A stretch of 64,000 nt of DNA from NCBI GenBank assembly GCA_036171595.1, contig JAVHRJ010000602.1, positions 136 to 64,135 on the forward strand, read 5' to 3'. How positions within the stretch are numbered: the first letter of the stretch is position 1; every line of letters starts with the position of its first letter. The position numbers and the translations under genes were made by a program. Below the pieces are notes generated by a model that saw only the letters and a list, made by a program, of their open reading frames with translations, did not search any database and was not told the DNA's origin. The stretch comes from Bacteroidales bacterium (GTDB taxonomy: Bacteria > Bacteroidota > Bacteroidia > Bacteroidales > GWA2-32-17). Positions 1-64,000 of this stretch are shown piece by piece.

Positions 1-16
1 TTTTTTGCTAATATAA

Positions 17-1672
17 TCAATTTTTTAACAAGTTTTTAGCGTTTTCTAATGCTGCTTCTGTTATTTGTTTTCCGCTAAGCATTTTAGCAATTTCTGTAAC
101 TCTTTCATCTTGATTTAGTAGAGTAATACGAGTTTCAGATGTTTCTTTGTTATTTGTTTTATAAACAAGATAATGATTTTCACCCCGCGAAGCAATTTGT
201 GGTAAATGTGTAATTGCTATTACTTGAATTTTTTTCGACATTTTATGCATTATTTCGCTCATACTATATGCAATTTCTCCGCTAATACCTGTATCAATTT
301 CATCGAAAATAATTGTAGCAACTTCATTTGTGTCGGCAATTAATGATTTTATTGATAACATAAGTCTTGAAAGTTCTCCACCCGAAGCAACTTTTGAAAT
401 ATCCATTGGTTCCACATTTTTGTTTGCAGAAAAAACAAATTTCACATTATCTTTTCCTGTTGAAGTAAATTCGGAGTTTTCGGTAAGTTGAACTTTAAAA
501 TTTGCATTTAATATTCCTAAAAGTTTTAACATTGGAATAATGCTTTTTTCAATTGAAATAATTGCTTTTTTTCGATTTTCGGTAAGGCCTTTAGCTTGTA
601 TTTTTAATAATTCGTATTGCTTTTTAAGTTCTATTTCGAGTGTTTGAATTTCATTATCAATAATTTCTATAGAATTTAATTTTAATCTAAAATCATCTCT
701 AATATCTATTAACTCTTTAATAGAATTAACTTTATGTTTCTGTTCTAGGGTATAAATAGTGTCTAATTTTTCTAAAATGTTTTCTAATCGTTTGGGATTT
801 GTTTCAATTTTAGATATTGTATTTTCTATTTCAAATGCAACATCTTTTATTTCGATAAAAATATTTTCAAGTCGAACTTTCCATTCGTTTGCAGTGTGAA
901 GATTTTTTGTCAGATTATCAATAATTTGCTTAAGCTCTTTTAATTTTAAAATAATTGGATTTTCGCCTTCTTTAAGAATGTTAACAGCTAAAGATATTTG
1001 TTCAATTATTTCGCTTGAATGAGATAAAATATCTCTTTCGTCTTCCAATTCTTTAAATTCAGTTTCAATTAAATTTACACTATCGAGTTGTTTAAGTTGA
1101 AAATTAAAGTAATCGGCATCGATACTGTTTTTTTTTGCTTGCTCTTTTAAATTATTAATTTTATTTTGTATAGTGTTATAACTATTGTATAATATTTTAT
1201 ATTCATTTAGTTGTTTATTGTTTTTTGAAATTGAATCCAAAACTGAAAGTTGAAATTTTCCATTTGCTAGCAGTAAATTTTCGTGTTGGCTATGTATATC
1301 TACTAATTTTAATGCAATTTCTTTGATTACTGTTAAAGAAACAGGAGTATCATTAACAAAAGCTCTAGAATTGCCATTGGTAGCAATTTCGCGACGTAAA
1401 ATTATTGTGTCAGAAAAATCTAAATCGTGTTCATCAAAATAATGTTTGTGTATATTGTTATTTACAATAAAAACGCCTTCAATTACACATTTTTTATCTT
1501 TATTTTTAAGAAATGTAATATCGGCTCTTTGTCCCAAGATAAGAGATAATGCTCCCATAATAATTGATTTTCCTGCTCCAGTTTCGCCTGTAATAGTCGA
1601 AAAACCAGAATTAAAACCAATTTGAAGGTTGTCAATTAAAGCATAATTTTGTATGATTAATGTTTGAAGCAC
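17..1672 (-). CDS. recN: DNA repair protein RecN
   Basis: 551-aa ORF. It has an N-terminal Walker A (GETGAGKS), a long coiled-coil middle and a C-terminal SMC-type signature (ASGGELSRLMLS). Its position after coaBC and the DUF4835 gene is typical of Bacteroidota. Confidence 0.9.
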   Translation of the reverse strand: MLQTLIIQNYALIDNLQIGFNSGFSTITGETGAGKSIIMGALSLILGQRADITFLKNKDKKCVIEGVFIVNNNIHKHYFDEHDLDFSDTIILRREIATNGNSRAFVNDTPVSLTVIKEIALKLVDIHSQHENLLLANGKFQLSVLDSISKNNKQLNEYKILYNSYNTIQNKINNLKEQAKKNSIDADYFNFQLKQLDSVNLIETEFKELEDERDILSHSSEIIEQISLAVNILKEGENPIILKLKELKQIIDNLTKNLHTANEWKVRLENIFIEIKDVAFEIENTISKIETNPKRLENILEKLDTIYTLEQKHKVNSIKELIDIRDDFRLKLNSIEIIDNEIQTLEIELKKQYELLKIQAKGLTENRKKAIISIEKSIIPMLKLLGILNANFKVQLTENSEFTSTGKDNVKFVFSANKNVEPMDISKVASGGELSRLMLSIKSLIADTNEVATIIFDEIDTGISGEIAYSMSEIMHKMSKKIQVIAITHLPQIASRGENHYLVYKTNNKETSETRITLLNQDERVTEIAKMLSGKQITEAALENAKNLLKN

Positions 1673-1678
1673 AAATTA

Positions 1679-2587
1679 TTATTTGCCGTCGGTTAACATT
1701 ATTTTTTGATATTTTGAAGAATTAGCAGGGTCAATTTCTTTTAATAAATTGTTAATTCGGGTTTTTTCGTCGGGAAATGACTCTGAAAAAACATTAACGA
1801 ATTCATCTGATTTGGCATCAAAAACAACTTGCAGAAATGTCATAAATTGACTTGGTTTTTCGCGAAAAACTTTTTGTAAAAGTTTTAATGATTCTGCAAT
1901 TTGAGTTCTTCCATCAGCAGCTTTTTCGGCCATAATATCTAATCCATTTCTGTGATATAAATAGTAAAATTCACGCACAGGAGCATATTTTGGATTTAAA
2001 ATATTTTCGGTTAACCAATATCTATTACGTTGACTTTCAAACGATTTCCAACCTTTTTCTTGTGCCGTTTGTGCATTTGTTACAATTTTTTCGGCTTTTT
2101 GAAAATAAGGTGTGCCTCCATTTAACGAAAAAGAATCGTAATCGAGTCCAATAACAATGTATGCGTAATAAGCCAATAGTGATGTAAGGTTCGACATGTT
2201 TGTGTTTTCGCTAAATTCCATCGATTGAAACTCAACATATCTAAATTGAACGTCGTTATCTTTAAAATTAAAAATTACAGAATTAAAATTTGAATTAAAA
2301 ACTGGGCGGTTCGATTGTACCTGAATTGTTCCTTTAAACTCATCGGTTGAAACTTGTTCGGTTAAATTAATTAAAATGTTGCATTCAATACGTTCGTCGT
2401 TCGAAAAAACATTATCGGTCCATTTACGGTTATTTAAAAACTCGTAAATATCTTTTTGCATAGATTCGAAAATATGTTTATTCGACCCTTGAATTTGTTG
2501 TGAAACAACCTGAACTCTAAAATTTAATTCTTGTGCGATAATTAAATTTGAGATAAATAAAAAACATATTATTATGAACTTTTGCAT
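1679..2587 (-). CDS. DUF4835-family secreted protein; I recall this family being annotated as T9SS-associated PorD in some databases, but am not certain
   Basis: The ORF track gives 1679..2635. I prefer the internal Met at 2587 (MQKFIIICFLFISNLIIAQ), which gives a clean signal peptide and removes the overlap with coaBC. The body (ERIECNILINL, VQSNRPVFNS, LLAYYAYIVIGLDYDSF, GWKSFESQRNRYWL) matches my memory of DUF4835. The coaBC-DUF4835-recN order is conserved. Confidence 0.6.
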   Translation of the reverse strand: MQKFIIICFLFISNLIIAQELNFRVQVVSQQIQGSNKHIFESMQKDIYEFLNNRKWTDNVFSNDERIECNILINLTEQVSTDEFKGTIQVQSNRPVFNSNFNSVIFNFKDNDVQFRYVEFQSMEFSENTNMSNLTSLLAYYAYIVIGLDYDSFSLNGGTPYFQKAEKIVTNAQTAQEKGWKSFESQRNRYWLTENILNPKYAPVREFYYLYHRNGLDIMAEKAADGRTQIAESLKLLQKVFREKPSQFMTFLQVVFDAKSDEFVNVFSESFPDEKTRINNLLKEIDPANSSKYQKIMLTDGK

Positions 2588-2591
2588 AATT

Positions 2592-3791
2592 TTATGATAA
2601 AAGTTTATGTAACTCATCTGCAATATCCTCAGCAACTTGAGATTTATGCTTTAACTCAAAATTAATAATTTTATTGTTTTTAAAAACAAATGTAACCTTA
2701 TTTGTTTCGGTTCCAAAACCCGAGCCTTTATCGTTAAGCGAGTTAAGTACAATAAAATCTAAATTTTTGCTTTTAAGTTTAAGTTTTGCATTTTTTAATT
2801 CATCATTTGTTTCTAATGCAAAGCCGATAATTTTTTGGTTGTCTTTTTTAATTGTACCTAAATGAGCGGCTATATCTTTTGTAGGTATTAATTCAATAAC
2901 AGTATTATTTGCAGAATGTTTTATTTTTTTTTCTGAAACAAATTTAGGTGTGTAATCGGCTACTGCAGCTGCAAGTATTGCTGCATCGCATTTAGAGAAA
3001 TATTTTGTTGTTTCTTTAAACATTTCGTTTGCTGTAACAACGTTCACTAATTTAATGCTACTATTAATATTTTGATTTGTAACTTGTCCAGAAATTAAAA
3101 TTACTTCTGCACCTTGTTCAGCTAAGCAGTTTGCAATAGCATATCCCATTTTTCCCGAAGAATGATTGCTTATAAAACGTACTGGGTCTATTGCTTCTAC
3201 TGTAGGACCAGCAGTTATAAGTATGCGTTTAGATTTTAGTTTTTTTTTTAAATTAAATATTTTTATTACTTGCAAAACAATGTTTTCTGGCTCTTCCATT
3301 CTGCCTTTTCCATCTAATCCACTTGCAAGCTCACCAGTTGTAGGTTCAATAATTATATTTCCAAACGACCTTAAAATATTTAAATTATTTTGTGTCGATT
3401 TATGTGCAAACATATCTAAATCCATAGCAGGAGCAATAATTACTTTACATTTTGCCGATAAATATGATGTTAGTAAAAGATTATCACAAATGCCGTTTGC
3501 CATTTTAGCTATAGTGTTTGCCGAAGCTGGGGCAATTAACATTAAATCGGCCCAAACTCCAATTTCAACATGACTGTTCCAATTGCCTTTATTGTTAAAA
3601 AAATCGCAAAGTACTTCGTTTTTTGATAATGTTGATAATGTAAGTGGAGTTATAAATTCTTTTGCTGAAGCTGTCATAACAACCCTAACTTCAGCACCTT
3701 CTTTAACTAAAAGACGAATAATTTGTGCTGTTTTATAAGCAGCAATACTTCCCGAAACACCAATAACAATATGTTTCCCTTGAAGTTGCAT
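2592..3791 (-). CDS. coaBC: Bifunctional phosphopantothenoylcysteine decarboxylase / phosphopantothenate-cysteine ligase
   Basis: 399 aa. N-terminal flavoprotein domain (IVIGVSGSIAAYK) and C-terminal ligase domain (GPTVEAIDPVRFISNHSSGKMG). Confidence 0.9.
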   Translation of the reverse strand: MQLQGKHIVIGVSGSIAAYKTAQIIRLLVKEGAEVRVVMTASAKEFITPLTLSTLSKNEVLCDFFNNKGNWNSHVEIGVWADLMLIAPASANTIAKMANGICDNLLLTSYLSAKCKVIIAPAMDLDMFAHKSTQNNLNILRSFGNIIIEPTTGELASGLDGKGRMEEPENIVLQVIKIFNLKKKLKSKRILITAGPTVEAIDPVRFISNHSSGKMGYAIANCLAEQGAEVILISGQVTNQNINSSIKLVNVVTANEMFKETTKYFSKCDAAILAAAVADYTPKFVSEKKIKHSANNTVIELIPTKDIAAHLGTIKKDNQKIIGFALETNDELKNAKLKLKSKNLDFIVLNSLNDKGSGFGTETNKVTFVFKNNKIINFELKHKSQVAEDIADELHKLLS

Positions 3792-4132
3792 TATTTCATG
3801 TCAGAAGTTTTATCAGAATATTCGGGTAGATGAAAACTTAATTTTCCTTCGATAAATTCTTGAAGAGCTACTGATGATGGTTTTGGAAGTTTTTCGTAAA
3901 AACGCGAAATTTCTATTTGTTCTCTGTTTTCAAAAACTTCTTCTAAATTATCGGTAAATGATGCAAATTCTTCAAGTTTTTTATTAAGTTCGTCTTTAAT
4001 TTCAAGTGAAATTTGGTTAGATCGTTTTGCAACAATAATAACAGATTTATAAATATTACCCGTTTCTGCTTCTATTTTATTTAAATCTCTAGTAATAGTT
4101 GTAACTGATGCATTTAATTTTTTGTAATCCAT
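3791..4132 (-). CDS. rpoZ: DNA-directed RNA polymerase subunit omega (Bacteroidota long form)
   Basis: 113 aa. It has an omega-like core (IYKSVIIVAKRSNQIS) and sits between bamD and coaBC, as in other Bacteroidota. Its stop overlaps the coaBC start by 1 nt. Confidence 0.65.
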   Translation of the reverse strand: MDYKKLNASVTTITRDLNKIEAETGNIYKSVIIVAKRSNQISLEIKDELNKKLEEFASFTDNLEEVFENREQIEISRFYEKLPKPSSVALQEFIEGKLSFHLPEYSDKTSDMK

Positions 4133-4143
4133 ATATTTGAAAT

Positions 4144-4941
4144 TTAGTTTTTTAATTTATTTGTTGAAGCATCAAAAATCTTTTTAGCTTCTTTAAGGTA
4201 TTCTGTATTAGGGAATTCTGAAGTTAATGCGTAGTACTCATCAACGGTGTTTTGATATCTTTCTGCTTTTTTTGCAAATATACTATTTTCAGCAAGTAAA
4301 TAAGTCGATTTTAATGTTAAATATAAAATTTCTTCCCTGAATTGTGTGTCGGGATAATCGTTTAATCCGTTTTTAAGAGCTACAATAGCTGCCTTATAAT
4401 CGCCAATTTCAAAGTATAACTTTGCTGAGCGAAATGATTTAATTTCAAGTTTATCACGTAAATCGTCAACAATTTTATTGCATTCTGCTAATCGGGTACT
4501 TTTAGGATATTTATTCAAAAACATTTGCATTTCCTCAATTGCTTTATAAGTATAGGCTTGATCTAAACTAGGTTCGGGCGAGTTTAAAAAACTACAATAT
4601 GCCGACATGTAATCACATTCTTCGCGATGAACGCTCAAAGGATAACGTTCCGAAAAATTTTTAAAATAATATCCGCCTAAAATATTATCTCCTTGATTAT
4701 AATAGCAATACGCCATAAAATATTGTATTTTCTCAGCTTTTTCAGAACCTTTATAAATATTTTCTAATTCTTCAAATAAACCTATGGCACGATAATAATC
4801 CTTTTTTTCGTAATACTCAACGCCTTTATCGTATTTTAAGGCATAATCAGAACTTTTTAAGTATTTTTGGTACTTGCTACATGAGCCCAAAATAACTGAA
4901 AACGAGATAAATACGAATAATATATTTTTATTGGAAAACAT
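4144..4941 (-). CDS. bamD: Outer membrane protein assembly factor BamD (TPR lipoprotein)
   Basis: 265 aa. Lipoprotein signal (VILGSCSK) followed by TPR-like repeats (YYRAIGLFEEL, YKAAIVALKNGL). Synteny with rpoZ and coaBC supports the call. Confidence 0.75.
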   Translation of the reverse strand: MFSNKNILFVFISFSVILGSCSKYQKYLKSSDYALKYDKGVEYYEKKDYYRAIGLFEELENIYKGSEKAEKIQYFMAYCYYNQGDNILGGYYFKNFSERYPLSVHREECDYMSAYCSFLNSPEPSLDQAYTYKAIEEMQMFLNKYPKSTRLAECNKIVDDLRDKLEIKSFRSAKLYFEIGDYKAAIVALKNGLNDYPDTQFREEILYLTLKSTYLLAENSIFAKKAERYQNTVDEYYALTSEFPNTEYLKEAKKIFDASTNKLKN

Positions 4942-5201
4942 TCGGCGAAGGTAATAAAAATTTATTAATTTTTTTAATTAGTAGGAATAAATTTAACCTT
5001 AATAGTATAGAAATTAAGATATAGGGGAGTTCTAATAATTAAAAAAATAATTTAAGAACAAGGAACATCGATTTTAGATTACTGATTTTTAGGTGTTTCT
5101 AAAATAAAAAATCGTTAATCAATATTCATTATTCAAAAAAATGAATTTTTAGAACCCACCCATAGTATGTGTTTTAGTATTTGTTAAAAAATGTTTTATT
5201 T

Positions 5202-6380
5202 TTATTTACAATCGTTTTCTTTCATGAATTTTTTATAAGTAGTTTTTTTATTTTCAGTCCAATGATATTCTCCTAACATCTGTTCAATAAGCCATTTAGG
5301 GATAATTTTTTCTAAGGTTCGAAGTAAAACTATATCGTATTTTCTATGAAAATTAATCCAACAGGCATTACATTCGTTAATATGTTGTTTATGAATTTTA
5401 TGTGTAGCTATTGAGTTAAAAATGCTGTCTAAACTTTCGGTATTAACGTTTCCTAATTTTAAATCAAGATTTTGACAAATTGGGACATTCCCATCTGGGT
5501 GAATAACAATGCTATCGATAATGCTGCGACATTTAAGATTTAATTTATTTTTTCGCCATTCGTCGTAAAGCAATAAAAAATCGTAATTTTCGGAGGTTTC
5601 TAAAACATTTTTAGGAATGTTTTTCTTGTATTCAGTAAAATCTTGTTTTGGTTTTTCAATAACATTGCTAATCGTATTTGACTCTTGTTTTGCATTTTTA
5701 ACATCGCTAAATGTTAATTTGGTTGTGTTTTTAGATGAGCCAATTTTTGTTTCGTGGGCTTTATCCATTGTATCAAAAAATGCAATATCACCGTATATTC
5801 CAATTCTTATATCAATATTGTTTTTCTTTGCTATCTCAATAACATGTTCCATGTCTTCAAAATTATTGTATGGCGATAAAGTAAACATTAACGAAATTGG
5901 AACTATATTTTTACATTCATTAATAACTCTTAAAACATTATCGTATCCATCTTTTCCCCTCATATATTGATAGGTTTCTTTTGTGCCATCTAATGAAATA
6001 AACAATCTTTGAGGAGGATATTTTTTAACAGCTTCAATTAAATTCTCTGGTTTTAAACAATTTGATAACAAATCGTAATTAGGATGATTTTTAGTAAACC
6101 ATTCTAAAATTTGCATAGCTTCGGGGTGTAATAAAAACTCACCGCCTTCGAATCCAACGCGAGTGTTTTTGTTTACACATTTGCTATTCATTATTTCAAG
6201 AATTTTTGACATTGGCAAATGTACTATTGGTCGTTTTGCCCAAATTAAACAATGTTTACAGCCCGAATCGCATAAGTCGGTAGCATATAACATTAGAGTT
6301 GAAATTACTTTATGTTTAGGGCGTATAGTGTTATTAACAAATCGCAAACCTCTTTTAATATAATCTAATTTTCCGTACAT
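5202..6380 (-). CDS. Radical SAM enzyme with a SPASM/twitch-like C-terminal Cys region; substrate unknown
   Basis: 392 aa. It carries a CxxxCxxC cluster motif (CDSGCKHC), a GGE motif (GFEGGEFLLHPE) and a C-terminal region of the SPASM/twitch type (C-x..HPDGNVPICQN..LGNV..C-x2-C-W). A Lys-rich linker separates the two parts. Confidence 0.75.
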   Translation of the reverse strand: MYGKLDYIKRGLRFVNNTIRPKHKVISTLMLYATDLCDSGCKHCLIWAKRPIVHLPMSKILEIMNSKCVNKNTRVGFEGGEFLLHPEAMQILEWFTKNHPNYDLLSNCLKPENLIEAVKKYPPQRLFISLDGTKETYQYMRGKDGYDNVLRVINECKNIVPISLMFTLSPYNNFEDMEHVIEIAKKNNIDIRIGIYGDIAFFDTMDKAHETKIGSSKNTTKLTFSDVKNAKQESNTISNVIEKPKQDFTEYKKNIPKNVLETSENYDFLLLYDEWRKNKLNLKCRSIIDSIVIHPDGNVPICQNLDLKLGNVNTESLDSIFNSIATHKIHKQHINECNACWINFHRKYDIVLLRTLEKIIPKWLIEQMLGEYHWTENKKTTYKKFMKENDCK

Positions 6381-7405
6381 TATTTAATTTGTTTTAAGTT
6401 TGAAATTAATTTATAGGTTAATTTCAAATCATTTAAAGTAGTAATATTTTTGGCTTTAATGTTTTCGCAAAGGTTAATAAAGTTTTTTATTTCGTCAAAA
6501 TAACCCGATGTAAATAATTGATTATTTTCAAATATTGGATTAAAATTATTTCTGTTGAATAATACTTGATTTATTTCGTTGCTTTTCTTTATTTTTTCAA
6601 TTGGAATAGATAAAATATTTCCAGCTTTCTTTTCGAAAGTGAGCAGTTCCATATTTTCCATTTTATATATTCCTGACGATGTATTAACAATTAATTTTTC
6701 TTCTGCGTTTTTCCAAGTATAATGGGTTGATAATTCAATGCTACCAATAAATTCATTATGAGTTAAATGTATAAAATAACTGTCGTTTTTAGAAATTTGA
6801 ACTGATGCAATTTTAAAATCACCAAAAAGATAAGTAATTAAATCTAATGGGTGAATAAAAATATCTAAAATGCTGTCTCCTTCGGGATATGGACCTGTAA
6901 CAAATCTATAATTATATGATAAAATATTATTTGATAAATTTTTCTTTAAAGCAGTTAAAGTTGGCGAATATCTTTTTTGCATACCAACCATACAAATTCC
7001 TTCACTTTTATTTTCAATTACAATTAATTCATTTAACTCTTGTTCGTTAGAGCATGGTGGTTTTTCAATAAAAACATTTTTATTATGCTCTAAAGCTTTT
7101 TTTACTAAAGAAAAATGACTTTTTGGATCGGCGCAAATAAGAACACCATTAATTTCGTTATCAGTTAATACTTTTTCGAAATCGGTTGTGCCAACAATGC
7201 CTTCAAAATTGTTATCGATTAAGGTTGCATTTTTGCTACTGTTTACAACAATGTATTTTAAGGGGACTCTTAAATAACTTAAAACAGGATATAAATTATT
7301 TATGCTATGATTACCAATTCCAACAAATGCATATTTGTTTTTATATTTAAGTTTCAAATAATTTTGCTTTCTGTAATTCTTTAAAATTTTAATAATCTTA
7401 TCCAT
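6380..7405 (-). CDS. Gfo/Idh/MocA-family NAD(P)-dependent oxidoreductase
   Basis: 341 aa. Rossmann start (YAFVGIGNHSINNLYP) and an EKP motif (VFIEKPPC). Its stop overlaps the radical SAM start by 1 nt, suggesting translational coupling. Confidence 0.75.
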   Translation of the reverse strand: MDKIIKILKNYRKQNYLKLKYKNKYAFVGIGNHSINNLYPVLSYLRVPLKYIVVNSSKNATLIDNNFEGIVGTTDFEKVLTDNEINGVLICADPKSHFSLVKKALEHNKNVFIEKPPCSNEQELNELIVIENKSEGICMVGMQKRYSPTLTALKKNLSNNILSYNYRFVTGPYPEGDSILDIFIHPLDLITYLFGDFKIASVQISKNDSYFIHLTHNEFIGSIELSTHYTWKNAEEKLIVNTSSGIYKMENMELLTFEKKAGNILSIPIEKIKKSNEINQVLFNRNNFNPIFENNQLFTSGYFDEIKNFINLCENIKAKNITTLNDLKLTYKLISNLKQIK

Positions 7406-7450
7406 GCCAGTTGTTTTTTATTAATGAATTTTAGCTTTTTTCAGACAAAT

Positions 7451-7458
7451 CAAAAATA
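7451..7458 (-). promoter_or_regulatory. Candidate -7 box for the oxidoreductase/radical-SAM operon
   Basis: caaaaata on the plus strand equals TAttTTTG on the minus strand. It lies 46 nt upstream of the start at 7405. Confidence 0.3.
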
Positions 7459-7548
7459 GATATTTTAATTTATTTTAAAAACTAAAATATCGATATGTAA
7501 AGTTATTCATATTGACAGAAATCATATTGTAAAAACTAGTTTAAAAAC

Positions 7549-7556
7549 TATATTTG
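7549..7556 (+). promoter_or_regulatory. Candidate Bacteroidota -7 promoter box (TAnnTTTG) for the AOR gene
   Basis: tatatttg, 22 nt upstream of the ATG at 7579. Confidence 0.4.
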
Positions 7557-7578
7557 TAAAAAAACAAAATTGTATATT

Positions 7579-9732
7579 ATGAACTTACAAGAAATTAAAT
7601 TAGCTCACAAGCAATTAAAAGAATTTAACTATAATGTTACAAAGATAAACAAAGGATATACAGATAAAGTTCTTTATGTTAATCTTTCCGAAAACGATAT
7701 TAAGTCTAAAGATGTGCCACCATCAATGAAAGAGAAGTTTACTGGTGGAAAAGGATACGGTTTAAGATTACTTTGGGATGCAACAAAGCCAAATACAAAA
7801 TGGAACGATCCGGAGAATGAAATAATAATAAATACTGGTCCTATTTGTGGAATTACACAATATTCTGGAACCGGAAAATCATTGGTAGTTAGTATATCTC
7901 CGCAAACCGATATTGTAATTGATAGTAATGTTGGTGGTTATTTTGGTCCATTTCTAAAATTTTCTGGTTTCGACTCTCTTGAAGTTCAAGGCAAAGCAAA
8001 AAATGATGTAATAATTTTTATTGATGGAGTTAATGGAAAGGTTGAGATTTTTGAAGCTCCACTAGAAGCTATTGATAGCCATATATTGGCCGAACAGCTT
8101 CACGAAATGTTTGCCAATGATGAAAAAGACATGAAAAACATTTCAGTTGTTTCGGCTGGTTCAGCAGCAGAACATTCTTTAATAGGGATGTTAAATTTTA
8201 CTTTTTATGATATAAAACGCAAAAAAGTAAGGTTAAAGCAAGCTGGTCGTGGAGGTATTGGCACAGTTTTAAGAGATAAAAAAATTAAAGCTATTGTTTG
8301 CAAAGTGCCAGGTGTTTCGGGAAACTTAAATAACGTTGTTGATCTTGAAGCTATTATGGAGCGCGGTAAACGTTTTAATAAAGAAATGCGCGAATTAGAC
8401 GACAAACAATGTCAAATGCGTAAAATTGGAACAGCACATCTTACGCATATAATGAATGATTACGATTTATTTCCAACACATAATTTTAAATTCGGAAGTC
8501 ATAAAAATGCAATAAATGTGCATGCTAATGTGTACAAAGAGCGTTTTACTCAAAATGTGCCTGATGGTTGTTGGATTGGTTGTAATATGTCTTGTGCAAA
8601 GGGAGTCGATAATTACAAACTTCGCACTGGACCATACAAAGATTCTGTTGTAATTGTTGACGGCCCAGAATATGAAACAGCAGCATCATTAGGCTCGTGC
8701 GCAGGAATTTTCGATCCTGATTTTACTATTGAAGCTAATTTTTATTGCGATACTTATGGCATTTGCACAATTAGCTGGGGAACAATACTTGGTTTTATTA
8801 TGGAATGTTATGAAAACGGAATATTGAATGATGAAAGAACAGGTGGATTAAAAATGAATTTTGGTAGTTCCGAAAATGCCATGATATTGTTACATCAATG
8901 TGCAAAAGGTGAGGGTTTTGGTAAAATTGCTGGAATGGGCGTTCGTTGGATGAAAAATTATTTTACTGAAAAAGGTTGGGGTGACAAGCAATTTTTGCAA
9001 GATATTGGAATGGAAAACAAAGGATTAGAGTATTCACAATACGTTTCTAAAGAATCTTTAGCTCAACAGGGTGGCTATGCTATGACAAACAAAGGGCCTC
9101 AACACGATGAAGCATGGCTAATTTTTATGGACATGGTTAATAATCAAATACCAACTTTTGAAAACAAAGCCGAAGCACTTTATTATTTCCCAATGTTTAG
9201 AACATGGTTTGGATTACAAGGATTATGTAAATTACCATGGAATGATGTTGAACCAGAAAATAACCATGAACAAAAGGAGCCAGCAAAAGTTCCTGAGCAT
9301 GTTGAGAATTATATAACAATATACAAAGCAGTTACTGGTTTAGAATTAGATAATGATTCTCTAATAAAACAATCAGAAAGAGTATATCAATTTCAACGAA
9401 TATTTAGTATTCGTCGTGGATATGGATTACGTAAACAAGATGCACAGCCATATCGTGCTGCTGGGCCAGTTACCGAGGAGGAGTACGAATCGAGAGCAGA
9501 GCGTTATGATAAACAAATGAAAGAAAAAATTGGTATCGATCCTCAAGGAAAATCAACTAAAGAAAAAGTTGCGATTACACGTAAATATCGCGAAGAACAA
9601 TATGAAAAACTTTTAGATGCAGTTTATTTTCGTAGAGGTTGGAATAAAAACGGAGTTCCAACAATAGAACGTTTAAAATCATTAGGTATGGATTTGCCAG
9701 AAGTTTTGGAAGTAGTTACACCGTTGCAGTAA
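7579..9732 (+). CDS. Aldehyde:ferredoxin oxidoreductase (AOR) family tungsto/molybdopterin enzyme, long form
   Basis: The AOR N-terminal domain pattern is present (KVLYVNLSE...KFTGGKGYGLRLLW). It also has a Cys cluster (DGCWIGCNMSCAKG) and the GPEYETAASLGS and KGPQHDEAW motifs. I prefer the ATG at 7579 to the TTG at 7570 in the track. A TAnnTTTG box lies 22 nt upstream. Confidence 0.85.
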   Translation: MNLQEIKLAHKQLKEFNYNVTKINKGYTDKVLYVNLSENDIKSKDVPPSMKEKFTGGKGYGLRLLWDATKPNTKWNDPENEIIINTGPICGITQYSGTGKSLVVSISPQTDIVIDSNVGGYFGPFLKFSGFDSLEVQGKAKNDVIIFIDGVNGKVEIFEAPLEAIDSHILAEQLHEMFANDEKDMKNISVVSAGSAAEHSLIGMLNFTFYDIKRKKVRLKQAGRGGIGTVLRDKKIKAIVCKVPGVSGNLNNVVDLEAIMERGKRFNKEMRELDDKQCQMRKIGTAHLTHIMNDYDLFPTHNFKFGSHKNAINVHANVYKERFTQNVPDGCWIGCNMSCAKGVDNYKLRTGPYKDSVVIVDGPEYETAASLGSCAGIFDPDFTIEANFYCDTYGICTISWGTILGFIMECYENGILNDERTGGLKMNFGSSENAMILLHQCAKGEGFGKIAGMGVRWMKNYFTEKGWGDKQFLQDIGMENKGLEYSQYVSKESLAQQGGYAMTNKGPQHDEAWLIFMDMVNNQIPTFENKAEALYYFPMFRTWFGLQGLCKLPWNDVEPENNHEQKEPAKVPEHVENYITIYKAVTGLELDNDSLIKQSERVYQFQRIFSIRRGYGLRKQDAQPYRAAGPVTEEEYESRAERYDKQMKEKIGIDPQGKSTKEKVAITRKYREEQYEKLLDAVYFRRGWNKNGVPTIERLKSLGMDLPEVLEVVTPLQ

Positions 9733-9753
9733 CCTAATTAATCAACATATAAC

Positions 9754-9784
9754 AAATAGCCATACAAAACTTGTATGGCTATTT
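9754..9784 (+). terminator. Rho-independent terminator of the AOR gene
   Basis: 14-bp perfect stem aaatagccatacaa / ttgtatggctattt with loop aac, followed by a T-rich run. Confidence 0.75.
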
Positions 9785-9804
9785 TATTTTACACAATCAC
9801 ATTG

Positions 9805-9865
9805 TTTCGTGTCCTCACGAAACAAATTAATGTAATAAAAGGTTCGTGATACACGAATCTTGGAA
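9805..9865. repeat. Palindrome-containing ~62-nt repeat unit, copy A (upstream of the TA cassette)
   Basis: The sequence is tttcgtgtcctcacgaaacaaattaatgtaataaaaggttcgtgatacacgaatcttgg. It contains two hairpins built on TTCGTG/CACGAA (9804-9823 and 9841-9859). By eye it is about 80% identical to 10535-10597. Confidence 0.7.
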
Positions 9866-9971
9866 GAAAAATTACAACATTTCATACCCTTTCATGAAAA
9901 AGCTTTAAATTGCAAAATTATATCAAAAGTAGTAATCAAATAAATTTTTTGAAATTTTGCCATTTATTCAT

Positions 9972-9979
9972 TATATTTG
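9972..9979 (+). promoter_or_regulatory. Candidate -7 box for the TA cassette
   Basis: tatatttg, 18 nt upstream of the ATG at 9998. Confidence 0.45.
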
Positions 9980-9997
9980 CATAAAAAGCAATTTAAT

Positions 9998-10228
9998 ATG
10001 CAATTAACTTTAAACATAGATTTAGCAAACAAAAATGCTTTGGCTTTATTAAATTATATAAAGACCTTAGATTTTATTAAAATTGAAGATGAAAAAACTG
10101 TACTTACCGAAGTTCAGAAATTAGCGATTAACGAAGGTATACAAGCTTTAAAATACGGAAATTCAATAGAGCATTCCAGCATGGTAGAAGAAACTAAAAA
10201 GCGATATCCAAATCTTTTTAGTGAATGA
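9998..10228 (+). CDS. Putative antitoxin of a ParE/RelE-type type II TA pair
   Basis: Small ORF whose stop overlaps the downstream toxin ATG by 4 nt (ATGA). I prefer the ATG at 9998, because the TTG at 9977 in the track lies inside the predicted -7 box (9972-9979). Confidence 0.55.
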   Translation: MQLTLNIDLANKNALALLNYIKTLDFIKIEDEKTVLTEVQKLAINEGIQALKYGNSIEHSSMVEETKKRYPNLFSE

Positions 10229-10513
10229 AAATAATTTGGTCGGAGCCAGCAAAAAAAAGATTACTGGCAAAATATAGATTATCTTTTAAAAGAATGGAAT
10301 GAAAAAGTTGCAATAAAGTTTATTGAAAAAATTGAACAAGCAATTTATTTTATTTCACAAAACCCAATTATATTCAAGAAAACAAATTATAAAGAAATTC
10401 GCTGTATAACGATTGTACCTCAAATAACACTTTATTATCAAATAAATAATGACGCTGTTGAAATAGTAAGGTTATGGAATAACTACCAACAGCCAGAGAA
10501 ATTAAAATTGTAA
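10225..10513 (+). pseudogene. ParE/RelE-family toxin interrupted by a frameshift in an A8 homopolymer
   Basis: The ATG at 10225 reads MKIIWSEPAKK and then runs out of frame, stopping at 10300-10302. Codons starting at 10259 read DYWQNIDYLLKEWNEKVAIKFIEKIEQAIYFISQNPIIFKKTNYKEIRCITIVPQITLYYQINNDAVEIVRLWNNYQQPEKLKL, with a stop at 10511-10513. Removing one A from the tract at 10251-10258 fuses the two pieces into a 95-aa ParE-like protein. Confidence 0.6.
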
Positions 10514-10534
10514 TAAAAACAGTATTTATCTTTT

Positions 10535-10597
10535 TTTCGTTTCCTCACTAAACAAAAGTTAATTCATTAAAAAGGTTTGTGAGACACGAACCTTAGA
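10535..10597. repeat. Palindrome-containing ~62-nt repeat unit, copy B (downstream of the TA cassette)
   Basis: The sequence is tttcgtttcctcactaaacaaaagttaattcattaaaaaggtttgtgagacacgaaccttag, in direct orientation relative to copy A. A looser third relative (ctcacgaac..N..ttgtgag) is visible at about 54432-54467. Confidence 0.7.
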
Positions 10598-10645
10598 GTT
10601 AAGAATATCCCTAACGGGGGTCTTTGAGACCTGTTAGGGCTAAAA

Positions 10646-13438
10646 TCAATGCGCATCCATCCAATTTACTCCAGTTCCAATTTCTACCAATAGTGGAACA
10701 GTAATTTGAGCGGCATTTTCCATTTCGTATTTTACAATTTGTTTTACAATCTCAATTTCGTTAGGTGCAACTTCAAAATCGAGTTCATCATGAACCTGTA
10801 ACAACATTCTAGATAAAAGATTTTTTTCTTGAAAAGCCTTGTAAACACGAATCATTGCAATTTTTATTACATCGGCTGCTGAGCCTTGTATTGGTGCGTT
10901 TATAGCATTTCGTTCGGCCATTCCGCGAGCCATTGCATTTCGCGAATTAATATCTGCTAACATCCTTCGTCGTCCAAATAATGTTTCTACATAACCTTGA
11001 TTTCTTGCAACTGCAATACTTTCATCCATATATGCTTTTACGCGTGGATAAGTTTCGAAATATTGGTCAATTAACTGCTTTGCCTCAGTTCTAGGAATAT
11101 TTAAACGCTGTGATAATCCAAATGCAGAAATTCCATATATAATTCCAAAGTTAGCTGTTTTTGCACGTGAACGCTGTTCTCTGGTTACCTCTGAAATATC
11201 AATTTTATAAATTTTTGCAGCAGTTGCAGAATGAATATCTTCATTTTGAACAAATGCTTCTATCATTGCAGCATCTTGACTTAAATGAGCCATCAACCTC
11301 AATTCAATTTGCGAATAATCGGCCGATAAAAACAAAAAGTCTTTTTGCCCTGGAATAAATGCTTTACGAATTTCTCTTCCTCGCAATTCTTTTATTGGAA
11401 TATTTTGTAAATTAGGATTATTAGAACTTAATCTACCAGTTGCGGTTACAGCTTGGTTGAATGATGTGTGTAATCGTCGGGTTCTATGATTTATTAATAA
11501 AGGAAGAGCATCAACATAAGTACTTAGCAATTTTTGTACAGAACGATATTCGAGTATTTTGTTAATTATTTCGTGTTTGCCGGCATATTTTACCAATTCC
11601 TCTTCGCCAGTTGCATATTGTTTTGTTTTAGTTTTTTTTGCATCATCAGATATTTTCATTTTTTCGAAAAGCACGTCACCAAGCTGTTTTGGTGAATTTA
11701 TATTAAAAGTTGAACCAGCTAAATTATAAATATCATTTTCGAATTTTTGCAATTCAACTTTTAAATTTACTGAACAATCTTTAAGAACATTTTCGTCGAT
11801 TTTAATTCCAGTTTTCTCAATAAATGCAAGTGCGAATATTAGAGGCATCTCTATATCTGTAAATAAATTATACAAACCTACTTCTTTCAATTTTGGTTCG
11901 AATATTTCTTTTAGTTGAAGCGTAATGTCGGCATCTTCGCCCGAATATTCTTTAATTTTATCGACACTTACTAAACGCATGTTTAATTGGTTAACACCTT
12001 TTTTGCCAATCAAATCTTCGATAGGAATTGGCAAATAATTTAAATAAGTGCGAGCTAAAAAATCCATGTTGTGTCGCAAATCGGGTTGCATAAGGTAATG
12101 TGCAATCATAGTATCGAAAAGTTTCCCATTAACTGTAACATTATAATTACTTAAAACAAGTATATCGTACTTAATGTTTTGTCCAATTTTATTAATAGTT
12201 GGATTTTCAAAAACGGATTTAAATTTTTCTAATAAAATATTAGCTTCGTCGCGATTATTAGAAAATGGTACGTAATAAGCTTCGTGGGGTTTTATTGCAA
12301 ATGAAATTCCTACTATGTCGCTTTGCAATGGATCTAATGAAGTAGTTTCGGTATCGAAACAAAAAGATTTGGAATTTTGAAGCAATAAAATTAATTTATC
12401 AATATTTTCGGTATTGCTAACTAATTGATAATTATGTTCAATATCTTTAATTGTTTTGTAATCTTTTTGTGGTAGTTGGTCAGTAACAGGAATATCAAAG
12501 AGCGTAGGTTGCATTTTGTTTTGAACTTTTTCAATTTGTTCATTTTGAACGTTGTTATCACCTGAATTAATTTTTAAAATTCGTGGAGCAATAGTTTTAA
12601 ATTCAAGTTCGTCGAGCAAAGCAGTTAATTTAGGGATATTTGGCTCGCAAATTTTCATTTCATCTTCATGAATATTAATTGGCACTTTAGTATATATTGT
12701 TGCGAGTTCTTTTGATAGAAGCACTTGGTCGGAATGGGTTTGAAGAGTTTCTTTTATTTTCCCAGTCAATTTGCTAACATTATGCAAAACAGCCTCAATG
12801 CTCCCAAATTCTTTAATTAATTTTTTTGCTGTTTTTTCACCTATTCCAGGTGCACCAGGAATATTGTCAGAAGCATCGCCCCAAAGTCCTAAAATATCTA
12901 TTACCTGACTTGGGTAGTCAACCTCAAAATTCTTTTTTACTTCATCGATTCCCCATATTTCTATCCCATTGCCAGAGCGACTAGGTTTATACATAAAAAC
13001 ATTTGACGAAACCAGCTGACAAAAATCTTTGTCTGGTGTCATCATATAGGTTATAAAACCTTGCTCAGATGCTTGTTTAGCAAGTGTTCCAATAATATCG
13101 TCGGCTTCAAAACCTGGTACAACATAAATTGGAATATTAAGTGCATCGAGCAAGCTTTTTATATATGGAATTGAAAGTTTAATATCTTCGGGTGTAGCGT
13201 CGCGATTGGCTTTGTATGCAGGAAATTTATCGTGTCTAAATGTTTTTGCCGACGAATCAAATGCAACTGCAATATGTGTGGGTTTTTCTTTTTGTAAAAT
13301 TTCGATAAGAGAATTTACAAATCCAAAAATTGCAGAAGTATTTAACCCTTTTGAAGTTACACGTGGGTTTTTTATAAAAGCATAATACGATCTAAAAATA
13401 AGTGCATAAGCATCGAGAAGAAAAAGTTTTTTTTCCAT
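10646..13438 (-). CDS. polA: DNA polymerase I
   Basis: 930 aa. It has a 5'-nuclease domain, a 3'-5' exonuclease domain (FDTETTSLD), and polymerase motifs A (DYSQIELRLMAHLS), B (KTANFGIIYG) and C (QVHDEL). Confidence 0.95.
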   Translation of the reverse strand: MEKKLFLLDAYALIFRSYYAFIKNPRVTSKGLNTSAIFGFVNSLIEILQKEKPTHIAVAFDSSAKTFRHDKFPAYKANRDATPEDIKLSIPYIKSLLDALNIPIYVVPGFEADDIIGTLAKQASEQGFITYMMTPDKDFCQLVSSNVFMYKPSRSGNGIEIWGIDEVKKNFEVDYPSQVIDILGLWGDASDNIPGAPGIGEKTAKKLIKEFGSIEAVLHNVSKLTGKIKETLQTHSDQVLLSKELATIYTKVPINIHEDEMKICEPNIPKLTALLDELEFKTIAPRILKINSGDNNVQNEQIEKVQNKMQPTLFDIPVTDQLPQKDYKTIKDIEHNYQLVSNTENIDKLILLLQNSKSFCFDTETTSLDPLQSDIVGISFAIKPHEAYYVPFSNNRDEANILLEKFKSVFENPTINKIGQNIKYDILVLSNYNVTVNGKLFDTMIAHYLMQPDLRHNMDFLARTYLNYLPIPIEDLIGKKGVNQLNMRLVSVDKIKEYSGEDADITLQLKEIFEPKLKEVGLYNLFTDIEMPLIFALAFIEKTGIKIDENVLKDCSVNLKVELQKFENDIYNLAGSTFNINSPKQLGDVLFEKMKISDDAKKTKTKQYATGEEELVKYAGKHEIINKILEYRSVQKLLSTYVDALPLLINHRTRRLHTSFNQAVTATGRLSSNNPNLQNIPIKELRGREIRKAFIPGQKDFLFLSADYSQIELRLMAHLSQDAAMIEAFVQNEDIHSATAAKIYKIDISEVTREQRSRAKTANFGIIYGISAFGLSQRLNIPRTEAKQLIDQYFETYPRVKAYMDESIAVARNQGYVETLFGRRRMLADINSRNAMARGMAERNAINAPIQGSAADVIKIAMIRVYKAFQEKNLLSRMLLQVHDELDFEVAPNEIEIVKQIVKYEMENAAQITVPLLVEIGTGVNWMDAH

Positions 13439-13569
13439 ATTAAGTTTTTGTTTATTAGGAATTTGATATACAATAATTAAATTCCTTTACTGTAAAAATA
13501 AATAATTTTAATTTATGTTTAAGAAAAAACATGTAACTTTAAGGCATTTGTGTATTAAGTTGTACTAAT

Positions 13570-13917
13570 ATGAATATAAAAATTGATTTAAGTTATTTAG
13601 AAAACATGTCGGCGGGCGACAATAATTTAATTAAAGAGATGATTGATATTTTTAAAGAGCAGGTTCCTGAGTTTATTTCTGAAATGGAAATGGCTATTAA
13701 AAATAACGATTCTAAAGCAATGGCTTCGGTTGCACATAAAGCAAAATCATCGGCAGCAATTATTGGGATAACTGAACTTGCAGATTTTTTAAAAACTTTA
13801 GAAAAATTAGCATCTAATAACGAACGAACAAATGAGTACCCAGAGTTTTTAAAATATTTTGAGAATATTTCGAATGAATCAATTAAACAATTAGATAAAA
13901 TATATAAAGAGTTGTAA
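13570..13917 (+). CDS. Hpt (histidine phosphotransfer) domain protein
   Basis: 115 aa and helical, with an Hpt-like phosphoacceptor context (VAHKAKSSAAIIG). Confidence 0.6.
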   Translation: MNIKIDLSYLENMSAGDNNLIKEMIDIFKEQVPEFISEMEMAIKNNDSKAMASVAHKAKSSAAIIGITELADFLKTLEKLASNNERTNEYPEFLKYFENISNESIKQLDKIYKEL

Positions 13918-13918
13918 T

Positions 13919-14668
13919 ATGTATAAATGGTTTATTTTCATATTTTTAATAACTGTATTTGTTTCTTGTAATTTGTTTACTACAACTTCAGAAAATATTG
14001 AAGAAAAAAATGATTTAACATATTTAAAAGGTACTAATAAACTTTTTACAGGCGAGGTTTTAGATAAATATGACAATGGGAATAATAGCATTTTATATCA
14101 CTATAAAGGTGGTAAGAAAGATGGTAAATCAATGGCTTGGTACGAAGATGGTACAAAAGAATATGATGGTCAATATATTAATGGTTTAAAGGAAGGTGAA
14201 TTTAAGGGGTGGTATAAAAATGGTAAATTAGGTGCCATTAGAAATTATACTAATAGTGTTGAAAATGGGAAGTGGGAGATATATTACGAAAATGGTAAAA
14301 TAAAAGAAATTGGAAGATATATTAATGGGAAAAAAGATAGTATTTGGGTTTGGAGGTACGAAAATGGGCAGAAATGGATACAAGTAAATTTTACAAACGA
14401 TAAGGAAAATGGTGTTTGGCATGCGTGGCACGAAAACGGGCAAATGCGCGAAGAAATTGAATGTCAGAATGGTAAAAGAGAGGGAATTTGGCAAGAGTGG
14501 AATAGTAAAGGTCAACTTATTTTAAAGGGATTGTATTCTCAAGGTCAAGAAGAGGGAAATTGGTACGCTTGGTACGATAGCGGAAAACCAAAGTTTGAGA
14601 GATTATATAAAAATGGCGAAAAAATATACGAGCAAAAATGGGATGAAAAAGGTAATCCTATAAAATAA
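13919..14668 (+). CDS. MORN-variant / YwqK-family repeat protein, probably a lipoprotein
   Basis: Signal peptide with Cys (VFVSCNL). It has tandem ~23-aa repeats of the G-x-K-x-G-x-W-x-x-W-Y-x-N-G type (for example KDGKSMAWYEDG, KEGEFKGWYKNG, ENGVWHAWHENG). Confidence 0.7.
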   Translation: MYKWFIFIFLITVFVSCNLFTTTSENIEEKNDLTYLKGTNKLFTGEVLDKYDNGNNSILYHYKGGKKDGKSMAWYEDGTKEYDGQYINGLKEGEFKGWYKNGKLGAIRNYTNSVENGKWEIYYENGKIKEIGRYINGKKDSIWVWRYENGQKWIQVNFTNDKENGVWHAWHENGQMREEIECQNGKREGIWQEWNSKGQLILKGLYSQGQEEGNWYAWYDSGKPKFERLYKNGEKIYEQKWDEKGNPIK

Positions 14669-14675
14669 AATTTAA

Positions 14676-14706
14676 GCCCCAAACAGGGGTTAAACCTGTT
14701 TGGGGC
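14676..14706. terminator. Bidirectional terminator between convergent genes
   Basis: 12-bp GC-rich stem gccccaaacagg / cctgtttggggc with a 7-nt loop. It sits between the stop codons at 14668 (+) and 14713 (-). Confidence 0.7.
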
Positions 14707-14712
14707 ATATTC

Positions 14713-17700
14713 TTAAATCCATTTTACAATTGGAAAATCCATTCGGTGAGGAAGTTTTTCGTTTTTAGGGAATACCCTAAACGAAAAATCAAATACTCCA
14801 GAACGAGTTGCAGGAATAACACATTTATACGTTACCTGTCCAGCTTTTTCGTCAATTGGTTTTAATTCCTCAATAAATTGTATTTCTTTTACTTCGTCGA
14901 ATACTTTACGTCCAAAAACTATTTCAATGCCAATATCAGAAGTAGGAATTTCGTGTAAATTAAGTATAATTTCTGCTTCAAAATTTTCGCCTAATAATAA
15001 CGGTTTAACAGTAGAATCGGGCACAACAACATTTACAATTTCAATACTTTCCCATGCTCTAATAATTTTTTGTTTCCATGCAGCAATAGAACGAGCTTCT
15101 TCAAAATTATTATTACGAAGTAAATTTCTACGTTCAATAAGCTTGGTGTAATATTTACTATAGTAATCGTCGAGTTGGCGTTTCATTGTAAACCGAGGAA
15201 CAATATCTGAAATTGTTTTTTTAATAAATGAGATCCATTTTGTTGGTAATCCCGATTTGTCGTTATTGTAGAATGTTGGAACAATTTCGTTTTCGAAAAG
15301 AAAATATAAAGTTTCGGCATCTAATTCATCTTGAAAATCTTGATTGTTATATGTTTTTTCTTCTTTTAATGCCCATCCAGCTCCTTTAACATACCCTTCT
15401 GCCCACCAGCCATCTAATACGCTACAATTTAAAACGCCATTCATAATAGCTTTTTCACCACTTGTTCCAGATGCTTCGAGTGGTCGGGTAGGGGTGTTTA
15501 GCCAAATGTCAACACCTTGCACTAGTTTTTTTGCTAATTCAATATCGTAATTATCTAAAAAAAGTACTTTCCCAATAAACTCTGGCATTCTAGAAATTTC
15601 GATAATTTTTTTAATTAAATCTTGTCCAGCTTTATCGGCAGGGTGTGCTTTACCTGCAAAAACAAATTGCACGGGTTTTTCTTTATTATTTACAATTTCC
15701 GATAATCGTTTTAAATTACTAAAAATTAAATGGGCTCTTTTGTATGTTGCAAATCGTCGAGCAAAACCAATAGTTAAGGCATTCTCGTTAAGTTTTTCAA
15801 CTGTTTCTAAAACGAGAGTTGGATTTTCTTGTCTATTTTCGAGCCCTTCCATTAATTTAACTTTAATGGTATCGAAAAGTTTTTTACGTAATTGCGAACG
15901 AACCTCCCAAATTTTTTCATCAGGGACTTTTGTTATAACAGACCATAATTCGGGATTTGATTGGTCGTTATAAAATTCTTTAGGTAAATATTCGTTATAT
16001 AATTGCCACCACGATTTTGCTACCCATGTTGGAAAATGAACTCCATTTGTAACATAACCAATATGTAACTCTTGTGGAAAATAATTGTCCCATAATGAGT
16101 TAAACATTGTACGCGAAACCTTTCCATGAATTTTGCTTACTCCATTTACTTCTTGCGAAAACTTACAAGCAAGAACACTCATCGAAAATTTTTCTTTATT
16201 ATCAGATTCTCTAACTCGACCCAATCCCATTAATACTTCCCAACTAATATTAAGTTTTTCGGCAAAATACGATAAATATGTTCTAATCATATCTTCATTA
16301 AAAGCGTCGTGTCCAGCAGGAACTGGGGTATGAGTTGTAAATAATGTAGATGCTCTAATAATTTCGATTGCTTCAAAAAATGATAGTCGATGTATTTCAA
16401 CTAATTTACGAAGTCTTTCTAAGCCAATAAAGGCAGCATGACCTTCGTTGCAATGATAAACTATTGGGCTAATATTTAAGGTGGTAAGTAATTTAATGCC
16501 ACCAATTCCTAATAATATTTCTTGTTTTAATCTATGTTCAAGGTCGCCACCATAAAGTTGATGTGTAATTGTTTTATCGGCATCAGAGTTTTCTTCAATA
16601 TCGGCATCGAGTAAATAAAGAGGAACTTTTCCAACATCAACTTTCCAAACTTTTGCGTAAAGTAAACGACCAGGCATTGGAATATTAATTACAACCCAAT
16701 CGCCTTTTTCGTTTCTAACAGGTTGTAGGGGTAAGGCAGTAAATCGTTGAGGTATATATTTTGCAATTTGTTCGCCAGAAACCGAAAGTGTTTGTGTAAA
16801 ATATCCGTATCTGTATAAAAGTCCAATTCCTATTATGTTTTTACCTGAATCGCTTGCTTGTTTTAAATAATCGCCAGCTAATAAACCTAACCCACCAGAA
16901 TATATTTTAACACTATCGTGTAATCCGAATTCCATGCTAAAATAAGAAATAAGGTCGTTTTCCGATTTGTTATTCATATAATTATCAAACATTTCACTAA
17001 CTTTTTTAAGTTTTTGAACAAATGCTTGATTGTTTTCTAATTCGCGATATTTTTCGAAACTAATTTCTTCGAGTAATACAATAGGGTTATGTGAAACAGT
17101 ATCCCAAAGTTCAGCATCAATCATCTCAAAAAGCTCGTGAGCTTCATAGTTCCACGACCACCATAAATTTTTTGCAAGTTTTTGCAAATCAAATAAACTT
17201 TCGGGGATATACGATTTAATAAAAACCTTTTTCCATGTGGGTTTTAAAGTTTCTATATTAGTAAGCGATTTTAAATTTTCGGGGAGTTTTTTTGCTTTAT
17301 ACTCTTCAAATCTTAATTCAGCTTTTGATAAAGCGATTCCAAATGCTTTATGGTAATATGTTATAAGATTTTGCCACAATAATGTTTTTGAAACTTCGAA
17401 AGCTATATTTCGCGCTTCATTAACATCGTTCTGATTTAAAGCCATAAAATCAGTAATAAATGTTGCAATTTTATGATAAACTTCCTCGTGATTAAAATCA
17501 TCACGTTCAATAACTTTTATAGCATTTCCTTTATCGTTACCTTGTTGTTTAACCCATAATCCAAATCCTGCTAGGGTTGTTGTAATTGTAGGAATATGAA
17601 ATGCAATACTTTCAAGAGGAGTATAACCCCATGGTTCGTAATAAGATGGGAATACCGATAAGTCGAACCCAATTAATAAATCGTAATATGGCAAATTAAA

Positions 17701-18951
17701 AATTCCATCAACGCCATTAAAATAACAAGGTACAAAAACAATTTTAACTTTATCGGAAGGACTATTAAAAAGTTTTTTTTCTTTAATACGATTTAAAATT
17801 GGGTCGTTAGCAGAATCGTGCAAGTTGTGTGTAAGATATTCGTTTGAAATAGGTGTAATAAAATCACAATTATGAATACGTTCTAAAAGTTCTGTTCTAG
17901 GCCCAATATGATTTGCAGGAACAGTGATAAATGCTATTATGTTATTTGTTATAGTAGAATTATTATTAATTTCGGAAAGGGCATCAATAAATAGGTCTAT
18001 TCCTTTATTTCTAAATTCATACCTTCCGCTATTAATAACTAGAAGACTGTTTCTATCAATTTTTTGATTTATAAGCGCTTCGGCAACATTAAAAAATTTA
18101 TTTCGTGCAATTTGTCTTTTTTCTTCAAACTCTGAGTCGGATGGCACAAAGGAGTTTTCGAACCCGTTTGGAGTAATAACATCTGCATTTTTATTGTGAA
18201 ATTGAGCACATTCTTTATCGGTTATTTCGCTAACAACGGTAAACGAATCGGCAGTATTAGCCGAAAGCATTTCGAGCGACTGCTTAGATTGAATACCATA
18301 TCTTTCTGATATTTCGTTAGCGTTGTATTTTGTTAAATCTTTGTATAATGGCAATCCATTTCCAGCAATAGAACGTCCAACAGTTGTAGCATGTGTAGTA
18401 AATAATGTGCCAATTTGTGGAACTTCTTTTTTTAAGTATAAAATTCCAGAACCAGTCATCCATTCGTGAAAATGTGCAATAATTTTATCGCTTGATGTGT
18501 GAGAGAAATCGTAAAAACTTTGAATTATTTTTGCGGCGGCATAGCCAAAAAGCGTAGGTTCAATATAATCCCACTGGCCATGCAACGAGTCGAGGCGATA
18601 ATTTTCCCAAAAACTAAAAAATATTTTATCTTTTTGACTAAAATATGGAGTAAAATCTGCTAAAATAACTATTGGTGAACCTGCAATATTCCACCTTCCA
18701 ACTTTAAATTTAAGTCCTTCTATCTCAGCTTGCTTTCTCCAAGTTTTAAATAAAAATTTATCTTCAATAAATTCAGGATTCTGGTTAGTTTCTTTCCATA
18801 CATCGGGACCAATAAGGATGTAGTTATCTTTTAAATCGTCGACTATAGATTTTGCTTTAGTTGATATAACGGTATAAATTCCACCAACTTTATTGCATAC
18901 CTCCCAACTTACTTCAAATAGATAATCGGGTAAAAGGTTGTTTTCAGCCAT
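14713..18951 (-). CDS. Fusion protein: GT3 (eukaryote-type) glycogen synthase domain plus GT35 alpha-glucan phosphorylase domain
   Basis: 1412 aa. The N-terminus carries the GT3 hallmark LFEVSWEVCNKVGGIYTVISTKA. From about aa 590 it shows a DUF3417-like segment (LWWSWNYEAHELFEMID), YFSMEFGLH..YSGGLGLLAGDYLKQASD, and the PLP-lysine context EASGTSGEKAIMNG. These are typical of alpha-glucan phosphorylases. Confidence 0.85.
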   Translation of the reverse strand: MAENNLLPDYLFEVSWEVCNKVGGIYTVISTKAKSIVDDLKDNYILIGPDVWKETNQNPEFIEDKFLFKTWRKQAEIEGLKFKVGRWNIAGSPIVILADFTPYFSQKDKIFFSFWENYRLDSLHGQWDYIEPTLFGYAAAKIIQSFYDFSHTSSDKIIAHFHEWMTGSGILYLKKEVPQIGTLFTTHATTVGRSIAGNGLPLYKDLTKYNANEISERYGIQSKQSLEMLSANTADSFTVVSEITDKECAQFHNKNADVITPNGFENSFVPSDSEFEEKRQIARNKFFNVAEALINQKIDRNSLLVINSGRYEFRNKGIDLFIDALSEINNNSTITNNIIAFITVPANHIGPRTELLERIHNCDFITPISNEYLTHNLHDSANDPILNRIKEKKLFNSPSDKVKIVFVPCYFNGVDGIFNLPYYDLLIGFDLSVFPSYYEPWGYTPLESIAFHIPTITTTLAGFGLWVKQQGNDKGNAIKVIERDDFNHEEVYHKIATFITDFMALNQNDVNEARNIAFEVSKTLLWQNLITYYHKAFGIALSKAELRFEEYKAKKLPENLKSLTNIETLKPTWKKVFIKSYIPESLFDLQKLAKNLWWSWNYEAHELFEMIDAELWDTVSHNPIVLLEEISFEKYRELENNQAFVQKLKKVSEMFDNYMNNKSENDLISYFSMEFGLHDSVKIYSGGLGLLAGDYLKQASDSGKNIIGIGLLYRYGYFTQTLSVSGEQIAKYIPQRFTALPLQPVRNEKGDWVVINIPMPGRLLYAKVWKVDVGKVPLYLLDADIEENSDADKTITHQLYGGDLEHRLKQEILLGIGGIKLLTTLNISPIVYHCNEGHAAFIGLERLRKLVEIHRLSFFEAIEIIRASTLFTTHTPVPAGHDAFNEDMIRTYLSYFAEKLNISWEVLMGLGRVRESDNKEKFSMSVLACKFSQEVNGVSKIHGKVSRTMFNSLWDNYFPQELHIGYVTNGVHFPTWVAKSWWQLYNEYLPKEFYNDQSNPELWSVITKVPDEKIWEVRSQLRKKLFDTIKVKLMEGLENRQENPTLVLETVEKLNENALTIGFARRFATYKRAHLIFSNLKRLSEIVNNKEKPVQFVFAGKAHPADKAGQDLIKKIIEISRMPEFIGKVLFLDNYDIELAKKLVQGVDIWLNTPTRPLEASGTSGEKAIMNGVLNCSVLDGWWAEGYVKGAGWALKEEKTYNNQDFQDELDAETLYFLFENEIVPTFYNNDKSGLPTKWISFIKKTISDIVPRFTMKRQLDDYYSKYYTKLIERRNLLRNNNFEEARSIAAWKQKIIRAWESIEIVNVVVPDSTVKPLLLGENFEAEIILNLHEIPTSDIGIEIVFGRKVFDEVKEIQFIEELKPIDEKAGQVTYKCVIPATRSGVFDFSFRVFPKNEKLPHRMDFPIVKWI

Positions 18952-19033
18952 ATAATATTATTTTATAATTCACAATTAATTTTGTAAAGTTAAATTAATT
19001 CAAAAATTTTAAAAATGTTTTATTAAAATATTT

Positions 19034-19086
19034 AGAATACAATAACTGGCAACTAAATTATAATTAGTTGCCAGTTATTGTATTCT
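19034..19086 (-). terminator. 23-bp perfect palindrome immediately downstream of ccsBA
   Basis: Arms agaatacaataactggcaactaa / ttagttgccagttattgtattct with a 7-nt loop. It lies 10 nt after the ccsBA stop. Confidence 0.6.
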
Positions 19087-19095
19087 ACAAAAAAA

Positions 19096-22000
19096 TTAAT
19101 TTTTGTCTAAATATTTTGAATTAATTTTTTCTTTTATTCCTGCAATTATTATTAAAGCAATAACAGAAAGTATTACAATCCATGCCCATATTGGAAATAA
19201 TGGAGTTTCGCCAGCACCATAACTGTGCATTCCTTTAGATAAATAATAGTTTACTCCAATAAATGTCATAAGTACGCTACTAAACCCAATTATTGATGCA
19301 ACATTAAAAACATAATTTGTATTTAGTTTTGGAATAAATCGTAAATGTAAAACTATAGTATAAGCAATAACAATTATAAGTGCCCAAGTTTCTTTTGCGT
19401 CCCAACCCCAATATCTGCCCCACGATTCGTTTGCCCAAACTCCACCAAGAAAAGTTCCAACTGTTGCTAAAACTAATCCAATTATGATATTCATTTCGCT
19501 TACGTATGTAAGTTCTTTTATTATTAAACTAAGTTTTATATGATTTTTCTTGTTTTTAAAAATTGTAATAAATGAATTAATTAATCCTAAGAAAAATGCA
19601 AGTCCTAAAAACCCATAACTAATTGTTAATGTAGCAACGTGAATAATTAACCAATACGATTTTAAAACAGGTTGTAAATTGGTTAATTGTGGGTCGTAAC
19701 TGCTATGGCTGGCTGTCATTAAAGTAAAAAATGAAAGCAAAACAGTTGCTGCTAAAGTTATTTTCGAGTATTTTACAAAAATAAAACCAGCTAATAAACC
19801 ACCCCATGAAACTAAAATTAACGACTCATATCCATTACTCCAAGGAGCATGACCTGTTAAATACCAACGTAATGCCATTCCTAAAGTATGATATGCAAAG
19901 CCAAGAACTAATAATGCCATTAAAAAGTTAAAAGTGTAATTTAAAATTTTATTTTTCTTCGATTTTAGCGTGTCAATAAAAGCAAGTAATAATAATAATA
20001 CACTTAAACCTGCATAAAAGTTTCTAAGAAAAATAAATATTTGAGCATTATTGTAAAATATTTCAATATTAATTTTTGTTTCAGATGGCAAATCATTTGC
20101 AATTGCAGTAGAGCGTTGAATGCCAGAAATATATTTTAAAATTTTATCCGATTTTTCTATATTGCCCGATTTAAGTTCAGCTAAATATGCATTTAAAATG
20201 CTAGAGTAATTAAAAACAGGCAATTGCAAATCGTCGTTAATAATTTTAAGTGAGCCCGATAATGGCATTAGTGCATTTTTATCATCAACGCTAATCCATT
20301 TGTTATCAGTAGCGTTTTGTATCGGAAATATTTTTAAAATACTACCACGAATAACCATCATAAAAATATTTACTCTTTCATCAACTTTAATTATTTCTTT
20401 ATCGAATGTGTTTTGTTCCGATTGCTTTTTACGAAAAGCATCGTCGGCATAAGTTTGAAGTTTGTATCTTTGAGTATTATCAAAAAAGTCGTTAAAAGTT
20501 GCATATTTATCTTTAATTCCTATTGCATCTCGAACCGATTGTTCTCTTACGTAAATCATTTTTTGCTGTTTCCAAAATTCAGGTTCAATAAGCATATCTA
20601 TTAAAACTTGCATAGCGTTCATTTTACCTTTGTCTTCGATTTCGAAATTGTCTTTTCTCGAAATTTTATGCATAATATCATAAGTAAGCGAATTTAAAGG
20701 TTCGAATCTGCCATCGAAAGTTTGAACTAATAAATGTCCGAATTTTTCCGATTGGTCTTTGTTTACAATATTATTTGTTGTGTTTTGAGAAAAACCAAAT
20801 GCACTAATCGATAAAAATAAAGCAATAGTTAATATTTCTGCTTTACGTTTTCGGGATAATTCTCCAATATGTTTGCTTAATGTTATAAATCTAGATTTTT
20901 TGTTCATTAAAGCTAAAACAAATCCTAATGCTAAAAGTGTGTATCCTAAATAAGAAATCCAAGTTCCGTAAAAGTCGTGATTAACAGAAAGTATTGTGCC
21001 TTGCTCGTCTTGGTCGTATGATGACTGAAAAAATCGAAACTTATCGTAATCTAATACATTATTCATAAATATTCGATGATTTTCGTTAACGTTATTTTTT
21101 GTATCTATTAAAGTTACTTCACTTGCATATGATGAAGGACTCATTGAGCCTGGATATCTTTCTAAAATAAAATTATTTAGTTTTAACGAAAATGGAAGTT
21201 GAATTACTTTACAGCCATAACCAATATTTAATTTGGCGCCATTTACATTAACTGGTTGCATGTTTGCCTCAAAATCGGGTCCACCTAAAATAGAGACAGT
21301 TTCTTTTTTGCCTTTTACTATAACATTTAGCAAAAGTGCGTCAATTTTGCTCTCTTCGGGTTCGCCCGATACCATTTCAATTTTTGCGTTTTTATATTTT
21401 GTTGTTAAAACTATAGCTGATGACACAGAGTTATAAGCAAAATTATGATTAAATTCAGCAATAGAATCTTTTAAAATAGTATCTTGTATTTGCTCTTCTT
21501 GCATATCAGCTAAATATAAATCATAGGGAGCCGATATTGTTAATTTATTGTTAGAATCATTTATTTTAACACTATTATTACTTTTATTGTTGTTGTATGA
21601 AATACTAACTCCATTCATGTCTTTTGTTTCACCAGATTTAATGTAAACTTTATTTCTACCAGTACTTGTAAATATCATTAATTCAATAATATTTGTGCCA
21701 CCATCAACATTTTCATTAACTTTTTCTACGGCATTTTTAACATAGTTATTATATTCTACTGTAATTTCACCATTTGATTTTGATGGTATTTTAATGTCAA
21801 ACGAATTATTTGTTATAGGACTAAAAAGTGTTGGTTTTTCGTAATTATACTCTTCGCCAGCATTCATATTTATAATTAAATTAGGAACTGAGCCTATCAT
21901 AACATTTGAGCTTTCGCCTTTGCGAATGTGCATGTTCCCCTCAAAACTAAAGTAACGAGTAACTCCAGCACCTATAATCATCAAAATAAAAGAAGTATGA

Positions 22001-22242
22001 AAAACAAATCCTGCTAATTTTTCTTTATTCAACATTTTGTATTTGCTAATATGACCAATAAAATTGATTATTAGTAGTAAAAATAAAAACTCGAACCATT
22101 TTGCATTATAAACAAGAATTTTTGCAGTGTTGGTATCAAATTTATCTTCAATAAAAGTTGCAGTTGCTAAAGAAATGGCAAGAATTACAAGTAAAATAAT
22201 TGTCGATTTCGACGAAAATAATGTATTTAGTATTGATTTCAT
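19096..22242 (-). CDS. ccsBA: Fused system II cytochrome c biogenesis protein CcsBA (ResB-like plus CcsA)
   Basis: 1048 aa and polytopic. The C-terminal CcsA part carries the WWD heme-handling motif (WGRYWGWDAKETWALI). A large ResB-like soluble region lies between the N-terminal transmembrane helices. Confidence 0.85.
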   Translation of the reverse strand: MKSILNTLFSSKSTIILLVILAISLATATFIEDKFDTNTAKILVYNAKWFEFLFLLLIINFIGHISKYKMLNKEKLAGFVFHTSFILMIIGAGVTRYFSFEGNMHIRKGESSNVMIGSVPNLIINMNAGEEYNYEKPTLFSPITNNSFDIKIPSKSNGEITVEYNNYVKNAVEKVNENVDGGTNIIELMIFTSTGRNKVYIKSGETKDMNGVSISYNNNKSNNSVKINDSNNKLTISAPYDLYLADMQEEQIQDTILKDSIAEFNHNFAYNSVSSAIVLTTKYKNAKIEMVSGEPEESKIDALLLNVIVKGKKETVSILGGPDFEANMQPVNVNGAKLNIGYGCKVIQLPFSLKLNNFILERYPGSMSPSSYASEVTLIDTKNNVNENHRIFMNNVLDYDKFRFFQSSYDQDEQGTILSVNHDFYGTWISYLGYTLLALGFVLALMNKKSRFITLSKHIGELSRKRKAEILTIALFLSISAFGFSQNTTNNIVNKDQSEKFGHLLVQTFDGRFEPLNSLTYDIMHKISRKDNFEIEDKGKMNAMQVLIDMLIEPEFWKQQKMIYVREQSVRDAIGIKDKYATFNDFFDNTQRYKLQTYADDAFRKKQSEQNTFDKEIIKVDERVNIFMMVIRGSILKIFPIQNATDNKWISVDDKNALMPLSGSLKIINDDLQLPVFNYSSILNAYLAELKSGNIEKSDKILKYISGIQRSTAIANDLPSETKINIEIFYNNAQIFIFLRNFYAGLSVLLLLLAFIDTLKSKKNKILNYTFNFLMALLVLGFAYHTLGMALRWYLTGHAPWSNGYESLILVSWGGLLAGFIFVKYSKITLAATVLLSFFTLMTASHSSYDPQLTNLQPVLKSYWLIIHVATLTISYGFLGLAFFLGLINSFITIFKNKKNHIKLSLIIKELTYVSEMNIIIGLVLATVGTFLGGVWANESWGRYWGWDAKETWALIIVIAYTIVLHLRFIPKLNTNYVFNVASIIGFSSVLMTFIGVNYYLSKGMHSYGAGETPLFPIWAWIVILSVIALIIIAGIKEKINSKYLDKN

Positions 22243-22509
22243 AAAATTACGAATTAATTAATTATTTAATATACAGATAGTATTAAAACTTAGTTAAAAG
22301 ATTTAAAAAGTCGGTAAATTTAAAATAAATACTATAAAATAGGTGTTAATAATTTGTTAAAAAAACTGATTTTTTAATTTGTCTTTATAAATATCAGAAT
22401 TGTATGTCTTTATGAAAATCGTTAGTGTTAAAAAACATGTTTTATTAATTGCATATATATAAATATTTCTAACTAATTTTGCGAGTAAAATAATTTAAAA
22501 AAAAATAAA

Positions 22510-23226
22510 ATGAGAATCATATTATTAACAATTGCAGTTGTATTTGGCGCATATTTTTCGTCATGCCAATCAAATCAAAGTACTAGTAACCCAAACGAGC
22601 ATAAAGTTGTTGTTTTAGAGGTATTACAAGCAAATGAATATACTTATTTGCGTGTAAACGAAAACGATAAAGAGTTATGGATGGCTGTACCAAAAATGGA
22701 AGCACAAGTTAACGACACCTATTATTATGAAGGTGGTTTTCCAATGACTGATTTTAAAAGTAAAGATTTAAACAAAACCTTTAAGGAAGTATTGTTTTTA
22801 GAAGGTGTGAGTAAAACTCCTATAGTTGCAGATAAAAACATGAACATGGCAAATCCTCATGGAAATAATCAAGCCAATCAAAACGTAACACCTCAAAAAC
22901 CAAATATTGAGAAAAAAGAAGTTGTTGTAGAACATAATAACGGCGAAATAACAATTGCTGAATTATTTAAAAATAAAGATAAATATGCCGGCAAAACTAT
23001 TAAAGTAAAAGGTAAAGTTGTAAAATTTAGTCCTGAAATTATGAGTAAAAATTGGATTCATTTACAAGATGGAACCGACTTTGAAGGCAAATTCGATTTA
23101 ACAATAACTACTTCGAGTAAAGATGTAAAAGTTGATGATATAGTTACGCTAGAAGGTATAGTTAGTATAAATAAAGATTTTGGTTACGGATATTTTTACG
23201 AAGTTTTATTAGAAGACGCTAAGTAA
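22510..23226 (+). CDS. Lipoprotein of unknown function with two related beta-rich modules
   Basis: Lipobox (AYFSSCQ). Two similar segments are visible (VVVLEVLQANEYTYLRV.. and ..IKVKGKVVKFSPEIMSKNWIHLQDG), possibly OB-like. A TAnnTTTG box lies 28 nt upstream. I recognise no family. Confidence 0.4.
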   Translation: MRIILLTIAVVFGAYFSSCQSNQSTSNPNEHKVVVLEVLQANEYTYLRVNENDKELWMAVPKMEAQVNDTYYYEGGFPMTDFKSKDLNKTFKEVLFLEGVSKTPIVADKNMNMANPHGNNQANQNVTPQKPNIEKKEVVVEHNNGEITIAELFKNKDKYAGKTIKVKGKVVKFSPEIMSKNWIHLQDGTDFEGKFDLTITTSSKDVKVDDIVTLEGIVSINKDFGYGYFYEVLLEDAK

Positions 23227-23250
23227 AAATAATTAATATGATTTTAAACT

Positions 23251-23286
23251 ACACTGATTTTTGATTTAATAATCAAAAATCAGTGT
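23251..23286 (+). terminator. Rho-independent terminator
   Basis: 14-bp stem acactgatttttga / tcaaaaatcagtgt followed by ttttatttt. Confidence 0.7.
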
Positions 23287-23311
23287 TTTATTTTATTAAT
23301 GATATAACAAT

Positions 23312-23866
23312 ATGAAAAAAATATTATTTTTAAATTTTTGTTTTGCAATAATTCTAATCTCTTGTAACAACGAGCAAAATAAAACAACAACTGTCCCATC
23401 TGATAGTTTGTCTATCAAAGAAAAATTGCTAGAATCAGATTCGTTAAATTTCCCTTTGCGTGAGGAGGTTGCTGTTCAATATTATAACAAAAAAAACTTA
23501 GAAAAAGCTGTTTTTCATTTAAAAAAACTTTGTGTGCACGATACCGATAATGTTATGGCATTTATTACATTAGGTAATATTTATTACGATTCGAAACAGT
23601 TTTCTAATGCAATTTTATACTACGAAAAGGCATTATTTTTAGATACTTATAATACAAATTTAAGATGCGATTTGGCTACAAGTTATTTAAATATTAATAA
23701 TGCCGAAAAAGCTCTGGAGCTTTTAAAAGAAAACATTAAAATAGATTATAACCATATACAATCACATTATAATATGTATGTGATTTACAAAAATCTTGGA
23801 AAAGATGAAGAATCTACAAACGAATTGGAGGTTTATAACAAACTTTTAAATTCAAAGAATAATTAA
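23312..23866 (+). CDS. TPR-repeat lipoprotein
   Basis: Signal peptide with Cys (ILISCNN), followed by TPR-like repeats (FITLGNIYYDSKQFSNAILYYEKAL, ATSYLNINNAEKALELL). Confidence 0.6.
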   Translation: MKKILFLNFCFAIILISCNNEQNKTTTVPSDSLSIKEKLLESDSLNFPLREEVAVQYYNKKNLEKAVFHLKKLCVHDTDNVMAFITLGNIYYDSKQFSNAILYYEKALFLDTYNTNLRCDLATSYLNINNAEKALELLKENIKIDYNHIQSHYNMYVIYKNLGKDEESTNELEVYNKLLNSKNN

Positions 23867-24882
23867 ATTATATTAGAAAATTGTTTTAAAAATCTTATAT
23901 CGTTTTCGGAAAACATTCGTAAATCTTTTACTTGAAATTTTAGGTTTGTTATTCGCTCAATACCCATTCCAAAAGCATATCCCGAGTATTCTTTACTATT
24001 AATGCCACATTTTTCTAGAACATTTGGGTCAACCATTCCACAACCCAAAATTTCTACCCAACCAGTATGTTTACAAAAAGCGCAACCTTTGCCACCGCAT
24101 AAATTACAAGAAATATCCATTTCGGCAGATGGCTCTGTAAAAGGGAAATACGATGGACGTAAACGAATTTGAGTGTTTTCGCCAAACATTTCGCGAGCAA
24201 AGTATAACAAAGTTTGTTTAAGATCGGCAAATGAAACATTTTTATCAATATATAAACCTTCAACTTGATGGAAAAAACAATGTGCACGAGAAGAAATTGC
24301 TTCGTTTCTAAAAACTCTGCCAGGCATAATAATTCTAATGGGAGGTTTTTTACTTTCCATTACCCTAACTTGCACTGAAGAAGTGTGTGTTCTAAGAAGG
24401 ATGTCAGGCGTCTTTTCAATAAAAAAAGTATCTTGCATATCGCGAGCAGGATGTTCTTCGGGGAAATTAAGTGCAGTAAAAACATGCCAATCGTCTTCTA
24501 TCTCTGGTCCTTCGGATACAGTAAAACCTAATCGACTAAAAATTTCAATAATTTCATTTCTGACAATACTCAAAGGATGTCGGCTACCAATTTCGTTCGA
24601 ATCTGCTGGCCTAGTTAAATCGTTGATTGTATCAGATTTAGACTGGTTTTCTGCATTGTGTTGAAATTGCGAAAATTTTTCTTGAGCTTCAATTTTAAGA
24701 GTGTTTAAAAGCTGACCAATTTCCTTCTTAATCTCTATTGGAACTTGTTTAAAACCTTCAAATAAACTAGAAATTTCTCCTTTTTTTGATAAATATTTTA
24801 ATCGAAATTCTTCGAGTTGTGATTTATTTTCAATATGTGCTGCCTTAATTTCAGACAACAACTGTGTGATTTTATCTTTCAT
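23863..24882 (-). CDS. pheS: Phenylalanine-tRNA ligase alpha subunit
   Basis: 339 aa with class II aaRS motifs (HPARDMQDTFF, FRNEAISSRAH, YFPFTEPSAEMD, GMGIERI). Confidence 0.95.
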   Translation of the reverse strand: MKDKITQLLSEIKAAHIENKSQLEEFRLKYLSKKGEISSLFEGFKQVPIEIKKEIGQLLNTLKIEAQEKFSQFQHNAENQSKSDTINDLTRPADSNEIGSRHPLSIVRNEIIEIFSRLGFTVSEGPEIEDDWHVFTALNFPEEHPARDMQDTFFIEKTPDILLRTHTSSVQVRVMESKKPPIRIIMPGRVFRNEAISSRAHCFFHQVEGLYIDKNVSFADLKQTLLYFAREMFGENTQIRLRPSYFPFTEPSAEMDISCNLCGGKGCAFCKHTGWVEILGCGMVDPNVLEKCGINSKEYSGYAFGMGIERITNLKFQVKDLRMFSENDIRFLKQFSNII

Positions 24883-24885
24883 TAA

Positions 24886-25734
24886 TTATAATTTAATTTT
24901 CATTTTTATATTTTCCAACGGACGATCATTTTTATCGGTTTTAACTACCGAAATACTGTCAATAACGTTCATTCCTTCTATAACTTCACCAAAAACTGTA
25001 TACGAACCATCAAGATGCGGAGCTCCACCAATAGAGGTATAAATTTTTCGTTGTTCTGGAGTAAAAATAAATTTTCCTTGTTTTACCATTTCTTTTTCAA
25101 TAATTGGATCGATTCCTACTATAAATTTATTTAACTCTTCTTTGTTTCCTGATTTTTGCAACGAATCGAGTTTTAGAATAATGTTTTTATTTTCGGGTGC
25201 TTTAAGAAATTTTCCAATAATTTGTTTTTTTAATGTTTGATTCTGATTTGCTTCAATCATATCTAATTCTTGGTTTGTAAAAACCTTACCCTGAACAATG
25301 TAAAATTGTGAGCCCGACGATTCTTTTTTGGGGTTAACCATATCCGATTCACGTGCTGCCGCTAAGGCACCTCTTTTGTGAAATAATCCAGGAATTATTT
25401 CGGCTGGAATATTATAACCAGGTCCACCATTACCTAGCATTGTGTCGGGTTTTGCATTTCGCGAGTCGGGGTCGCCACCTTGAATCATAAACCCTTTAAT
25501 TACGCGGTGAAAAAGCAAATCGTCGAAAAACTTTTCGGATACAAGTTTTACAAAATTATCGCGATGTAAAAGCGTTTGGTCGTATAATTTTATTTTTATG
25601 TCGCCATACTTGGTTGTAATTGTTACTGTTTTTTCGTTATTGAAATTATTATTTTGCTTCGAAAAAATTACAAACGAAAAAAATAAAATCGAAAAAATAC
25701 TAATTAAAAATAAAATCGAAAAAGTCTTTCTCAT
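24886..25734 (-). CDS. Cyclophilin-type peptidyl-prolyl cis-trans isomerase, membrane-anchored or secreted, with a helical insertion
   Basis: N-terminal hydrophobic anchor, then a cyclophilin core (FHRVIKGFMIQGGDP, SGSQFYIVQG, LDGSYTVFGEVIEGM). An ~85-aa insertion splits the core. Confidence 0.85.
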   Translation of the reverse strand: MRKTFSILFLISIFSILFFSFVIFSKQNNNFNNEKTVTITTKYGDIKIKLYDQTLLHRDNFVKLVSEKFFDDLLFHRVIKGFMIQGGDPDSRNAKPDTMLGNGGPGYNIPAEIIPGLFHKRGALAAARESDMVNPKKESSGSQFYIVQGKVFTNQELDMIEANQNQTLKKQIIGKFLKAPENKNIILKLDSLQKSGNKEELNKFIVGIDPIIEKEMVKQGKFIFTPEQRKIYTSIGGAPHLDGSYTVFGEVIEGMNVIDSISVVKTDKNDRPLENIKMKIKL

Positions 25735-25911
25735 TGATTATTAATGTTGTGCAATTTATTATAATTGCAATAAATGTAATAAAATTTAATTGCCGAAATT
25801 TACGAAAAATTATTAGCACAACCAATTTACAAAATTTAATCTAATTTTTCACTTAAATTTTATTCTACCGAAATATAATTTTAATTTTGCTTTTACGTTA
25901 AAGCGGATTAA

Positions 25912-26730
25912 ATGAGTTTAATTACATTTATTAAAAGTCGTAAGTTTTTTGTTCATCTAAGTTTAGCTATAGGTGTAACAGTTATATTACTTACAACAAG
26001 TTTTTTTTCTATAAATTTTTACACGCATCATGGCGAAGCTGTATCTATTCCAGATTTAAGCGGTTTAACTTTTGAACAAGCTCAACGTATTGCCGAAAGT
26101 AAAGATTTTTTGGTTGAAATTTCTGACTCTGTTCATTTTCAAGATAAAGAAAAAGGCTCAGTAGTTTCGCAAGTTCCAATAGCTAATAGTAAGGTTAAAA
26201 TTGGTAGAACAATTTATTTAATTGTTAATGGCATTGAGGCAGAAAAGGTCGCTATGCCCGATTTAACTGGTATTTCGGTTAGGCAAGCAACGTCTGATGC
26301 AGAACTTTTTGGACTAAAAATAGGAAAACTTAAATATGTTCCAGATATTTCAACAACTGTACTCGACCAAAAATATAAAGGTAAACCTATTAATCCTAAT
26401 ACAATGATTGTTAAAGGTTCAACAATAGATTTAATTGTTGGAAAAGGCGAGAGTAATGAAAATACTTTTGTTCCAAATATTTTAGGTTTAAATTTTGACG
26501 ATGCAGAACAAAAACTTTCTTCGTTATCACTTAATGTTGGAGTGGCTATTTACGATAATTCAATAAAAACAAGCCGCGATTCGTTAAATGCAAAAATTTG
26601 GAAACAGCATCCAAAATCAATGTCAGATAATTCAATAAAATTAGGTAGTTATATTGATATTTGGCTTACATTAGATAAAGACTTAATTCCAGAATCTGCA
26701 ACCGAAAATAATTCAGAAAATGACTTATAA
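25912..26730 (+). CDS. PASTA-domain protein with an N-terminal transmembrane helix and three PASTA repeats
   Basis: Three ~65-aa repeats each start V/F-x-(I/M/V)-P-(D/N)-L-x-G-(L/I): VSIPDLSGLTFEQA, VAMPDLTGISVRQA and FVPNILGLNFDDA. A TAnnTTTG box lies 22 nt upstream. Confidence 0.7.
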   Translation: MSLITFIKSRKFFVHLSLAIGVTVILLTTSFFSINFYTHHGEAVSIPDLSGLTFEQAQRIAESKDFLVEISDSVHFQDKEKGSVVSQVPIANSKVKIGRTIYLIVNGIEAEKVAMPDLTGISVRQATSDAELFGLKIGKLKYVPDISTTVLDQKYKGKPINPNTMIVKGSTIDLIVGKGESNENTFVPNILGLNFDDAEQKLSSLSLNVGVAIYDNSIKTSRDSLNAKIWKQHPKSMSDNSIKLGSYIDIWLTLDKDLIPESATENNSENDL

Positions 26731-28831
26731 AATTTTAATATTAATTTTTTTAGTAAACAATTATTGTGTTTATGCTCAAGAATTTTTATTGCCATTACAA
26801 ACAAATTCTGTTATTGAGAAATATATAAAACAAAATAACTCAAAATTAAAATCAATAAATGCATCAAATGACACATTAAAAATTCCATTTTTTGATGACT
26901 TTTCTAAAGACGCTATTTATCCCGATGCTTCAAATTGGATTGATGAGCAAGTATTTATTAATAAATCTTTTGGCGATAACCCTCCGTCAATAGGTGTCGC
27001 AACTTTTGATGCATTAGATTTTGCTGGAGAACTACATTCTAATGCAGGTACTTCACTTTTTTTAAGCGATACATTAACATCAAAACCAATTAATTTGGCA
27101 AATAGAACCGATAAAAATCCAATTTCAATTTCAACAGCGTTATTATTTTATTATAATTCATCTTCTGGAAGTTATTATCCCTCCGATTCATTATTTTATC
27201 TTTCTGGAGGCTACAAAAATTGTAAAACTAATCCAACTACATATAATATAGATATGATAATTTATTACGATTCGCTTGGTTGGGTATCAAATGTTAGCGA
27301 TTATCTTTATACATACGATTCAATTTCAGGAACATACTTGCATATTGATAAATATTTATTTTTAACTTTTTCGCCCGCCGATTCACTTTATTTAAGTTTT
27401 TATTATCAACCACAAGGATTAGGAGGTCGTGAACCAGATGTTGAAGATTCCCTTGTACTTGAATTTAGAACCCCAAATAGCTCATGGAAAAATATTTGGG
27501 CAAAACCTGGTGAAGCCAATAAACCATTTAAACAAGTATTAATACCAATTGTAGATAGCTCATACTTTAAAATCGGATTTCAATTTCGTTTTAAAAATTA
27601 TTGTAAACTATATGTTTATCCAATGGCGAGTTTTGCCAGTAATATAGGATTTTGGAATATAGATTATGTTAAATTAGACAAAAACAGGAATATTTCCGAT
27701 ACAATTCATCAAGATGTTACTTTTGTTAATGATATAGATACTGTTCTAAAAGATTTTAAATCAGTCCCATGGGATCATTATAAATCTGTAAGTAATTTTC
27801 AACAACCTAAACTTAAATTTATTTACAGAAATTTATATTCAGATACTATTAATGTATTAAGAAAATATAAAATTTTCAACAAAACAGATAATACACTTGT
27901 ATTAAACAATACATTAGGTAGCGAAAATATTTATGCTTTTAATGATGATACAATATTAGTAAGAACCGATACTTCAAATTTTTTTCCATTTACATCATCT
28001 AATAAGGCAGAATTTGATTTAAAATTAATAACGTCGTCAACATCAAATGATATAAGCGATCCTTATATATGGAACGATACTTTAGTTCATCATCAAATAT
28101 TCGATAATTATTATGCATACGATGATGGAACTCCCGAAATTGGCTACGGGTTGTCGGGTCAAAGCACACAAAATAGCAAACTTGCATTTAAATTTTATAC
28201 TCTTAAACCAGACACGTTACGTGGAGTTAACATGTTTTTTAATAGAACGTTGAATGATGAGAGTCAAAATTATTTTTATTTAACTATTTGGAATAATATA
28301 AGTGGTAAACCTGGTCAAATAATTTATAGTAAAATGGGCGAAAGGCCAGAATATCATGGGTTAAACGAATTTCATTATTATAATTTAGACACAGCTATTT
28401 TTATTTCCGATACCTTTTATATAGGTTGGATTCAAACAACGCAAGATTTGCTTAACATAGGATTCGATTTGAATAATAATAATTCAGCTAAAGTTTTTTA
28501 TAATATTGATGGTAACTGGACGAATATTTCATATGCAGGAACACCAATGATGCGACCAGTTTTTAGCAATTTACCAATTAATCATGTGTCTAATAATTTT
28601 ATTAATAAGCAATTATATTTTTATCCTAATCCTGCATCCGATTTTATTACTGTTGAAAATTATAATAATTGCATTTTTCAGGTGATAGATATTACAGGAA
28701 GAATATTATTAGAAACTAAAGCTATAAATAACAAAATTGATATTTCTAAAATACCAAATGGTATTTATTTTATAAGAACTTTAGATAAATATATCCAAAA
28801 CTCAAGTAAGCTTATTATCAACAGATTATAA
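26720..28831 (+). CDS. Secreted protein with a T9SS type A C-terminal sorting domain; function unknown
   Basis: Signal peptide (NNYCVYAQ). The C-terminal ~75 aa fit the T9SS CTD pattern (LYFYPNPASDFITVEN...QVIDITGRILL...IPNGIYFIRT). It overlaps the PASTA gene by 11 nt. Confidence 0.7.
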   Translation: MTYKILILIFLVNNYCVYAQEFLLPLQTNSVIEKYIKQNNSKLKSINASNDTLKIPFFDDFSKDAIYPDASNWIDEQVFINKSFGDNPPSIGVATFDALDFAGELHSNAGTSLFLSDTLTSKPINLANRTDKNPISISTALLFYYNSSSGSYYPSDSLFYLSGGYKNCKTNPTTYNIDMIIYYDSLGWVSNVSDYLYTYDSISGTYLHIDKYLFLTFSPADSLYLSFYYQPQGLGGREPDVEDSLVLEFRTPNSSWKNIWAKPGEANKPFKQVLIPIVDSSYFKIGFQFRFKNYCKLYVYPMASFASNIGFWNIDYVKLDKNRNISDTIHQDVTFVNDIDTVLKDFKSVPWDHYKSVSNFQQPKLKFIYRNLYSDTINVLRKYKIFNKTDNTLVLNNTLGSENIYAFNDDTILVRTDTSNFFPFTSSNKAEFDLKLITSSTSNDISDPYIWNDTLVHHQIFDNYYAYDDGTPEIGYGLSGQSTQNSKLAFKFYTLKPDTLRGVNMFFNRTLNDESQNYFYLTIWNNISGKPGQIIYSKMGERPEYHGLNEFHYYNLDTAIFISDTFYIGWIQTTQDLLNIGFDLNNNNSAKVFYNIDGNWTNISYAGTPMMRPVFSNLPINHVSNNFINKQLYFYPNPASDFITVENYNNCIFQVIDITGRILLETKAINNKIDISKIPNGIYFIRTLDKYIQNSSKLIINRL

Positions 28832-28832
28832 A

Positions 28833-29864
28833 ATGTGTGAAGAAGAAGGTTTACTTAATGAAGATTCAACCGAGCTTTTTGAACACTTTAATATAAAAGT
28901 TGATAAAGGGCAGGCACTTTTACGAATAGATAAATTTTTATGTTTACGACTTGAACATATTTCTAGAAATAGAGTTCAAAATGCAGCCATATCAAATTGT
29001 ATATTAGTAAATAATAAACCAGTTAAATCAAATTATTTAGTTAAACCCAACGATGTTATTTCTATAGTTTTACCATATCCACCAAACGAAAAGGAAATTT
29101 TAGCTGAAAATATACCACTAAATATTGCTTATGAAGATGATGATTTAATATTGATAAACAAACCTGCTGGAATGGTAGTTCATCCAGCAAAAGGTAATTA
29201 TACAGGTACACTAGTAAATGCACTTTTATGGCATTTTAAAGAGTTGCCCGTAATTAATAAAAATACTCTTAGGCCAGGTTTAGTACATAGAATAGATAAA
29301 GATACATCGGGATTATTAGTAGTTGCAAAAACTGAATTAGCACATTCGAGTTTAGCAAAACAATTTTTCGATAAAACAACCGAACGAAGTTATATTGCTT
29401 TAGTTTGGGGAATTTTTAAAGATAAAACCGGTACAATAACTGGTAATATTGGACGCTCGCCACGTGATAGAAAAAAAATGACAATTTTTGAAGATGATAA
29501 TATTGGTAAACATGCAGTAACACATTATAAGGTTTTAGAAGAGTATAAATACACTTCATTAGTAGAATGTAAATTAGAAACAGGAAGAACGCATCAAATT
29601 AGAGCGCATTTTGAACATATAAAACACCCTTTATTTAGCGATATTGTTTACGGTGGCGATAAAATTGTAAGAGGTGTAAATTTCTCAAAATATAGCCAAT
29701 TTGTCGAAAATTGCTTTAAAATTTGTCCTCGTCAAGCACTTCATGCCAAATCGTTAGGATTTTTTCATCCAAGTACCAAAAAATGGTTTTTTTTCGACTC
29801 AAATTTACCCGACGACATGAAAAATTTAATTGAAAAGTGGAGAAATTACGCGTTAACTACATGA
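28833..29864 (+). CDS. rluD: RluA-family 23S rRNA pseudouridine synthase (RluD-like)
   Basis: S4-like N-terminal region and the catalytic motif HRIDKDTSGLLVVAK, with GRTHQIRAH downstream. Confidence 0.85.
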   Translation: MCEEEGLLNEDSTELFEHFNIKVDKGQALLRIDKFLCLRLEHISRNRVQNAAISNCILVNNKPVKSNYLVKPNDVISIVLPYPPNEKEILAENIPLNIAYEDDDLILINKPAGMVVHPAKGNYTGTLVNALLWHFKELPVINKNTLRPGLVHRIDKDTSGLLVVAKTELAHSSLAKQFFDKTTERSYIALVWGIFKDKTGTITGNIGRSPRDRKKMTIFEDDNIGKHAVTHYKVLEEYKYTSLVECKLETGRTHQIRAHFEHIKHPLFSDIVYGGDKIVRGVNFSKYSQFVENCFKICPRQALHAKSLGFFHPSTKKWFFFDSNLPDDMKNLIEKWRNYALTT

Positions 29865-29929
29865 AATACTGTTAAATACGTGTGGTGAAAAATTTTTACG
29901 TTTTTTTGAACAACAAAAAAACAATTAAT

Positions 29930-29937
29930 ATACATTT
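29930..29937 (+). promoter_or_regulatory. Candidate -7 box for the Ala-rich lipoprotein gene
   Basis: tacatttg, 27 nt upstream of the ATG at 29965. Confidence 0.45.
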
Positions 29938-29964
29938 GCACCGTTAATAAACATTTAAATACTT

Positions 29965-30225
29965 ATGAAAAAACTTTTTGGACTTTTAATGATTGCAGGA
30001 ATGATGTCATTCGTTGCATGTGGACCTAGTGCAGAAGAGCAAGCTGCTGCTCAAGCTAAAGCTGACTCTTTAAAAGCTGATTCAATTGCTCAAGTTGAAG
30101 CTGCTGCTGCTGCTGTTGAACAAGCTAAAGCTGATTCAATAGCTCAAGTTGAAGCTGCTGCTGCTCAAGCTACAGCTGATTCAATTGCTGCTGCTGATGC
30201 AAAAGGTAAGAAAAAAGGAAAATAA
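29965..30225 (+). CDS. Small alanine-rich repeat lipoprotein
   Basis: Lipobox (MSFVACG). The mature part is almost entirely A/Q/K/D/S/E in repeats (AKADSIAQVEAAAA x2) with a KGKKKGK tail. It has a -7 box 27 nt upstream and a hairpin terminator directly downstream. Confidence 0.6.
   Translation: MKKLFGLLMIAGMMSFVACGPSAEEQAAAQAKADSLKADSIAQVEAAAAAVEQAKADSIAQVEAAAAQATADSIAAADAKGKKKGK
30052..30200 (+). repeat. Tandem 54-nt (18-codon) repeat inside the Ala-rich lipoprotein gene
   Basis: The 39-nt core aaagctgattcaat(t/a)gctcaagttgaagctgctgctgct occurs at 30073-30111 and 30127-30165. Partial copies flank it on both sides. Confidence 0.8.
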
Positions 30226-30243
30226 TATTTTCTTTTTAAACCT

Positions 30244-30277
30244 AAAAAAAGGTTGGCATTTTTGTCAGCCTTTTTTT
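30244..30277 (+). terminator. Rho-independent terminator of the Ala-rich lipoprotein gene
   Basis: Stem ggttggca / tgtcagcc (includes G-U pairs), extended by a flanking A-run and T-run. A T7 tract follows. Confidence 0.6.
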
Positions 30278-30410
30278 ATGCCTACATTTTTGGAAAATAA
30301 AATATTGTTTTTTCAAAAAAAAACATTTTTTAATCGTAATTTTTGTAAATTATTTATACTTTTAAGGCAATAAATTATTGTAATTATTAATTATTAAAAA
30401 ATCATAATAT

Positions 30411-31550
30411 ATGAATTTTGAATTTACCGAAGAGCAAAAAATGATTCAGAAAGCTGCTAAAGATTTTGCAGAACGAGAATTATTACACGATGTAATTGAA
30501 CGAGATGAGAAATCACTATTTGCTACTGAGCAAGTAAAAAAATTAGCTGAACTTGGGCTAATAGGAATGATGACCGACCCTAAATGGGGTGGTGGCGGAA
30601 TGGATACCATTTCTTATGTACTTGCAATGGAAGAAATTTCAAAAATTGACTCTTCGGTTGCAGTTTTAATGTCGGTTTGTAATTCATTAGTAATTTGGGG
30701 TATAGAAACATACGGCAATGAGTCACAAAAAGAAAAATATTTAAGACCTTTGGCATCAGGTCAAAAAATTGGAGCATTTTTATTATCAGAACCTGAAGCT
30801 GGTTCTGATGCTACTTCGCAAAGAACAACAGCCGAAGATAAAGGGGATTATTATTTAGTTAATGGAACTAAAAATTGGATTACAAATGCAAATTCTGCAT
30901 CTACTTATATTGTTATTGCCCAAACATATCCAGATAAAAAACATAAAGGAATAAACGCTTTTATTGTTGATAAAAACACTCCAGGAATAACACTTGGTCC
31001 ACACGAAAATAAAATGGGAATGCGTAGTTCCGACACACATTCTGTAATGTTTAACGATGTTAAAGTTCCTAAAGAAAATAGAATAGGTGAAGACGGCTTT
31101 GGTTTTACTTTTGCAATGAAAACTTTAGATGGTGGACGAATAGGAATTGCATCTCAAGCACTTGGAATTGCTTCTGGAGCTTTTGAACGTGCTGTAAAAT
31201 ATGCAAAAGAAAGAAAAGCATTTGGAACTGAAATAGCTAATCATCAATCTGTTGCTTTTAAACTCGCAGATATGGCAGTTAAAATTGAAAATGCACGAAA
31301 CCTTTGTTTAAAAGCAGCCTGGCTTAAAGACCAACATCAACCTTATGGATATGCAAGTGCAATGGCAAAACAATATGCTGCAGATATAGCAATGGAAGTT
31401 ACTACTGAAGCTGTTCAAATTCATGGTGGTTATGGGTATGTTAAAGAATATCATGTTGAACGATTAATGCGTGAAGCAAAACTTACTCAAATTTATGAGG
31501 GAACTTCTGAAGTTCAAAAAATTGTAATTTCAAGAACTATTTTAAAATAA
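30411..31550 (+). CDS. Short/branched-chain acyl-CoA dehydrogenase (butyryl- or isovaleryl-CoA dehydrogenase type)
   Basis: 379 aa with ACAD motifs (GAFLLSEPEAGSDA, QIYEGTSEVQKIVISR). The gene is immediately followed by etfB and etfA. Confidence 0.9.
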   Translation: MNFEFTEEQKMIQKAAKDFAERELLHDVIERDEKSLFATEQVKKLAELGLIGMMTDPKWGGGGMDTISYVLAMEEISKIDSSVAVLMSVCNSLVIWGIETYGNESQKEKYLRPLASGQKIGAFLLSEPEAGSDATSQRTTAEDKGDYYLVNGTKNWITNANSASTYIVIAQTYPDKKHKGINAFIVDKNTPGITLGPHENKMGMRSSDTHSVMFNDVKVPKENRIGEDGFGFTFAMKTLDGGRIGIASQALGIASGAFERAVKYAKERKAFGTEIANHQSVAFKLADMAVKIENARNLCLKAAWLKDQHQPYGYASAMAKQYAADIAMEVTTEAVQIHGGYGYVKEYHVERLMREAKLTQIYEGTSEVQKIVISRTILK

Positions 31551-31581
31551 TTTTTATAAACTTTTTTAATATTTAAACTAA

Positions 31582-32328
31582 ATGAAAATATTAGTTTGCA
31601 TAAGTAATGTACCGGATACAACTACAAAAATTAAATTTGTAAATAATAATTCATTTGACAGTAATGGAGTTCAGTGGATTATAAACCCATGGGATGAACT
31701 TGCCCTTACTAGAGCAATTGAGTTGAAAGAAGCAAATGCAGGAGCAATAGAAAACATTACAGTTATTCATGTAGGATTAAACACCTCTGAACCAACAATA
31801 AGAAAAGCCCTAGCAATAGGTGCTGATAAAGCAGTTCGTATTAATGCCGAGGCAAAAGATTCTTACTTTGTTGCTGCACAAATTGCTGAATATATTAAAA
31901 AAGAACCTTTCGATTTAATTTTATGTGGAATTGAATCAAGCGACTATAATGGCGTTTCTGTTGGCGGTATGTTATCTGAGTTATTAGATTATACTTCAGT
32001 TTCTGCTTTATCAAATATTGATTTAACAAATGGTGAAATAAAATTAAAACGCGAAATAGATGGAGGACATGAAGTTGTTTCGGTTGCATTTCCATTTGTT
32101 GGAATTGTTCAAAAAGGAATTGCTAAAGATGCACGAATTCCTAATATGAGAGGAATTATGATGGCTAAAAGTAAACCATTACAAGTTGTTGAACCAGAAC
32201 AAATTGAAAATTTTACCGAGTTTGTAAGTTTCGAATATCCAAAATCAAAAGCTGCTTGTAAAAAAATTGATCCTGAAAATGTAAAAGAATTAGTTAGTTT
32301 GCTTCATAACGAAGCTAAAGTAATTTAA
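31582..32328 (+). CDS. etfB: Electron transfer flavoprotein beta subunit
   Basis: 248 aa with the EtfB pattern (KILVCISNVPDTTTKIKF, INPWDELALTRAIELKE). Confidence 0.9.
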   Translation: MKILVCISNVPDTTTKIKFVNNNSFDSNGVQWIINPWDELALTRAIELKEANAGAIENITVIHVGLNTSEPTIRKALAIGADKAVRINAEAKDSYFVAAQIAEYIKKEPFDLILCGIESSDYNGVSVGGMLSELLDYTSVSALSNIDLTNGEIKLKREIDGGHEVVSVAFPFVGIVQKGIAKDARIPNMRGIMMAKSKPLQVVEPEQIENFTEFVSFEYPKSKAACKKIDPENVKELVSLLHNEAKVI

Positions 32329-32371
32329 TTGGTTATTAAATTTAATTTTTAAATTATAAAAAATAAAGAAT

Positions 32372-33340
32372 ATGTCTATATTAGTTTTTGCAGAAAATTG
32401 GGACGGGAAGTTTAAAAAACAAACTTTTGAACTTATTTCTTATGCCAATTCATTGTCGAAATCAACAAATAGTCCTGTTGTGGCAATATCTATAGGTAAA
32501 GTAGAAGACGATGAACTTAAAAAACTTGGTAATTATGGTGCAACTAAAATTTTAAATGTTGCTGATAGTCGATTAAACTCACTTGATAATAAAGCATTTA
32601 CAATTACTATTGCACAAGTTGCAATAAAAGAAAATGCTGATATTATAATTTTTCCTCAAAATAATACTGGAAAAGCAATTGCTTCAAGAATTGCAGTTAG
32701 GCTTAAAGCAGGTTTAGTTACCGGTGTAACTAGTTTACCAACATCTATTGACCCATTTACTATTTCAAAAAAAGTTTTTACTTCTAAAGCATTCGCAAAT
32801 GTTATTATTAAAACTTCTGTTAAAGTAATTACAATTTCTCAAAATGCTTTTGGAATAATAGAATCTATAGTAAACCCTGTAATTGAATTATTTACCCCTG
32901 ATATTAATGAAAACGATATTAAAACTGTTGTAAAAGAAACAAATAAAGTTACAGGAAAAATATTGTTAACCGATGCCGAAATAGTTGTATCTGGCGGAAG
33001 AGGAATGAAAGGACCAGAAAATTGGGCACCAATTGAAGAACTTGCTAAACTATTAAATGGGGCAACTGCTTGTTCACGACCTGTTTCAGATGAAGGCTGG
33101 CGTAGTCATGAGGAGCATGTAGGACAAACTGGAAAAATTATTGCACCAAATTTATATTTTGCATGTGGAATATCGGGTGCTATTCAGCATTTAGGTGGAA
33201 TTAGCTCATCTAAATGTATTGTAGCAATAAATAAAGATCCTGAAGCACCTATTTTTGAAGCTGCCGATTATGGTATTGTGGGTGACGTTCTTAAAGTTTT
33301 ACCCGATTTAATTAATTCGGTAAAAGAACTTAAAGGATAA
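32372..33340 (+). CDS. etfA: Electron transfer flavoprotein alpha subunit
   Basis: 322 aa with a C-terminal FAD-binding region (VVSGGRGMKGPENW, GQTGKIIAPNLYFACGISGAIQHLGG). Confidence 0.9.
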   Translation: MSILVFAENWDGKFKKQTFELISYANSLSKSTNSPVVAISIGKVEDDELKKLGNYGATKILNVADSRLNSLDNKAFTITIAQVAIKENADIIIFPQNNTGKAIASRIAVRLKAGLVTGVTSLPTSIDPFTISKKVFTSKAFANVIIKTSVKVITISQNAFGIIESIVNPVIELFTPDINENDIKTVVKETNKVTGKILLTDAEIVVSGGRGMKGPENWAPIEELAKLLNGATACSRPVSDEGWRSHEEHVGQTGKIIAPNLYFACGISGAIQHLGGISSSKCIVAINKDPEAPIFEAADYGIVGDVLKVLPDLINSVKELKG

Positions 33341-33362
33341 TAAATAAATTAAATATTTAAGG

Positions 33363-33393
33363 CCCTAACATTTTATTTTGTTAGGGTTTTTTT
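33363..33393 (+). terminator. Rho-independent terminator after etfA
   Basis: Stem ccctaaca / tgttaggg followed by ttttttt. Confidence 0.7.
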
Positions 33394-33395
33394 AT

Positions 33396-33403
33396 TAGAT
33401 TTG
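33396..33403 (+). promoter_or_regulatory. Candidate -7 box for the four-gene secreted-protein locus
   Basis: tagatttg, 29 nt upstream of the ATG at 33433 and just after the etfA terminator. Confidence 0.45.
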
Positions 33404-33432
33404 TAAAACTCAAAATAAAAATAAAAAAATTT

Positions 33433-34296
33433 ATGAAAATAATTCTCTCAATATTGTTTTTGTTTATAGTAAATTTTATTTATTGTCAAGAAGATATTAG
33501 CAGATCTAAAACATCACCTGAAATTCCCGATTCAGCTTTTGAAAACATGGGAGTTTCTGTTTCTCCCTCAAGTATGCATTTATTTATTAAGCCTGGAACA
33601 TCTGTTTTAAAAGAAATTCGTATTAAAAATTCTACCAAACAACTATATAAATTTAATATAAACTATTGTGATTTTGAAATGGGGAGAAATGGAAAACCAT
33701 TATCTCTTAAATCTGGTGAAGGAAAATATGGGTTATCTAAATGGATAAATGTTGCCCCATCGTATTTTGAATTAAAACCACAAGAAGAATTAAAATTAAA
33801 AGTAGTAATAGAAATACCCGATATTGAAGATGCTTATCATGCAGCTTGGACAATTATTACTATTGATCAAGTAATTGACCGAGAGCCGCTTGATGCAGTA
33901 GATAAGCCAAATCGTATTTCAATGGGTATAACACCAAGTATTGGTTTTGGGATATACGTTTACCAAAACCCACCAAATGTTAAGATTAATAGTGTACAAA
34001 TTGATAAGTTTTTATATAAAGATAGTTTAAATAAACGAAAAATTGAAATGGTAGTTAAAAATACTGGCGATGGAATAAGTTATTGCACTTCTTATGTTGA
34101 GCTAACAAATACAAAAACAGGAAAGCAAGATAAGCTTAAAGTAAAAAGATTTACTATTTTACCTCAATTTTTTAGAGATTTTAATTATGAGTTGCCAATC
34201 GATTTGCCTTCAGGAAATTATACTGCAGTTGGTGTAGTTGATTTTGGTAGTTCAGAAGAAATTATTGCAGCACAAGCCGAATTTGTCGTACCTTAA
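33433..34296 (+). CDS. Secreted two-module beta-rich protein, candidate periplasmic chaperone-like component (hypothetical)
   Basis: Signal peptide (NFIYCQE). There are two ~110-aa beta-strand-rich halves with an Ig-like alternation (VSVSPSSMHLFIKPGTSVLKEIRIKNST.. and KIEMVVKNTGDGISYCTSYVELTNTKTG..). It is the first gene after the etfA terminator and a TAnnTTTG box. The function is inferred. Confidence 0.4.
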   Translation: MKIILSILFLFIVNFIYCQEDISRSKTSPEIPDSAFENMGVSVSPSSMHLFIKPGTSVLKEIRIKNSTKQLYKFNINYCDFEMGRNGKPLSLKSGEGKYGLSKWINVAPSYFELKPQEELKLKVVIEIPDIEDAYHAAWTIITIDQVIDREPLDAVDKPNRISMGITPSIGFGIYVYQNPPNVKINSVQIDKFLYKDSLNKRKIEMVVKNTGDGISYCTSYVELTNTKTGKQDKLKVKRFTILPQFFRDFNYELPIDLPSGNYTAVGVVDFGSSEEIIAAQAEFVVP

Positions 34297-34492
34297 AAGC
34301 AACTTTTTTGTTTTTTTGAAGTATAAAGCATTGTTAATATTACTTTTATAAACAAAAATTAATAAAACAAAATAAAGTTTTAAAATAAAAGATTATTCAA
34401 AATAACATGAAGCATGATATTTTGAAAAGCGTTGAGGTTTCGCTTAGTAAAAACCAAAATTCTTAATTGTTTTAACTTAAAACTATAATAAC

Positions 34493-35275
34493 ATGAAAAA
34501 AATATTCTTAGTTTTTTCCTTTTTAGGATTGTTTTCTGCTTATTCTTTTGGTCAATTAATTGATGAAAAGAATGTTACCGTTACAATGGATTTGCAACCT
34601 ATTTTACAACTTAATATGACAACATCTGACCAAGTTGATTTTGTGTTTGATGATATTAGAGATTATTATGGTGGTATAATTAGATATGCAGCTACTGTAT
34701 TAAAAGTTTCTTCATCTGTAAGTTGGGATTTGTATGCAGTTGGTACATCTCAAGGAAATAATGGTGTTGGTTTTTGGGATCAACAAATGACTTATAGTGG
34801 TGGTGGTGGTGCTAATGCAATTAGTGCTTTGCCATTAAGTTTACTTGAACTACACCAATATGAGCCAAACCAATATGATGCAAATGCTACAGGTGCTCAA
34901 ACCGATTATAGCACTGCTTTTACTCCAGCTAGTGGACTTGCAGTAGGTGTAAACAGTATTTATTATAGTGGAACTCCATATACTGCTCCACTTGCAACCG
35001 AGAAATATATTCAAGGTCATAAAGGAACAGTTGCTGGTCAAGATGGTGCACCTGGCGGAAGCTATTTAATTGCAAACCCTCCTGCTGGTACATTTAGCGA
35101 TTATTATTTTACTATCGATTATCGTATTCTTCCTGGATTACCTGCAATATTTAAAAATGCAGGTACAAATGCTGGTGTTGCTGAAGACCTAGTTACCATA
35201 AATGGTGCTGGTACTTATGCAAATCCTGGTGTTTATACTATGAACGTTAAATATGTTTTATTAGAAGACCAATAG
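34493..35275 (+). CDS. Secreted Gly/Ala/Thr-rich protein, candidate major fibre subunit (hypothetical)
   Basis: Signal peptide. The mature N-terminus is an alternating hydrophobic strand (VTVTMDLQPILQLNM). The C-terminus (DYYFTIDYRILPG ... PGVYTMNVKYVLLE) is paralogous to the next ORF. A hairpin terminator follows the gene. Confidence 0.4.
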   Translation: MKKIFLVFSFLGLFSAYSFGQLIDEKNVTVTMDLQPILQLNMTTSDQVDFVFDDIRDYYGGIIRYAATVLKVSSSVSWDLYAVGTSQGNNGVGFWDQQMTYSGGGGANAISALPLSLLELHQYEPNQYDANATGAQTDYSTAFTPASGLAVGVNSIYYSGTPYTAPLATEKYIQGHKGTVAGQDGAPGGSYLIANPPAGTFSDYYFTIDYRILPGLPAIFKNAGTNAGVAEDLVTINGAGTYANPGVYTMNVKYVLLEDQ

Positions 35276-35283
35276 AAATGCAT

Positions 35284-35316
35284 AAAAAGGATTAACCAAA
35301 ATGGTTAATCCTTTTT
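35284..35316 (+). terminator. Hairpin terminator or attenuator between the two paralogous subunit genes
   Basis: Stem aaaaaggattaacc / ggttaatccttttt with a 5-nt loop. It lies 9 nt after the stop at 35275 and 25 nt before the next ATG. Confidence 0.6.
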
Positions 35317-35340
35317 ATTAACATTTAAAAAATTTACCGA

Positions 35341-35988
35341 ATGAGATTTTGCGGTAAAATTATTCTATTGCAAATAGTTTTATTTCTAACAACTTGTGTT
35401 TATTCGCAACCTTGTTTGAATCCGCTTACAACAAATTGTGCCGATGCAATTGCAGGAACAAGCCAATTTTTAATGTCAACATCTTCAAATGTTAACTTTG
35501 AATTTAGCGATATGCAAAAATATGTAAGCGGAATAACTAATAGCAACTCTACTCAATTAAGGTTAAAAATTGACGAAACAACTCCTGGTCAATGTAAATG
35601 GAAATTAATGATGTACATTGATAATAATGGATTTTTACCTAATAATGAGTGGGAGCCTATTATGTATTATGGAACTTCGGGAACATCTCCAGAACTCGAT
35701 TTAATACAAGTTAAAGTATATAATGGTTGTGGAACTGCCATAAATAGTGGAACGTATCAAATTTTTGCTGCAAATGTTAATTATACAATTTTAGATATTA
35801 TTAATGATCCAATTAACAGAAATATGCCAGGTACTTGCGATGGAACTCAAATTAATGGCCCTGGAAGTTATTTAACAGATTATAATGAATATAATTTTAA
35901 TATAGATTATAGAATTATACCAGGTTATTTATCAAGAACAGGAGTATATCAGATTAAAATAAATTTTTGTTTAGTAGAAGTGCCATAA
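35341..35988 (+). CDS. Secreted Cys-containing paralog of the preceding ORF, candidate minor or tip subunit (hypothetical)
   Basis: Three blocks are shared with the 34493..35275 product: TSSNVNFEFSDMQKYVSGI vs TSDQVDFVFDDIRDYYGGI; GPGSYL..EYNFNIDYRIIPG vs GGSYL..DYYFTIDYRILPG; and GVYQIKINFCLVE vs GVYTMNVKYVLLE. Confidence 0.4.
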   Translation: MRFCGKIILLQIVLFLTTCVYSQPCLNPLTTNCADAIAGTSQFLMSTSSNVNFEFSDMQKYVSGITNSNSTQLRLKIDETTPGQCKWKLMMYIDNNGFLPNNEWEPIMYYGTSGTSPELDLIQVKVYNGCGTAINSGTYQIFAANVNYTILDIINDPINRNMPGTCDGTQINGPGSYLTDYNEYNFNIDYRIIPGYLSRTGVYQIKINFCLVEVP

Positions 35989-35997
35989 ATATTATTA

Positions 35998-38976
35998 ATG
36001 AATAACAAAGAGCAAACAATTTGTTTTTTTCGATTTTCAAAAATTTTTATTTTTTTTGGATTTATATGCTATATTTTCACATCTAGTATCTTAGGTTTTT
36101 CGCAAGATACTATTTCTCAAAATGCACTTCCTATTAAAACTAATAACTTGCAATTTTCATTTAAAAAAGATTTAGTAGAATTTTCGAAGGGTGAAATGGT
36201 ATCCAATGTTTTAACAATATACAATAATAAAAATACTGAAATTAAATTTTATACTGATATTTCTATTCCAACAAACTGGAGTGTGCTTACTCAAAAAAAC
36301 AAACTATATACTATTGCTCCAGGGGATAGCATGTTTATTCCAATACACATTCTTCCAAAAATAAATTTAAAGGGTAGCTCTAAATTTTTATTTACCATTT
36401 ACTTATATAATGAAAATAATGAACCATACGGATTTACCTTCTTTTATGGTGAAATCAAAAAAAATATTTCATGGCAACTGTCAACTATAAATAATAAAAT
36501 TTATTTGCTTAATGGACAATCATCTGCACCATTTAATTTTACACTTGCAAACTCGGGTACAGACGATCAAGATGTTCATCTAACATTATTTAATATTTCT
36601 AAATCTGTATCGATACTCGATTCGGCTGGCATTAATGATGTTAAATTGCCATTAACATTAAATTTAAAATCTCAAAAAGATACTACATTTTACTATACAT
36701 TTTTAAAACATATAGAACCTCGAAATTATAGGTTAATTGATATTGATGGGTATAGGCCATATAGTTTAGGTGAAGAAAAAAAATTCACAATAACTGCTAA
36801 TAGTACATCGCCAAATCCAAGCGATTTTGATAAGTTTAGAATAGGAAAAAAAATAGAATTTGTTCAATTGTCTGATGTTAGAACTGTAAACCAATACGGA
36901 ACAGATGTTATCCCAATTTTATTTGATTTAAATGCGTTTAATATTTTAGGGTCAAACCCTATGATGAATTTAACATTAAGTGGTCAAACATTAATAAACG
37001 AGAAGTCATCAATTATTTACAATTCACAATTATCGTATTATTCTAATTTTTTTACTACTAATCCATACGAAAACGCTACATTATTTTTAGGATATTTTCA
37101 TACTAAATTTAACATTCAATATGGTAATATATCGGGTGGAATATTAGGCACTTATCAAAATGGACAGGGAATAAAATCTGAATATTACATTGACAATAAT
37201 CAGCGAATAGGCGTTTTTTATACAAGAAGTCCACATTTGTTTTCTGGTAATTCTAATTATTCTACTTTTGGCGTAACACATAACTTTCAGAATGCTTTAT
37301 TTAGAATAAATTCGCAATTTGGACATAGCATAAATAGTGTTCAACATAAATTTACAGATATTTTAAATGTAAATATTTCTACTAATATTATTAAAAATCA
37401 TAGTTTTGGAATACGGGCTGGATTGAGTAGAAATGTAAGACAAGATACCGTTGTAGTTAATTATGGAATGATGGGAGGCTTTTACTACAATGGAAAATAT
37501 TTTCATCAAAAATTAAATACTAATATTAATGCATTATTTAACTCTGCATCGTTTGGTTTTATTAATTATGAAAGACTTACGGCTAATATTGGTAATGATT
37601 ATTCGCTTAATAAAAAATGGAAAATAAGTTTAAAAAATAATTTATATAGGTATCCCGATATATACCAATTAGCAAACAAACCTAATTACATGGTAAATAA
37701 TCAAGTTAATTTTAGTAGATTAAATTCTAAAGTTGGAAATTTTTCACCTTATGCCTTTTATAATTTATCGCGTTTTCAGGAATTTAGAGTACATTCTAAA
37801 GGCTTAGGCTTAAATTTAGGTAAATATAATTTAAATGAAAATTATAGATACTTTATTAACTTAATGTCTGGTTATAACAAATCACCCGATACATTAAATA
37901 AAAGCTTTTTCTTTTTTCAATTTGCAGGATTTATGCAAATACGAACAGTGTCTTTTTCAGTAAGATACCAACTTGGCAATTATAGTACAACAAAATCATA
38001 CTATGCATATAATAGTTTAAAAAATCCTCAAAATATTACATTATCTCTTCGGCATCAATATGTATTCCCTCGCCCTGCATTTATATTACAAAACGCTATA
38101 AGCTATTCTTATTCAACTATTTCGGGTAGGAGTGTTAATTTTAATCCAGAAATTTACTGTTATACCAACAATGGTTGGAGATTTAGAGTATTTTCAGAAA
38201 TTAATTTTTCTATAAGTTCAAACTCAAATTTTAAAGAAATATATTATCCAGTTGCTGGTAATTCAGAAAACACATCACCAGTGTGGAATAAAGGATTTTA
38301 TTTGGGGGTTGGTGTTAGAAAAGAGTTTGGAATACCGATACCAAAAACTAAGAAAAAATATTGCACTATTAATTTCATTGCATTTTATGATATAAATGGA
38401 GATGGTAAACGTGATCGTAACGAAGATTTACTTGAAAACGTGGTTGTTAGAACTGACGCTTGGGAGGTTATTACAAATAAAGATGGTGAAGCTTCTTTGG
38501 TGAGTGTGCCAATTGGCCAATATCTTTTTAATGTATTTTCAATTTCCGATTTAAAAGGTTGGTTTCCACATGTAAATGATACTATTACACTTACTAAATC
38601 GGAAAATTTTTATGTGCCTTTTACGCGTGGTATAAAAGTTACAGGTAAAGTTTTTCTTGATAAAGATAAGTTAACTGCTGATGCTGATAAGCAGATGGAC
38701 TTATCAAGAATTAAAATTTCGGCTGTTAATGATAGAACATTTACTACATTAACAAAATTTGATGGGTCGTTTGAGTTTTATATTCCAACAGGCAAATATA
38801 TTCTTACTATGGATGAAAAAGTGTTAGGTGAAAGGTTTCAACTTTTACAAAATAATTTTGAACTTAGTATTGATGTTAAATTTGATAATTTATTTATTCC
38901 GTTTTATATAATTGAAAAACGACGTAAATTAAATCTTATAAAATTCGATTCTAATGGAAATAGAATTAACGAATAA
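35998..38976 (+). CDS. 992-aa secreted or outer-membrane mosaic protein, candidate usher/platform: N-terminal Ig-like modules, central beta-barrel-like region, C-terminal SdrD-B/CarboxypepD_reg-like modules (hypothetical)
   Basis: Signal or anchor at the N-terminus. Two modules resemble the 33433 product in pattern (EMVSNVLTIYNNKNTEIKFYTDISIP; SAPFNFTLANSGTDDQDVHLTLFN). A long Y/N/F/G-rich region has an alternating beta pattern. The C-terminus shows FYDINGDGKRDRNEDLLENVVV..TNKDGEASL and VTGKVFLD..TKFDGSFEFYIPTGKY. Confidence 0.4.
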   Translation: MNNKEQTICFFRFSKIFIFFGFICYIFTSSILGFSQDTISQNALPIKTNNLQFSFKKDLVEFSKGEMVSNVLTIYNNKNTEIKFYTDISIPTNWSVLTQKNKLYTIAPGDSMFIPIHILPKINLKGSSKFLFTIYLYNENNEPYGFTFFYGEIKKNISWQLSTINNKIYLLNGQSSAPFNFTLANSGTDDQDVHLTLFNISKSVSILDSAGINDVKLPLTLNLKSQKDTTFYYTFLKHIEPRNYRLIDIDGYRPYSLGEEKKFTITANSTSPNPSDFDKFRIGKKIEFVQLSDVRTVNQYGTDVIPILFDLNAFNILGSNPMMNLTLSGQTLINEKSSIIYNSQLSYYSNFFTTNPYENATLFLGYFHTKFNIQYGNISGGILGTYQNGQGIKSEYYIDNNQRIGVFYTRSPHLFSGNSNYSTFGVTHNFQNALFRINSQFGHSINSVQHKFTDILNVNISTNIIKNHSFGIRAGLSRNVRQDTVVVNYGMMGGFYYNGKYFHQKLNTNINALFNSASFGFINYERLTANIGNDYSLNKKWKISLKNNLYRYPDIYQLANKPNYMVNNQVNFSRLNSKVGNFSPYAFYNLSRFQEFRVHSKGLGLNLGKYNLNENYRYFINLMSGYNKSPDTLNKSFFFFQFAGFMQIRTVSFSVRYQLGNYSTTKSYYAYNSLKNPQNITLSLRHQYVFPRPAFILQNAISYSYSTISGRSVNFNPEIYCYTNNGWRFRVFSEINFSISSNSNFKEIYYPVAGNSENTSPVWNKGFYLGVGVRKEFGIPIPKTKKKYCTINFIAFYDINGDGKRDRNEDLLENVVVRTDAWEVITNKDGEASLVSVPIGQYLFNVFSISDLKGWFPHVNDTITLTKSENFYVPFTRGIKVTGKVFLDKDKLTADADKQMDLSRIKISAVNDRTFTTLTKFDGSFEFYIPTGKYILTMDEKVLGERFQLLQNNFELSIDVKFDNLFIPFYIIEKRRKLNLIKFDSNGNRINE

Positions 38977-38986
38977 GAAATCGGAA

Positions 38987-39652
38987 TTATAAACGATCTA
39001 CATAAAACTCCTTAACCTTTTTAGAAGCTTCATTAAACTCATTTAAATTTAAAATTGTTTCTTTGTCTTTTGCTTTATTGACAATTGTTATAACAATTCT
39101 ACCACTACCCATATTAAATTCATTTTTAAAATCGTAGTATGCACCAATTATTGTAAGTTTTTTATTTGTAACTAATTCGCGATACTTTTTAAATGCAATA
39201 TTAACCTGATAATCAATATTATGTTGAATTGTAGCAGAAAGCTGATCTTCAATATTTATTTTGCCAATAGTTTTATTAATTAATGGAAATAAAAAATCGA
39301 GCTCGCGTTTAATGTTATACGATTCTTCGTTAAATCCTTTTATATAAGCTTTTATTGCTCCACAATCGGAATGTCCAAGAACCATTAAAACAGGGGTTTT
39401 TAAATGTAAAATTCCATAATCGACAGAACCTTCGCACGAAAGTATCTGATTGCCAATGTTTTCTATTTTAAATATTTTGTTAATCGTATCGGGCATTACT
39501 GCGTTTGCTGGTACTCTAGAATCAGCACAACTGACTAATGTTATATATGGATTTTGATGAGTTGCATGCCCCGAAAAATATTCTTTATTATGCAGTTTTA
39601 CAAATTCATTATTTCCTTCAACAATTTCTTTTAAAATATCGGAGGTTTTCAT
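38987..39652 (-). CDS. Beta-class carbonic anhydrase
   Basis: Zinc ligand motifs CADSR and HSDCGAIKA are present. It is the last gene of the carboxylase operon. Confidence 0.85.
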   Translation of the reverse strand: MKTSDILKEIVEGNNEFVKLHNKEYFSGHATHQNPYITLVSCADSRVPANAVMPDTINKIFKIENIGNQILSCEGSVDYGILHLKTPVLMVLGHSDCGAIKAYIKGFNEESYNIKRELDFLFPLINKTIGKINIEDQLSATIQHNIDYQVNIAFKKYRELVTNKKLTIIGAYYDFKNEFNMGSGRIVITIVNKAKDKETILNLNEFNEASKKVKEFYVDRL

Positions 39653-39724
39653 ATTTGATTTTTTATCAAATATAAAAATTTAATGTAAGTAATTGTAAAA
39701 TAAATAAAAATTAAGACTTTGAAA

Positions 39725-41731
39725 CTAATCGACTAAAGAAATAAGAGTAGTGGAAGACTCAACCATTTCACCAACTTTAACATTTACTTTATCAATTTCA
39801 CAATTTTTTGTTGCAAAAATTCGATTTTCCATTTTCATCGCTTCAATTATAATTAGAACTTCACCTTTTTTATATTCATTTCCTTCAATGGCGTTAATTT
39901 TTATAACCTTACCTGGCATTGGCGATGTTACAACATTTGTATCTTCTACAAAATCTTCTAATCTAAAAGTTGAGTTGTCTTTTTTTAATACATCTTTTCG
40001 TAACAAATTAAAAATATGTCCGCTATAACTTACAAAAGCATTCCCTTTTAAATTTTCTGAAATATATGTTGAGTAAATGTTACTGTTTATCGAAAATTTA
40101 AATTTCCCATCACTATTTTCAATTATTTCTGAATTAAATATTTGAGAATTTATTTCAAATTCGAATTTAGAATTATTTTTAAGTTTAATATCTATCTGAT
40201 ATTCTTTTTCTAAAAACATTATTTTTAATTTCATTACTTCGCGCCAATAACCTATTATATTCCATATGTTATGCTCGTCGGAATAATGTTTTCTTTCTTG
40301 AATATTTTTGTTTTTTAAAGTATATAAACAATATGCAATTAATGGAATGTACTCAGATATTTTAGATTTATTTGAATTAATGTTTTCGATAATTTGTGGT
40401 GTGTGCGTGTCGCAATATTTTGTGTTTATTAAATTATTAATAAACGATTCGTTGTTTAGTAAAGCAATTAAATAACTAATGTTTGTGTTAATACCATGTA
40501 TAATAAAGTCGTTTAAAGCATTAATCATTTTTTGAGTTGCAGATTCGCGATTGTTTTCCCAAACAATTAACTTGCAAATCATTGGGTCGAAAAAACTTTT
40601 TATTTCGGTCGATTTTGAAATGCCTGTTTCAATTCTTATATTAGAAATATTTGGTGTTTTGTAAAAACACATATTTCCTGGTGATGGTAAAAAATTATTT
40701 GATGGGTCTTCGGCATAAATTCTACATTCAATTGAATGTCCAGTTTGTTTTACATTTTGTTGTTTTATTCGAAGTTGATTTCCTGCGGCAATATAAAATT
40801 GTTCCTCTACAATATCAATGCCAGTAACCATTTCGGTAACAGGGTGTTCTACTTGAATTCTAGTGTTCATTTCAAGAAAATAGAAATTCAAATTTTTGTC
40901 AACTAAAAATTCTATTGTTCCTGCGCTATTATAGCCAATTGCTTTGCCTATTGTTACGGCAGCTTCGCCCATTTTATTTCGAACTTCTGGAGTAATTGTT
41001 GGTGATGGCGACTCTTCAATTATTTTTTGGTAACGACGCTGTATAGAGCATTCACGCTCAAATAGATGGATTACATTTCCAAAATTATCGCCTAACAATT
41101 GTATTTCGATATGACGAGGTTCTTCTATAAATTTTTCGATATAAACAGCATCATCGCCAAAATATGATTTTGCTTCGCGACTAGTTGATTCAATAGCATC
41201 GGCTAATTCTGATTCTTTATAAACAATTCTCATTCCTTTACCACCACCACCAGCTGCTGCTTTTATAAGAATTGGAAATTCGATTTTTTTTGCTGCAGAA
41301 ATTAAATTTTCGATTGTGCCAGTAACTCCTTCTGTTAAAGGAACATTTAATTTTTTTACAAAATTACGAGCTTCTATTTTATTGCCCATAATTCGCATCG
41401 ATTCGGTATTTGGTCCAATAAAAGTAATTCCAGCATTATTGCATTCTGTTACAAATTTTGAGTTTTCGGCCATAAATCCGTATCCTGGATGAATTGCATC
41501 GCAACCAGTTTGTTTGGCAACTTCTATTATTTTGCTTATGTTAAGATAAGTATCGCTTAATTCAACTTCGCCAATACAAAAGGCTTCATCAGCATAGCTA
41601 ACGTGAAGCGATTCTTTATCAACTTCAGAGTAAACTGCAACAGTTAGTATACCTAATTTTTTTGCAGTTCTCATAACCCTTACAGCTATTTCGCCTCTGT
41701 TTGCAACTAATATTTTCTTAAAAAGTTTCAT
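39725..41731 (-). CDS. mccA: Biotin carboxylase plus biotin carboxyl carrier subunit of an acyl-CoA carboxylase, most likely 3-methylcrotonyl-CoA carboxylase alpha
   Basis: 668 aa. ATP-grasp biotin carboxylase motifs (KAAAGGGGKGMR, EMNTRIQVEHPVTE) and the C-terminal biotinyl-lysine motif EAMKMEN. It is in an operon with an MCCB-like carboxyltransferase and an enoyl-CoA hydratase. Confidence 0.8.
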   Translation of the reverse strand: MKLFKKILVANRGEIAVRVMRTAKKLGILTVAVYSEVDKESLHVSYADEAFCIGEVELSDTYLNISKIIEVAKQTGCDAIHPGYGFMAENSKFVTECNNAGITFIGPNTESMRIMGNKIEARNFVKKLNVPLTEGVTGTIENLISAAKKIEFPILIKAAAGGGGKGMRIVYKESELADAIESTSREAKSYFGDDAVYIEKFIEEPRHIEIQLLGDNFGNVIHLFERECSIQRRYQKIIEESPSPTITPEVRNKMGEAAVTIGKAIGYNSAGTIEFLVDKNLNFYFLEMNTRIQVEHPVTEMVTGIDIVEEQFYIAAGNQLRIKQQNVKQTGHSIECRIYAEDPSNNFLPSPGNMCFYKTPNISNIRIETGISKSTEIKSFFDPMICKLIVWENNRESATQKMINALNDFIIHGINTNISYLIALLNNESFINNLINTKYCDTHTPQIIENINSNKSKISEYIPLIAYCLYTLKNKNIQERKHYSDEHNIWNIIGYWREVMKLKIMFLEKEYQIDIKLKNNSKFEFEINSQIFNSEIIENSDGKFKFSINSNIYSTYISENLKGNAFVSYSGHIFNLLRKDVLKKDNSTFRLEDFVEDTNVVTSPMPGKVIKINAIEGNEYKKGEVLIIIEAMKMENRIFATKNCEIDKVNVKVGEMVESSTTLISLVD

Positions 41732-41793
41732 TTGGTTAGATTATATTTATAGTTTATATATTTATTATTGATACTAGTTTCTTGTTACTTCCA

Positions 41794-42147
41794 TTAATTT
41801 TCAACATATTGAATAAATTTATTTAATTTCCTACCTAATACATCATATTCTTGAATCATAGAATTTAATTTAGAGTCTGGAAAATGGATTTCATTTATCA
41901 TTGTTAACTGTGAAATTGCTTCGTCGCAAGAAGCTTGTGAGAAAATCAGAAACCTTATAAATTCTGCTTCGTATCTTCTTCTTCCAAATCCTTCAGCAAT
42001 ATTATCTTTTATGCTTTTTGATAATCTTCGAATTTGATTACCCTGCTCGTATAAATCATAATTTGGAAGTGTTAAAGTCATTTTGTGAACCTCAATTGCC
42101 AATTTGTAGGCTATTTTATATATTTCTAACTCTTTATAACTATTCAT
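41794..42147 (-). CDS. Four-helix-bundle protein (23S rRNA intervening-sequence protein / Avd-like family)
   Basis: 117 aa with the family pattern YKELEIYKIAYKLAIEVHKMT..LP..DLYEQGNQIRRLSKSIKDNIAEGFGRR. Confidence 0.85.
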   Translation of the reverse strand: MNSYKELEIYKIAYKLAIEVHKMTLTLPNYDLYEQGNQIRRLSKSIKDNIAEGFGRRRYEAEFIRFLIFSQASCDEAISQLTMINEIHFPDSKLNSMIQEYDVLGRKLNKFIQYVEN

Positions 42148-42210
42148 AAAAATTAACTCATTTTGTCACAATTCCCTATCTTTTTACTAGAAACAAGCAT
42201 CAAGTATTTT

Positions 42211-43002
42211 TTACTTTACCCAATTTGGTTTTCTTTTTTCTAAAAATGCCGACATGCCTTCTTGTCCCTCTGTTGAAGCTCTTAAATCAGCAATCATTTT
42301 TGCAGTATATTCGAGGGTTTCGTTTAATGTTAATACATTGCAAACATCGAAAATTAACTTTTTGCAATTTGCAATTGCATTAGGTCCACTTGTTTTTAAT
42401 TGCTCGATAATTGTTATAACATAATTGTTGAGCAATTCAATTGATTCGAATGTTTTATTTACAAGTTTATAATTTTCGGCTTCATTGCCATTAATTCTTC
42501 TACCAGTCATCATTAATTCTTTGGCTCCAAACTCACCAATTCTTTTAATTACAAATGGTGAAATAGTTGCGGGAACTATTCCAATTTTAACTTCGCTTAG
42601 CGCAAAAGTTGCGTTGTTAACACAATATGCCATATCGCAAGCCGAAAGTAGCCCATTTGCACCACCAAGTGCAACACCGTGCACAATTGCTATGGTAGGT
42701 TTTTTACAAGTGTAAATAGAATAAAAACATTGATATAATTTTTTACTTTCTAATAAATTGTCGTCGTAACTTTGCTTTGCTACATCACGCATCCAATTTA
42801 AATCGGCTCCAGCACAAAACGATTTATCGCGACCTCTTAATAAAACGGCAATAATATTTTTCTCGTTGTTAATATTTAAAAAACAATCGGTAATTTCTGC
42901 AATCATTTCGCTGTTAAAAGCATTGTGAACATTTGGACGATTAAGCCAAACTGTAGCAACGGTTTGTTTAAAAACTATTTCGATAGTCTTATATTTTTTC
43001 AT
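42211..43002 (-). CDS. Enoyl-CoA hydratase/isomerase family protein, likely methylglutaconyl-CoA hydratase
   Basis: 263 aa with the crotonase fold motif (SFCAGADLNWM, ALGGANGLLSACDMAY). It lies between the two carboxylase subunits. Confidence 0.75.
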   Translation of the reverse strand: MKKYKTIEIVFKQTVATVWLNRPNVHNAFNSEMIAEITDCFLNINNEKNIIAVLLRGRDKSFCAGADLNWMRDVAKQSYDDNLLESKKLYQCFYSIYTCKKPTIAIVHGVALGGANGLLSACDMAYCVNNATFALSEVKIGIVPATISPFVIKRIGEFGAKELMMTGRRINGNEAENYKLVNKTFESIELLNNYVITIIEQLKTSGPNAIANCKKLIFDVCNVLTLNETLEYTAKMIADLRASTEGQEGMSAFLEKRKPNWVK

Positions 43003-43005
43003 TTT

Positions 43006-43530
43006 TTATGAATTAATTTTAAATCCTATCTGTTTTCTTTTTTCCCATTCATCTTTATTTTGTTTATCATCCATTAAGTATTTCAAAGCTTCATAAACAT
43101 CAGCAAACTGTTTGTTATATTTACTTTCAAGTTCTTTCATCTTTTCAGCAAGTTCCTTGTAATTTATAACAAACTGTTTTAATGCAATAAACGCTCTCAC
43201 TATTGAAACGCTTGTTTGACGGGCTTTTTTGCTTTTAAGTACATTGGCAAGCATGGTTACACCGTGTTCGGTAAAAGCGAATGGTAAAAATTTTGGATAC
43301 CTACCTTTTCCCTGTCCTTTTTCAAACATCACAAATTGTGATGTTTGAAGCTTCCATTCATCCCGTGTAAGTTGAAACATAAAGTCGTTAGGAAAAATAT
43401 CAATGTTACGTCTTACGGCTTGTTTCAATACTCTTGTTTCAACTTCGTATAGTTCGGCAAGGTCAAAATCAAGCATTACTTTTTGCTCTCTTATTTCGTA
43501 AATCTTTTTTTGAATAAATTGTAATTGCAT
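43006..43530 (-). CDS. ORF6N (KilA-N-like) domain DNA-binding protein
   Basis: N-terminal pattern IYEIREQKVMLDFDLAELYEVETRVLKQAVRRNIDIFPNDFMFQLTRDEW, followed by a C-terminal coiled coil. Confidence 0.75.
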   Translation of the reverse strand: MQLQFIQKKIYEIREQKVMLDFDLAELYEVETRVLKQAVRRNIDIFPNDFMFQLTRDEWKLQTSQFVMFEKGQGKGRYPKFLPFAFTEHGVTMLANVLKSKKARQTSVSIVRAFIALKQFVINYKELAEKMKELESKYNKQFADVYEALKYLMDDKQNKDEWEKRKQIGFKINS

Positions 43531-43606
43531 AACGATTTAGTTTTAATTTGAAGTTTCCATTTTACATCTCAAAAAATACCATATATTGTTTTTATCCAAA
43601 AAATAT

Positions 43607-45214
43607 TTACATTCTAAACACTCCAAATTTTGGTTCTGGAAATTTTTTATTAAGCGATGCTGCTATCCCCATTGCAATTACTTTACGAGTATCAATAGGG
43701 TCAATAACACCATCATCCCAAAGCCTTGCTGTACTGAAATATGCCGAACCCTCGTGGTCGTATTTTTCTAAAATGCTATTTCTTAGTTTATCAATTTCCT
43801 CTTGTGGCATAGTTTGACCTTTTTCGGCAAGTTGATCTTGTTTAACTTGAATTAAAACATTGGCAGCTTGCTCGCCACCCATTACGGAAATTTTTGCGTT
43901 TGGCCACATATTTAAAAGTCTTGGTTCGTAACCTCTGCCCGACATTGCATAATTTCCAGCGCCATTTGAACTACCAAAAATTAATGTGAATTTTGGAACG
44001 TTTGCATTTGCAACTGCATGTACCATTTTGGCTCCATTGCTGGCAATCCCACCTCTTTCATATTCTTTCCCAACAATAAAACCAGTAATATTTTGCAAAA
44101 ACAAAATTGGAGTTTTCCTAGTACAACAAAGCTCAACAAAATGAGCAGCTTTTAAAGATGATTCTGAAAATAAGACTCCGTTATTGGCAATAATTCCAAC
44201 TGGAAATCCCATTATTCTTGCAAAACCAGTAACAATTGTTGGAGCGTAGCGTGCTTTAAACTCATGAAATTTACTTCCATCAACAATTCGCATTATTATT
44301 TCTTTAGAATCGACAGGCTTTTTTAGGTCAATTGGAGCAATTCCATAAAGTTCTTCGGAATTGTAATATGGCTCTTCAATTGGAGCGATGTCAAGAATTT
44401 GTTTGTCGGGTGCCTTAAATGTTTCAAAAATATTTCTACAAATTTGAATAGCATGAACATCGTTTTCTGCAAAATGGTCGGAAACACCAGATATTGCTGT
44501 ATGAACATCGGCACCACCGAGTTCTTCGGCTGTAACAACCATTCCTGTAGCTGCTTTTACAAGAGGTGGCCCACCAATGAAAATAGTTCCTTGTTTTTTA
44601 ACAATTATTGTTTCGTCGCTCATTGCTGGCATATATGCACCTCCAGCAGTACACGAACCCATTACAATAGAAATTTGAGGAATTCCTAATGCAGATAATT
44701 GTGCTTGATTAAAAAAGAATCTTCCAAAATGATATTTATCTGGAAAAACATTTGCTTGGTCGGGTAAAAAAACTCCACCTGAATCGACCATATATACACA
44801 TGGTAAATGATTCTCTAATGCAATTTCTTGAGCACGAATATGTTTTTTAATTGTTTCTTTCATATAAGTACCGCCTTTAACTGTTGCATCATTAGCAATA
44901 ATAATGGTTTCTCTACCATGTATAACACCTATTCCCGTTACAATACCAGCACTTGGAAATTCATTGTTATACATATCGTATGCGGCTAATGGCGATAATT
45001 CTAAAAAAGGAGTGTTGGAATCGATTAATAAATCAATTCGTTCGCGTGCCAAAAGTTTACCACGTTCCTTGTGTTTTGTTACAGCTTTTTCGGAACCGCC
45101 ATTTTTTACCGATTTTAAAACGGTTTTATATTTGCTTAATAGAGTTAAATAAGCTTCTTTATTAATTTTAAACTCTTCGGAGTTTACATCAATTTTTGTT
45201 TCTAAACGATACAA
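43607..45214 (-). CDS. mccB: Acyl-CoA carboxylase carboxyltransferase subunit, 3-methylcrotonyl-CoA carboxylase beta type
   Basis: 535 aa. Long blocks match my memory of MCCC2 (RGKLLARERIDLLID..PFLELS; IIANDATVKGGTY; LPCVYMVDSGG..LP.Q..VFPD..HFGR.F.NQA; VMGSCTAGGAYMPAM; KQGTIFIGGPPLVKAATG). A CAAAnnTA box (minus-strand -7) lies 33 nt upstream. Confidence 0.85.
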   Translation of the reverse strand: MYRLETKIDVNSEEFKINKEAYLTLLSKYKTVLKSVKNGGSEKAVTKHKERGKLLARERIDLLIDSNTPFLELSPLAAYDMYNNEFPSAGIVTGIGVIHGRETIIIANDATVKGGTYMKETIKKHIRAQEIALENHLPCVYMVDSGGVFLPDQANVFPDKYHFGRFFFNQAQLSALGIPQISIVMGSCTAGGAYMPAMSDETIIVKKQGTIFIGGPPLVKAATGMVVTAEELGGADVHTAISGVSDHFAENDVHAIQICRNIFETFKAPDKQILDIAPIEEPYYNSEELYGIAPIDLKKPVDSKEIIMRIVDGSKFHEFKARYAPTIVTGFARIMGFPVGIIANNGVLFSESSLKAAHFVELCCTRKTPILFLQNITGFIVGKEYERGGIASNGAKMVHAVANANVPKFTLIFGSSNGAGNYAMSGRGYEPRLLNMWPNAKISVMGGEQAANVLIQVKQDQLAEKGQTMPQEEIDKLRNSILEKYDHEGSAYFSTARLWDDGVIDPIDTRKVIAMGIAASLNKKFPEPKFGVFRM

Positions 45215-45247
45215 GGTTTCTAAATTTTAAAAGGTTAAAACTGTTAG

Positions 45248-45255
45248 CAAACCTA
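45248..45255 (-). promoter_or_regulatory. Candidate -7 box for the mcc operon
   Basis: caaaccta on the plus strand equals TAggTTTG on the minus strand. It lies 33 nt upstream of the mccB start. Confidence 0.4.
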
Positions 45256-45286
45256 ATTAAAATTTGTAAAAATTGCAAATGAATAA

Positions 45287-45317
45287 AAAAAAGAGAATGA
45301 TAACATCATTCTCTTTT
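45287..45317 (-). terminator. Terminator downstream of glyQS
   Basis: Stem aagagaatgat / atcattctctt flanked by an A-run and a T-run. Confidence 0.65.
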
Positions 45318-45346
45318 AAAATATAGGATTCGAAACAATTAAAAAG

Positions 45347-46888
45347 CTATTTAATTAAATTAAATAAATTTTTCATGTTTAATTTTTCTTGAACTATGCT
45401 AGAAATTTGCGATACTGAAATTCTTTCTTGTTTCATTGTGTCTCTTTCGCGAATAGTTACAGTATTATCTACAAAAGTTTGCTGGTCAATTGTTAAACAG
45501 TATGGTGTTCCAATTGCATCTTGCCTACGATAACGGCGACCTATAGCATCTTTTTCATCGTACTGACACATTAAATCAAATTTCAAATTATCCATAATTT
45601 CGTGTGCTTTTTCTGCCATTCCATCTTTTTTCATTAAGGGGAGAATTGCTAGTTTTATTGGTGATAAAACAGGTGGAATTCTTAAAACAATTCTTTCTGA
45701 ACCGTCTTCAAGTTTTTCTTCGTTGTAAGCGTAGCTTAAAATTGCAAGAAATGTGCGGTCTAAACCAATAGATGTTTCTACTACATAAGGAACATAGCTT
45801 TCGTTAATTTCTGGATCGAAATATTGAAGTTTTTTTCCACTAAATTTTTGATGTTGGGTTAAATCGAAATCGGTGCGAGAGTGAATTCCTTCTAATTCTT
45901 TAAAGCCAAACGGAAATTCGAATTCTATATCGGTTGCTGCGTTTGCATAATGTGCTAATTTTTCGTGATCGTGAAAACGATATTTGCTTTCGGGAATACC
46001 AAGCGACAAATGCCATTTTTTTCGTGTAGCTTTCCAATATTCAAACCATTTCATTTCTTCGCCAGGTTTTACAAAAAACTGCATTTCCATTTGTTCAAAT
46101 TCGCGCATACGGAAAATAAACTGACGAGCAACAATTTCATTTCTAAATGCTTTGCCGGTTTGAGCTATTCCAAATGGGATTTTCATTCTTCCAGTTTTGT
46201 AAACATTTAAAAAGTTTACAAAAATTCCTTGAGCTGTTTCGGGGCGAAGAAAGATTGTTCCGGCATCATCGGTAACAGAACCCATTTGAGTCGAAAACAT
46301 TAAATTAAATTGGCGAACATCTGTCCAGTTACGAGTTCCAGAAATAGGACAAACTATTCCTTCCTCTTCAATTATTGCTTTTATTTCTGTTAAATTATTG
46401 TCGTTTAGTGCTTTATTGAATCGGGTTTTAATTGATTCAAGTTTGTTTTTATATTCAACTACTCTTGGGTTTGTTGAAATAAACATGGTGCTATCAAAAG
46501 TTTCTCCAAATCGCTTCGCAGCTTTTTCAACTTCTTTATTTATTTTTTCTTCTATTTTTGTTAAATGGTCTTCAATTAAAACATCGGCACGATAGCGTTT
46601 TTTTGAATCTTTATTGTCAATTAATGGGTCGTTAAAAGCATCAATATGTCCAGATGCCTTCCAAATTGTTGGGTGCATAAAAATAGCAGAGTCAATTCCA
46701 ACAATATTTTCGTGGAGCTGAACCATGCTTTTCCACCAATATTCGCGTATGTTATTTTTTAAAAGCGAGCCTAACTGCCCGTAATCGTAAACAGCAGCTA
46801 ACCCATCGTATATATCGCTTGAAGAGAAAATAAATCCATATTCTTTAGCGTGGCTAATAATTTTTTTAAATAATTCTTCTTGTGTCAT
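45347..46888 (-). CDS. glyQS: Glycine-tRNA ligase (dimeric GlyQS type)
   Basis: 513 aa with class II motifs (GKAFRNEIVARQFIFRMREFEQMEMQFF, ETSIGLDR) and a C-terminal anticodon-binding domain. Confidence 0.9.
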   Translation of the reverse strand: MTQEELFKKIISHAKEYGFIFSSSDIYDGLAAVYDYGQLGSLLKNNIREYWWKSMVQLHENIVGIDSAIFMHPTIWKASGHIDAFNDPLIDNKDSKKRYRADVLIEDHLTKIEEKINKEVEKAAKRFGETFDSTMFISTNPRVVEYKNKLESIKTRFNKALNDNNLTEIKAIIEEEGIVCPISGTRNWTDVRQFNLMFSTQMGSVTDDAGTIFLRPETAQGIFVNFLNVYKTGRMKIPFGIAQTGKAFRNEIVARQFIFRMREFEQMEMQFFVKPGEEMKWFEYWKATRKKWHLSLGIPESKYRFHDHEKLAHYANAATDIEFEFPFGFKELEGIHSRTDFDLTQHQKFSGKKLQYFDPEINESYVPYVVETSIGLDRTFLAILSYAYNEEKLEDGSERIVLRIPPVLSPIKLAILPLMKKDGMAEKAHEIMDNLKFDLMCQYDEKDAIGRRYRRQDAIGTPYCLTIDQQTFVDNTVTIRERDTMKQERISVSQISSIVQEKLNMKNLFNLIK

Positions 46889-46990
46889 AATTCTTAATTT
46901 TTTACAGATACAAAGATATATATTGAAAGATAAAAAATTGGTTTATGTTAATCGTTTTTTGTTTAACAATAAACTACAAGCAACAAAATT

Positions 46991-47944
46991 TTAAAATACT
47001 GCTTCTACAATTTTTCTTGTATTATCTGATTTTCCCATTGTATAGTAATGAATTACGGGAGCACCAGCTTTAACAAGTTCTTTAGATTGAGAAATTGCCC
47101 ATTCTATACCAACTTGTTTTATTTCGTCATTCGATTTGCATTTTTTTGCTTCTTTTTCTAATGCTTCAGGAATTTCGATATAAAAAGTTTTAGGTAAAAC
47201 GTTTAAATGACTTAGCATTGATATTGGTTTTATTCCTGGAACAATAGGCACATTAATTCCAATTTTTCTACATTCGTCAACAAAATTAAAATATTTTTTA
47301 TTGTCGTAAAACATTTGCGTAACAATATACTCAGCGCCTGCATCTATTTTTTCTTTTAAATAAAAAAGATCGCTTTTCATATTTGGAGCTTCGGGATGTT
47401 TTTCGGGATAGCCTGCTACTCCTACAGAAAAACAAGTTTTAGTGCGATTTAATAATTCATCGTCTAAGTATATTCCTTTATTAAGATTCATAACTTGCTT
47501 AACTAAATCAATGGCATGAGTGTTTCCGCCTTCTTCGGGAACAAATTCTCGTAGCGATTTATCGGGGTCGCCACGAACAATTAAAGCATTTCGTATTCCT
47601 AAAAAATGCAATTCGAGCAAAGCGTTTTCAGTTTCCTCTCGCGAAAAACCTCCACAAATAATATGTGGAACAACTTCTATTCCGTATTTATAGTGTAAAG
47701 CAGCCGAAATAGCAACTGTGCCAGGGCGTTTTCGAACAGTTCTTTTTTCTAACAATCCATTTGAAAGTGTTTTGTAAACAAGTTCTTCTCTGTGATATGT
47801 TACATTTAAAAAAGGTGGCTTAAATTCAAGTAATGGTTCTATTGTTTTATATATACCTTCTATACTATCGCCCTTTAAAGGTGGTAATATTTCGAATGAA
47901 ATTAAAGTTTTTTTTGTGTTGTTTAAAATATCTGCAACTTTCAT
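46991..47944 (-). CDS. metF: Methylenetetrahydrofolate reductase
   Basis: 317 aa with the MetF pattern (ISFEILPP, NVTYHRE, VPHIICGG, AGAEYIVTQMFYD). Confidence 0.85.
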   Translation of the reverse strand: MKVADILNNTKKTLISFEILPPLKGDSIEGIYKTIEPLLEFKPPFLNVTYHREELVYKTLSNGLLEKRTVRKRPGTVAISAALHYKYGIEVVPHIICGGFSREETENALLELHFLGIRNALIVRGDPDKSLREFVPEEGGNTHAIDLVKQVMNLNKGIYLDDELLNRTKTCFSVGVAGYPEKHPEAPNMKSDLFYLKEKIDAGAEYIVTQMFYDNKKYFNFVDECRKIGINVPIVPGIKPISMLSHLNVLPKTFYIEIPEALEKEAKKCKSNDEIKQVGIEWAISQSKELVKAGAPVIHYYTMGKSDNTRKIVEAVF

Positions 47945-49896
47945 TTTGTTATAATATTTCCTAATTCCTTAAATTTATTAAAAAAGCAAATTATATCTAT
48001 TGTTACTTTATAGTCTTTAGCATACATTAAATCTATTTGTGATGAAATGTTATTTGATGAATTGCTTGAAAATAATATAGGTGAAATTATTCCCTTTTTT
48101 AATTTTGGTAACAAATTGTTATTAGAATTAATGTAGCCAACCCAAGTATAATAGCCTAATAAAACAAGAAAAATGTTTTTTACAAGTCCAAATGGTTTTT
48201 TAACTATAAAAATAACAATAGGCAATAATGTAATTAAACTTATCGATAAAATTATATCTATAAGTCGTTTGTTTCTTTTATTTATATCTGTTGCAATAGA
48301 ATTTAAATGAATTTCGTACAAGTCGCCAGCTGTATCAATAGAATTACTTCCAATAATAGCAATACTATCGGGACCAGCAATTTTATAATCGATGTTTATT
48401 GCAGAAAGCGAAATCATGCATTTAATTACATCTGCCGATGAAATATCTTTTGAGCAAAAAACTATCTCATCAATTTTGTGAATTTGCACTATTTCAGTTA
48501 ATTCGTTAGCTTTGCCAATAAAAGTATTATTAAAATTATTTTCAGTAGATGACACAAAACCAATTATTTCGAATTGAAGTTTAGTTACCTTTAGTATTTC
48601 TTTAACTCTAGTACACTCATCAATATTTCCAACTATTACTATTCTTTTTTTTCGATATTTACTTAATGCGAAATTTTTTAATGTAGTAAAGTGCAAAATA
48701 AATCTTGCTAAAGGAATAAGCCCAAAAGTTAACAATGCGCCTATTAAAAGTATTGCTCTCGAAAACCTCATGTTTTCGCTTAACAAAGCATAAAAAACTA
48801 AAACTAAAACAGCTCCAAATCCAATTCCTTTAAAAACATTTTTAATTTTTATTGGACGTAAATATCCACCTAAATAAAATATAGAAAAAAGCCACAACAA
48901 AGCATAACTAGGTACTACATATTTAAGAAAAATTTGAGGATAACTTCCATCGCCATTATATCTATAAAGTTCCCAGTATTTAGTTATAAAAAAGAATGTA
49001 AAATAAATAATAAACCCATCAATTAAGGGGGTTAAAATATCTCTAACAAATTGCATTGTAATTGCAATAAATGCTCTTAATAAAATAGCGATATTTATAA
49101 AAACAGTAAAAAATTTAGCGTTACCTTTTGAAAAATGTTTTTGAGCAAAAATGGCCATTGCTTTATAAAACATACGCACATAATTTATACTTCCTTTTTT
49201 AGTGCTTTCGCCTTTGTAATGTATTATTGTAGTGTTTGGGAAGTAGTAGTTTTTATAACCACCTTGAATTAATCTAAATGATAAGTCAATATCTTCGCCA
49301 TACATAAAAAAGTTTTCGTCGAGTAAACCCACTTTTTCTAAGGCTTCACTACGTAAAAGCATAAAAGCCCCCGATAAAATTTCTACTTCATTAATTTTTT
49401 CTTTGCTTAAATACCCTAAATGATAACGATTAAAGGTTTTAGATTTTGGAAAAATTTTTGATATTCCGAAAATTTTATAAAAAGCTACAGCTGGAGTTGG
49501 TAGGCCACGTTTCGATTCTGGTAAAAAATTCCCTTTTCCGTCAATCATTTTAACTCCTAATCCACCAACTTCTTTTTTAGAATCCATAAATTCTATAACT
49601 TTTTCGAATGTCGATTCTTCTACGACGGTATCTGGATTTAGAAGTAAAATATATTCGCCTTTTGCTATTTTAATTGCTTGATTATTTGCTTTTGAAAAGC
49701 CTAAGTTTTGCTTGTTTTCAATTATAATAATGGCTGGAAATTTTTCTTTTATCATTTGGCATGAGCCATCAACCGAATGATTGTCGACAACAATAATTTC
49801 TGTGTCAATTTTTTGTGAAGAATTAAAAACCGAGTAAAGGCACTGTTCTAGAAAGTGCTTTACGTTATAATTAACTATTATTACCGACAGTTTCAA
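47941..49896 (-). CDS. Family 2 glycosyltransferase fused to a polytopic membrane region ending in a truncated polyprenyl-phosphate sugar-transferase-like segment
   Basis: GT2 N-terminus (LSVIIVNYNVKHFLEQCL, DNHSVDGS, LLLNPDT, GAFMLLR). Several transmembrane helices follow. Next comes a Rossmann-like stretch (RIVIVGNIDECTRVKEIL), then the start of a sugar-transferase-type helix (KRLIDIILSISLITLLPIVIF) without the catalytic remainder. The stop overlaps the metF ATG (ATGA). Confidence 0.65.
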   Translation of the reverse strand: MKLSVIIVNYNVKHFLEQCLYSVFNSSQKIDTEIIVVDNHSVDGSCQMIKEKFPAIIIIENKQNLGFSKANNQAIKIAKGEYILLLNPDTVVEESTFEKVIEFMDSKKEVGGLGVKMIDGKGNFLPESKRGLPTPAVAFYKIFGISKIFPKSKTFNRYHLGYLSKEKINEVEILSGAFMLLRSEALEKVGLLDENFFMYGEDIDLSFRLIQGGYKNYYFPNTTIIHYKGESTKKGSINYVRMFYKAMAIFAQKHFSKGNAKFFTVFINIAILLRAFIAITMQFVRDILTPLIDGFIIYFTFFFITKYWELYRYNGDGSYPQIFLKYVVPSYALLWLFSIFYLGGYLRPIKIKNVFKGIGFGAVLVLVFYALLSENMRFSRAILLIGALLTFGLIPLARFILHFTTLKNFALSKYRKKRIVIVGNIDECTRVKEILKVTKLQFEIIGFVSSTENNFNNTFIGKANELTEIVQIHKIDEIVFCSKDISSADVIKCMISLSAINIDYKIAGPDSIAIIGSNSIDTAGDLYEIHLNSIATDINKRNKRLIDIILSISLITLLPIVIFIVKKPFGLVKNIFLVLLGYYTWVGYINSNNNLLPKLKKGIISPILFSSNSSNNISSQIDLMYAKDYKVTIDIICFFNKFKELGNIITK

Positions 49897-50003
49897 GTTG
49901 TAAATTATTATAGAGCAAAAATATATAATTAACCCGAATTATAATTTATAAATTATAATCAGAATTTTTTTTTACAAATAAACCAACTAGAAATTCGATG
50001 AAA

Positions 50004-50582
50004 TTAAAGTTTAAAAGTCATACCAAGAGTTACATAACTTATATCGTAGCCAAACTCGGTATATAATGCAAATTTTTTAGAGAAAAAGTAATTGGCTCCA
50101 AAATATAATTCGGGTTGAAAATCAGATTCGTTATTATATGAAAAGTTATCGCCGTAAGGGCCATTGTAATTGTAAAAAGATTGCAAAATACCTGCACCTA
50201 CACCTGCATAGGCATTTAACTCTGGAGCTTTAATTAATTTTCCAAAATTATAATAGTAGCCAACTCTAAATGTTGCTGCAATATAAGTCCAATGTAAAGT
50301 ATAATCATAGCGTGTACCTTGATTATAATTGTAGCTTTTATATAATTTTGTAAAAGCTCCTATTGAGCCACCTAAAGAAATTACTCCTGGACCAGCTTTT
50401 TTAAATCCATGGTCAAAAGCTAATCTAATTGCAGGTGTTCCAACAGTATGAAAATTGTAATAACTATTGCTTGGACCAACTCCCAAACTTAAAAAGTTTG
50501 TTCCAACAGCCATTTCTTGAGCAATTAAATTTGTATATGTGAACGTTGTTGCAACAATTAACAAAATAAATATTTTTTTCAT
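50004..50582 (-). CDS. Small outer-membrane beta-barrel protein (OmpW/porin-family-like)
   Basis: Signal peptide, alternating aromatic/Gly beta strands, and a C-terminal ...LGMTFKL. Confidence 0.55.
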   Translation of the reverse strand: MKKIFILLIVATTFTYTNLIAQEMAVGTNFLSLGVGPSNSYYNFHTVGTPAIRLAFDHGFKKAGPGVISLGGSIGAFTKLYKSYNYNQGTRYDYTLHWTYIAATFRVGYYYNFGKLIKAPELNAYAGVGAGILQSFYNYNGPYGDNFSYNNESDFQPELYFGANYFFSKKFALYTEFGYDISYVTLGMTFKL

Positions 50583-50638
50583 TTTTTTTGATTTTTAAAA
50601 TTTTACGAAATTACAATAAATTTTATAATCTATTTTTA

Positions 50639-52030
50639 TTATTCTATTATTTCAGATTTTAACCTTTCAATTTGAGTTTGCTTATTAACTTCGCGTAATT
50701 TATTTCCAGTTTCGGTAAAATATTGATGTATCGATAAAAACTTTACTTGCAATTTGTTCCAATCGTTAATTGAGCCAATTAAATTTTGTTCGTGCAATTC
50801 TTTGTACAACATGTTAGAAACTGGAATAAAATCGCTTCGTCCAAGATAATCGAGATCGGCATCGCAAATAATTTTTTGTAATAGTGATTTAGGTTCTGGA
50901 GGTAATTTTGTTGCCATTATTATTTCGTTAATAGCAGTAATTTGTTCATACGAATAACCAAATCTTGGTAGTATTTCGGAAGCTATTTTAGTGCCAATTA
51001 ATTCATGTCCACTGGTTTGAATAGATTGTCCCGAATCGTGAAATAATGCTGCTGTTTTTAATAGCAACATTTCTTCGTCCGAAATACCTTCGCCTCTGCC
51101 TAAAAGTTCCGCTTGTATTCCAACATCTATTGTATGCTTAAGGTTATGATAATATAAATATTTAGGTAACTCTCGCTCTAATTTGTCAAGCATAAATTCC
51201 TCTAAATCATCATATTTAATAAGCTGAAACTTTACTTTAAATTTTTTATTTGGTATTAAGCCGTGACTGTCTTCCGAATAATTTGGAGTAAACCCTTTAA
51301 CTTGATATAAATTTACATCGCCAACGTATTTTACGGGCATTTTTCCAATATAAATACATTTAAAGTATTCAGAAACAAGTTCGCGAGTCATTTCGGATAT
51401 TATTATTTTACCTGGTTCGCTGGCCGATTCTATTCTGCTGGCAATATTTACTGTTTCGCCTTTAAGTTCGTATGATATTTTCTTTTTACCAATTTCTGTT
51501 GCTACAACTGGTCCGGTATGAATTCCCATTGAAATTTCCCATATTTTTCGATTATTGCCAAAAAGTTCGTTTTGAAATTCTTTTAACTTTTCTTGAATTT
51601 CTTTGGCAGCAAGAATCATTTCAATAGGGTTAGTTCTGTTTTTTTTTGGAATACCACCGGCACACATTAAAGTATCGCCTATAGAGCTTATTTTATTAAT
51701 ATTGTGATTTTTAATTATTTCTTCTAAGATTATAAAAAAGCGATCTAGTTCATCAATTAGCAGTTCTGCATTACTTTCTGACGATAGTTTTGAAAAGCCT
51801 TTAATATCGGCAAAAAATACTGTTACCATTTTGTAGCGTAAACTTTTTTTATCGGCCGACTCAAGAGTTACTTTTGTGTTTAGTTTTTCAATTTTTTCGC
51901 CCAATTCTCTATTTTGTTCTATTAGCTCTTTATTTCGAGTTAATAATTCGCGATTTTCTTTAACTAAGTTAGAATTTTTTTTTTCAATCTCCTGAAATTT
52001 ATTGATATAGTCGGAAATGTTATCGCTCAT
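50639..52030 (-). CDS. Class III adenylate/guanylate cyclase domain fused to an HD phosphohydrolase domain
   Basis: N-terminal coiled coil (ELLTRNKELIEQNRELGEKIEKL). Cyclase core (VTVFFADIKGFSKL, IGDTLMCAGG, GIHTGPVVA, GETVNIASRIES). C-terminal HD domain (YHNLKHTIDV, AALFHDSG, CDADLDYLG). Confidence 0.8.
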   Translation of the reverse strand: MSDNISDYINKFQEIEKKNSNLVKENRELLTRNKELIEQNRELGEKIEKLNTKVTLESADKKSLRYKMVTVFFADIKGFSKLSSESNAELLIDELDRFFIILEEIIKNHNINKISSIGDTLMCAGGIPKKNRTNPIEMILAAKEIQEKLKEFQNELFGNNRKIWEISMGIHTGPVVATEIGKKKISYELKGETVNIASRIESASEPGKIIISEMTRELVSEYFKCIYIGKMPVKYVGDVNLYQVKGFTPNYSEDSHGLIPNKKFKVKFQLIKYDDLEEFMLDKLERELPKYLYYHNLKHTIDVGIQAELLGRGEGISDEEMLLLKTAALFHDSGQSIQTSGHELIGTKIASEILPRFGYSYEQITAINEIIMATKLPPEPKSLLQKIICDADLDYLGRSDFIPVSNMLYKELHEQNLIGSINDWNKLQVKFLSIHQYFTETGNKLREVNKQTQIERLKSEIIE

Positions 52031-52139
52031 TTGTTATAATTGTAGTTACAAATTTATGAAAATAATTAATATTATAAAATTTTAACATTTATTATTTGGA
52101 ATAATTCTAAATAACGTGTATTTTTGTATAAAAAAATAT

Positions 52140-52871
52140 ATGAAAAACACTATTTTAATAATGTTAATGATAGCAGTAGTAGTATTGTCATCGTTTAATA
52201 ATATAAATTTAATAACAAATAATAATATAAAAATGAAAAACACAAAAGAAAAAAATTTGATTTATCCATATTCTTTGCCAGAACTTGGATATAGCTATGA
52301 TGCATTAGAGCCCTATATTGATAAGGCAACAATGGAAATTCATTTAACAAAACATCATGCAGCTTATGTTAATAATTTAAATAACGCAATTAAAGGAACC
52401 GAATTTGAAAAAACGCCATTAATTGAATTATTTCAAAACATAAGTAAATATCCAATAGCAGTAAGAAACAATGGAGGTGGACATTATAACCACTCACTTT
52501 TTTGGCAATGTTTATCGCCAAAAGCAGGTGTTTTACAAAACGGGAAACTATCTGTTGCAATTAATAAGGATTTTGGTTCGTTCGAAAAATTTAAAGAAGA
52601 GTTTGAAAATGCTGCAAAAACACGATTTGGTAGCGGGTGGGCATGGCTTTCGGTTGACAATAATGGAAAGTTATTTATATCTTCAACTCCAAATCAAGAT
52701 AACCCTTTAATGGACATTACAGAAAAGCGTGGAACTCCTATTTTATGTTTAGATGTTTGGGAACATGCATACTATTTAAAATATCAAAATCGTAGGCCAG
52801 ATTATGTGTCAGCTTTTTGGTCGCTTGTAAATTGGCAAGAAATTGAACGCAGATTTGAAGAGCTTTCTTAG
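52140..52871 (+). CDS. sodB: Fe/Mn superoxide dismutase with an N-terminal signal/anchor extension
   Basis: SOD core ([35 protein letters not shown]) preceded by [20 protein letters not shown] prefer the ATG at 52140 to the GTG at 52116 in the track. The metal specificity, and therefore the symbol, is uncertain. Confidence 0.8.
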
Positions 52872-52893
52872 TTGTTTCTTTTTCATAGGTTTA

Positions 52894-52929
52894 AAAACCA
52901 CTTGTTTTAAAAAACAGGTGGTTTTTTTT
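52894..52929. terminator. Bidirectional terminator between sod and the Rieske-like gene
   Basis: Stem aaaaccacttgtttt / aaaacaggtggtttt (one G-U pair) with flanking A-run and T-run. Confidence 0.65.
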
Positions 52930-52934
52930 ATATT

Positions 52935-53366
52935 TTAGTTTGAAACTTGTAACGAATTGTTTCCATCGAAATAAGTAGAGTAGGAAGTTAATGGACGTTC
53001 GGCAGGGCTTTCTTGAACAGAGCCATCAATAAAAGAAAATTTAGAGCCACAACAAGGACATTTTAAAAATAAAGTATTTACCGTATCTGGTAAAATTGCA
53101 CATCTATCTGAAGGTTTATATGTACAACAACGATCAAAAGCAACAAATTCTGATTGCGACACACGATAAATAATTATTCCACTAACTCCACCTGTAACAA
53201 AAACATTATTTCCAATGGTTTGTAATGTGCTAAATTCAGGATCACTTAAAAATATAGTGAAATTAACATAAACGTTAGGCACTAAATCATCTTTTTTACG
53301 ACAACTATCCGATAACAAAATAAAAATACTTGCAATAAAAAAAATATGTATTTTTGACAAACTCAT
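52935..53366 (-). CDS. Lipoprotein with a Rieske-like C-terminal fold but Cys-only putative ligands (hypothetical)
   Basis: Lipobox (LLSDSCRK). The layout GGVSGIIIYR..FVAFDRCCTY...LKCPCCGSKFSFIDGS..SPAERPL resembles Rieske domains. The two His ligands are not evident. Confidence 0.35.
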   Translation of the reverse strand: MSLSKIHIFFIASIFILLSDSCRKKDDLVPNVYVNFTIFLSDPEFSTLQTIGNNVFVTGGVSGIIIYRVSQSEFVAFDRCCTYKPSDRCAILPDTVNTLFLKCPCCGSKFSFIDGSVQESPAERPLTSYSTYFDGNNSLQVSN

Positions 53367-53372
53367 TGTATT

Positions 53373-53828
53373 TTGAATGTTTTTACAAAAATAAGAAATT
53401 TCTCGATAATCTCAATTTTATTAATTGCAATGGCATTGTTGTTGCCTTTTACATGCTTTTCGCAACGTGGCTCTATTGATAATGGCCAAAAAAAACAATT
53501 TCAAACTCATATTCATTTAAGAACTCTTTTTAAGAAAAACCCACAAAAAAAAGCCGAACGAAAAGCTAAAAAAGATGAAAAAAAGAAACAGAGAAATGAA
53601 ATAAAAATAGAAAAAAAATATTGGAAGCACGTTGATCATCCTAACGAAAAAGGCACAAATAAAAAGGTGGTAAAACGAATGAAAAAAAATTTAAGAATTG
53701 CCAATAGACATAATCATAATAAACATACTGAAACAAAAATAAAACGACTTTCAAGAAAAAAGATTAAATTGCCAAAAATTTCAACAACTAAAATACATTG
53801 GCCATGGAAGAAGAAACATCAAGAATAG
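53373..53828 (+). CDS. Extremely basic (Lys/Arg/His-rich) protein with an N-terminal hydrophobic segment (hypothetical)
   Basis: The ORF has a TTG start, so the true start is uncertain. After a signal-like segment the sequence is dominated by K/R/H (KKAERKAKKDEKKKQRNEIKIEKKYWKH...). It might not be a genuine gene. Confidence 0.3.
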   Translation: MNVFTKIRNFSIISILLIAMALLLPFTCFSQRGSIDNGQKKQFQTHIHLRTLFKKNPQKKAERKAKKDEKKKQRNEIKIEKKYWKHVDHPNEKGTNKKVVKRMKKNLRIANRHNHNKHTETKIKRLSRKKIKLPKISTTKIHWPWKKKHQE

Positions 53829-54199
53829 TTACATACGTAATTATTTTTATTGTAATTGCAGTTATTAATATTATTTTTAGAAAGAAAAAAGCTGCCATTG
53901 AAAAACAAAAAACTGCTACAAATGTTGAGGATAATGTTATTCCAGTTATGGACTTAAAAGAAACTATCGAAAAACATGTTGTTAAGTCAAATATTACTTC
54001 TAATAATTTAAGTTCACAAATAACTTCAAACAATAAAGTTAATAAGCATATTTCTAATAAGTTGAATAATCTTAAAGTTAGTAATTATATTGAAGAAAAT
54101 AAAGTAAAACAGAAAGAATCGAGTAATATTAATTTTACTCCCGAAGAATTAAAAAAAGCAGTAATTTATTCAGAAATTTTAAAACCACTCGATATTTAA
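53798..54199 (+). CDS. Single-pass membrane protein (hypothetical)
   Basis: Transmembrane helix (IVTYVIIFIVIAVINIIF) followed by a low-complexity N/S/K-rich tail. It overlaps the previous ORF by 31 nt. Confidence 0.3.
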   Translation: MAMEEETSRIVTYVIIFIVIAVINIIFRKKKAAIEKQKTATNVEDNVIPVMDLKETIEKHVVKSNITSNNLSSQITSNNKVNKHISNKLNNLKVSNYIEENKVKQKESSNINFTPEELKKAVIYSEILKPLDI

Positions 54200-54505
54200 T
54201 TTTCTAAACCTTACTCACGCTCGATTTCAACGAGTGTTATTTCTCTCACCTTCCACGCTCGCTTCCAGCGTGTGTGAACCTATCTAACGTTTTCTTTTAG
54301 CAAGTTTTATTTCGCTTCCAATAAGTGTTAATTTAATTAACTACTCAGCCGTTATATTATGCTACAGATTACGCTTATTTAGACGGAATTTAAACTACTA
54401 ATGGTGGTTTTCGAGAACTTAGCGAAGCGATCTCACGAACACCTTTAAAAATAATAATAATTGTGAGTAAAATTTTATAAAACAGTTGATTTAATCAAAA
54501 GAATT

Positions 54506-54526
54506 CCTCGAGGCTTTGCCTCGGGG
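54506..54526. repeat. GC-rich 9-bp-stem hairpin, copy 1 (cctcgaggc ttt gcctcgggg)
   Basis: A perfect or G-U-paired 9-bp stem followed by a T-rich run (tttacgtttttgttttttt). It is nearly identical to 54619-54639. Confidence 0.7.
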
Positions 54527-54618
54527 TTTACGTTTTTGTTTTTTTGCCACAGATTACACAGATATTCACAATATAATCTGTGTAAATTTGTGAAATCAGT
54601 GGCAACTTTTTTAAGATA

Positions 54619-54639
54619 CCTCGAGGCTCTGCCTCGGGG
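54619..54639. repeat. GC-rich 9-bp-stem hairpin, copy 2 (cctcgaggc tct gcctcgggg)
   Basis: It differs from copy 1 only in the loop. Confidence 0.7.
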
Positions 54640-54965
54640 TAGTTCATTTTAATATATGAAGCCTGTGGCAGGTTGTTGTTTGTTTATCTTCAATGATTTT
54701 CATTAATTTATTTTTTCTGTGATAATCTGTGAAATCTGTGGCAAGTATTTGTTTTATATTATTATAGACCGGGTGAGTAGTTAAAATTTAAATAGAAATT
54801 TATGTCTTTAAATAGTTACATATTAATAATATTTATTAAATAATCTCTATTTTTCATTTTGTTAGGAAATTAAAGCATATTGTTAGGAAAGTGCAGTGTA
54901 GTTTTTTCGCCTTTTACAAGTAATATTGTATCAAATTATTTACGGAAATGAAAAATTTAAAAAAA

Positions 54966-54973
54966 TAATTTTG
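54966..54973 (+). promoter_or_regulatory. Candidate -7 box for the receptor-like / CTD protein / PorV-like operon
   Basis: taattttg, 93 nt upstream of the ATG at 55067. A second match (taaatttg, 54583-54590) lies inside the inverted-repeat-bounded segment. Confidence 0.25.
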
Positions 54974-55066
54974 TTATTTTTCAAATACATTTTTATATTT
55001 ACCGACTTGTTAAAAAGTGTTAAGTTTTATAAAATAATGTATTAACGAAATAATAATCAAAAGATT

Positions 55067-58000
55067 ATGTTAAAGAAGATTTTTTTCATCTTAGCGGTTG
55101 CAATCATTTCTACGAATGTTTTTGCACAATCTGGAACTTTACAAGGTAAAGTTGTTGATGCCTCAAATGGTGAAGCAATTGCTTTTGCTAATGTAAGTGT
55201 TGAATCTAATGGTCAGGTTGTTACAGGTGGTATGACTGACTTTGATGGTAAATTTGTAATTAAACCTATACCTGCTGGAAATTACGATGTTAAAGCATCT
55301 TATGTGGGTTATCATACCTTACAATATAAAGGTTTAAAAATAATGTCTGGTAAAATTACTTTCCAAGACTTTAAAATTTCTCCTTCTTCCCAAGTTTTGA
55401 ATGAAGTAGAAGTAAAAGAATATAAAGTGCCATTAATTAGCAAAGACCAAACATCTACCGGAGGTTCTGTTACTTCCGAAGAAATAGCTAAAATGCCTGG
55501 TCGTAGTGCCGATGCTGTTGCAACAACTGTTGGTGGTGTTTACTCTGAGCGTGGTGAAGTTGGTAGCATTCGTGGTTCTCGTTCAGAAGCTACTGTTTAT
55601 TATATTGATGGAGTAAAAGTTCGTGGTTCTTCAAATATGCCAAAATCTGCTACAGGTCAAGTTGAAGTTATTACTGGTGGAATACCAGCTAAATATGGTG
55701 ATGTTACTGGTGGTATTATTAGTGTTACTACAAAAGAACCTGCACGCGAAACTTATGGTTCGGTTGAGTTAGTAACATCTAAATTATTAGATGCTTATAA
55801 TTATAATCTTGCAGAATTTACATTTACAGGTCCATTATATTCTAAAAAAACTGTTGACCCTTATGATTCAACTAAAATTAAAAAAGATGTAAAGGCTGGA
55901 TATTTTTTATCGGCAAGTTATCATTCAGAAGCCGATGGTTCACCATCATCAATTGGATGGTGGAAAGCTAATGATGGTGTAGTTGAACAAATGCTTGCTG
56001 ACCCATATCGTAGAAATGAAACAGGCTTTGGTGCGTTATTAAACACTGAATTTTTAGGTGCCGAAAACTTTAAAAAGGTAAAAGCACAAAGTGATGCTCA
56101 AAGTAAAGAAATGTCAATTTCTGGTAAAGTTGATTTTAAGCCATCGCGTAACGTAAATATAACTTTTGGTGGAACTTTTAACTATTTGAAATATAGAGAT
56201 GTAGATTATGCAAATTCATTATTTAATTCAAATAACAACGGAGAAGTAATTAACCGTACAATGCGTGGTTATGCTCGTATTACTCAAAAATTCCAATCTG
56301 ATGATGAAAAAGAAAACGCCACAGCTCTAATAAAAAATGCATTCTATCAAATTCAATTCGATTATACAAAAAACTACCAAACTGTTCAAGATCCTTATAA
56401 TAAAAATGACCTCTTTAAATATGGTTATGTTGGTAAATTTACAACTACTAAGGTTAACTCTTATGGCTGGACTGATACAGTTTCTGGCTACTCCTCTGGA
56501 GTATGGAACCATAATGGTTTTGCCGATTTATATTATGCTTTTGAACCTTCGGATATTAATCCCGACTTAGCTGCATATACTTCAGCATATTATAGTTTAT
56601 ATCCACAATTAAGTGGTTTTTATCAAAATATGGAAAACGTACAAGCTGGCAAGGGGTTGCTTAATGGAGAAAACCCTGATCCTACCTATACAACAAGTGG
56701 AACTCAATTAAATGCTGGTGGAACTTTATATAATAGTCCTGGTACTTTTTATAATGGGAACTCAAAATTAGAAAATACGCAGTATAGAGTTTCAGCTTCG
56801 GGTTCGGCCGATATTAAAGGTCATGAAATTTCTATTGGTTTCGAATTTGAACAACGTGATGACCGCTCTTTTGGAGTTAGTCCATCTTCTCTTTGGGCTT
56901 ACGGAAGACAATATACTAATAAACATATTAATGAATTAGACACAAAAAACCCTCATCCAGTGTATGATGCTAATGGAGTTTTTCAGGATACAGTTTGGTA
57001 CGATAGATTATATACAAATACTCAAACTCAGTTCGATGAAAAGTTAAGAGAAGCATTAGGAATGCAAAAAACTGGATTAAATTGGATCGATTTTGACTCT
57101 TACGATCCTTCAATTTTTTCTATTGATTTTTTTAGTGCAGATGAATTATTAAATACAGGTAGATATAGTATTGTTAGCTATTATGGTTTTGACGCACATG
57201 GTAAAAAATTAACATCAAAACCAACTTTAAACGACTTTTTAACAGCCACTGATGAAAATGGTAGAATGAAATTCGAAATACCTTCATTTCAGCCAATTTA
57301 TGGAGCTGCTTATCTTCAAGATAAATTTGCTTTTAATGATTTAGTTTTTAATGTTGGACTACGTATTGACCGTTTTGATGCAAATCAAATGGTATTAAAA
57401 GACCCATATTGTTTGTACGAGACAGTTAAAGCTAGCGAAATTCCTTCATTTTTGGGAACACGACCTGGCAATATTTCTTCAGATGCTGTAGTTTACACTG
57501 ATAATGTTGATAATCCAACTGCCATTAAAGGATATAGAGAAGGAACTTCACCTCAGGATGTTAAATGGTACGATGCTAACGGAACTCAAATTACCGACCC
57601 AAGTTTAATTGCAAGTAATGGAATTATGAACCCATATTTAGTTAAAAATGATAAGGTACTAAGAATAGGTGGTTTTAAAGATTACGAACCGCAAATTAAT
57701 GTAATGCCAAGAATAGCTTTTTCGTTTCCTATTTCCGATGTAGCCTTATTTTTTGCTCATTATGATATATTAACAAAAAGACCTACAAGTTATGGTCGAA
57801 TGAATCCTATTCAATATTATTATATTGAATCAAAAGCCGCCGACCCACTTAATAATCCTAATTTAAAAACCGAAAAAACTATTGATTATGAGTTAGGTTT
57901 TCAACAGAAATTAAACAATACTTCATCATTAAAAATTTCTGCATTTTATCGTGAAATGAGAGATAATGTTCAAGTTCAATATATGTTTGGTGCTTATCCA

Positions 58001-58738
58001 GTAAAATATATGACTTATACTAATCTTGACTTTGGTACCGTAAAAGGATTAACTATTGGGTATGATTTACGCCGCACTGGAAATGTAACATTCCGTTTAA
58101 ATTACACCTTACAATTTGCTAATGGTACAGGTTCAAATGAAACAACTAGTAAAGCACTTATTGAAACAGGGCAGCCAAATTTAAGAACAACAATTCCTTT
58201 AGACTTTGACCAACGTCATGCAATTGTAGGTAATTTAGATTATCGATTTGCTAGTGGTCGTGCTTATACCGGACCAAAAGTTGCTGGTAAAGATATATTA
58301 CAAAATACTGGTGCTAATTTTACTTTTAATTATGGAACTGGCTCGCCTTACAGTAAAAGAGATATCAATACAAATTATTTAGTTGGTTCTATAAACGGTG
58401 CTAGAAAACCTTCGCGTTTTACCATTAATTTAAGATTAGATAGAGATATTGAATTGAGTTATGGGAAAGGCGAAACAGCAGAAAATAAGAAAAAAGCTGC
58501 TTTAAATATTTATTTAGAAATAAATAATTTATTAAATAGTCAAGCAATATTAAATGTTTATAGTACAACTGGTAATGCCGATGATGATGGATTTTTAACT
58601 AATGCTAAAAATCAAGTTGATATAAGTTCTCAAAATAGTCCTGAAGCATACAGAAACTACTATACAATGTATATTAACAACCCTTATAATTATTCTTATG
58701 CAAGAACAATTCATTTGGGTTTACTATTAAGTTTTTAA
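55067..58738 (+). CDS. Large TonB-dependent-receptor-like outer membrane protein with an N-terminal CarboxypepD_reg domain and plug
   Basis: Signal peptide (STNVFAQ). Carboxypeptidase-regulatory-like domain (LQGKVVDASNGEAIAFANVSVE..TDFDGKFVIKPIPAGNYDVKASYVGYHT). Plug region (IRGSRSEATVYYIDGVKV, ITGGIPAKYGDVTGGIISVTT). Long beta-barrel region with terminal ...HLGLLLSF. No SusD-like gene follows. Confidence 0.75.
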   Translation: MLKKIFFILAVAIISTNVFAQSGTLQGKVVDASNGEAIAFANVSVESNGQVVTGGMTDFDGKFVIKPIPAGNYDVKASYVGYHTLQYKGLKIMSGKITFQDFKISPSSQVLNEVEVKEYKVPLISKDQTSTGGSVTSEEIAKMPGRSADAVATTVGGVYSERGEVGSIRGSRSEATVYYIDGVKVRGSSNMPKSATGQVEVITGGIPAKYGDVTGGIISVTTKEPARETYGSVELVTSKLLDAYNYNLAEFTFTGPLYSKKTVDPYDSTKIKKDVKAGYFLSASYHSEADGSPSSIGWWKANDGVVEQMLADPYRRNETGFGALLNTEFLGAENFKKVKAQSDAQSKEMSISGKVDFKPSRNVNITFGGTFNYLKYRDVDYANSLFNSNNNGEVINRTMRGYARITQKFQSDDEKENATALIKNAFYQIQFDYTKNYQTVQDPYNKNDLFKYGYVGKFTTTKVNSYGWTDTVSGYSSGVWNHNGFADLYYAFEPSDINPDLAAYTSAYYSLYPQLSGFYQNMENVQAGKGLLNGENPDPTYTTSGTQLNAGGTLYNSPGTFYNGNSKLENTQYRVSASGSADIKGHEISIGFEFEQRDDRSFGVSPSSLWAYGRQYTNKHINELDTKNPHPVYDANGVFQDTVWYDRLYTNTQTQFDEKLREALGMQKTGLNWIDFDSYDPSIFSIDFFSADELLNTGRYSIVSYYGFDAHGKKLTSKPTLNDFLTATDENGRMKFEIPSFQPIYGAAYLQDKFAFNDLVFNVGLRIDRFDANQMVLKDPYCLYETVKASEIPSFLGTRPGNISSDAVVYTDNVDNPTAIKGYREGTSPQDVKWYDANGTQITDPSLIASNGIMNPYLVKNDKVLRIGGFKDYEPQINVMPRIAFSFPISDVALFFAHYDILTKRPTSYGRMNPIQYYYIESKAADPLNNPNLKTEKTIDYELGFQQKLNNTSSLKISAFYREMRDNVQVQYMFGAYPVKYMTYTNLDFGTVKGLTIGYDLRRTGNVTFRLNYTLQFANGTGSNETTSKALIETGQPNLRTTIPLDFDQRHAIVGNLDYRFASGRAYTGPKVAGKDILQNTGANFTFNYGTGSPYSKRDINTNYLVGSINGARKPSRFTINLRLDRDIELSYGKGETAENKKKAALNIYLEINNLLNSQAILNVYSTTGNADDDGFLTNAKNQVDISSQNSPEAYRNYYTMYINNPYNYSYARTIHLGLLLSF

Positions 58739-58758
58739 TTTGAAAAAAATTAAATGAT

Positions 58759-61700
58759 ATGGAAACAATTAAATTAAATCGGACAATTGCAATTGTAGCT
58801 CTAACATTTTTGTTAGTACAACCTATTTTTGCTCGTAAATTAGAATCCGAAAAAAACACCAATGGTACAAGAAGCATAAATGCTGGTGGATGTGTTACTC
58901 CTTCTGCGCGTTCAGAAATGGCACTTAATAATGTAAGAGCTTTAATATTTACTGGAGGTGATATGTGGTGGGATTTGCAAACAAATGCTAAATATGAAAT
59001 TCCTAATGGGTCAGGTAAAACATCATTATTTTGTGGTGCTATTTGGATTGGTGGTACCGATGTTAACGGGCAGTTAAGAGTTGCTGGTGCAAGATATCGT
59101 TCAATTGGTACCGATTATTTTACTGGACCTCTTATCTCAAATCAGGGTACTACTACTCCCGAAGAATGTTTAAAATGGGATAAACATTTTAAAATTACTC
59201 GTAATGAGGTTGCCGAATTTCGTTCGTGGTGGCGTGCAAAACAAGCTAATAATATCGAACTGCTTAATTCACAATTTTCAAACTATAGTGGACCTCCAGC
59301 TGATATTACAAATTATCCGGGAAATAATTCAAACCCAGATTACGAACGTAATTTAGCTCCTTATTGGGACGAAAATGGAGATGGCGTATATAATCCAGAT
59401 GATGGTGATTACCCTTTTTACGATCTTGATAAAACCCAACCATGTGGTACCTCGCGTGAAAAGAGATTACCAAGGTTATATGGCGATGAAACAATGTGGT
59501 GGGTATATAATGATAGAGGAAATATTCATACCGAAACAAAAGGAAAAGAAATTGGAATGGAAATTCGCTCACAATACTTTGCTTTTGCTACCAATGATGA
59601 ACTTAACAACATGACTTTTGGTAATTATGCATTAATAAACCGTTCAACATACACTTTACAAGATTGTTACTTTGGTGTGTGGACAGATGGAGATTTGGGC
59701 GAAGCTACCGATGATTATGTTGGAACCGATGTTGCACGAGGGCTAGGATATATATATAATGCTGATGAATCTGATGGCGATGGGAATGGACATACATACG
59801 GCTCGCAACCACCTGCTGTTGGTATCGATTTTTTTGAAGGACCATATATGGATGCAAATGTTGTAAATGGAGATACTATTGATAGAGGAAATGCTTGGGA
59901 TACAGTTACTAATATTTTAAATATTAATAGTCCATATATTTATAATGGTAGTATAAATGGTTTGAATTTTGGTGATGGAGTTGTAAATAATGAGCGTTGG
60001 GGAATGAGACGCTTTATGTATCATATTAATTCTTCTGGTGTTCAAGGTGACCCTACTACTGCAGTAGAATATTATAATTATTTAATTGGAAAATGGAGAA
60101 ATGGTACACCTGCAACTTATGGTGGTACAGGTATAGGAGGAACTATTCCTTCAAACTTTATGTACCCTGATGATACTGACCCAAGTGGTTGGGGAACGGG
60201 AACCCCACAAGCAACATGGAAACAAACCGGTACTCCTTATGATTTACGTATTGTACAATCGGCAGGACCATTTACACTTACTCCTGGTATGACCAATGAT
60301 ATAACTGTAGGTATGGTTTGGGCAAGGGCAACTTCTGGTGGTGCATGGGCTTCGGTTAATGAATTAAGAAGAGCCGACGATAAAGCACAACGCTTATTCG
60401 ATGTTTGTTTTAAAATTGTTGATGGACCAAACGCTCCTGAACTAGATATTATTGAACTTGATAAAGAATTAGTATTTCATATTTTTAATACTAAAGGGTC
60501 AAATAACTATTTAAATACACCTGAAGATTATAAAGAATTAGATCCATTTATTGTTTGCCCAACAAATAATGCTAATTGCGATCAATACTTTACATTCCAA
60601 GGTTATCAAGTATTTCAATTAAAAGATGAAAGTTCATCGGTTACAGATATTGAAAATGCTGATAAAGCTAGACTCGTATTTCAATGCGATAAAAAAGATA
60701 CAATTTCTAGGATTATAAATTATGAATACGATAACCAACTAGGTGCATCGGTACCAAAATTAAAAGTTGAAGGAGCAAATTTAGGAATACAACATTCGTT
60801 TACATTAACCGAAGATGCTTTTGCAACTGGTGATAAACGTTTAGTTAACCATAAAACATATTACTATGTTGCTATTGCTTATGGATATAATAACTACAAA
60901 GCATATAATCCTGAGGATGCAACTGCTCTTGATGGTCAAAAGAAACCATATTTACCTAGCCGTAGCGGAGTTTCTGGAGCTGTAACAACATATTCAGCAA
61001 TACCACATTTTAGAGATCCTTCTAATGAAGGAACAATTTTAAACTCACAATTTGGTGATGGTCCAAAAGTCGTTCAAATTGAAGGTCATGGTAATGCTAA
61101 TAATGAGTTACATTTAACTCAAAAAACTATCGATAAAATTATGGCTGGCTATCCATGGAAGTCTGATAGTACTGAGTATGAAAATGGATATGGTCCAATT
61201 CAAATTAAAGTAATTGATCCATTACAAGTACCTTCAAAAAATTTCGGATTAAAATTTATTCCCGATTCAACCGAAGTAGGCACATCAAGTCCATTAATAA
61301 ATTATATTAAAAAATCAAAATGGATGGCATACGCAATTCCAGCTATATCATCTGATGATACTGTTAAATCTGATTCTTGGATAGGTTATTTAAATGAACA
61401 AATAATTCCTCAATGGGGTATTTCAATTACTATTCAACAAGTGCCATGGCCAATGAAAGATGATGCAGCATCATTCCAAAATGGTTATATTTCATCTTCG
61501 GTAAAATGGGCAGATCCAAATAAAATTTGGGCAACATTTATTCAAGATTTCGATGGATGTGGATTCCCAAATTGGTTAAGATGTGGTACAACTGAAGATG
61601 TAACTAATGCTTCTTGTAACGATATACAAGGTACTGGTGGAAATGCAATAGATAAAGACCAATATTATGAAAAAATAATTAATGGCACATGGGGACCTTA

Positions 61701-62937
61701 TGCTTTTTCAATGCAAGATTATTTGCAAGGACCAACTTATAATGGAGTTTCAATTCACATTAACCATACTATTGCGTCAAATGATAAAAGGTTATCCAGT
61801 GTTCATGTAGTAATTACAAAAGATAAATCAAAGTGGTCGCGTTGTCCCGTAATAGAAATGGCAGAATATGATATACCTGGTGGATTTAAACCTGGAATGA
61901 GTGAAGGTGGGCAGTATAAATTTAGTGTAAGAAAACATGCTTCGGTTGATAAAAATGGAAGTTCTACGAATATTGGCGATTCTGCAAATATTAATTCTTC
62001 AAATTATTTATATTCACAAGGAATGGGGTGGTTTCCAGGTTATGCAATTGATGTTGAAACAGGTGAAAGATTAAATATTGTGTTTGGCGAAGATTCACAT
62101 TATCCTGCTCAAAATGGAGCTGATATGATTTGGAATCCAACTAATCAATATGCATCGCCATTATGGTATCAAACAGGTGGTGCAATTGGCGACTTATATT
62201 TGGGTGGAAAGCATGTGATTTATGTTTTTGGTCATAATGGAGACACTTTAACTGCAAACGATAAAAAATATTATATGCCCGCTTACGATGAAGGTAAATG
62301 GATGTATGATAAACTAACTGCAATTACTTCTGAAACAGGAATGCAAGGGTTAAATAAAGTAAAAATTTGGAATAATGCAATGTGGGTTTCGTATCCAACT
62401 CTATCTCCAGAACTTATTATGGAAACTAACCCATCAGATCCTTATTATTTTATTAAATCAGACGTTACTTTTGATATTAGTATAGCTAATCCATATCAAA
62501 AATCTGTATATGATTTAGCTGTCGATTCAGTTAATGTTAAAAATGATAATTTACCAATGTACTATTTCTCACTTAAAGATTTAGTACCAGTTAAAAATGA
62601 TAATTTAACAGCTAAAGATGCATTAGATTTAATAAGAGTTGTACCAAATCCATATTATGGTTATAGTGGTTACGAAAAAAATCAGTTAGACTATAAGGTT
62701 AAAGTAACTAATTTACCACAAAAATGTACTATAAGTATTTATAATATTAGTGGTACATTAATTCGCCGATTTAAAAAGGATAGTGAGTTGTCATATCAAG
62801 ATTGGGATTTGAAGAACGAATATGGAATTACAATAGCTAGCGGTGTTTACATCGTGCACATTGATGCACCAGGCATTGGTGAAAAAATAGTTAAATGGTT
62901 TGGTGCTTTACGACCAATAGACTTAAATAGTTTTTAA
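58759..62937 (+). CDS. 1392-aa secreted protein of unknown function with a T9SS-type/FlgD-Ig-like C-terminal sorting domain
   Basis: Signal peptide (LLVQPIFA). Acidic Ca-binding-like stretches (WDENGDGVYNPDDGDYPFYD, NADESDGDGNGH). The C-terminal ~100 aa fit the CTD pattern (IRVVPNPYYG...CTISIYNISGTLI...WDLKNEYGITIASGVYIVHI...KWFGALR). It starts 20 nt after the receptor-like gene. Confidence 0.6.
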   Translation: METIKLNRTIAIVALTFLLVQPIFARKLESEKNTNGTRSINAGGCVTPSARSEMALNNVRALIFTGGDMWWDLQTNAKYEIPNGSGKTSLFCGAIWIGGTDVNGQLRVAGARYRSIGTDYFTGPLISNQGTTTPEECLKWDKHFKITRNEVAEFRSWWRAKQANNIELLNSQFSNYSGPPADITNYPGNNSNPDYERNLAPYWDENGDGVYNPDDGDYPFYDLDKTQPCGTSREKRLPRLYGDETMWWVYNDRGNIHTETKGKEIGMEIRSQYFAFATNDELNNMTFGNYALINRSTYTLQDCYFGVWTDGDLGEATDDYVGTDVARGLGYIYNADESDGDGNGHTYGSQPPAVGIDFFEGPYMDANVVNGDTIDRGNAWDTVTNILNINSPYIYNGSINGLNFGDGVVNNERWGMRRFMYHINSSGVQGDPTTAVEYYNYLIGKWRNGTPATYGGTGIGGTIPSNFMYPDDTDPSGWGTGTPQATWKQTGTPYDLRIVQSAGPFTLTPGMTNDITVGMVWARATSGGAWASVNELRRADDKAQRLFDVCFKIVDGPNAPELDIIELDKELVFHIFNTKGSNNYLNTPEDYKELDPFIVCPTNNANCDQYFTFQGYQVFQLKDESSSVTDIENADKARLVFQCDKKDTISRIINYEYDNQLGASVPKLKVEGANLGIQHSFTLTEDAFATGDKRLVNHKTYYYVAIAYGYNNYKAYNPEDATALDGQKKPYLPSRSGVSGAVTTYSAIPHFRDPSNEGTILNSQFGDGPKVVQIEGHGNANNELHLTQKTIDKIMAGYPWKSDSTEYENGYGPIQIKVIDPLQVPSKNFGLKFIPDSTEVGTSSPLINYIKKSKWMAYAIPAISSDDTVKSDSWIGYLNEQIIPQWGISITIQQVPWPMKDDAASFQNGYISSSVKWADPNKIWATFIQDFDGCGFPNWLRCGTTEDVTNASCNDIQGTGGNAIDKDQYYEKIINGTWGPYAFSMQDYLQGPTYNGVSIHINHTIASNDKRLSSVHVVITKDKSKWSRCPVIEMAEYDIPGGFKPGMSEGGQYKFSVRKHASVDKNGSSTNIGDSANINSSNYLYSQGMGWFPGYAIDVETGERLNIVFGEDSHYPAQNGADMIWNPTNQYASPLWYQTGGAIGDLYLGGKHVIYVFGHNGDTLTANDKKYYMPAYDEGKWMYDKLTAITSETGMQGLNKVKIWNNAMWVSYPTLSPELIMETNPSDPYYFIKSDVTFDISIANPYQKSVYDLAVDSVNVKNDNLPMYYFSLKDLVPVKNDNLTAKDALDLIRVVPNPYYGYSGYEKNQLDYKVKVTNLPQKCTISIYNISGTLIRRFKKDSELSYQDWDLKNEYGITIASGVYIVHIDAPGIGEKIVKWFGALRPIDLNSF

Positions 62938-62970
62938 AATAAAATTACTTATAACAAAATACAAAAGGAA

Positions 62971-64000
62971 ATGAAAAAAATAAGTATTTTAACAATTATA
63001 GCTGTAGCTACTTTGTTTATATCAAATTCTGGTTTTGCAGGAAACGAACAACGTGCTGGTCAGGCAGGGGCTACAGAATTACTAATTAACCCTTGGGCTC
63101 GTTGCTCGGGCTGGGGTGGGGCTAACACAAGCGGGGTTCGTGGACTCGAAGCACTTAATTTAAATGTAGCAGGTACTGCATTTACTAAAAAAACTGAGCT
63201 TATTTTTAGTCGTACAAACTGGTTGGCAGGCACTGGAATTAGTATGAATGCTTTTGGTTTATCACAAAAAGTTGGCGAAAGTGGAGTTTTAAGTCTTTCG
63301 TTAATGAGTATGAATATTGGCGATATAGAAATTACAACTGTTGATTTGCCCGAAGGTGGAATTGGTACATATAGGCCAACATTAACAAATATTTCGCTTG
63401 CTTATGCTAAAGAATTCTCAAATAGTATTTATGGAGGTTTAGTTGTGAAAATCATTAACGAAAAAACTGCAGATATTGCAGCTTCTGGAGTTTGTTTTGA
63501 TGCAGGTATTCAATATCTTACAGGATTAGGCAAAAACAAGTTAGGAAAGAAAAACCGCGATAATTTACATTTTGGAATATCAATGCGAAATGTTGGTCCA
63601 ACAATGCGATTTAAAGGCGATGGATTATCGTTTAGAGGTAACGTACCCCCAAATGATATAGTAATGACTGTTGAGCAACGCTCGGCCGATTTTGAACTAC
63701 CATCATTAATTGCAATTGGTGTAATGTACGATTTATACATTGCTCAAAAAGTTGATACCGTTGCCGATAAAATAAAAAGCGACCATAGAGTAAGTTTGGC
63801 AGGTAATTTTACTTCAAATTCATTTACAAAAGACCAGATACATGCTGGTTTAGAATATTCTTTTAAAGAAATTGTAATGATTAGAGGTGGTTATATTTAC
63901 GAAAAGGGAATTGGTAGTTATGATACTCGTACAACAGTTTTTACTGGTCCAACAGTTGGCGTGTCTGTACAGATTCCACTTAACAAAGAAAAGGGATCAA
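62971..64000 (+). CDS. PorV/PorQ-family (FadL-like) outer membrane beta-barrel protein, 3'-truncated by the window edge
   Basis: This ORF is not in the track because it has no stop inside the window. The ATG at 62971 is in an open frame to 64000. Signal peptide MKKISILTIIAVATLFISNSGFA. The mature N-terminus (AGQAGATELLINPWARCSGWGGANTSGVRGLEALNLNVAGTAF) matches the family pattern AG-AGA-x-x-L-x-I-x-x-x-AR...G-x-G-G-A. Confidence 0.65.
   Translation, partial: MKKISILTIIAVATLFISNSGFAGNEQRAGQAGATELLINPWARCSGWGGANTSGVRGLEALNLNVAGTAFTKKTELIFSRTNWLAGTGISMNAFGLSQKVGESGVLSLSLMSMNIGDIEITTVDLPEGGIGTYRPTLTNISLAYAKEFSNSIYGGLVVKIINEKTADIAASGVCFDAGIQYLTGLGKNKLGKKNRDNLHFGISMRNVGPTMRFKGDGLSFRGNVPPNDIVMTVEQRSADFELPSLIAIGVMYDLYIAQKVDTVADKIKSDHRVSLAGNFTSNSFTKDQIHAGLEYSFKEIVMIRGGYIYEKGIGSYDTRTTVFTGPTVGVSVQIPLNKEKGS

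Follow-up and report, generated by a model that had tools for sequence, protein, structure and literature searches.

In the ushers of classical chaperone-usher pathways the barrel has 24 strands, and a plug domain inserted in it, between strands 6 and 7, is a hallmark of these proteins. The wide helical form of type 1 and P pili arises only outside the usher. To our knowledge no chaperone-usher system has been recognised in Bacteroidota; type V pili (FimA/Mfa), which belong to this phylum, also polymerise via strand exchange. A further type of fibre, TLP-1, was found by cryo-EM in pond water, where TLP-1a and TLP-1b (PDB 9IKJ/9IKK; CryoSeek, PMC11494351) form tubular hollow fibrils of 8 nm. 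Donor-strand exchange was resolved in these fibrils at 3.2 A, with the N-terminal strand of protomer n+4 inserting into protomer n at a rise of 11.5 A and a twist of 75.1 degrees; the fibre is four-stranded and occurs free in filtered water (PMC11494351). TLP-1 was reported as an orphan structure, i.e. with its organism unidentified, no match in metagenome or mass-spectrometry data and no assembly genes (PMC11494351). In the WxL clusters of Firmicutes one WxLIP is paired with two related small secreted proteins, and strand insertion by WxLIP into its WxL partner is predicted (PMC10599100).

Here we describe a locus in a 64,000-nucleotide stretch of DNA from a Bacteroidales bacterium (the window), in which four co-oriented genes, g1 to g4, span positions 33433-38976 on the plus strand according to ORF reading (Table 1). 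We think it fairly probable that the locus is a self-contained, ATP-independent chaperone-usher-like pilus assembly operon of Bacteroidota that builds TLP-1-type tubular pili. Its layout agrees with an original prediction made from the DNA sequence, including the lengths of the g1 and g4 products, the start of the unit after the etfA terminator, whose hairpin we located, and the 10-nt gap to a convergent gene, which ends at 38987. The TAnnTTTG box that had been assigned to the unit is present, but the motif is statistically meaningless in this AT-rich window, where 104 copies were found against 127 expected and there is no enrichment. The box is compatible with a promoter yet counts as no evidence for one.

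Table 1. Features of the four-gene locus (positions in the window).
Feature	Position	Strand	Basis or remark
etfA intrinsic terminator hairpin	33359..33390	+	terminator scan and sequence reading; 5' border of the unit
TAGATTTG, candidate Bacteroidota -7 promoter box	33396..33403	+	30 nt 5' of g1; weakly supported
g1, 287 aa, candidate periplasmic pilin chaperone	33433..34296	+	
g2, 260 aa, putative major pilin of the TLP-1 family	34493..35275	+	signal peptide aa 1-20
g2 donor-strand codons (NVTVTMDLQPILQLN, aa 26-40)	34568..34612	+	match to the TLP-1 N-terminus
17-bp perfect stem-loop directly 3' of the pilin gene g2	35282..35318	+	terminator scan
g3, 215 aa, putative minor pilin paralogue	35341..35988	+	BLASTP and g2-family HMM
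g4, 992 aa, predicted usher-like outer-membrane protein	35998..38976	+	AF2 and Foldseek
g4 aa 51-237, N-terminal pair of beta-sandwich domains, presumably periplasmic	36148..36708	+	secondary structure of the model
g4 aa 304-780, predicted outer-membrane barrel	36907..38337	+	strand list of the model
g4 aa 788-973, C-terminal pair of transthyretin/CarboxypepD_reg/SdrD_B-like beta-sandwich domains	38359..38916	+	

The g2 protein is homologous to the TLP-1 protomer over its full length. Phmmer aligns residues 22-258 with PDB 9IKK and 9IKJ (E=2e-49 and 2e-48), the g2-family profile matches TLP-1 with E=3e-65, and BLASTP gives 41-42% identity to TLP-1a/b over the whole mature chain (E~1e-53); the identities are approximate, as the TLP-1 sequences were deduced in part from density. 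Immediately behind the signal-peptide cleavage site, the g2 donor strand LIDEKNVTVTMDLQPILQL is almost identical to LISEQNVTVTMDLQPVLQL of TLP-1, and it is near-invariant among 71 loci. The strand VTVTMDLQPILQL, which the original prediction had proposed for donor-strand complementation, is the same one that cryo-EM shows to be exchanged in the TLP-1 homologues, and the incomplete pilin fold proposed with it is that of a family in which this exchange was seen by cryo-EM. The near-invariant C-terminus (..LLEDQ) forms the final strand of the fold and occurs in the mature fibre; with a median identity of 60%, g2 is the most conserved of the four genes. These comparisons point to g2 as the major pilin of the TLP-1 family. 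As g2 is a full-length homologue with a nearly identical donor strand, the same 8-nm donor-strand-exchange tubule is expected; the exchange itself was demonstrated experimentally for TLP-1a/b and would apply to g2 by homology. Assignment to the SCPU, Csu or DUF4402 pilins was rejected, with no match even at E<=1 in g2, g3 and 52 g2-family members.

The predicted paralogy of g2 and g3 is confirmed by BLASTP (E=1e-8) and by the g2-family HMM (E=4e-12). In the g3-family alignment some 10-13 donor-strand residues are missing in most members, while an invariant cysteine lies just behind the signal peptidase site and further cysteines are conserved. The g3 protein is a candidate tip or nucleator subunit.

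In all four products the N-terminus has a hydrophobic core and, with a small residue in position -1 and Gln in +1, a site of the signal peptidase I type, in line with the Sec-type signal peptides expected. The +1 Gln, invariant within the g1, g2 and g4 families, accords with the Bacteroidetes Q-rule (PMC5837995). Residue 1 of the TLP-1 cryo-EM chain is the equivalent of Gln21, with which mature g2 starts. The sequences of all four proteins and the mature TLP-1 N-terminus support export by Sec and signal peptidase I. The suspected absence of a convincing lipobox and of a T9SS C-terminal domain also held: g1 has no lipobox, as its Cys18 is not shared by the family (consensus A-Q), and neither Por_Secre_tail nor FimA-type Pfam matches were found in any of the four protein families. 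Both type V pili (FimA/Mfa), with no lipoprotein signal peptide or FimA-type match in g1-g4, and T9SS cargo, with Por_Secre_tail absent from all four proteins, were rejected as assignments.

All four genes occur together in 76 of 80 Bacteroidota loci; of the four exceptions, three lie at contig ends. The genes come in three orders between variable flanks, and in all complete loci, irrespective of order and flanks, g4 is strictly linked to the pilin. Pseudotenacibaculum haliotis KCTC 52127 is one of the carrier strains. A fifth conserved gene or an ATPase travelling with g1-g4 was not found among these loci. T9SS cargo genes lie near one locus. Of 81 loci, about 98% have a hairpin 3' of g2 that varies in sequence, with a median of -21.4 kcal/mol and z=-5.8, compared with only 6% of the loci for a hairpin after g1 and 13% after g3. 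The stem-loop is a candidate intra-operon attenuator or mRNA stabiliser.

The AF2 model of g1 (pLDDT 87) shows two Ig-like beta-sandwich domains, corresponding to the two beta-rich Ig-like halves that had been read from the sequence. Its best Foldseek matches are the Enterococcus WxLIP structures 9i1y/9i25 (E~4e-12), with a WxLIP-WxL complex among them, and then about 40 chains of chaperone-usher chaperones (CfaA, FimC, CsuC, Caf1M, PapD; E 1e-9 to 1e-8). Against CfaA, FimC, CsuC, Caf1M, PapD, EcpB and CupB2 the Foldseek probability is 1.0 with a TM (target) of 0.5-0.57; the TM-scores of the g1 and g4 fold matches are low (0.27-0.57) because the comparisons cover several domains. With a signal peptide, no membrane anchor and a C-terminus formed by the last beta-strand (..AEFVVP) instead of a transmembrane helix, g1 is a secreted and soluble protein of the two-Ig-domain fold shared by pilus chaperones and WxLIP. 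At the sequence level, the window g1 has no Pfam match at E<=1, including PapD_N, PapD_C and the WxLIP domains, and membership of the PapD family (PF00345 and PF02753) was rejected. Among 54 g1-family members, 40 weakly match WxLIP_PGBD/DUF916 (best E=2e-7), 3 match WxLIP_HBD (DUF3324), 5 weakly match PapD_N (best E=9.8e-5) and none matches PapD_C; weak MSP matches are also present. Judging from the model, PapD/WxLIP-like in fold, g1 is a candidate chaperone for pilins in the periplasm. Conservation in g1 is highest in the segment PNRxxMGIxPSxGFGxYVYQNPPN (aa 159-182), which covers a loop of low confidence and the final strand of domain 1; together with the near-invariant g2 C-terminus this segment is no more than suggestive of donor-strand complementation or binding of the subunit C-terminus.

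The prominence of WxLIP among these matches, the weak DUF916 hits in 40 of the 54 family members and the fact that WxL clusters, too, combine a WxLIP with two small related proteins (PMC10599100) would also suit a Gram-negative WxL/WxLIP counterpart, in which g1 remains attached to g2 and g3 in a static adhesion complex that does not polymerise. However, g1 is devoid of the WxLIP transmembrane helix, no WxL-domain match was found in the g2 and g3 families, the g2 homologues demonstrably make long polymers and the obligatory partners include a large outer-membrane protein, and we regard this possibility as highly improbable. Against classification of g1-g4 as a WxL cluster, there is no C-terminal TM helix in g1 and no WxL match in g2, g3 or the g2 family.

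For g4, an AF2 model of moderate confidence (pLDDT 70, pTM 0.47) comprises N-terminal beta-sandwiches, about 26 consecutive long barrel strands (aa 304-780) and two C-terminal beta-sandwiches, an arrangement of the usher type. The Y/N/F-rich core, suspected earlier to be barrel-like, is accordingly modelled as a large flanked barrel. The top Foldseek matches are FimD (9fy9_D, E=1e-12, 813 columns) and PapC, ranging from 1e-12 to 1e-9 over about 800 columns, while LptD and TonB-dependent barrels trail by some five orders of magnitude at 1e-7. With the FimD translocation domain (3ohn_A) the alignment covers 551 columns at a TM of 0.46. At this moderate confidence, no domain inserted in the barrel is seen in the model, the largest gaps between strands being 14-23 residues; a conserved small beta segment ahead of the barrel (aa 262-296) might act as a plug. 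The gene-1-like modules that g4 was proposed to contain are borne out at the fold level, where g4 and g1 have structural neighbours in common (RbmA, hydin/CEP192-type domains), but not at the sequence level (BLASTP E=0.67, hhalign probability 8%). FixG_C Ig-like matches were found, anywhere in the protein, in 6 of 27 distant relatives. The two predicted SdrD_B/CarboxypepD_reg-like C-terminal modules recur at the family level, in 16/21 and 26/27 g4-family members, and in the model they resemble usher CTD1 and CTD2 in position. In longer relatives a peptidoglycan-binding SPOR domain follows them at the extreme C-terminus, which indicates that the C-terminal end of g4 is periplasmic.

Sequence searches gave no link to ushers. 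Pfam Usher (PF00577) matches neither the 21 close nor the 27 distant g4-family members, none of the 1055 relatives from an exhaustive HMM search has an Usher match, and g4-family profiles found no usher among PDB sequences; g4 was rejected as a sequence-level Usher family member. The modelled similarity of g1 and g4 to chaperone-usher proteins is one of fold only, and we therefore call the system chaperone-usher-like, not classical. This missing sequence homology, the moderate confidence of the g4 model and the T9SS cargo genes near one locus would be consistent with g4 being an outer-membrane anchor or an unrelated porin-like protein, with the pilins leaving by T9SS, T2SS or another route. 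Yet a T9SS C-terminal domain is absent from g2 and g3, g2 ends in a near-invariant last strand retained in the mature fibre, the linkage of g4 to the pilin is strict in all complete loci and no other export component is linked, and we consider a g4 that is not the exporter very unlikely.

From these data a chaperone-usher-like assembly route can be proposed. The four proteins would traverse the inner membrane via Sec and be cleaved by signal peptidase I. The major subunit g2 would have an Ig-like fold missing one strand, which is filled by the N-terminal strand of another subunit. In the periplasm, soluble g1 may cover the open groove of g2 and g3 and block early polymerisation, as we infer from its fold, its similarity to WxLIP and PapD and the strict gene linkage; the chaperone-subunit complementation is proposed in the same way. 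The g4 barrel, with periplasmic beta-sandwiches on either side, may then recruit the chaperone-subunit complexes and thread the subunits out in single file, a role suggested by the model and its similarity to FimD and PapC. Being able to accept a donor strand but to donate none, g3 would enter first and end at the distal tip, or nucleate the fibre. The conserved hairpin behind g2 would fix a high ratio of pilin to machinery.

By analogy with TLP-1, a four-stranded 8-nm fibre is not obviously accounted for by a single-file usher. A curli-like route, in which g1 is a periplasmic holdase, g4 a pore for monomers, and donor-strand exchange and lateral association take place outside on a surface-exposed g3 nucleator, would accommodate a four-start fibre (n+4 to n) that is, at 8 nm, wider than any single barrel, and fibres free in filtered water. 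The acceptor-only g3 could nucleate, and the g4 model has no plug domain. However, usher-type beta-sandwiches flank the g4 barrel, whose best matches are FimD and PapC and not CsgG-type channels, the g1 fold is that of chaperones binding folded, groove-open subunits, and type 1 and P pili likewise gain their wide form only beyond the usher. We consider a curli-like mechanism unlikely. Further points that weigh against the chaperone-usher-like reading are the missing sequence homology of the window g1 to PapD_N/PapD_C and of g4 to Usher, and the moderate g4 model (pLDDT 70, pTM 0.47) with no plug inserted in its barrel.

Taken together, the original proposal of a chaperone-usher-like pathway is supported: g1 has an Ig-like chaperone fold, g2 belongs to a pilin family with an incomplete fold, g4 is predicted to form a barrel (about 26 strands, pLDDT 70), the four genes are co-conserved, and none of them shows confident homology to an unrelated, characterised system. 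The pathway, of which we found no description in the literature searched, probably builds TLP-1-type pili.

With the classical and archaic chaperone-usher pathways (Fim, Pap, Caf, Csu, CupE) the locus shares the operon logic of chaperone, major pilin, minor pilin and large outer-membrane protein, Sec dependence of every component with no ATPase, and a hairpin 3' of the major pilin gene. It also shares incomplete-Ig-fold subunits with N-terminal donor-strand exchange (g2, via its TLP-1 homologues), a tip-type subunit devoid of a donor strand (g3) and, as modelled, the two-Ig-domain chaperone fold (g1) and a large barrel with N-terminal and two C-terminal beta-sandwich domains (g4). It differs in that sequence homology to PapD_N, PapD_C and Usher is undetectable here, in the approximately 26 predicted barrel strands of g4 compared with 24 in ushers and no mid-barrel plug seen, in its two N-terminal Ig-like domains and its transthyretin/CarboxypepD_reg-like C-terminal domains, sometimes with SPOR added, and in the hollow, four-stranded TLP-1-type fibre (donor n+4).

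WxLIP (DUF916-DUF3324-TM; Enterococcus, Lactobacillus, Listeria; PDB 9I1Y/9I25) is the best structural match of g1, and in both the first domain has a long conserved loop and an N-terminal strand that is split; DUF916 and DUF3324 are matched weakly by members of the g1 family. In contrast, g1 lacks a transmembrane helix and is not partnered by WxL-domain proteins, and the system is diderm, with an outer-membrane barrel protein and a polymer as its product. Type V pili and T9SS cargo occur in the same phylum, but g1-g4 have no lipobox, lipoprotein precursor, protease-dependent maturation signal, FimA-type Pfam match or T9SS C-terminal domain.

Compared with TLP-1 itself, the window g2 is a relative of the pond fibril subunit and not the identical protein, and it sits in a conserved Bacteroidota operon with a candidate chaperone, a minor pilin and an outer-membrane assembly protein. 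The operon thus probably reveals both the makers of the TLP-1 pilus, the Bacteroidota, and its assembly machinery.

Four co-oriented open reading frames lie on the forward strand exactly where the original prediction placed them, and they encode a candidate chaperone (g1), major pilin (g2), pilin paralogue (g3) and usher-like protein (g4). On the 5′ side the operon is preceded by an acyl-CoA dehydrogenase gene, etfB and etfA, the last of which ends in a clear terminator hairpin, while on the 3′ side a convergent gene ends 10 nt past the g4 stop codon, as had been described. The TAnnTTTG box that had been taken as the promoter of the unit is indeed present, but it carries little weight as promoter evidence because the window holds 104 copies of the motif where 127 would be expected by chance. 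The spacer between g1 and g2 is unusually long and very AT-rich and has no such box; a second promoter for the pilin gene, or an element regulating it, could lie there. All four N-termini resemble signal peptidase I substrates, consistent with the proposed signal peptides, and carry Gln at position +1. This residue is invariant across the g1, g2 and g4 families and agrees with the Bacteroidetes Q-rule (PMC5837995, PMC10653852). The four window proteins had no significant match in Pfam or NCBIfam, and neither a T9SS C-terminal domain nor a FimA-type domain is found in the four proteins or their families.

Elsewhere in the window, a small lipoprotein with the motif ..FVAC.. and Ala/Gln/Glu-rich repeats (ADSIAQVEAAAA..) is predicted just 5′ of the acyl-CoA dehydrogenase and etfBA genes, and two pairs of very large ORFs are present.

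Coordinates of the operon, of segments of the g4 model and of further features in the window and at comparison loci
Feature	Position	Strand	Remarks
Pair of very large ORFs	14713-22242	-	1412 + 1048 aa
Predicted small lipoprotein	29965-30225	+	86 aa
etfA terminator hairpin	33359-33390		clear hairpin at end of etfA
TAnnTTTG box	33396-33403		sequence motif
g1	33433-34296	+	287 aa
g1-g2 spacer	34297-34492		196 nt
g2	34493-35275	+	260 aa
Hairpin after g2 stop codon	35282-35318		17 bp, perfect
g3	35341-35988	+	215 aa
g4	35998-38976	+	992 aa
g4, two N-terminal beta-sandwich domains	aa ~51-237		AF2 model
g4, small conserved beta segment	aa 262-296		AF2 model
g4, ~26 consecutive long strands, no inserted domain	aa 304-780		AF2 model
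g4, two C-terminal beta-sandwiches	aa 788-973		AF2 model
Pair of very large ORFs	55067-62937	+	1223 + 1392 aa
Split g1 homologue	L002/L031, 7018-7962		called genes of 91 and 146 aa
Tandem g2 duplication	L034, 7118-8774
Orphan g2	L037, 71-859

The profile of the g2 family (52 homologues) matches the PDB entries 9IKK (E=3e-65) and 9IKJ (E=5e-64), with 16 chains per entry, i.e. the tubular TLP-1 fibrils from pond water. The window protein alone aligns with these entries over residues 22-258, the whole mature protein (E=2e-49 and 2e-48, respectively), and shares 41-42% identity with TLP-1a/b in BLASTP. The donor strand is nearly unchanged (LIDEKNVTVTMDLQPILQL in g2 versus LISEQNVTVTMDLQPVLQL in TLP-1), and the chain in the cryo-EM structure starts at the residue equivalent to Gln21 of g2. 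Both the donor strand and the C-terminal strand (..[KQ]Y[VI]LLEDQ) of g2 are near-invariant across related loci, and g2 is the most conserved of the four proteins, with a median identity to the window protein of 60% compared to 44% for g1, 38% for g3 and 32% for g4. TLP-1a/b were solved at 3.2-3.5 Å as an 8-nm helical tubule with a 15-Å lumen, a rise of 11.5 Å and a twist of 75.1 degrees, in which protomer n has its Ig-like fold completed through donor-strand exchange by the N-terminal β1 strand of protomer n+4 (PMC11494351). That study identified no source organism and obtained no metagenomic or mass-spectrometric match, is silent on assembly genes, and gives as the best predicted-structure match an unannotated Flavobacteriales protein with less than 40% identity (PMC11494351). 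Judged by its sequence, g2 belongs to the family of TLP-1 pilins, which probably gives the orphan solved pilus a subunit gene in Bacteroidota.

Assignments to type V pili, to T9SS cargo or to pilins of the SCPU/Csu/DUF4402 type were excluded, and cyanobacterial CT pili were rejected as relatives, their fold being unrelated. The name 'TLP-2' in the PDB (9IKK) denotes TLP-1b, while a later CryoSeek preprint uses 'TLP-2' for something else, a dipeptide glycofibril; a paper on archaeal cannulae does no more than cite CryoSeek.

The conservation of the operon was analysed by a pattern scan in which one genome stood for each GTDB species; it found a g2 relative in at least 212 genomes, and the best 80 loci were examined. 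In HMM scans of all ORFs, the four families occur together on one strand at 76 of these 80 loci, confirming the co-occurrence of the four genes; of the other four, three are truncated where the contig ends and the fourth is an additional orphan pilin gene. The gene order is g1-g2-g3-g4 at 67 loci, g2-g3-g4-g1 at 6 and g2-g1-g3-g4 at 3, and the genes flanking the cassette vary between lineages. No fifth linked family was found among the 80 loci (the best candidate, RecG, is present at 12), and neither an ATPase nor an inner-membrane component is linked to the cassette at the compared loci. The Bacteroidota labels comprise Bacteroidales, Lentimicrobiaceae, Flavobacteriaceae, Vicingaceae, Salibacteraceae, Crocinitomicaceae, Sphingobacteriales and Chitinophaga-labelled MAGs, and the cultured carriers include Pseudotenacibaculum haliotis KCTC 52127 with an intact cassette. 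The usher-like g4 family amounts to about 1,000 clusters at 50% identity.

Two of the 80 loci are without a Bacteroidota label, one from an 'uncultured bacterium' (L043) and one from a MAG labelled 'uncultured Bifidobacteriaceae' (L046, CAZHTC010000003.1). The latter has, on a 347-kb contig, a complete g2-g1-g3-g4 cassette that is almost the same at the Bacteroidia loci L014 and L019. Faulty binning or labelling is probably the cause, not a transfer to Actinomycetota. The g2 gene is duplicated in tandem at locus L034, and the orphan g2 of L037 lies on a separate contig of the MAG whose complete cassette is locus L023.

The relationship of g2 and g3 as paralogues, with the common blocks FxFD..KY..GI and DYRI.PG and a GVY-x final strand, is borne out by BLASTP (E=1e-8, 24% identity) and by the match of g3 to the g2-family HMM (E=4e-12); a PDB search with the single g3 sequence gave no match. 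Of 79 aligned g3 sequences, the majority are without the 10-13 residues that make up the g2 donor strand. The g3 family has an invariant Cys right after the cleavage site and three further conserved Cys, none of which is present in g2. The tip adhesin of chaperone-usher pili is an acceptor-only subunit. Since g3 likewise appears to be acceptor-only, we read it, by analogy, as a putative tip or nucleator subunit.

The pilin gene is followed by a hairpin at nearly all loci. When the 70 nt behind g2 were folded at 81 loci, the median energy was -21.4 kcal/mol (z=-5.8). A value of -12 kcal/mol or below was obtained at ~98% of the loci, compared to 6% after g1 and 13% after g3 in the same test. The stem sequences differ among the loci while the structure is kept, and many stems are followed by T-runs. 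A comparable arrangement is known after papA and fimA. The hairpin probably sets the stoichiometry of the subunits, either as an attenuator or by stabilising the mRNA, and its placement would fit an abundant g2 with low-copy g3 and g4.

The search with g1 retrieved 191 homologues, whose names go no further than Bacteroidales, Bacteroidia or Bacteroidota MAGs. A precomputed PF06030 assignment exists for some of them, and one source labels its homologue 'P pilus assembly chaperone PapD'. A Pfam scan of 54 family members gave weak matches to WxLIP_PGBD/DUF916 (40), MSP (11), PapD_N (5) and WxLIP_HBD/DUF3324 (3), and a PDB search with the single g1 sequence returned nothing valid. The AF2 model (pLDDT 87) shows two beta-sandwich domains, in good agreement with the two Ig-like halves read from the sequence, and no anchor. 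Its top PDB matches are the Enterococcus faecium WxLIP structures 9i1y and 9i25 (E~4e-12), crystal structures dated 2026, of which 9i25 contains WxLIP bound to a WxL protein. These are followed by CfaA, FimC, CsuC, Caf1M, PapD, DraB, EcpB and CupB2 (E 1e-9 to 1e-8, target TM 0.5-0.57), while synaptotagmin C2 matches to domain 2 were discarded as generic beta-sandwich noise. WxLIP consists of two Ig-like domains and a transmembrane helix and is predicted to insert a strand into its WxL partner (PMC10599100). Based on the model, g1 is a soluble periplasmic member of the WxLIP/chaperone-like fold class. Its most conserved stretch, aa 159-182, spans a loop modelled with low confidence and the final strand of domain 1 and is a candidate for the complementing element. 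In Pseudotenacibaculum sp. MALMAid0570 the g1 homologue is split, perhaps because of a frameshift or sequencing error or because it is a pseudogene; in the related P. haliotis KCTC 52127 (L032) the gene is intact.

A word-index search retrieved 21 relatives of g4, and an exhaustive profile search gave 1055 clusters with E<=1e-3 (207 with E<=1e-30), most of them full-length at 950-1500 aa. Pfam scans of 21 close and 27 distant relatives (18-26% identity) detected CarboxypepD_reg in 16 and 26, SdrD_B in 4 and 22, SPOR in 5 and 5, and FixG_C (Ig-like) in 0 and 6, respectively. Usher was detected in none of either group, and no bridge to this family was found via the very divergent relatives. A PDB search with the single g4 sequence gave no match, and the family profiles against PDB sequences found no usher, their only match being between the C-terminal module and an SdrD B-domain. 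The AF2 model of g4 is of moderate confidence (pLDDT 70, pTM 0.47) and begins with a signal helix; no plug is seen in it. Foldseek ranks FimD first (9fy9_D, E=1e-12, 813 aligned columns), followed by further FimD and PapC structures (1e-12 to 1e-8) and by LptD and TonB-dependent barrels (~1e-7). SPOR lies at the extreme C-terminus in P0273, the one relative where it was located. The C-terminal SPOR of longer relatives indicates that this end is in the periplasm, and with an even strand number the N-terminal domains would be periplasmic as well, as in ushers. In the model g4 has an usher-like architecture, yet it is no sequence-level member of the Usher family.

The 'gene-1-like modules' proposed for g4 did not hold at the sequence level (BLASTP E=0.67, hhalign probability 8%). 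There are hints that its N-terminal domains and g1 are distantly related, with a profile-profile comparison that is not significant. FixG_C matches occur sporadically in both families, and RbmA and CEP192/hydin-type domains are structural neighbours of both proteins. Variants of the g4 family with a C-terminal peptidoglycan-binding SPOR domain include P0123, P0127 and P0273; P0287 and P0292 have N-terminal extensions of 450-600 aa and P0270 a C-terminal extension of ~560 aa, all without a Pfam match.

The best-supported reading of g1-g4 is a chaperone-usher-like pathway. Export of all four proteins would proceed via Sec, as supported by their N-termini. In the periplasm g1 would cap the open groove of g2 and g3, and g4 would recruit the complexes and move the subunits over the outer membrane. 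Polymerisation would occur by donor-strand exchange, as shown for the homologue TLP-1, with g3 presumably going in first. A rise of 11.5 Å and a twist of 75.1 degrees with the donor at n+4 imply a fibre of four independent donor-strand-linked strands, 8 nm wide, so that single-file export needs lateral association outside the cell and probably multi-strand coordination. This four-stranded hollow geometry is not derivable from a single-file usher and is a misfit with a simple usher model. We therefore keep as the main rival a curli-like model, in which the subunits are secreted and then nucleated on g3.

With regard to the chaperone-usher-like pathway as a whole, we lean, if only by a little, towards a joint reading in which Bacteroidota have their own complete pathway of this type, either diverged from that of Proteobacteria past sequence recognition or convergent. 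It would combine a chaperone of the DUF916/WxLIP lineage with a plug-less usher of ~26 strands carrying tandem Ig and transthyretin-like periplasmic domains, and its product would be the four-stranded hollow TLP-1 pilus. If true, the chaperone would link Gram-positive WxL surface complexes with diderm pilus chaperones, pointing to a possible evolutionary link of the pathway to WxLIP proteins of Firmicutes, and the pilus would need a novel way to coordinate four donor-strand-exchange strands. The four-stranded, hollow fibre geometry poses a new mechanistic problem. A fold-level analogue of the chaperone-usher machinery without sequence similarity would extend this assembly principle and add a deep evolutionary branch. 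With the pilin family placed in one conserved Bacteroidota operon, also in cultured Pseudotenacibaculum, the maker and assembly route of TLP-1 become testable. The family is found widely among environmental Bacteroidota. As the fibres are abundant in pond water, they may play a role in biofilms, in aggregation or in attachment to particles in aquatic settings.

What is new is the assignment of an orphan solved pilus to a phylum together with a candidate assembly machine, in cultivable strains. Our literature search, with partial coverage that leaves absence unproven, found no paper that describes the operon or a chaperone-usher-like system in Bacteroidota, and neither a follow-up on TLP-1 nor a statement of where it comes from. 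Chaperone-usher assembly has, to our knowledge, been described in Proteobacteria and a small number of other phyla. The surface fibres of Bacteroidota are thought to be built via type V pili and T9SS. Among known systems WxLIP is closest to g1, which differs from it in having neither the anchor nor WxL partners, and g1 and g4 would, without sequence-level membership, work like the PapD and Usher families.

Follow-up and report, generated by a model that had tools for sequence, protein, structure and literature searches.

Three adjacent genes, g1, g2 and g3, at the end of the analysed window (the whole stretch of 64,000 nt) were predicted to form a conserved outer-membrane module of Bacteroidota. 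The module combined a TonB-dependent transporter (TBDT), a large secreted protein with a T9SS C-terminal domain (CTD) and a barrel of the PorV/PorQ family (Table 1). No published description of this trio was found in literature searches. The preferred reading, which falls a little short of an even chance, is that the T9SS exports g2, which its retained CTD then holds on g3 beside g1, as the partner of the transporter.

Table 1. Features of the trio locus and its upstream region in the window
Feature	Position	Strand	Description or evidence
Rieske-fold lipoprotein, candidate fourth component	52935..53366	-	143 aa; Pfam Rieske 26.3 bits
AT-rich leader / divergent promoter region of g1	54200..55066	+	repeated hairpins
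g1	55067..58738	+	1223 aa, TonB-dependent-transporter-type outer-membrane protein
g1 signal peptide	aa 1-20	+	N-terminus
g1 CarboxypepD_reg	aa 24-103	+	Pfam 58.5 bits
g1 TonB-box-like EVEVKEY	55403..55423, aa 113-119	+	read from translation
g1 plug	aa 131-216	+	Pfam PF07715 28 bits, cutoff 23.9
g1 barrel	ending in Phe	+	large
g2	58759..62937	+	1392 aa, secreted, mostly beta, multidomain; function not assigned
Atypical type-A T9SS CTD of g2	62629..62934, aa ~1291-1392	+	Foldseek, HMM
g3	62971..64000	+	PorV/PorQ-family outer-membrane barrel; open at window edge, 343 aa read

The three genes were co-directional, with intergenic gaps of 20 nt (g1-g2) and 33 nt (g2-g3), and the ORFs and spacing were as the first-pass annotation had claimed for a three-gene operon. 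No terminator-like sites were found between the genes in the window sequence. To judge by the thousands of homologs of each, the three are real genes and not chance ORFs. An exact look-up of g2, made for extending the contig, found nothing on record, and the 3' end of g3 was completed from orthologs instead of a longer contig.

The first-pass annotation had staked its reading on linkage of the trio in related genomes, and this linkage was observed in 64 of the 68 testable Bacteroidota loci. The order g1-g2-g3 was colinear in 63 of the 68 loci with enough flanking sequence at either end, which came from different Bacteroidota species; the remaining linked locus (L008) carried a split g2. Identity ranged across loci from 40 to 88% (medians of 47, 44 and 54% for g1, g2 and g3, respectively). 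Co-occurrence of the trio was put at hundreds of Bacteroidota species, linkage being counted in the 68 testable loci. Each locus held one trio copy surrounded by housekeeping genes, and conservation was high and extended across orders. Such a setting (housekeeping, single, conserved) is unlike that of nutrient-uptake loci, which are typically many and variable, and counts against the importer reading.

Paralogs of g2 without an adjoining g1 or g3 were present at five loci (L001, L084, L017, L064 and L070); g2-type proteins therefore do not strictly require a neighbouring transporter, which argues against the preferred reading. The paralogs all carried the same special CTD, and a single g3 was seen per locus. 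In a mirror-tree comparison, g1 distances followed those of the g2 N-part (r = 0.91; confounded by shared phylogeny, with no significance test). When g1 was controlled for, the partial r of g3 was 0.33 with the g2 CTD and -0.11 with the N-part (likewise confounded by phylogeny). The resulting pairing of g1 with the g2 N-part and of g3 with the g2 CTD is suggestive only.

CarboxypepD_reg and Plug were both present in all 33 g1 orthologs (best Plug E value 7e-12), and no SusD-like neighbour was found in the window or, by Pfam, at loci L002 and L003; the genes beside g1 were g2 and small ORFs. Pfam scores and the neighbour check thus agreed with the earlier description of g1 as carrying a CarboxypepD_reg domain and a plug without a SusD-like partner. 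For the claimed barrel, the 22-strand barrel model (PF00593, TonB_dep_Rec_b-barrel) matched 15 of the 33 orthologs (best E value 1e-15), with barrel Pfam matches on record for those at L002 and L003, but not the window copy. The epithet "giant" overstated a length of 1223 aa; SusC-like transporters are only somewhat smaller.

In the stretch that joins the N-terminal domain to the plug, the ortholog consensus (n = 33) read L.EVEV.EYKVPLI, and position and pattern suggest that EVEVKEY is the TonB box of g1. Searched against the PDB, the g1 ortholog profile matched a SusC homolog in its N-terminal domain and four other proteins, Cir, PirA, PfeA and Fiu, in their plugs; the g1 sequence alone found nothing useful. 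The SusC/RagA NCBIfam models gave no match to g1 at E ≤ 0.1, and the NCBIfam T9SS models gave none. By its profile matches, g1 is a TonB-dependent transporter and not a SusC/RagA protein.

The g2 protein consisted of a Sec signal peptide (aa 1-25), a very conserved core and the C-terminal T9SS CTD. The hydrophobic N-terminus, ending in PIFA before RK, was kept across 24 g2 homologs, and no lipobox directly followed it in these homologs (both read by eye). The family comprised about 7031 clusters at 50% identity, and more than 3586 homologs aligned over the full length were without any Pfam domain; the trio would give this unannotated family a testable context. AF2 models of the two halves (pLDDT 86.9 and 90.7) were mostly beta. 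In fold searches, the N-half weakly resembled the beta-sandwich parts of GH15-like, GH116 and GH94 enzymes (TM ≤ 0.23), and residues 745-1290 had no match in the PDB. The sequence search of the g2 profile against the PDB gave nothing useful, and the cluster-member look-up gave no functional names for distant g2 relatives. A glycoside hydrolase was rejected: the matches were low-TM ones to beta-sandwich accessory domains only, and the (alpha/alpha)6 barrel was lacking. The beta-sandwich resemblance in the model is a weak hint of carbohydrate binding. Because neither a binding nor a catalytic domain could be recognised in the body of g2 and TM values did not exceed 0.23, its substrate is a guess, which also speaks against the preferred reading.

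The last 100 or so residues were the sole part of g2 resembling solved structures. Foldseek matched the AF2 model of the C-terminus to the CTDs of PorZ (5m11), NucA (8glk_D), RemZ (8gl8_D), PorU (6za2) and RgpB (7pq4), the alignment with PorZ spanning only 123 columns. TIGR04183 (cutoff 23) scored 22.8 bits against full-length g2 and 28.1 bits against the CTD alone. HMM and AF2 fold therefore agreed on what had been noticed at first, a very large protein of no assignable function whose last ~100 aa form a T9SS CTD.

Scanned alone, the g2 CTD matched the C-terminus of the PorZ model at 35.8 bits and that of the PorU model at 17.6 bits. All five g2-family CTDs tested matched both C-termini (PorZ: 22.6-44.3 bits), whereas a CTD of ordinary cargo encoded in the window, the one such CTD that served as the control for PorZ specificity, matched TIGR04183 only and neither the PorZ nor the PorU model. 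The g2 CTD thus appears to resemble specifically those of PorZ and PorU, the two T9SS proteins for which a retained CTD is known, as against an ordinary cargo CTD. It contained an insertion following the PNPY motif and a conserved C-terminal extension of about 12 residues (...GEKIVKWFGALRPIDLNSF), which was retained by trio copies as well as by paralogs and distant subfamilies. Conservation within g2 was highest in the CTD (mean p-distance 0.37). An identity of g2 with PorZ itself was rejected: beta-propellers were lacking, and the PorZ model (NF052228, cutoff 260 bits) met g2 only at profile positions ~650-749 of 757, the CTD, with the low scores given above.

The PorV/PorQ family model NF033709 (cutoff 90) scored 120 bits against the window g3 and 144 bits against a full-length ortholog, and it matched 38 of 38 g3 orthologs at E ≤ 0.001; the family signature reported in the first-pass annotation was thereby confirmed. 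The window g3 was below the equivalog cutoffs for PorV (55.8 against 250 bits), PorQ (48.5 against 220) and PorV2 (40.3 against 325). The full-length ortholog reached 61, 64.9 and 47.2 bits, respectively, and the best E values among the 38 orthologs were 1.7e-20, 1.9e-22 and 5.1e-15. All 38 failed the equivalog cutoffs (PorV scores of 55-70 bits against 250). By these scores, g3 belongs to the PorV/PorQ family but is not a canonical PorV, PorQ or PorV2. The only PDB match of the profile of 38 orthologs was F. johnsoniae PorV (6h3i_F, E 5e-10), and the single g3 sequence gave nothing useful there. Full-length orthologs had 369-371 aa, so about 27 C-terminal residues of g3 would lie beyond the window edge. 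A BamG/BamH-type FadL-like barrel of the Bacteroidota BAM complex was considered and rejected on family and context, both of which differed. Occurrences of "PorV2" in the literature proved to be a superscript artefact.

In the preferred reading, g2 would enter the periplasm via Sec and cross the outer membrane via the T9SS through its CTD. The CTD, unlike that of ordinary cargo, would not be removed; it would stay on the dedicated g3 barrel and anchor g2 at the surface, just as PorV carries PorU and PorQ carries PorZ. That g3 holds g2 on the cell surface is probable. Beside the co-transcribed g1, the anchored g2 would serve as an extracellular partner that captures or processes a substrate, possibly a glycan, which g1 would import with TonB energy; g1 may also have the divergent Rieske-fold surface lipoprotein as a partner. 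We infer that the CTD is retained and that g2 binds g3 and cooperates with g1; the direction and kind of transport are likewise inferred. The "dedicated CTD receptor" proposed for g3 in the first-pass annotation is partly supported, since the g2 CTD is PorZ/PorU-like and is the most conserved segment of the protein. In a wider and doubtful form of the proposal, the trio, perhaps together with the Rieske-fold lipoprotein, would be an unrecognised but widely conserved T9SS-dependent machine in which a third class of retained-CTD pair is joined to a TonB-energised barrel, with a core role in the envelope or in acquisition; if so, the several thousand clusters of g2 would make up a new fold family. 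The carriers of such a machine would be environmental, rumen and sediment Bacteroidota.

Some of the same observations fit a trio acting in secretion, surface attachment or envelope biogenesis instead of nutrient import, as a T9SS accessory or attachment-type complex with a PorF-like g1, a PorQ-like anchor in g3 and a PorZ/PorU-like surface component in g2. PorF (PG0534) is TBDT-like and needed for late T9SS steps, and CHU_1606, a TBDR of C. hutchinsonii, is co-purified with PorV (PMC8564354, PMC12704123), so that g1 would resemble them as a TBDT-type protein tied to PorV-type proteins. The PorZ/PorU-like CTD of g2, the about equal PorQ and PorV model scores of g3, and the housekeeping context with one highly conserved trio copy per locus point the same way. 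We nevertheless judge such a complex unlikely on balance: the g2 body has neither the PorZ beta-propeller nor the PorU peptidase fold, the g1 plug is complete and has a TonB-box-like motif, as is typical of importers, and the many g2 paralogs are more typical of substrate-facing proteins. The plug of PG0534 is lacking according to PMC8564354 and present according to PMC12704123. By description, PorF (reported at ~91 kDa) is also set apart from the 1223-aa g1 with its extra N-terminal domain, and, unlike g1, it is not reported beside a PorV-like or g2-like gene.

It is quite improbable that g3 is a shuttle that escorts only g2-family cargo from the SprA translocon, with g2 released or attached elsewhere and g1 no physical partner. 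Linkage of g1 to g2 is as tight as that of g2 to g3, the strongest co-variation of g1 is with the g2 N-part (r = 0.91, confounded by phylogeny), and the CTD extension is conserved beyond the apparent need of a transient signal. Such a shuttle would have an analogy in PorP/SprF and in the cognate linked shuttle/cargo pairs of type B CTDs (PMC12618676, PMC9143113), and all g2 paralogs share the special CTD, yet there is one g3 per locus. The first-pass annotation had itself raised the case that g2 is PorU, which would leave a standard porU-porV pair beside an unrelated receptor. Adjacency of porU and porV is common in Bacteroidota; g2 carries a CTD and is similar in size to PorU, and g3 comes from the PorV/PorQ family. 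However, the PorU model NF033707 matched g2 at only 14-22 bits, in the CTD alone, against a cutoff of 420, no Peptidase_C25 match was found by Pfam and no caspase-like domain by fold search, and g3 missed the PorV cutoff in 38 of 38 orthologs. HMM cutoffs and fold search thus rule out the PorU identity, and the probability left to such a pair is minute.

Among known systems, the preferred reading of a g2 anchored on g3 is close to PorZ-PorQ and PorU-PorV. In P. gingivalis, PorZ and PorU keep their CTDs at the surface and are held through them by PorQ and PorV, 14-strand barrels of the PorV/PorQ family (PMC10202324). The CTD regions of PorZ and PorU are matched by that of g2, with a better score for PorZ than for the generic model TIGR04183, and g3 belongs to the barrel family. 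In contrast, the g2 body is unrelated to the beta-propellers of PorZ or the C25-like peptidase of PorU, the g2/g3 pair shares its transcript with a TonB-dependent transporter, a retained CTD is so far hypothesised for g2, and g3 is below the equivalog cutoffs. In SprB-SprF, a T9SS substrate is likewise linked to its own barrel, and the linked PorP/SprF-like barrel sets the secretion and final localisation of type B CTD cargo (PMC12618676, PMC9143113). The g2 CTD, however, is type A-like (TIGR04183, PorZ-like) and not type B, g3 is of the PorV/PorQ family with weak PorP/SprF matches in only 6 of 38 orthologs, and the trio includes a transporter gene. SusC/SusD and BtuB-BtuG share with the trio a CarboxypepD_reg-type TBDT co-encoded with a surface-exposed partner (PMC12578637). 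They differ in that g1 has no SusD and no SusC/RagA signature, and in that g2 is not a lipoprotein but a T9SS substrate that would anchor via a separate barrel. Polysaccharide utilisation loci are variable, whereas the trio has a single-copy locus whose conservation spans orders.

In the current T9SS literature, PorV handles all type A CTDs, and dedicated barrels are described only for PorU, PorZ and type B cargo. Added to PorU-PorV and PorZ-PorQ, g2/g3 would make a third pair of a CTD protein and a PorV-family barrel, in this case with a transporter coupled to it, and its barrel would be a third PorV/PorQ-family lineage that extends the principle of a cognate barrel protecting and anchoring a CTD. 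A TonB-dependent transporter would gain a surface partner independent of lipoprotein export, and the reason why PorF and other TBDT-like proteins associate with the T9SS would become accessible through genomics.

The Rieske-fold lipoprotein gene, a conserved neighbour missed in the first-pass annotation, lay upstream of g1 in divergent orientation at 41 or more of 67 loci. The protein was without the 2Fe-2S His ligands, its best PDB match being the cytochrome b6f Rieske protein (CPCCGS against CPCHGA). RKKDD directly followed the lipobox Cys and resembled a surface-export signal; in orthologs, the lipobox Cys was invariant and was followed by a K/D/E-rich stretch. A surface-lipoprotein-like gene beside a TBDT gene is the usual arrangement in Bacteroidota (PMC12578637), and synteny alone suggests a functional link to the trio. 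Two Lys-rich ORFs (53373..53828 and 53798..54199) were rejected as module members because they were kept only in close relatives. A riboswitch, as a possible clue to the substrate, was rejected, no Rfam family being above threshold in the g1 upstream region. The g1 leader contained the hairpin CCTCGAGGC-TTT-GCCTCGGGG twice (54506-54526 and 54617-54641) and also a 35-nt repeat with an inverted copy.

The three co-directional genes at the 3' end of the window, designated g1, g2 and g3 and together the trio, had exactly the positions and gaps (g1–g2, 20 nt; g2–g3, 33 nt) reported in the first-pass annotation. At a window G+C content of about 30%, chance does not account for open frames of 3.7 and 4.2 kb, and each of the three proteins had thousands of homologs. 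No terminator-like hairpin was found between the genes on the + strand; all such sites were upstream of g1. The g3 orthologs were 369–371 aa long, so only about 27 residues of the window copy are missing.

Positions of the trio, its upstream features and an ordinary T9SS cargo gene in the window
Feature	Position	Strand	Description
703-aa protein	within 25912-28831	+	canonical type-A CTD (TIGR04183, 34.8 bits)
Rieske-fold lipoprotein gene	52935..53366	-	143 aa; Pfam 26 bits; PDB cytochrome b6f Rieske, E 5e-4
Two overlapping Lys-rich ORFs	53373-53828, 53798-54199	+	151 and 133 aa; between Rieske-like gene and g1
Leader upstream of g1	54200-55066		about 870 nt; hairpins and repeats
g1	55067..58738	+	ORF, 1223 aa
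g2	58759..62937	+	ORF, 1392 aa
g3	62971 to window edge	+	ORF truncated by the window edge, 343 aa present

When one genome per species was scanned, relatives of g2 were encoded at no fewer than 589 loci (numbered L001 onward). The best 80 were all from Bacteroidota MAGs, including Bacteroidales, Lentimicrobium, Flavobacteriales, Salibacteraceae, Weeksellaceae and others. The trio was colinear and adjacent in 63 of the 68 loci with enough flanking DNA; L008, with a split g2, was the 64th, and the remaining four had g2 paralogs only. Linkage of the three genes, on which the first-pass reading depended, is thus conserved in related genomes. Median identities to the window g1, g2 and g3 were 47, 44 and 54%. 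The genes around the trio were housekeeping genes, with greA-HIT-ruvC following it in L002, L003 and L085. A second g2 paralog stood immediately after g3 in twelve loci (including L015, L016, L020, L023, L024, L030, L035, L040 and L054), and tandem g2 paralogs occurred apart from any g1 or g3 in L001 (10001-18166) and L084 (3668-12137). Those of L001 came after a response regulator and a Reg_prop/His_kinase sensor, with GH97 and GH172 genes nearby.

Pfam analysis of g1 detected CarboxypepD_reg (58.5 bits) and Plug (28 bits; cutoff 23.9), both present in 33/33 g1 orthologs from related loci, while a TonB-dependent barrel model matched 15/33 orthologs but not the window copy; of the three domains initially proposed for g1, the first two were thus recovered in the window copy and the barrel in some orthologs. 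Because of these matches, an ortholog profile that matched the plug regions of Cir, PirA, PfeA and Fiu in the PDB, a conserved motif (L.EVEV.EYKVPLI) at the position expected for the TonB box and a C-terminal Phe, g1 is identified as a TonB-dependent transporter (TBDT)-type protein. The profile also matched the N-terminal domain of a SusC homolog. The SusC/RagA signature model did not match g1, and, as first described, no SusD-like gene was present among its neighbours. At 1223 aa, g1 is large, not "giant" as it had been called.

The g3 protein scored above the cutoff of the PorV/PorQ family model (90), with 120 bits for the window copy and 144 bits for a full-length ortholog, but failed the equivalog models of PorV (55.8–61 vs. 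250), PorQ (48.5–65 vs. 220) and PorV2 (40–47 vs. 325). All 38 g3 orthologs tested showed the same behaviour, matching the family model and failing the equivalogs, in agreement with the initial view that g3 belongs to this family without being canonical PorV. Because it passed the family model and failed the equivalogs, g3 is assigned to a separate lineage within the PorV/PorQ family. The sole PDB match of the ortholog profile was F. johnsoniae PorV (E 5e-10).

The g2 protein had a Sec signal peptide with no lipobox directly after the hydrophobic region. Its family was very large (more than 3586 homologs among 90% clusters; at 50% identity, about 7031 clusters at E<=1e-3 and 1969 at E<=1e-30), conserved over the full length, without any Pfam domain, and labelled at NCBI as "hypothetical" or "T9SS type A sorting domain-containing protein". 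AF2 was run on g2 in two overlapping parts, with alignments of 99 sequences each, and gave confident, mostly beta predictions for residues 40-850 (pLDDT 86.9, pTM 0.78) and 745-1392 (pLDDT 90.7, pTM 0.84). The N-half had only low-TM (<=0.23) PDB matches, to multidomain GH15-like, GH116 and GH94 enzymes; since their helical catalytic barrel was absent, the model would resemble at most a beta-sandwich accessory domain. Residues 745-1290 matched nothing in the PDB. The last ~100 residues matched the solved T9SS C-terminal domains (CTDs) of PorZ, NucA, RemZ, PorU and RgpB, which upholds the sorting domain first assigned there. Neither the C25/PorU peptidase fold nor the PorZ propeller was found in the models, and g2 is therefore not PorU.

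The g2 CTD was unusual. The generic CTD model TIGR04183 scored 22.8 bits on full-length g2, just below its cutoff of 23, and 28.1 bits on the CTD alone, above it. The isolated CTD reached a higher score, 35.8 bits, with the C-terminal part of the PorZ equivalog model (profile positions 664-742 of 757) and also matched that of the PorU model; four further g2-family CTDs, paralogs included, showed the same pattern, and the PorZ model matched 14/24 full-length family members. The single control, the window's ordinary T9SS cargo (26720..28831), scored 34.8 bits with TIGR04183 and matched neither PorZ nor PorU. The g2 CTD carried an insertion after the PNPY motif and a conserved C-terminal extension (GE[KR]x[LV]K[WF]F...R.xD..[FL]) shared by the trio copies, the tandem paralogs and distantly related subfamilies; all paralogs, in tandem pairs or after g3, kept this special CTD. 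It was the most conserved segment of g2 across 64 clean trios (mean p-distance 0.37; residues 1-840, 0.47; residues 841-1290, 0.60). PorZ and PorU, the two T9SS proteins in which CTD retention is known, are held by PorQ and PorV (PMC10202324); g2 resembled them in the CTD but not in the body.

The best-supported reading is that g2 would be exported by the T9SS, keep its PorZ/PorU-like CTD, be anchored by it to its own barrel g3, and serve beside g1 as the extracellular partner of that transporter. In mirror-tree analysis, confounded by phylogeny, g1 distances correlated best with those of the g2 N-part (r = 0.91), and with g1 controlled, g3 had a partial r of 0.33 with the g2 CTD and -0.11 with the N-part. 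These values are compatible with g2 held on g3 beside g1 but only suggestive. Alternatively, g3 may be only a shuttle for g2-family cargo, as PorP/SprF is for type B CTDs (PMC12618676). The trio could also be a PorF-like T9SS accessory or attachment-type complex, not an importer, since the late steps of the T9SS depend on PorF (PG0534), a TBDT-like outer-membrane protein with unknown partners, and PorV co-purifies with a TBDR of C. hutchinsonii (PMC8564354, PMC12704123). The full plug of g1, the expansion of g2 into paralogs and the absence of PorZ/PorU bodies argue against such a complex, although the housekeeping context and core-like conservation of the trio fit it. A standard porU-porV pair with an unrelated receptor was refuted by the model cutoffs and folds.

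Full-text literature searches turned up no account of the trio, nor of a PorV-family barrel gene occurring together with a TBDT gene. Its components are of known kinds (TBDT, T9SS CTD substrate, PorV/PorQ family); what is new is that they occur in a conserved combination, that g3 is a lineage of its own and that g2 defines a fold family without annotation, which is relevant to specialists in the T9SS and outer-membrane transport.

The Rieske-fold lipoprotein gene lay upstream of g1 in divergent orientation in at least 41/67 loci (orthologs in L002-L083), a lower bound because the upstream DNA covered per locus extended only about 2.2 kb from g1. Its lipobox Cys was invariant and followed by a K/D/E-rich stretch similar to the Bacteroidota surface-lipoprotein export signal. 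The 2Fe-2S His ligands were lost (CPCCGS vs. CPCHGS). As a surface lipoprotein adjoining a TBDT gene is the usual arrangement in Bacteroidota (PMC12578637), it is, by synteny alone, a candidate partner of g1. In the g1 leader, one G+C-rich terminator-like hairpin occurred twice (54506-54526, 54617-54641); a direct repeat of 35 nt (54577, 54716) was also present, together with a copy in inverted orientation (54544-54570). These features may form a regulatory structure or represent a small repeat element. No riboswitch was found before g1, and no Rfam family matched the leader. The Lys-rich ORFs, the first with a signal-peptide-like start, are doubtful genes or lineage-specific, because conservation was limited to the nearest relatives (L004, L002 and weakly L003).

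Elsewhere in the window, the 703-aa protein, source of the control CTD, showed that ordinary T9SS cargo is present in the organism; a 272-aa PASTA-repeat protein gene directly preceded and overlapped it (25912-28831, +). A 1412-aa protein (14713-18951, -) combined an alpha-glucan/maltodextrin phosphorylase (C-terminal ~830 aa) with ~570 N-terminal residues having weak glycosyltransferase-like matches. A 463-aa protein (50639-52030, -) had an adenylate/guanylate cyclase catalytic domain and an HD domain, and its gene adjoined one for an N-terminally extended Fe/Mn superoxide dismutase (52116-52871). A 215-aa ORF was followed by a 992-aa protein without NCBIfam match (35341-38976, +). In L001 (434-4206), a LolA-like TP_0789 protein preceded a protein of equal length (992 aa) with weak BNR/Sortilin matches; the two gene pairs may be one conserved pair.
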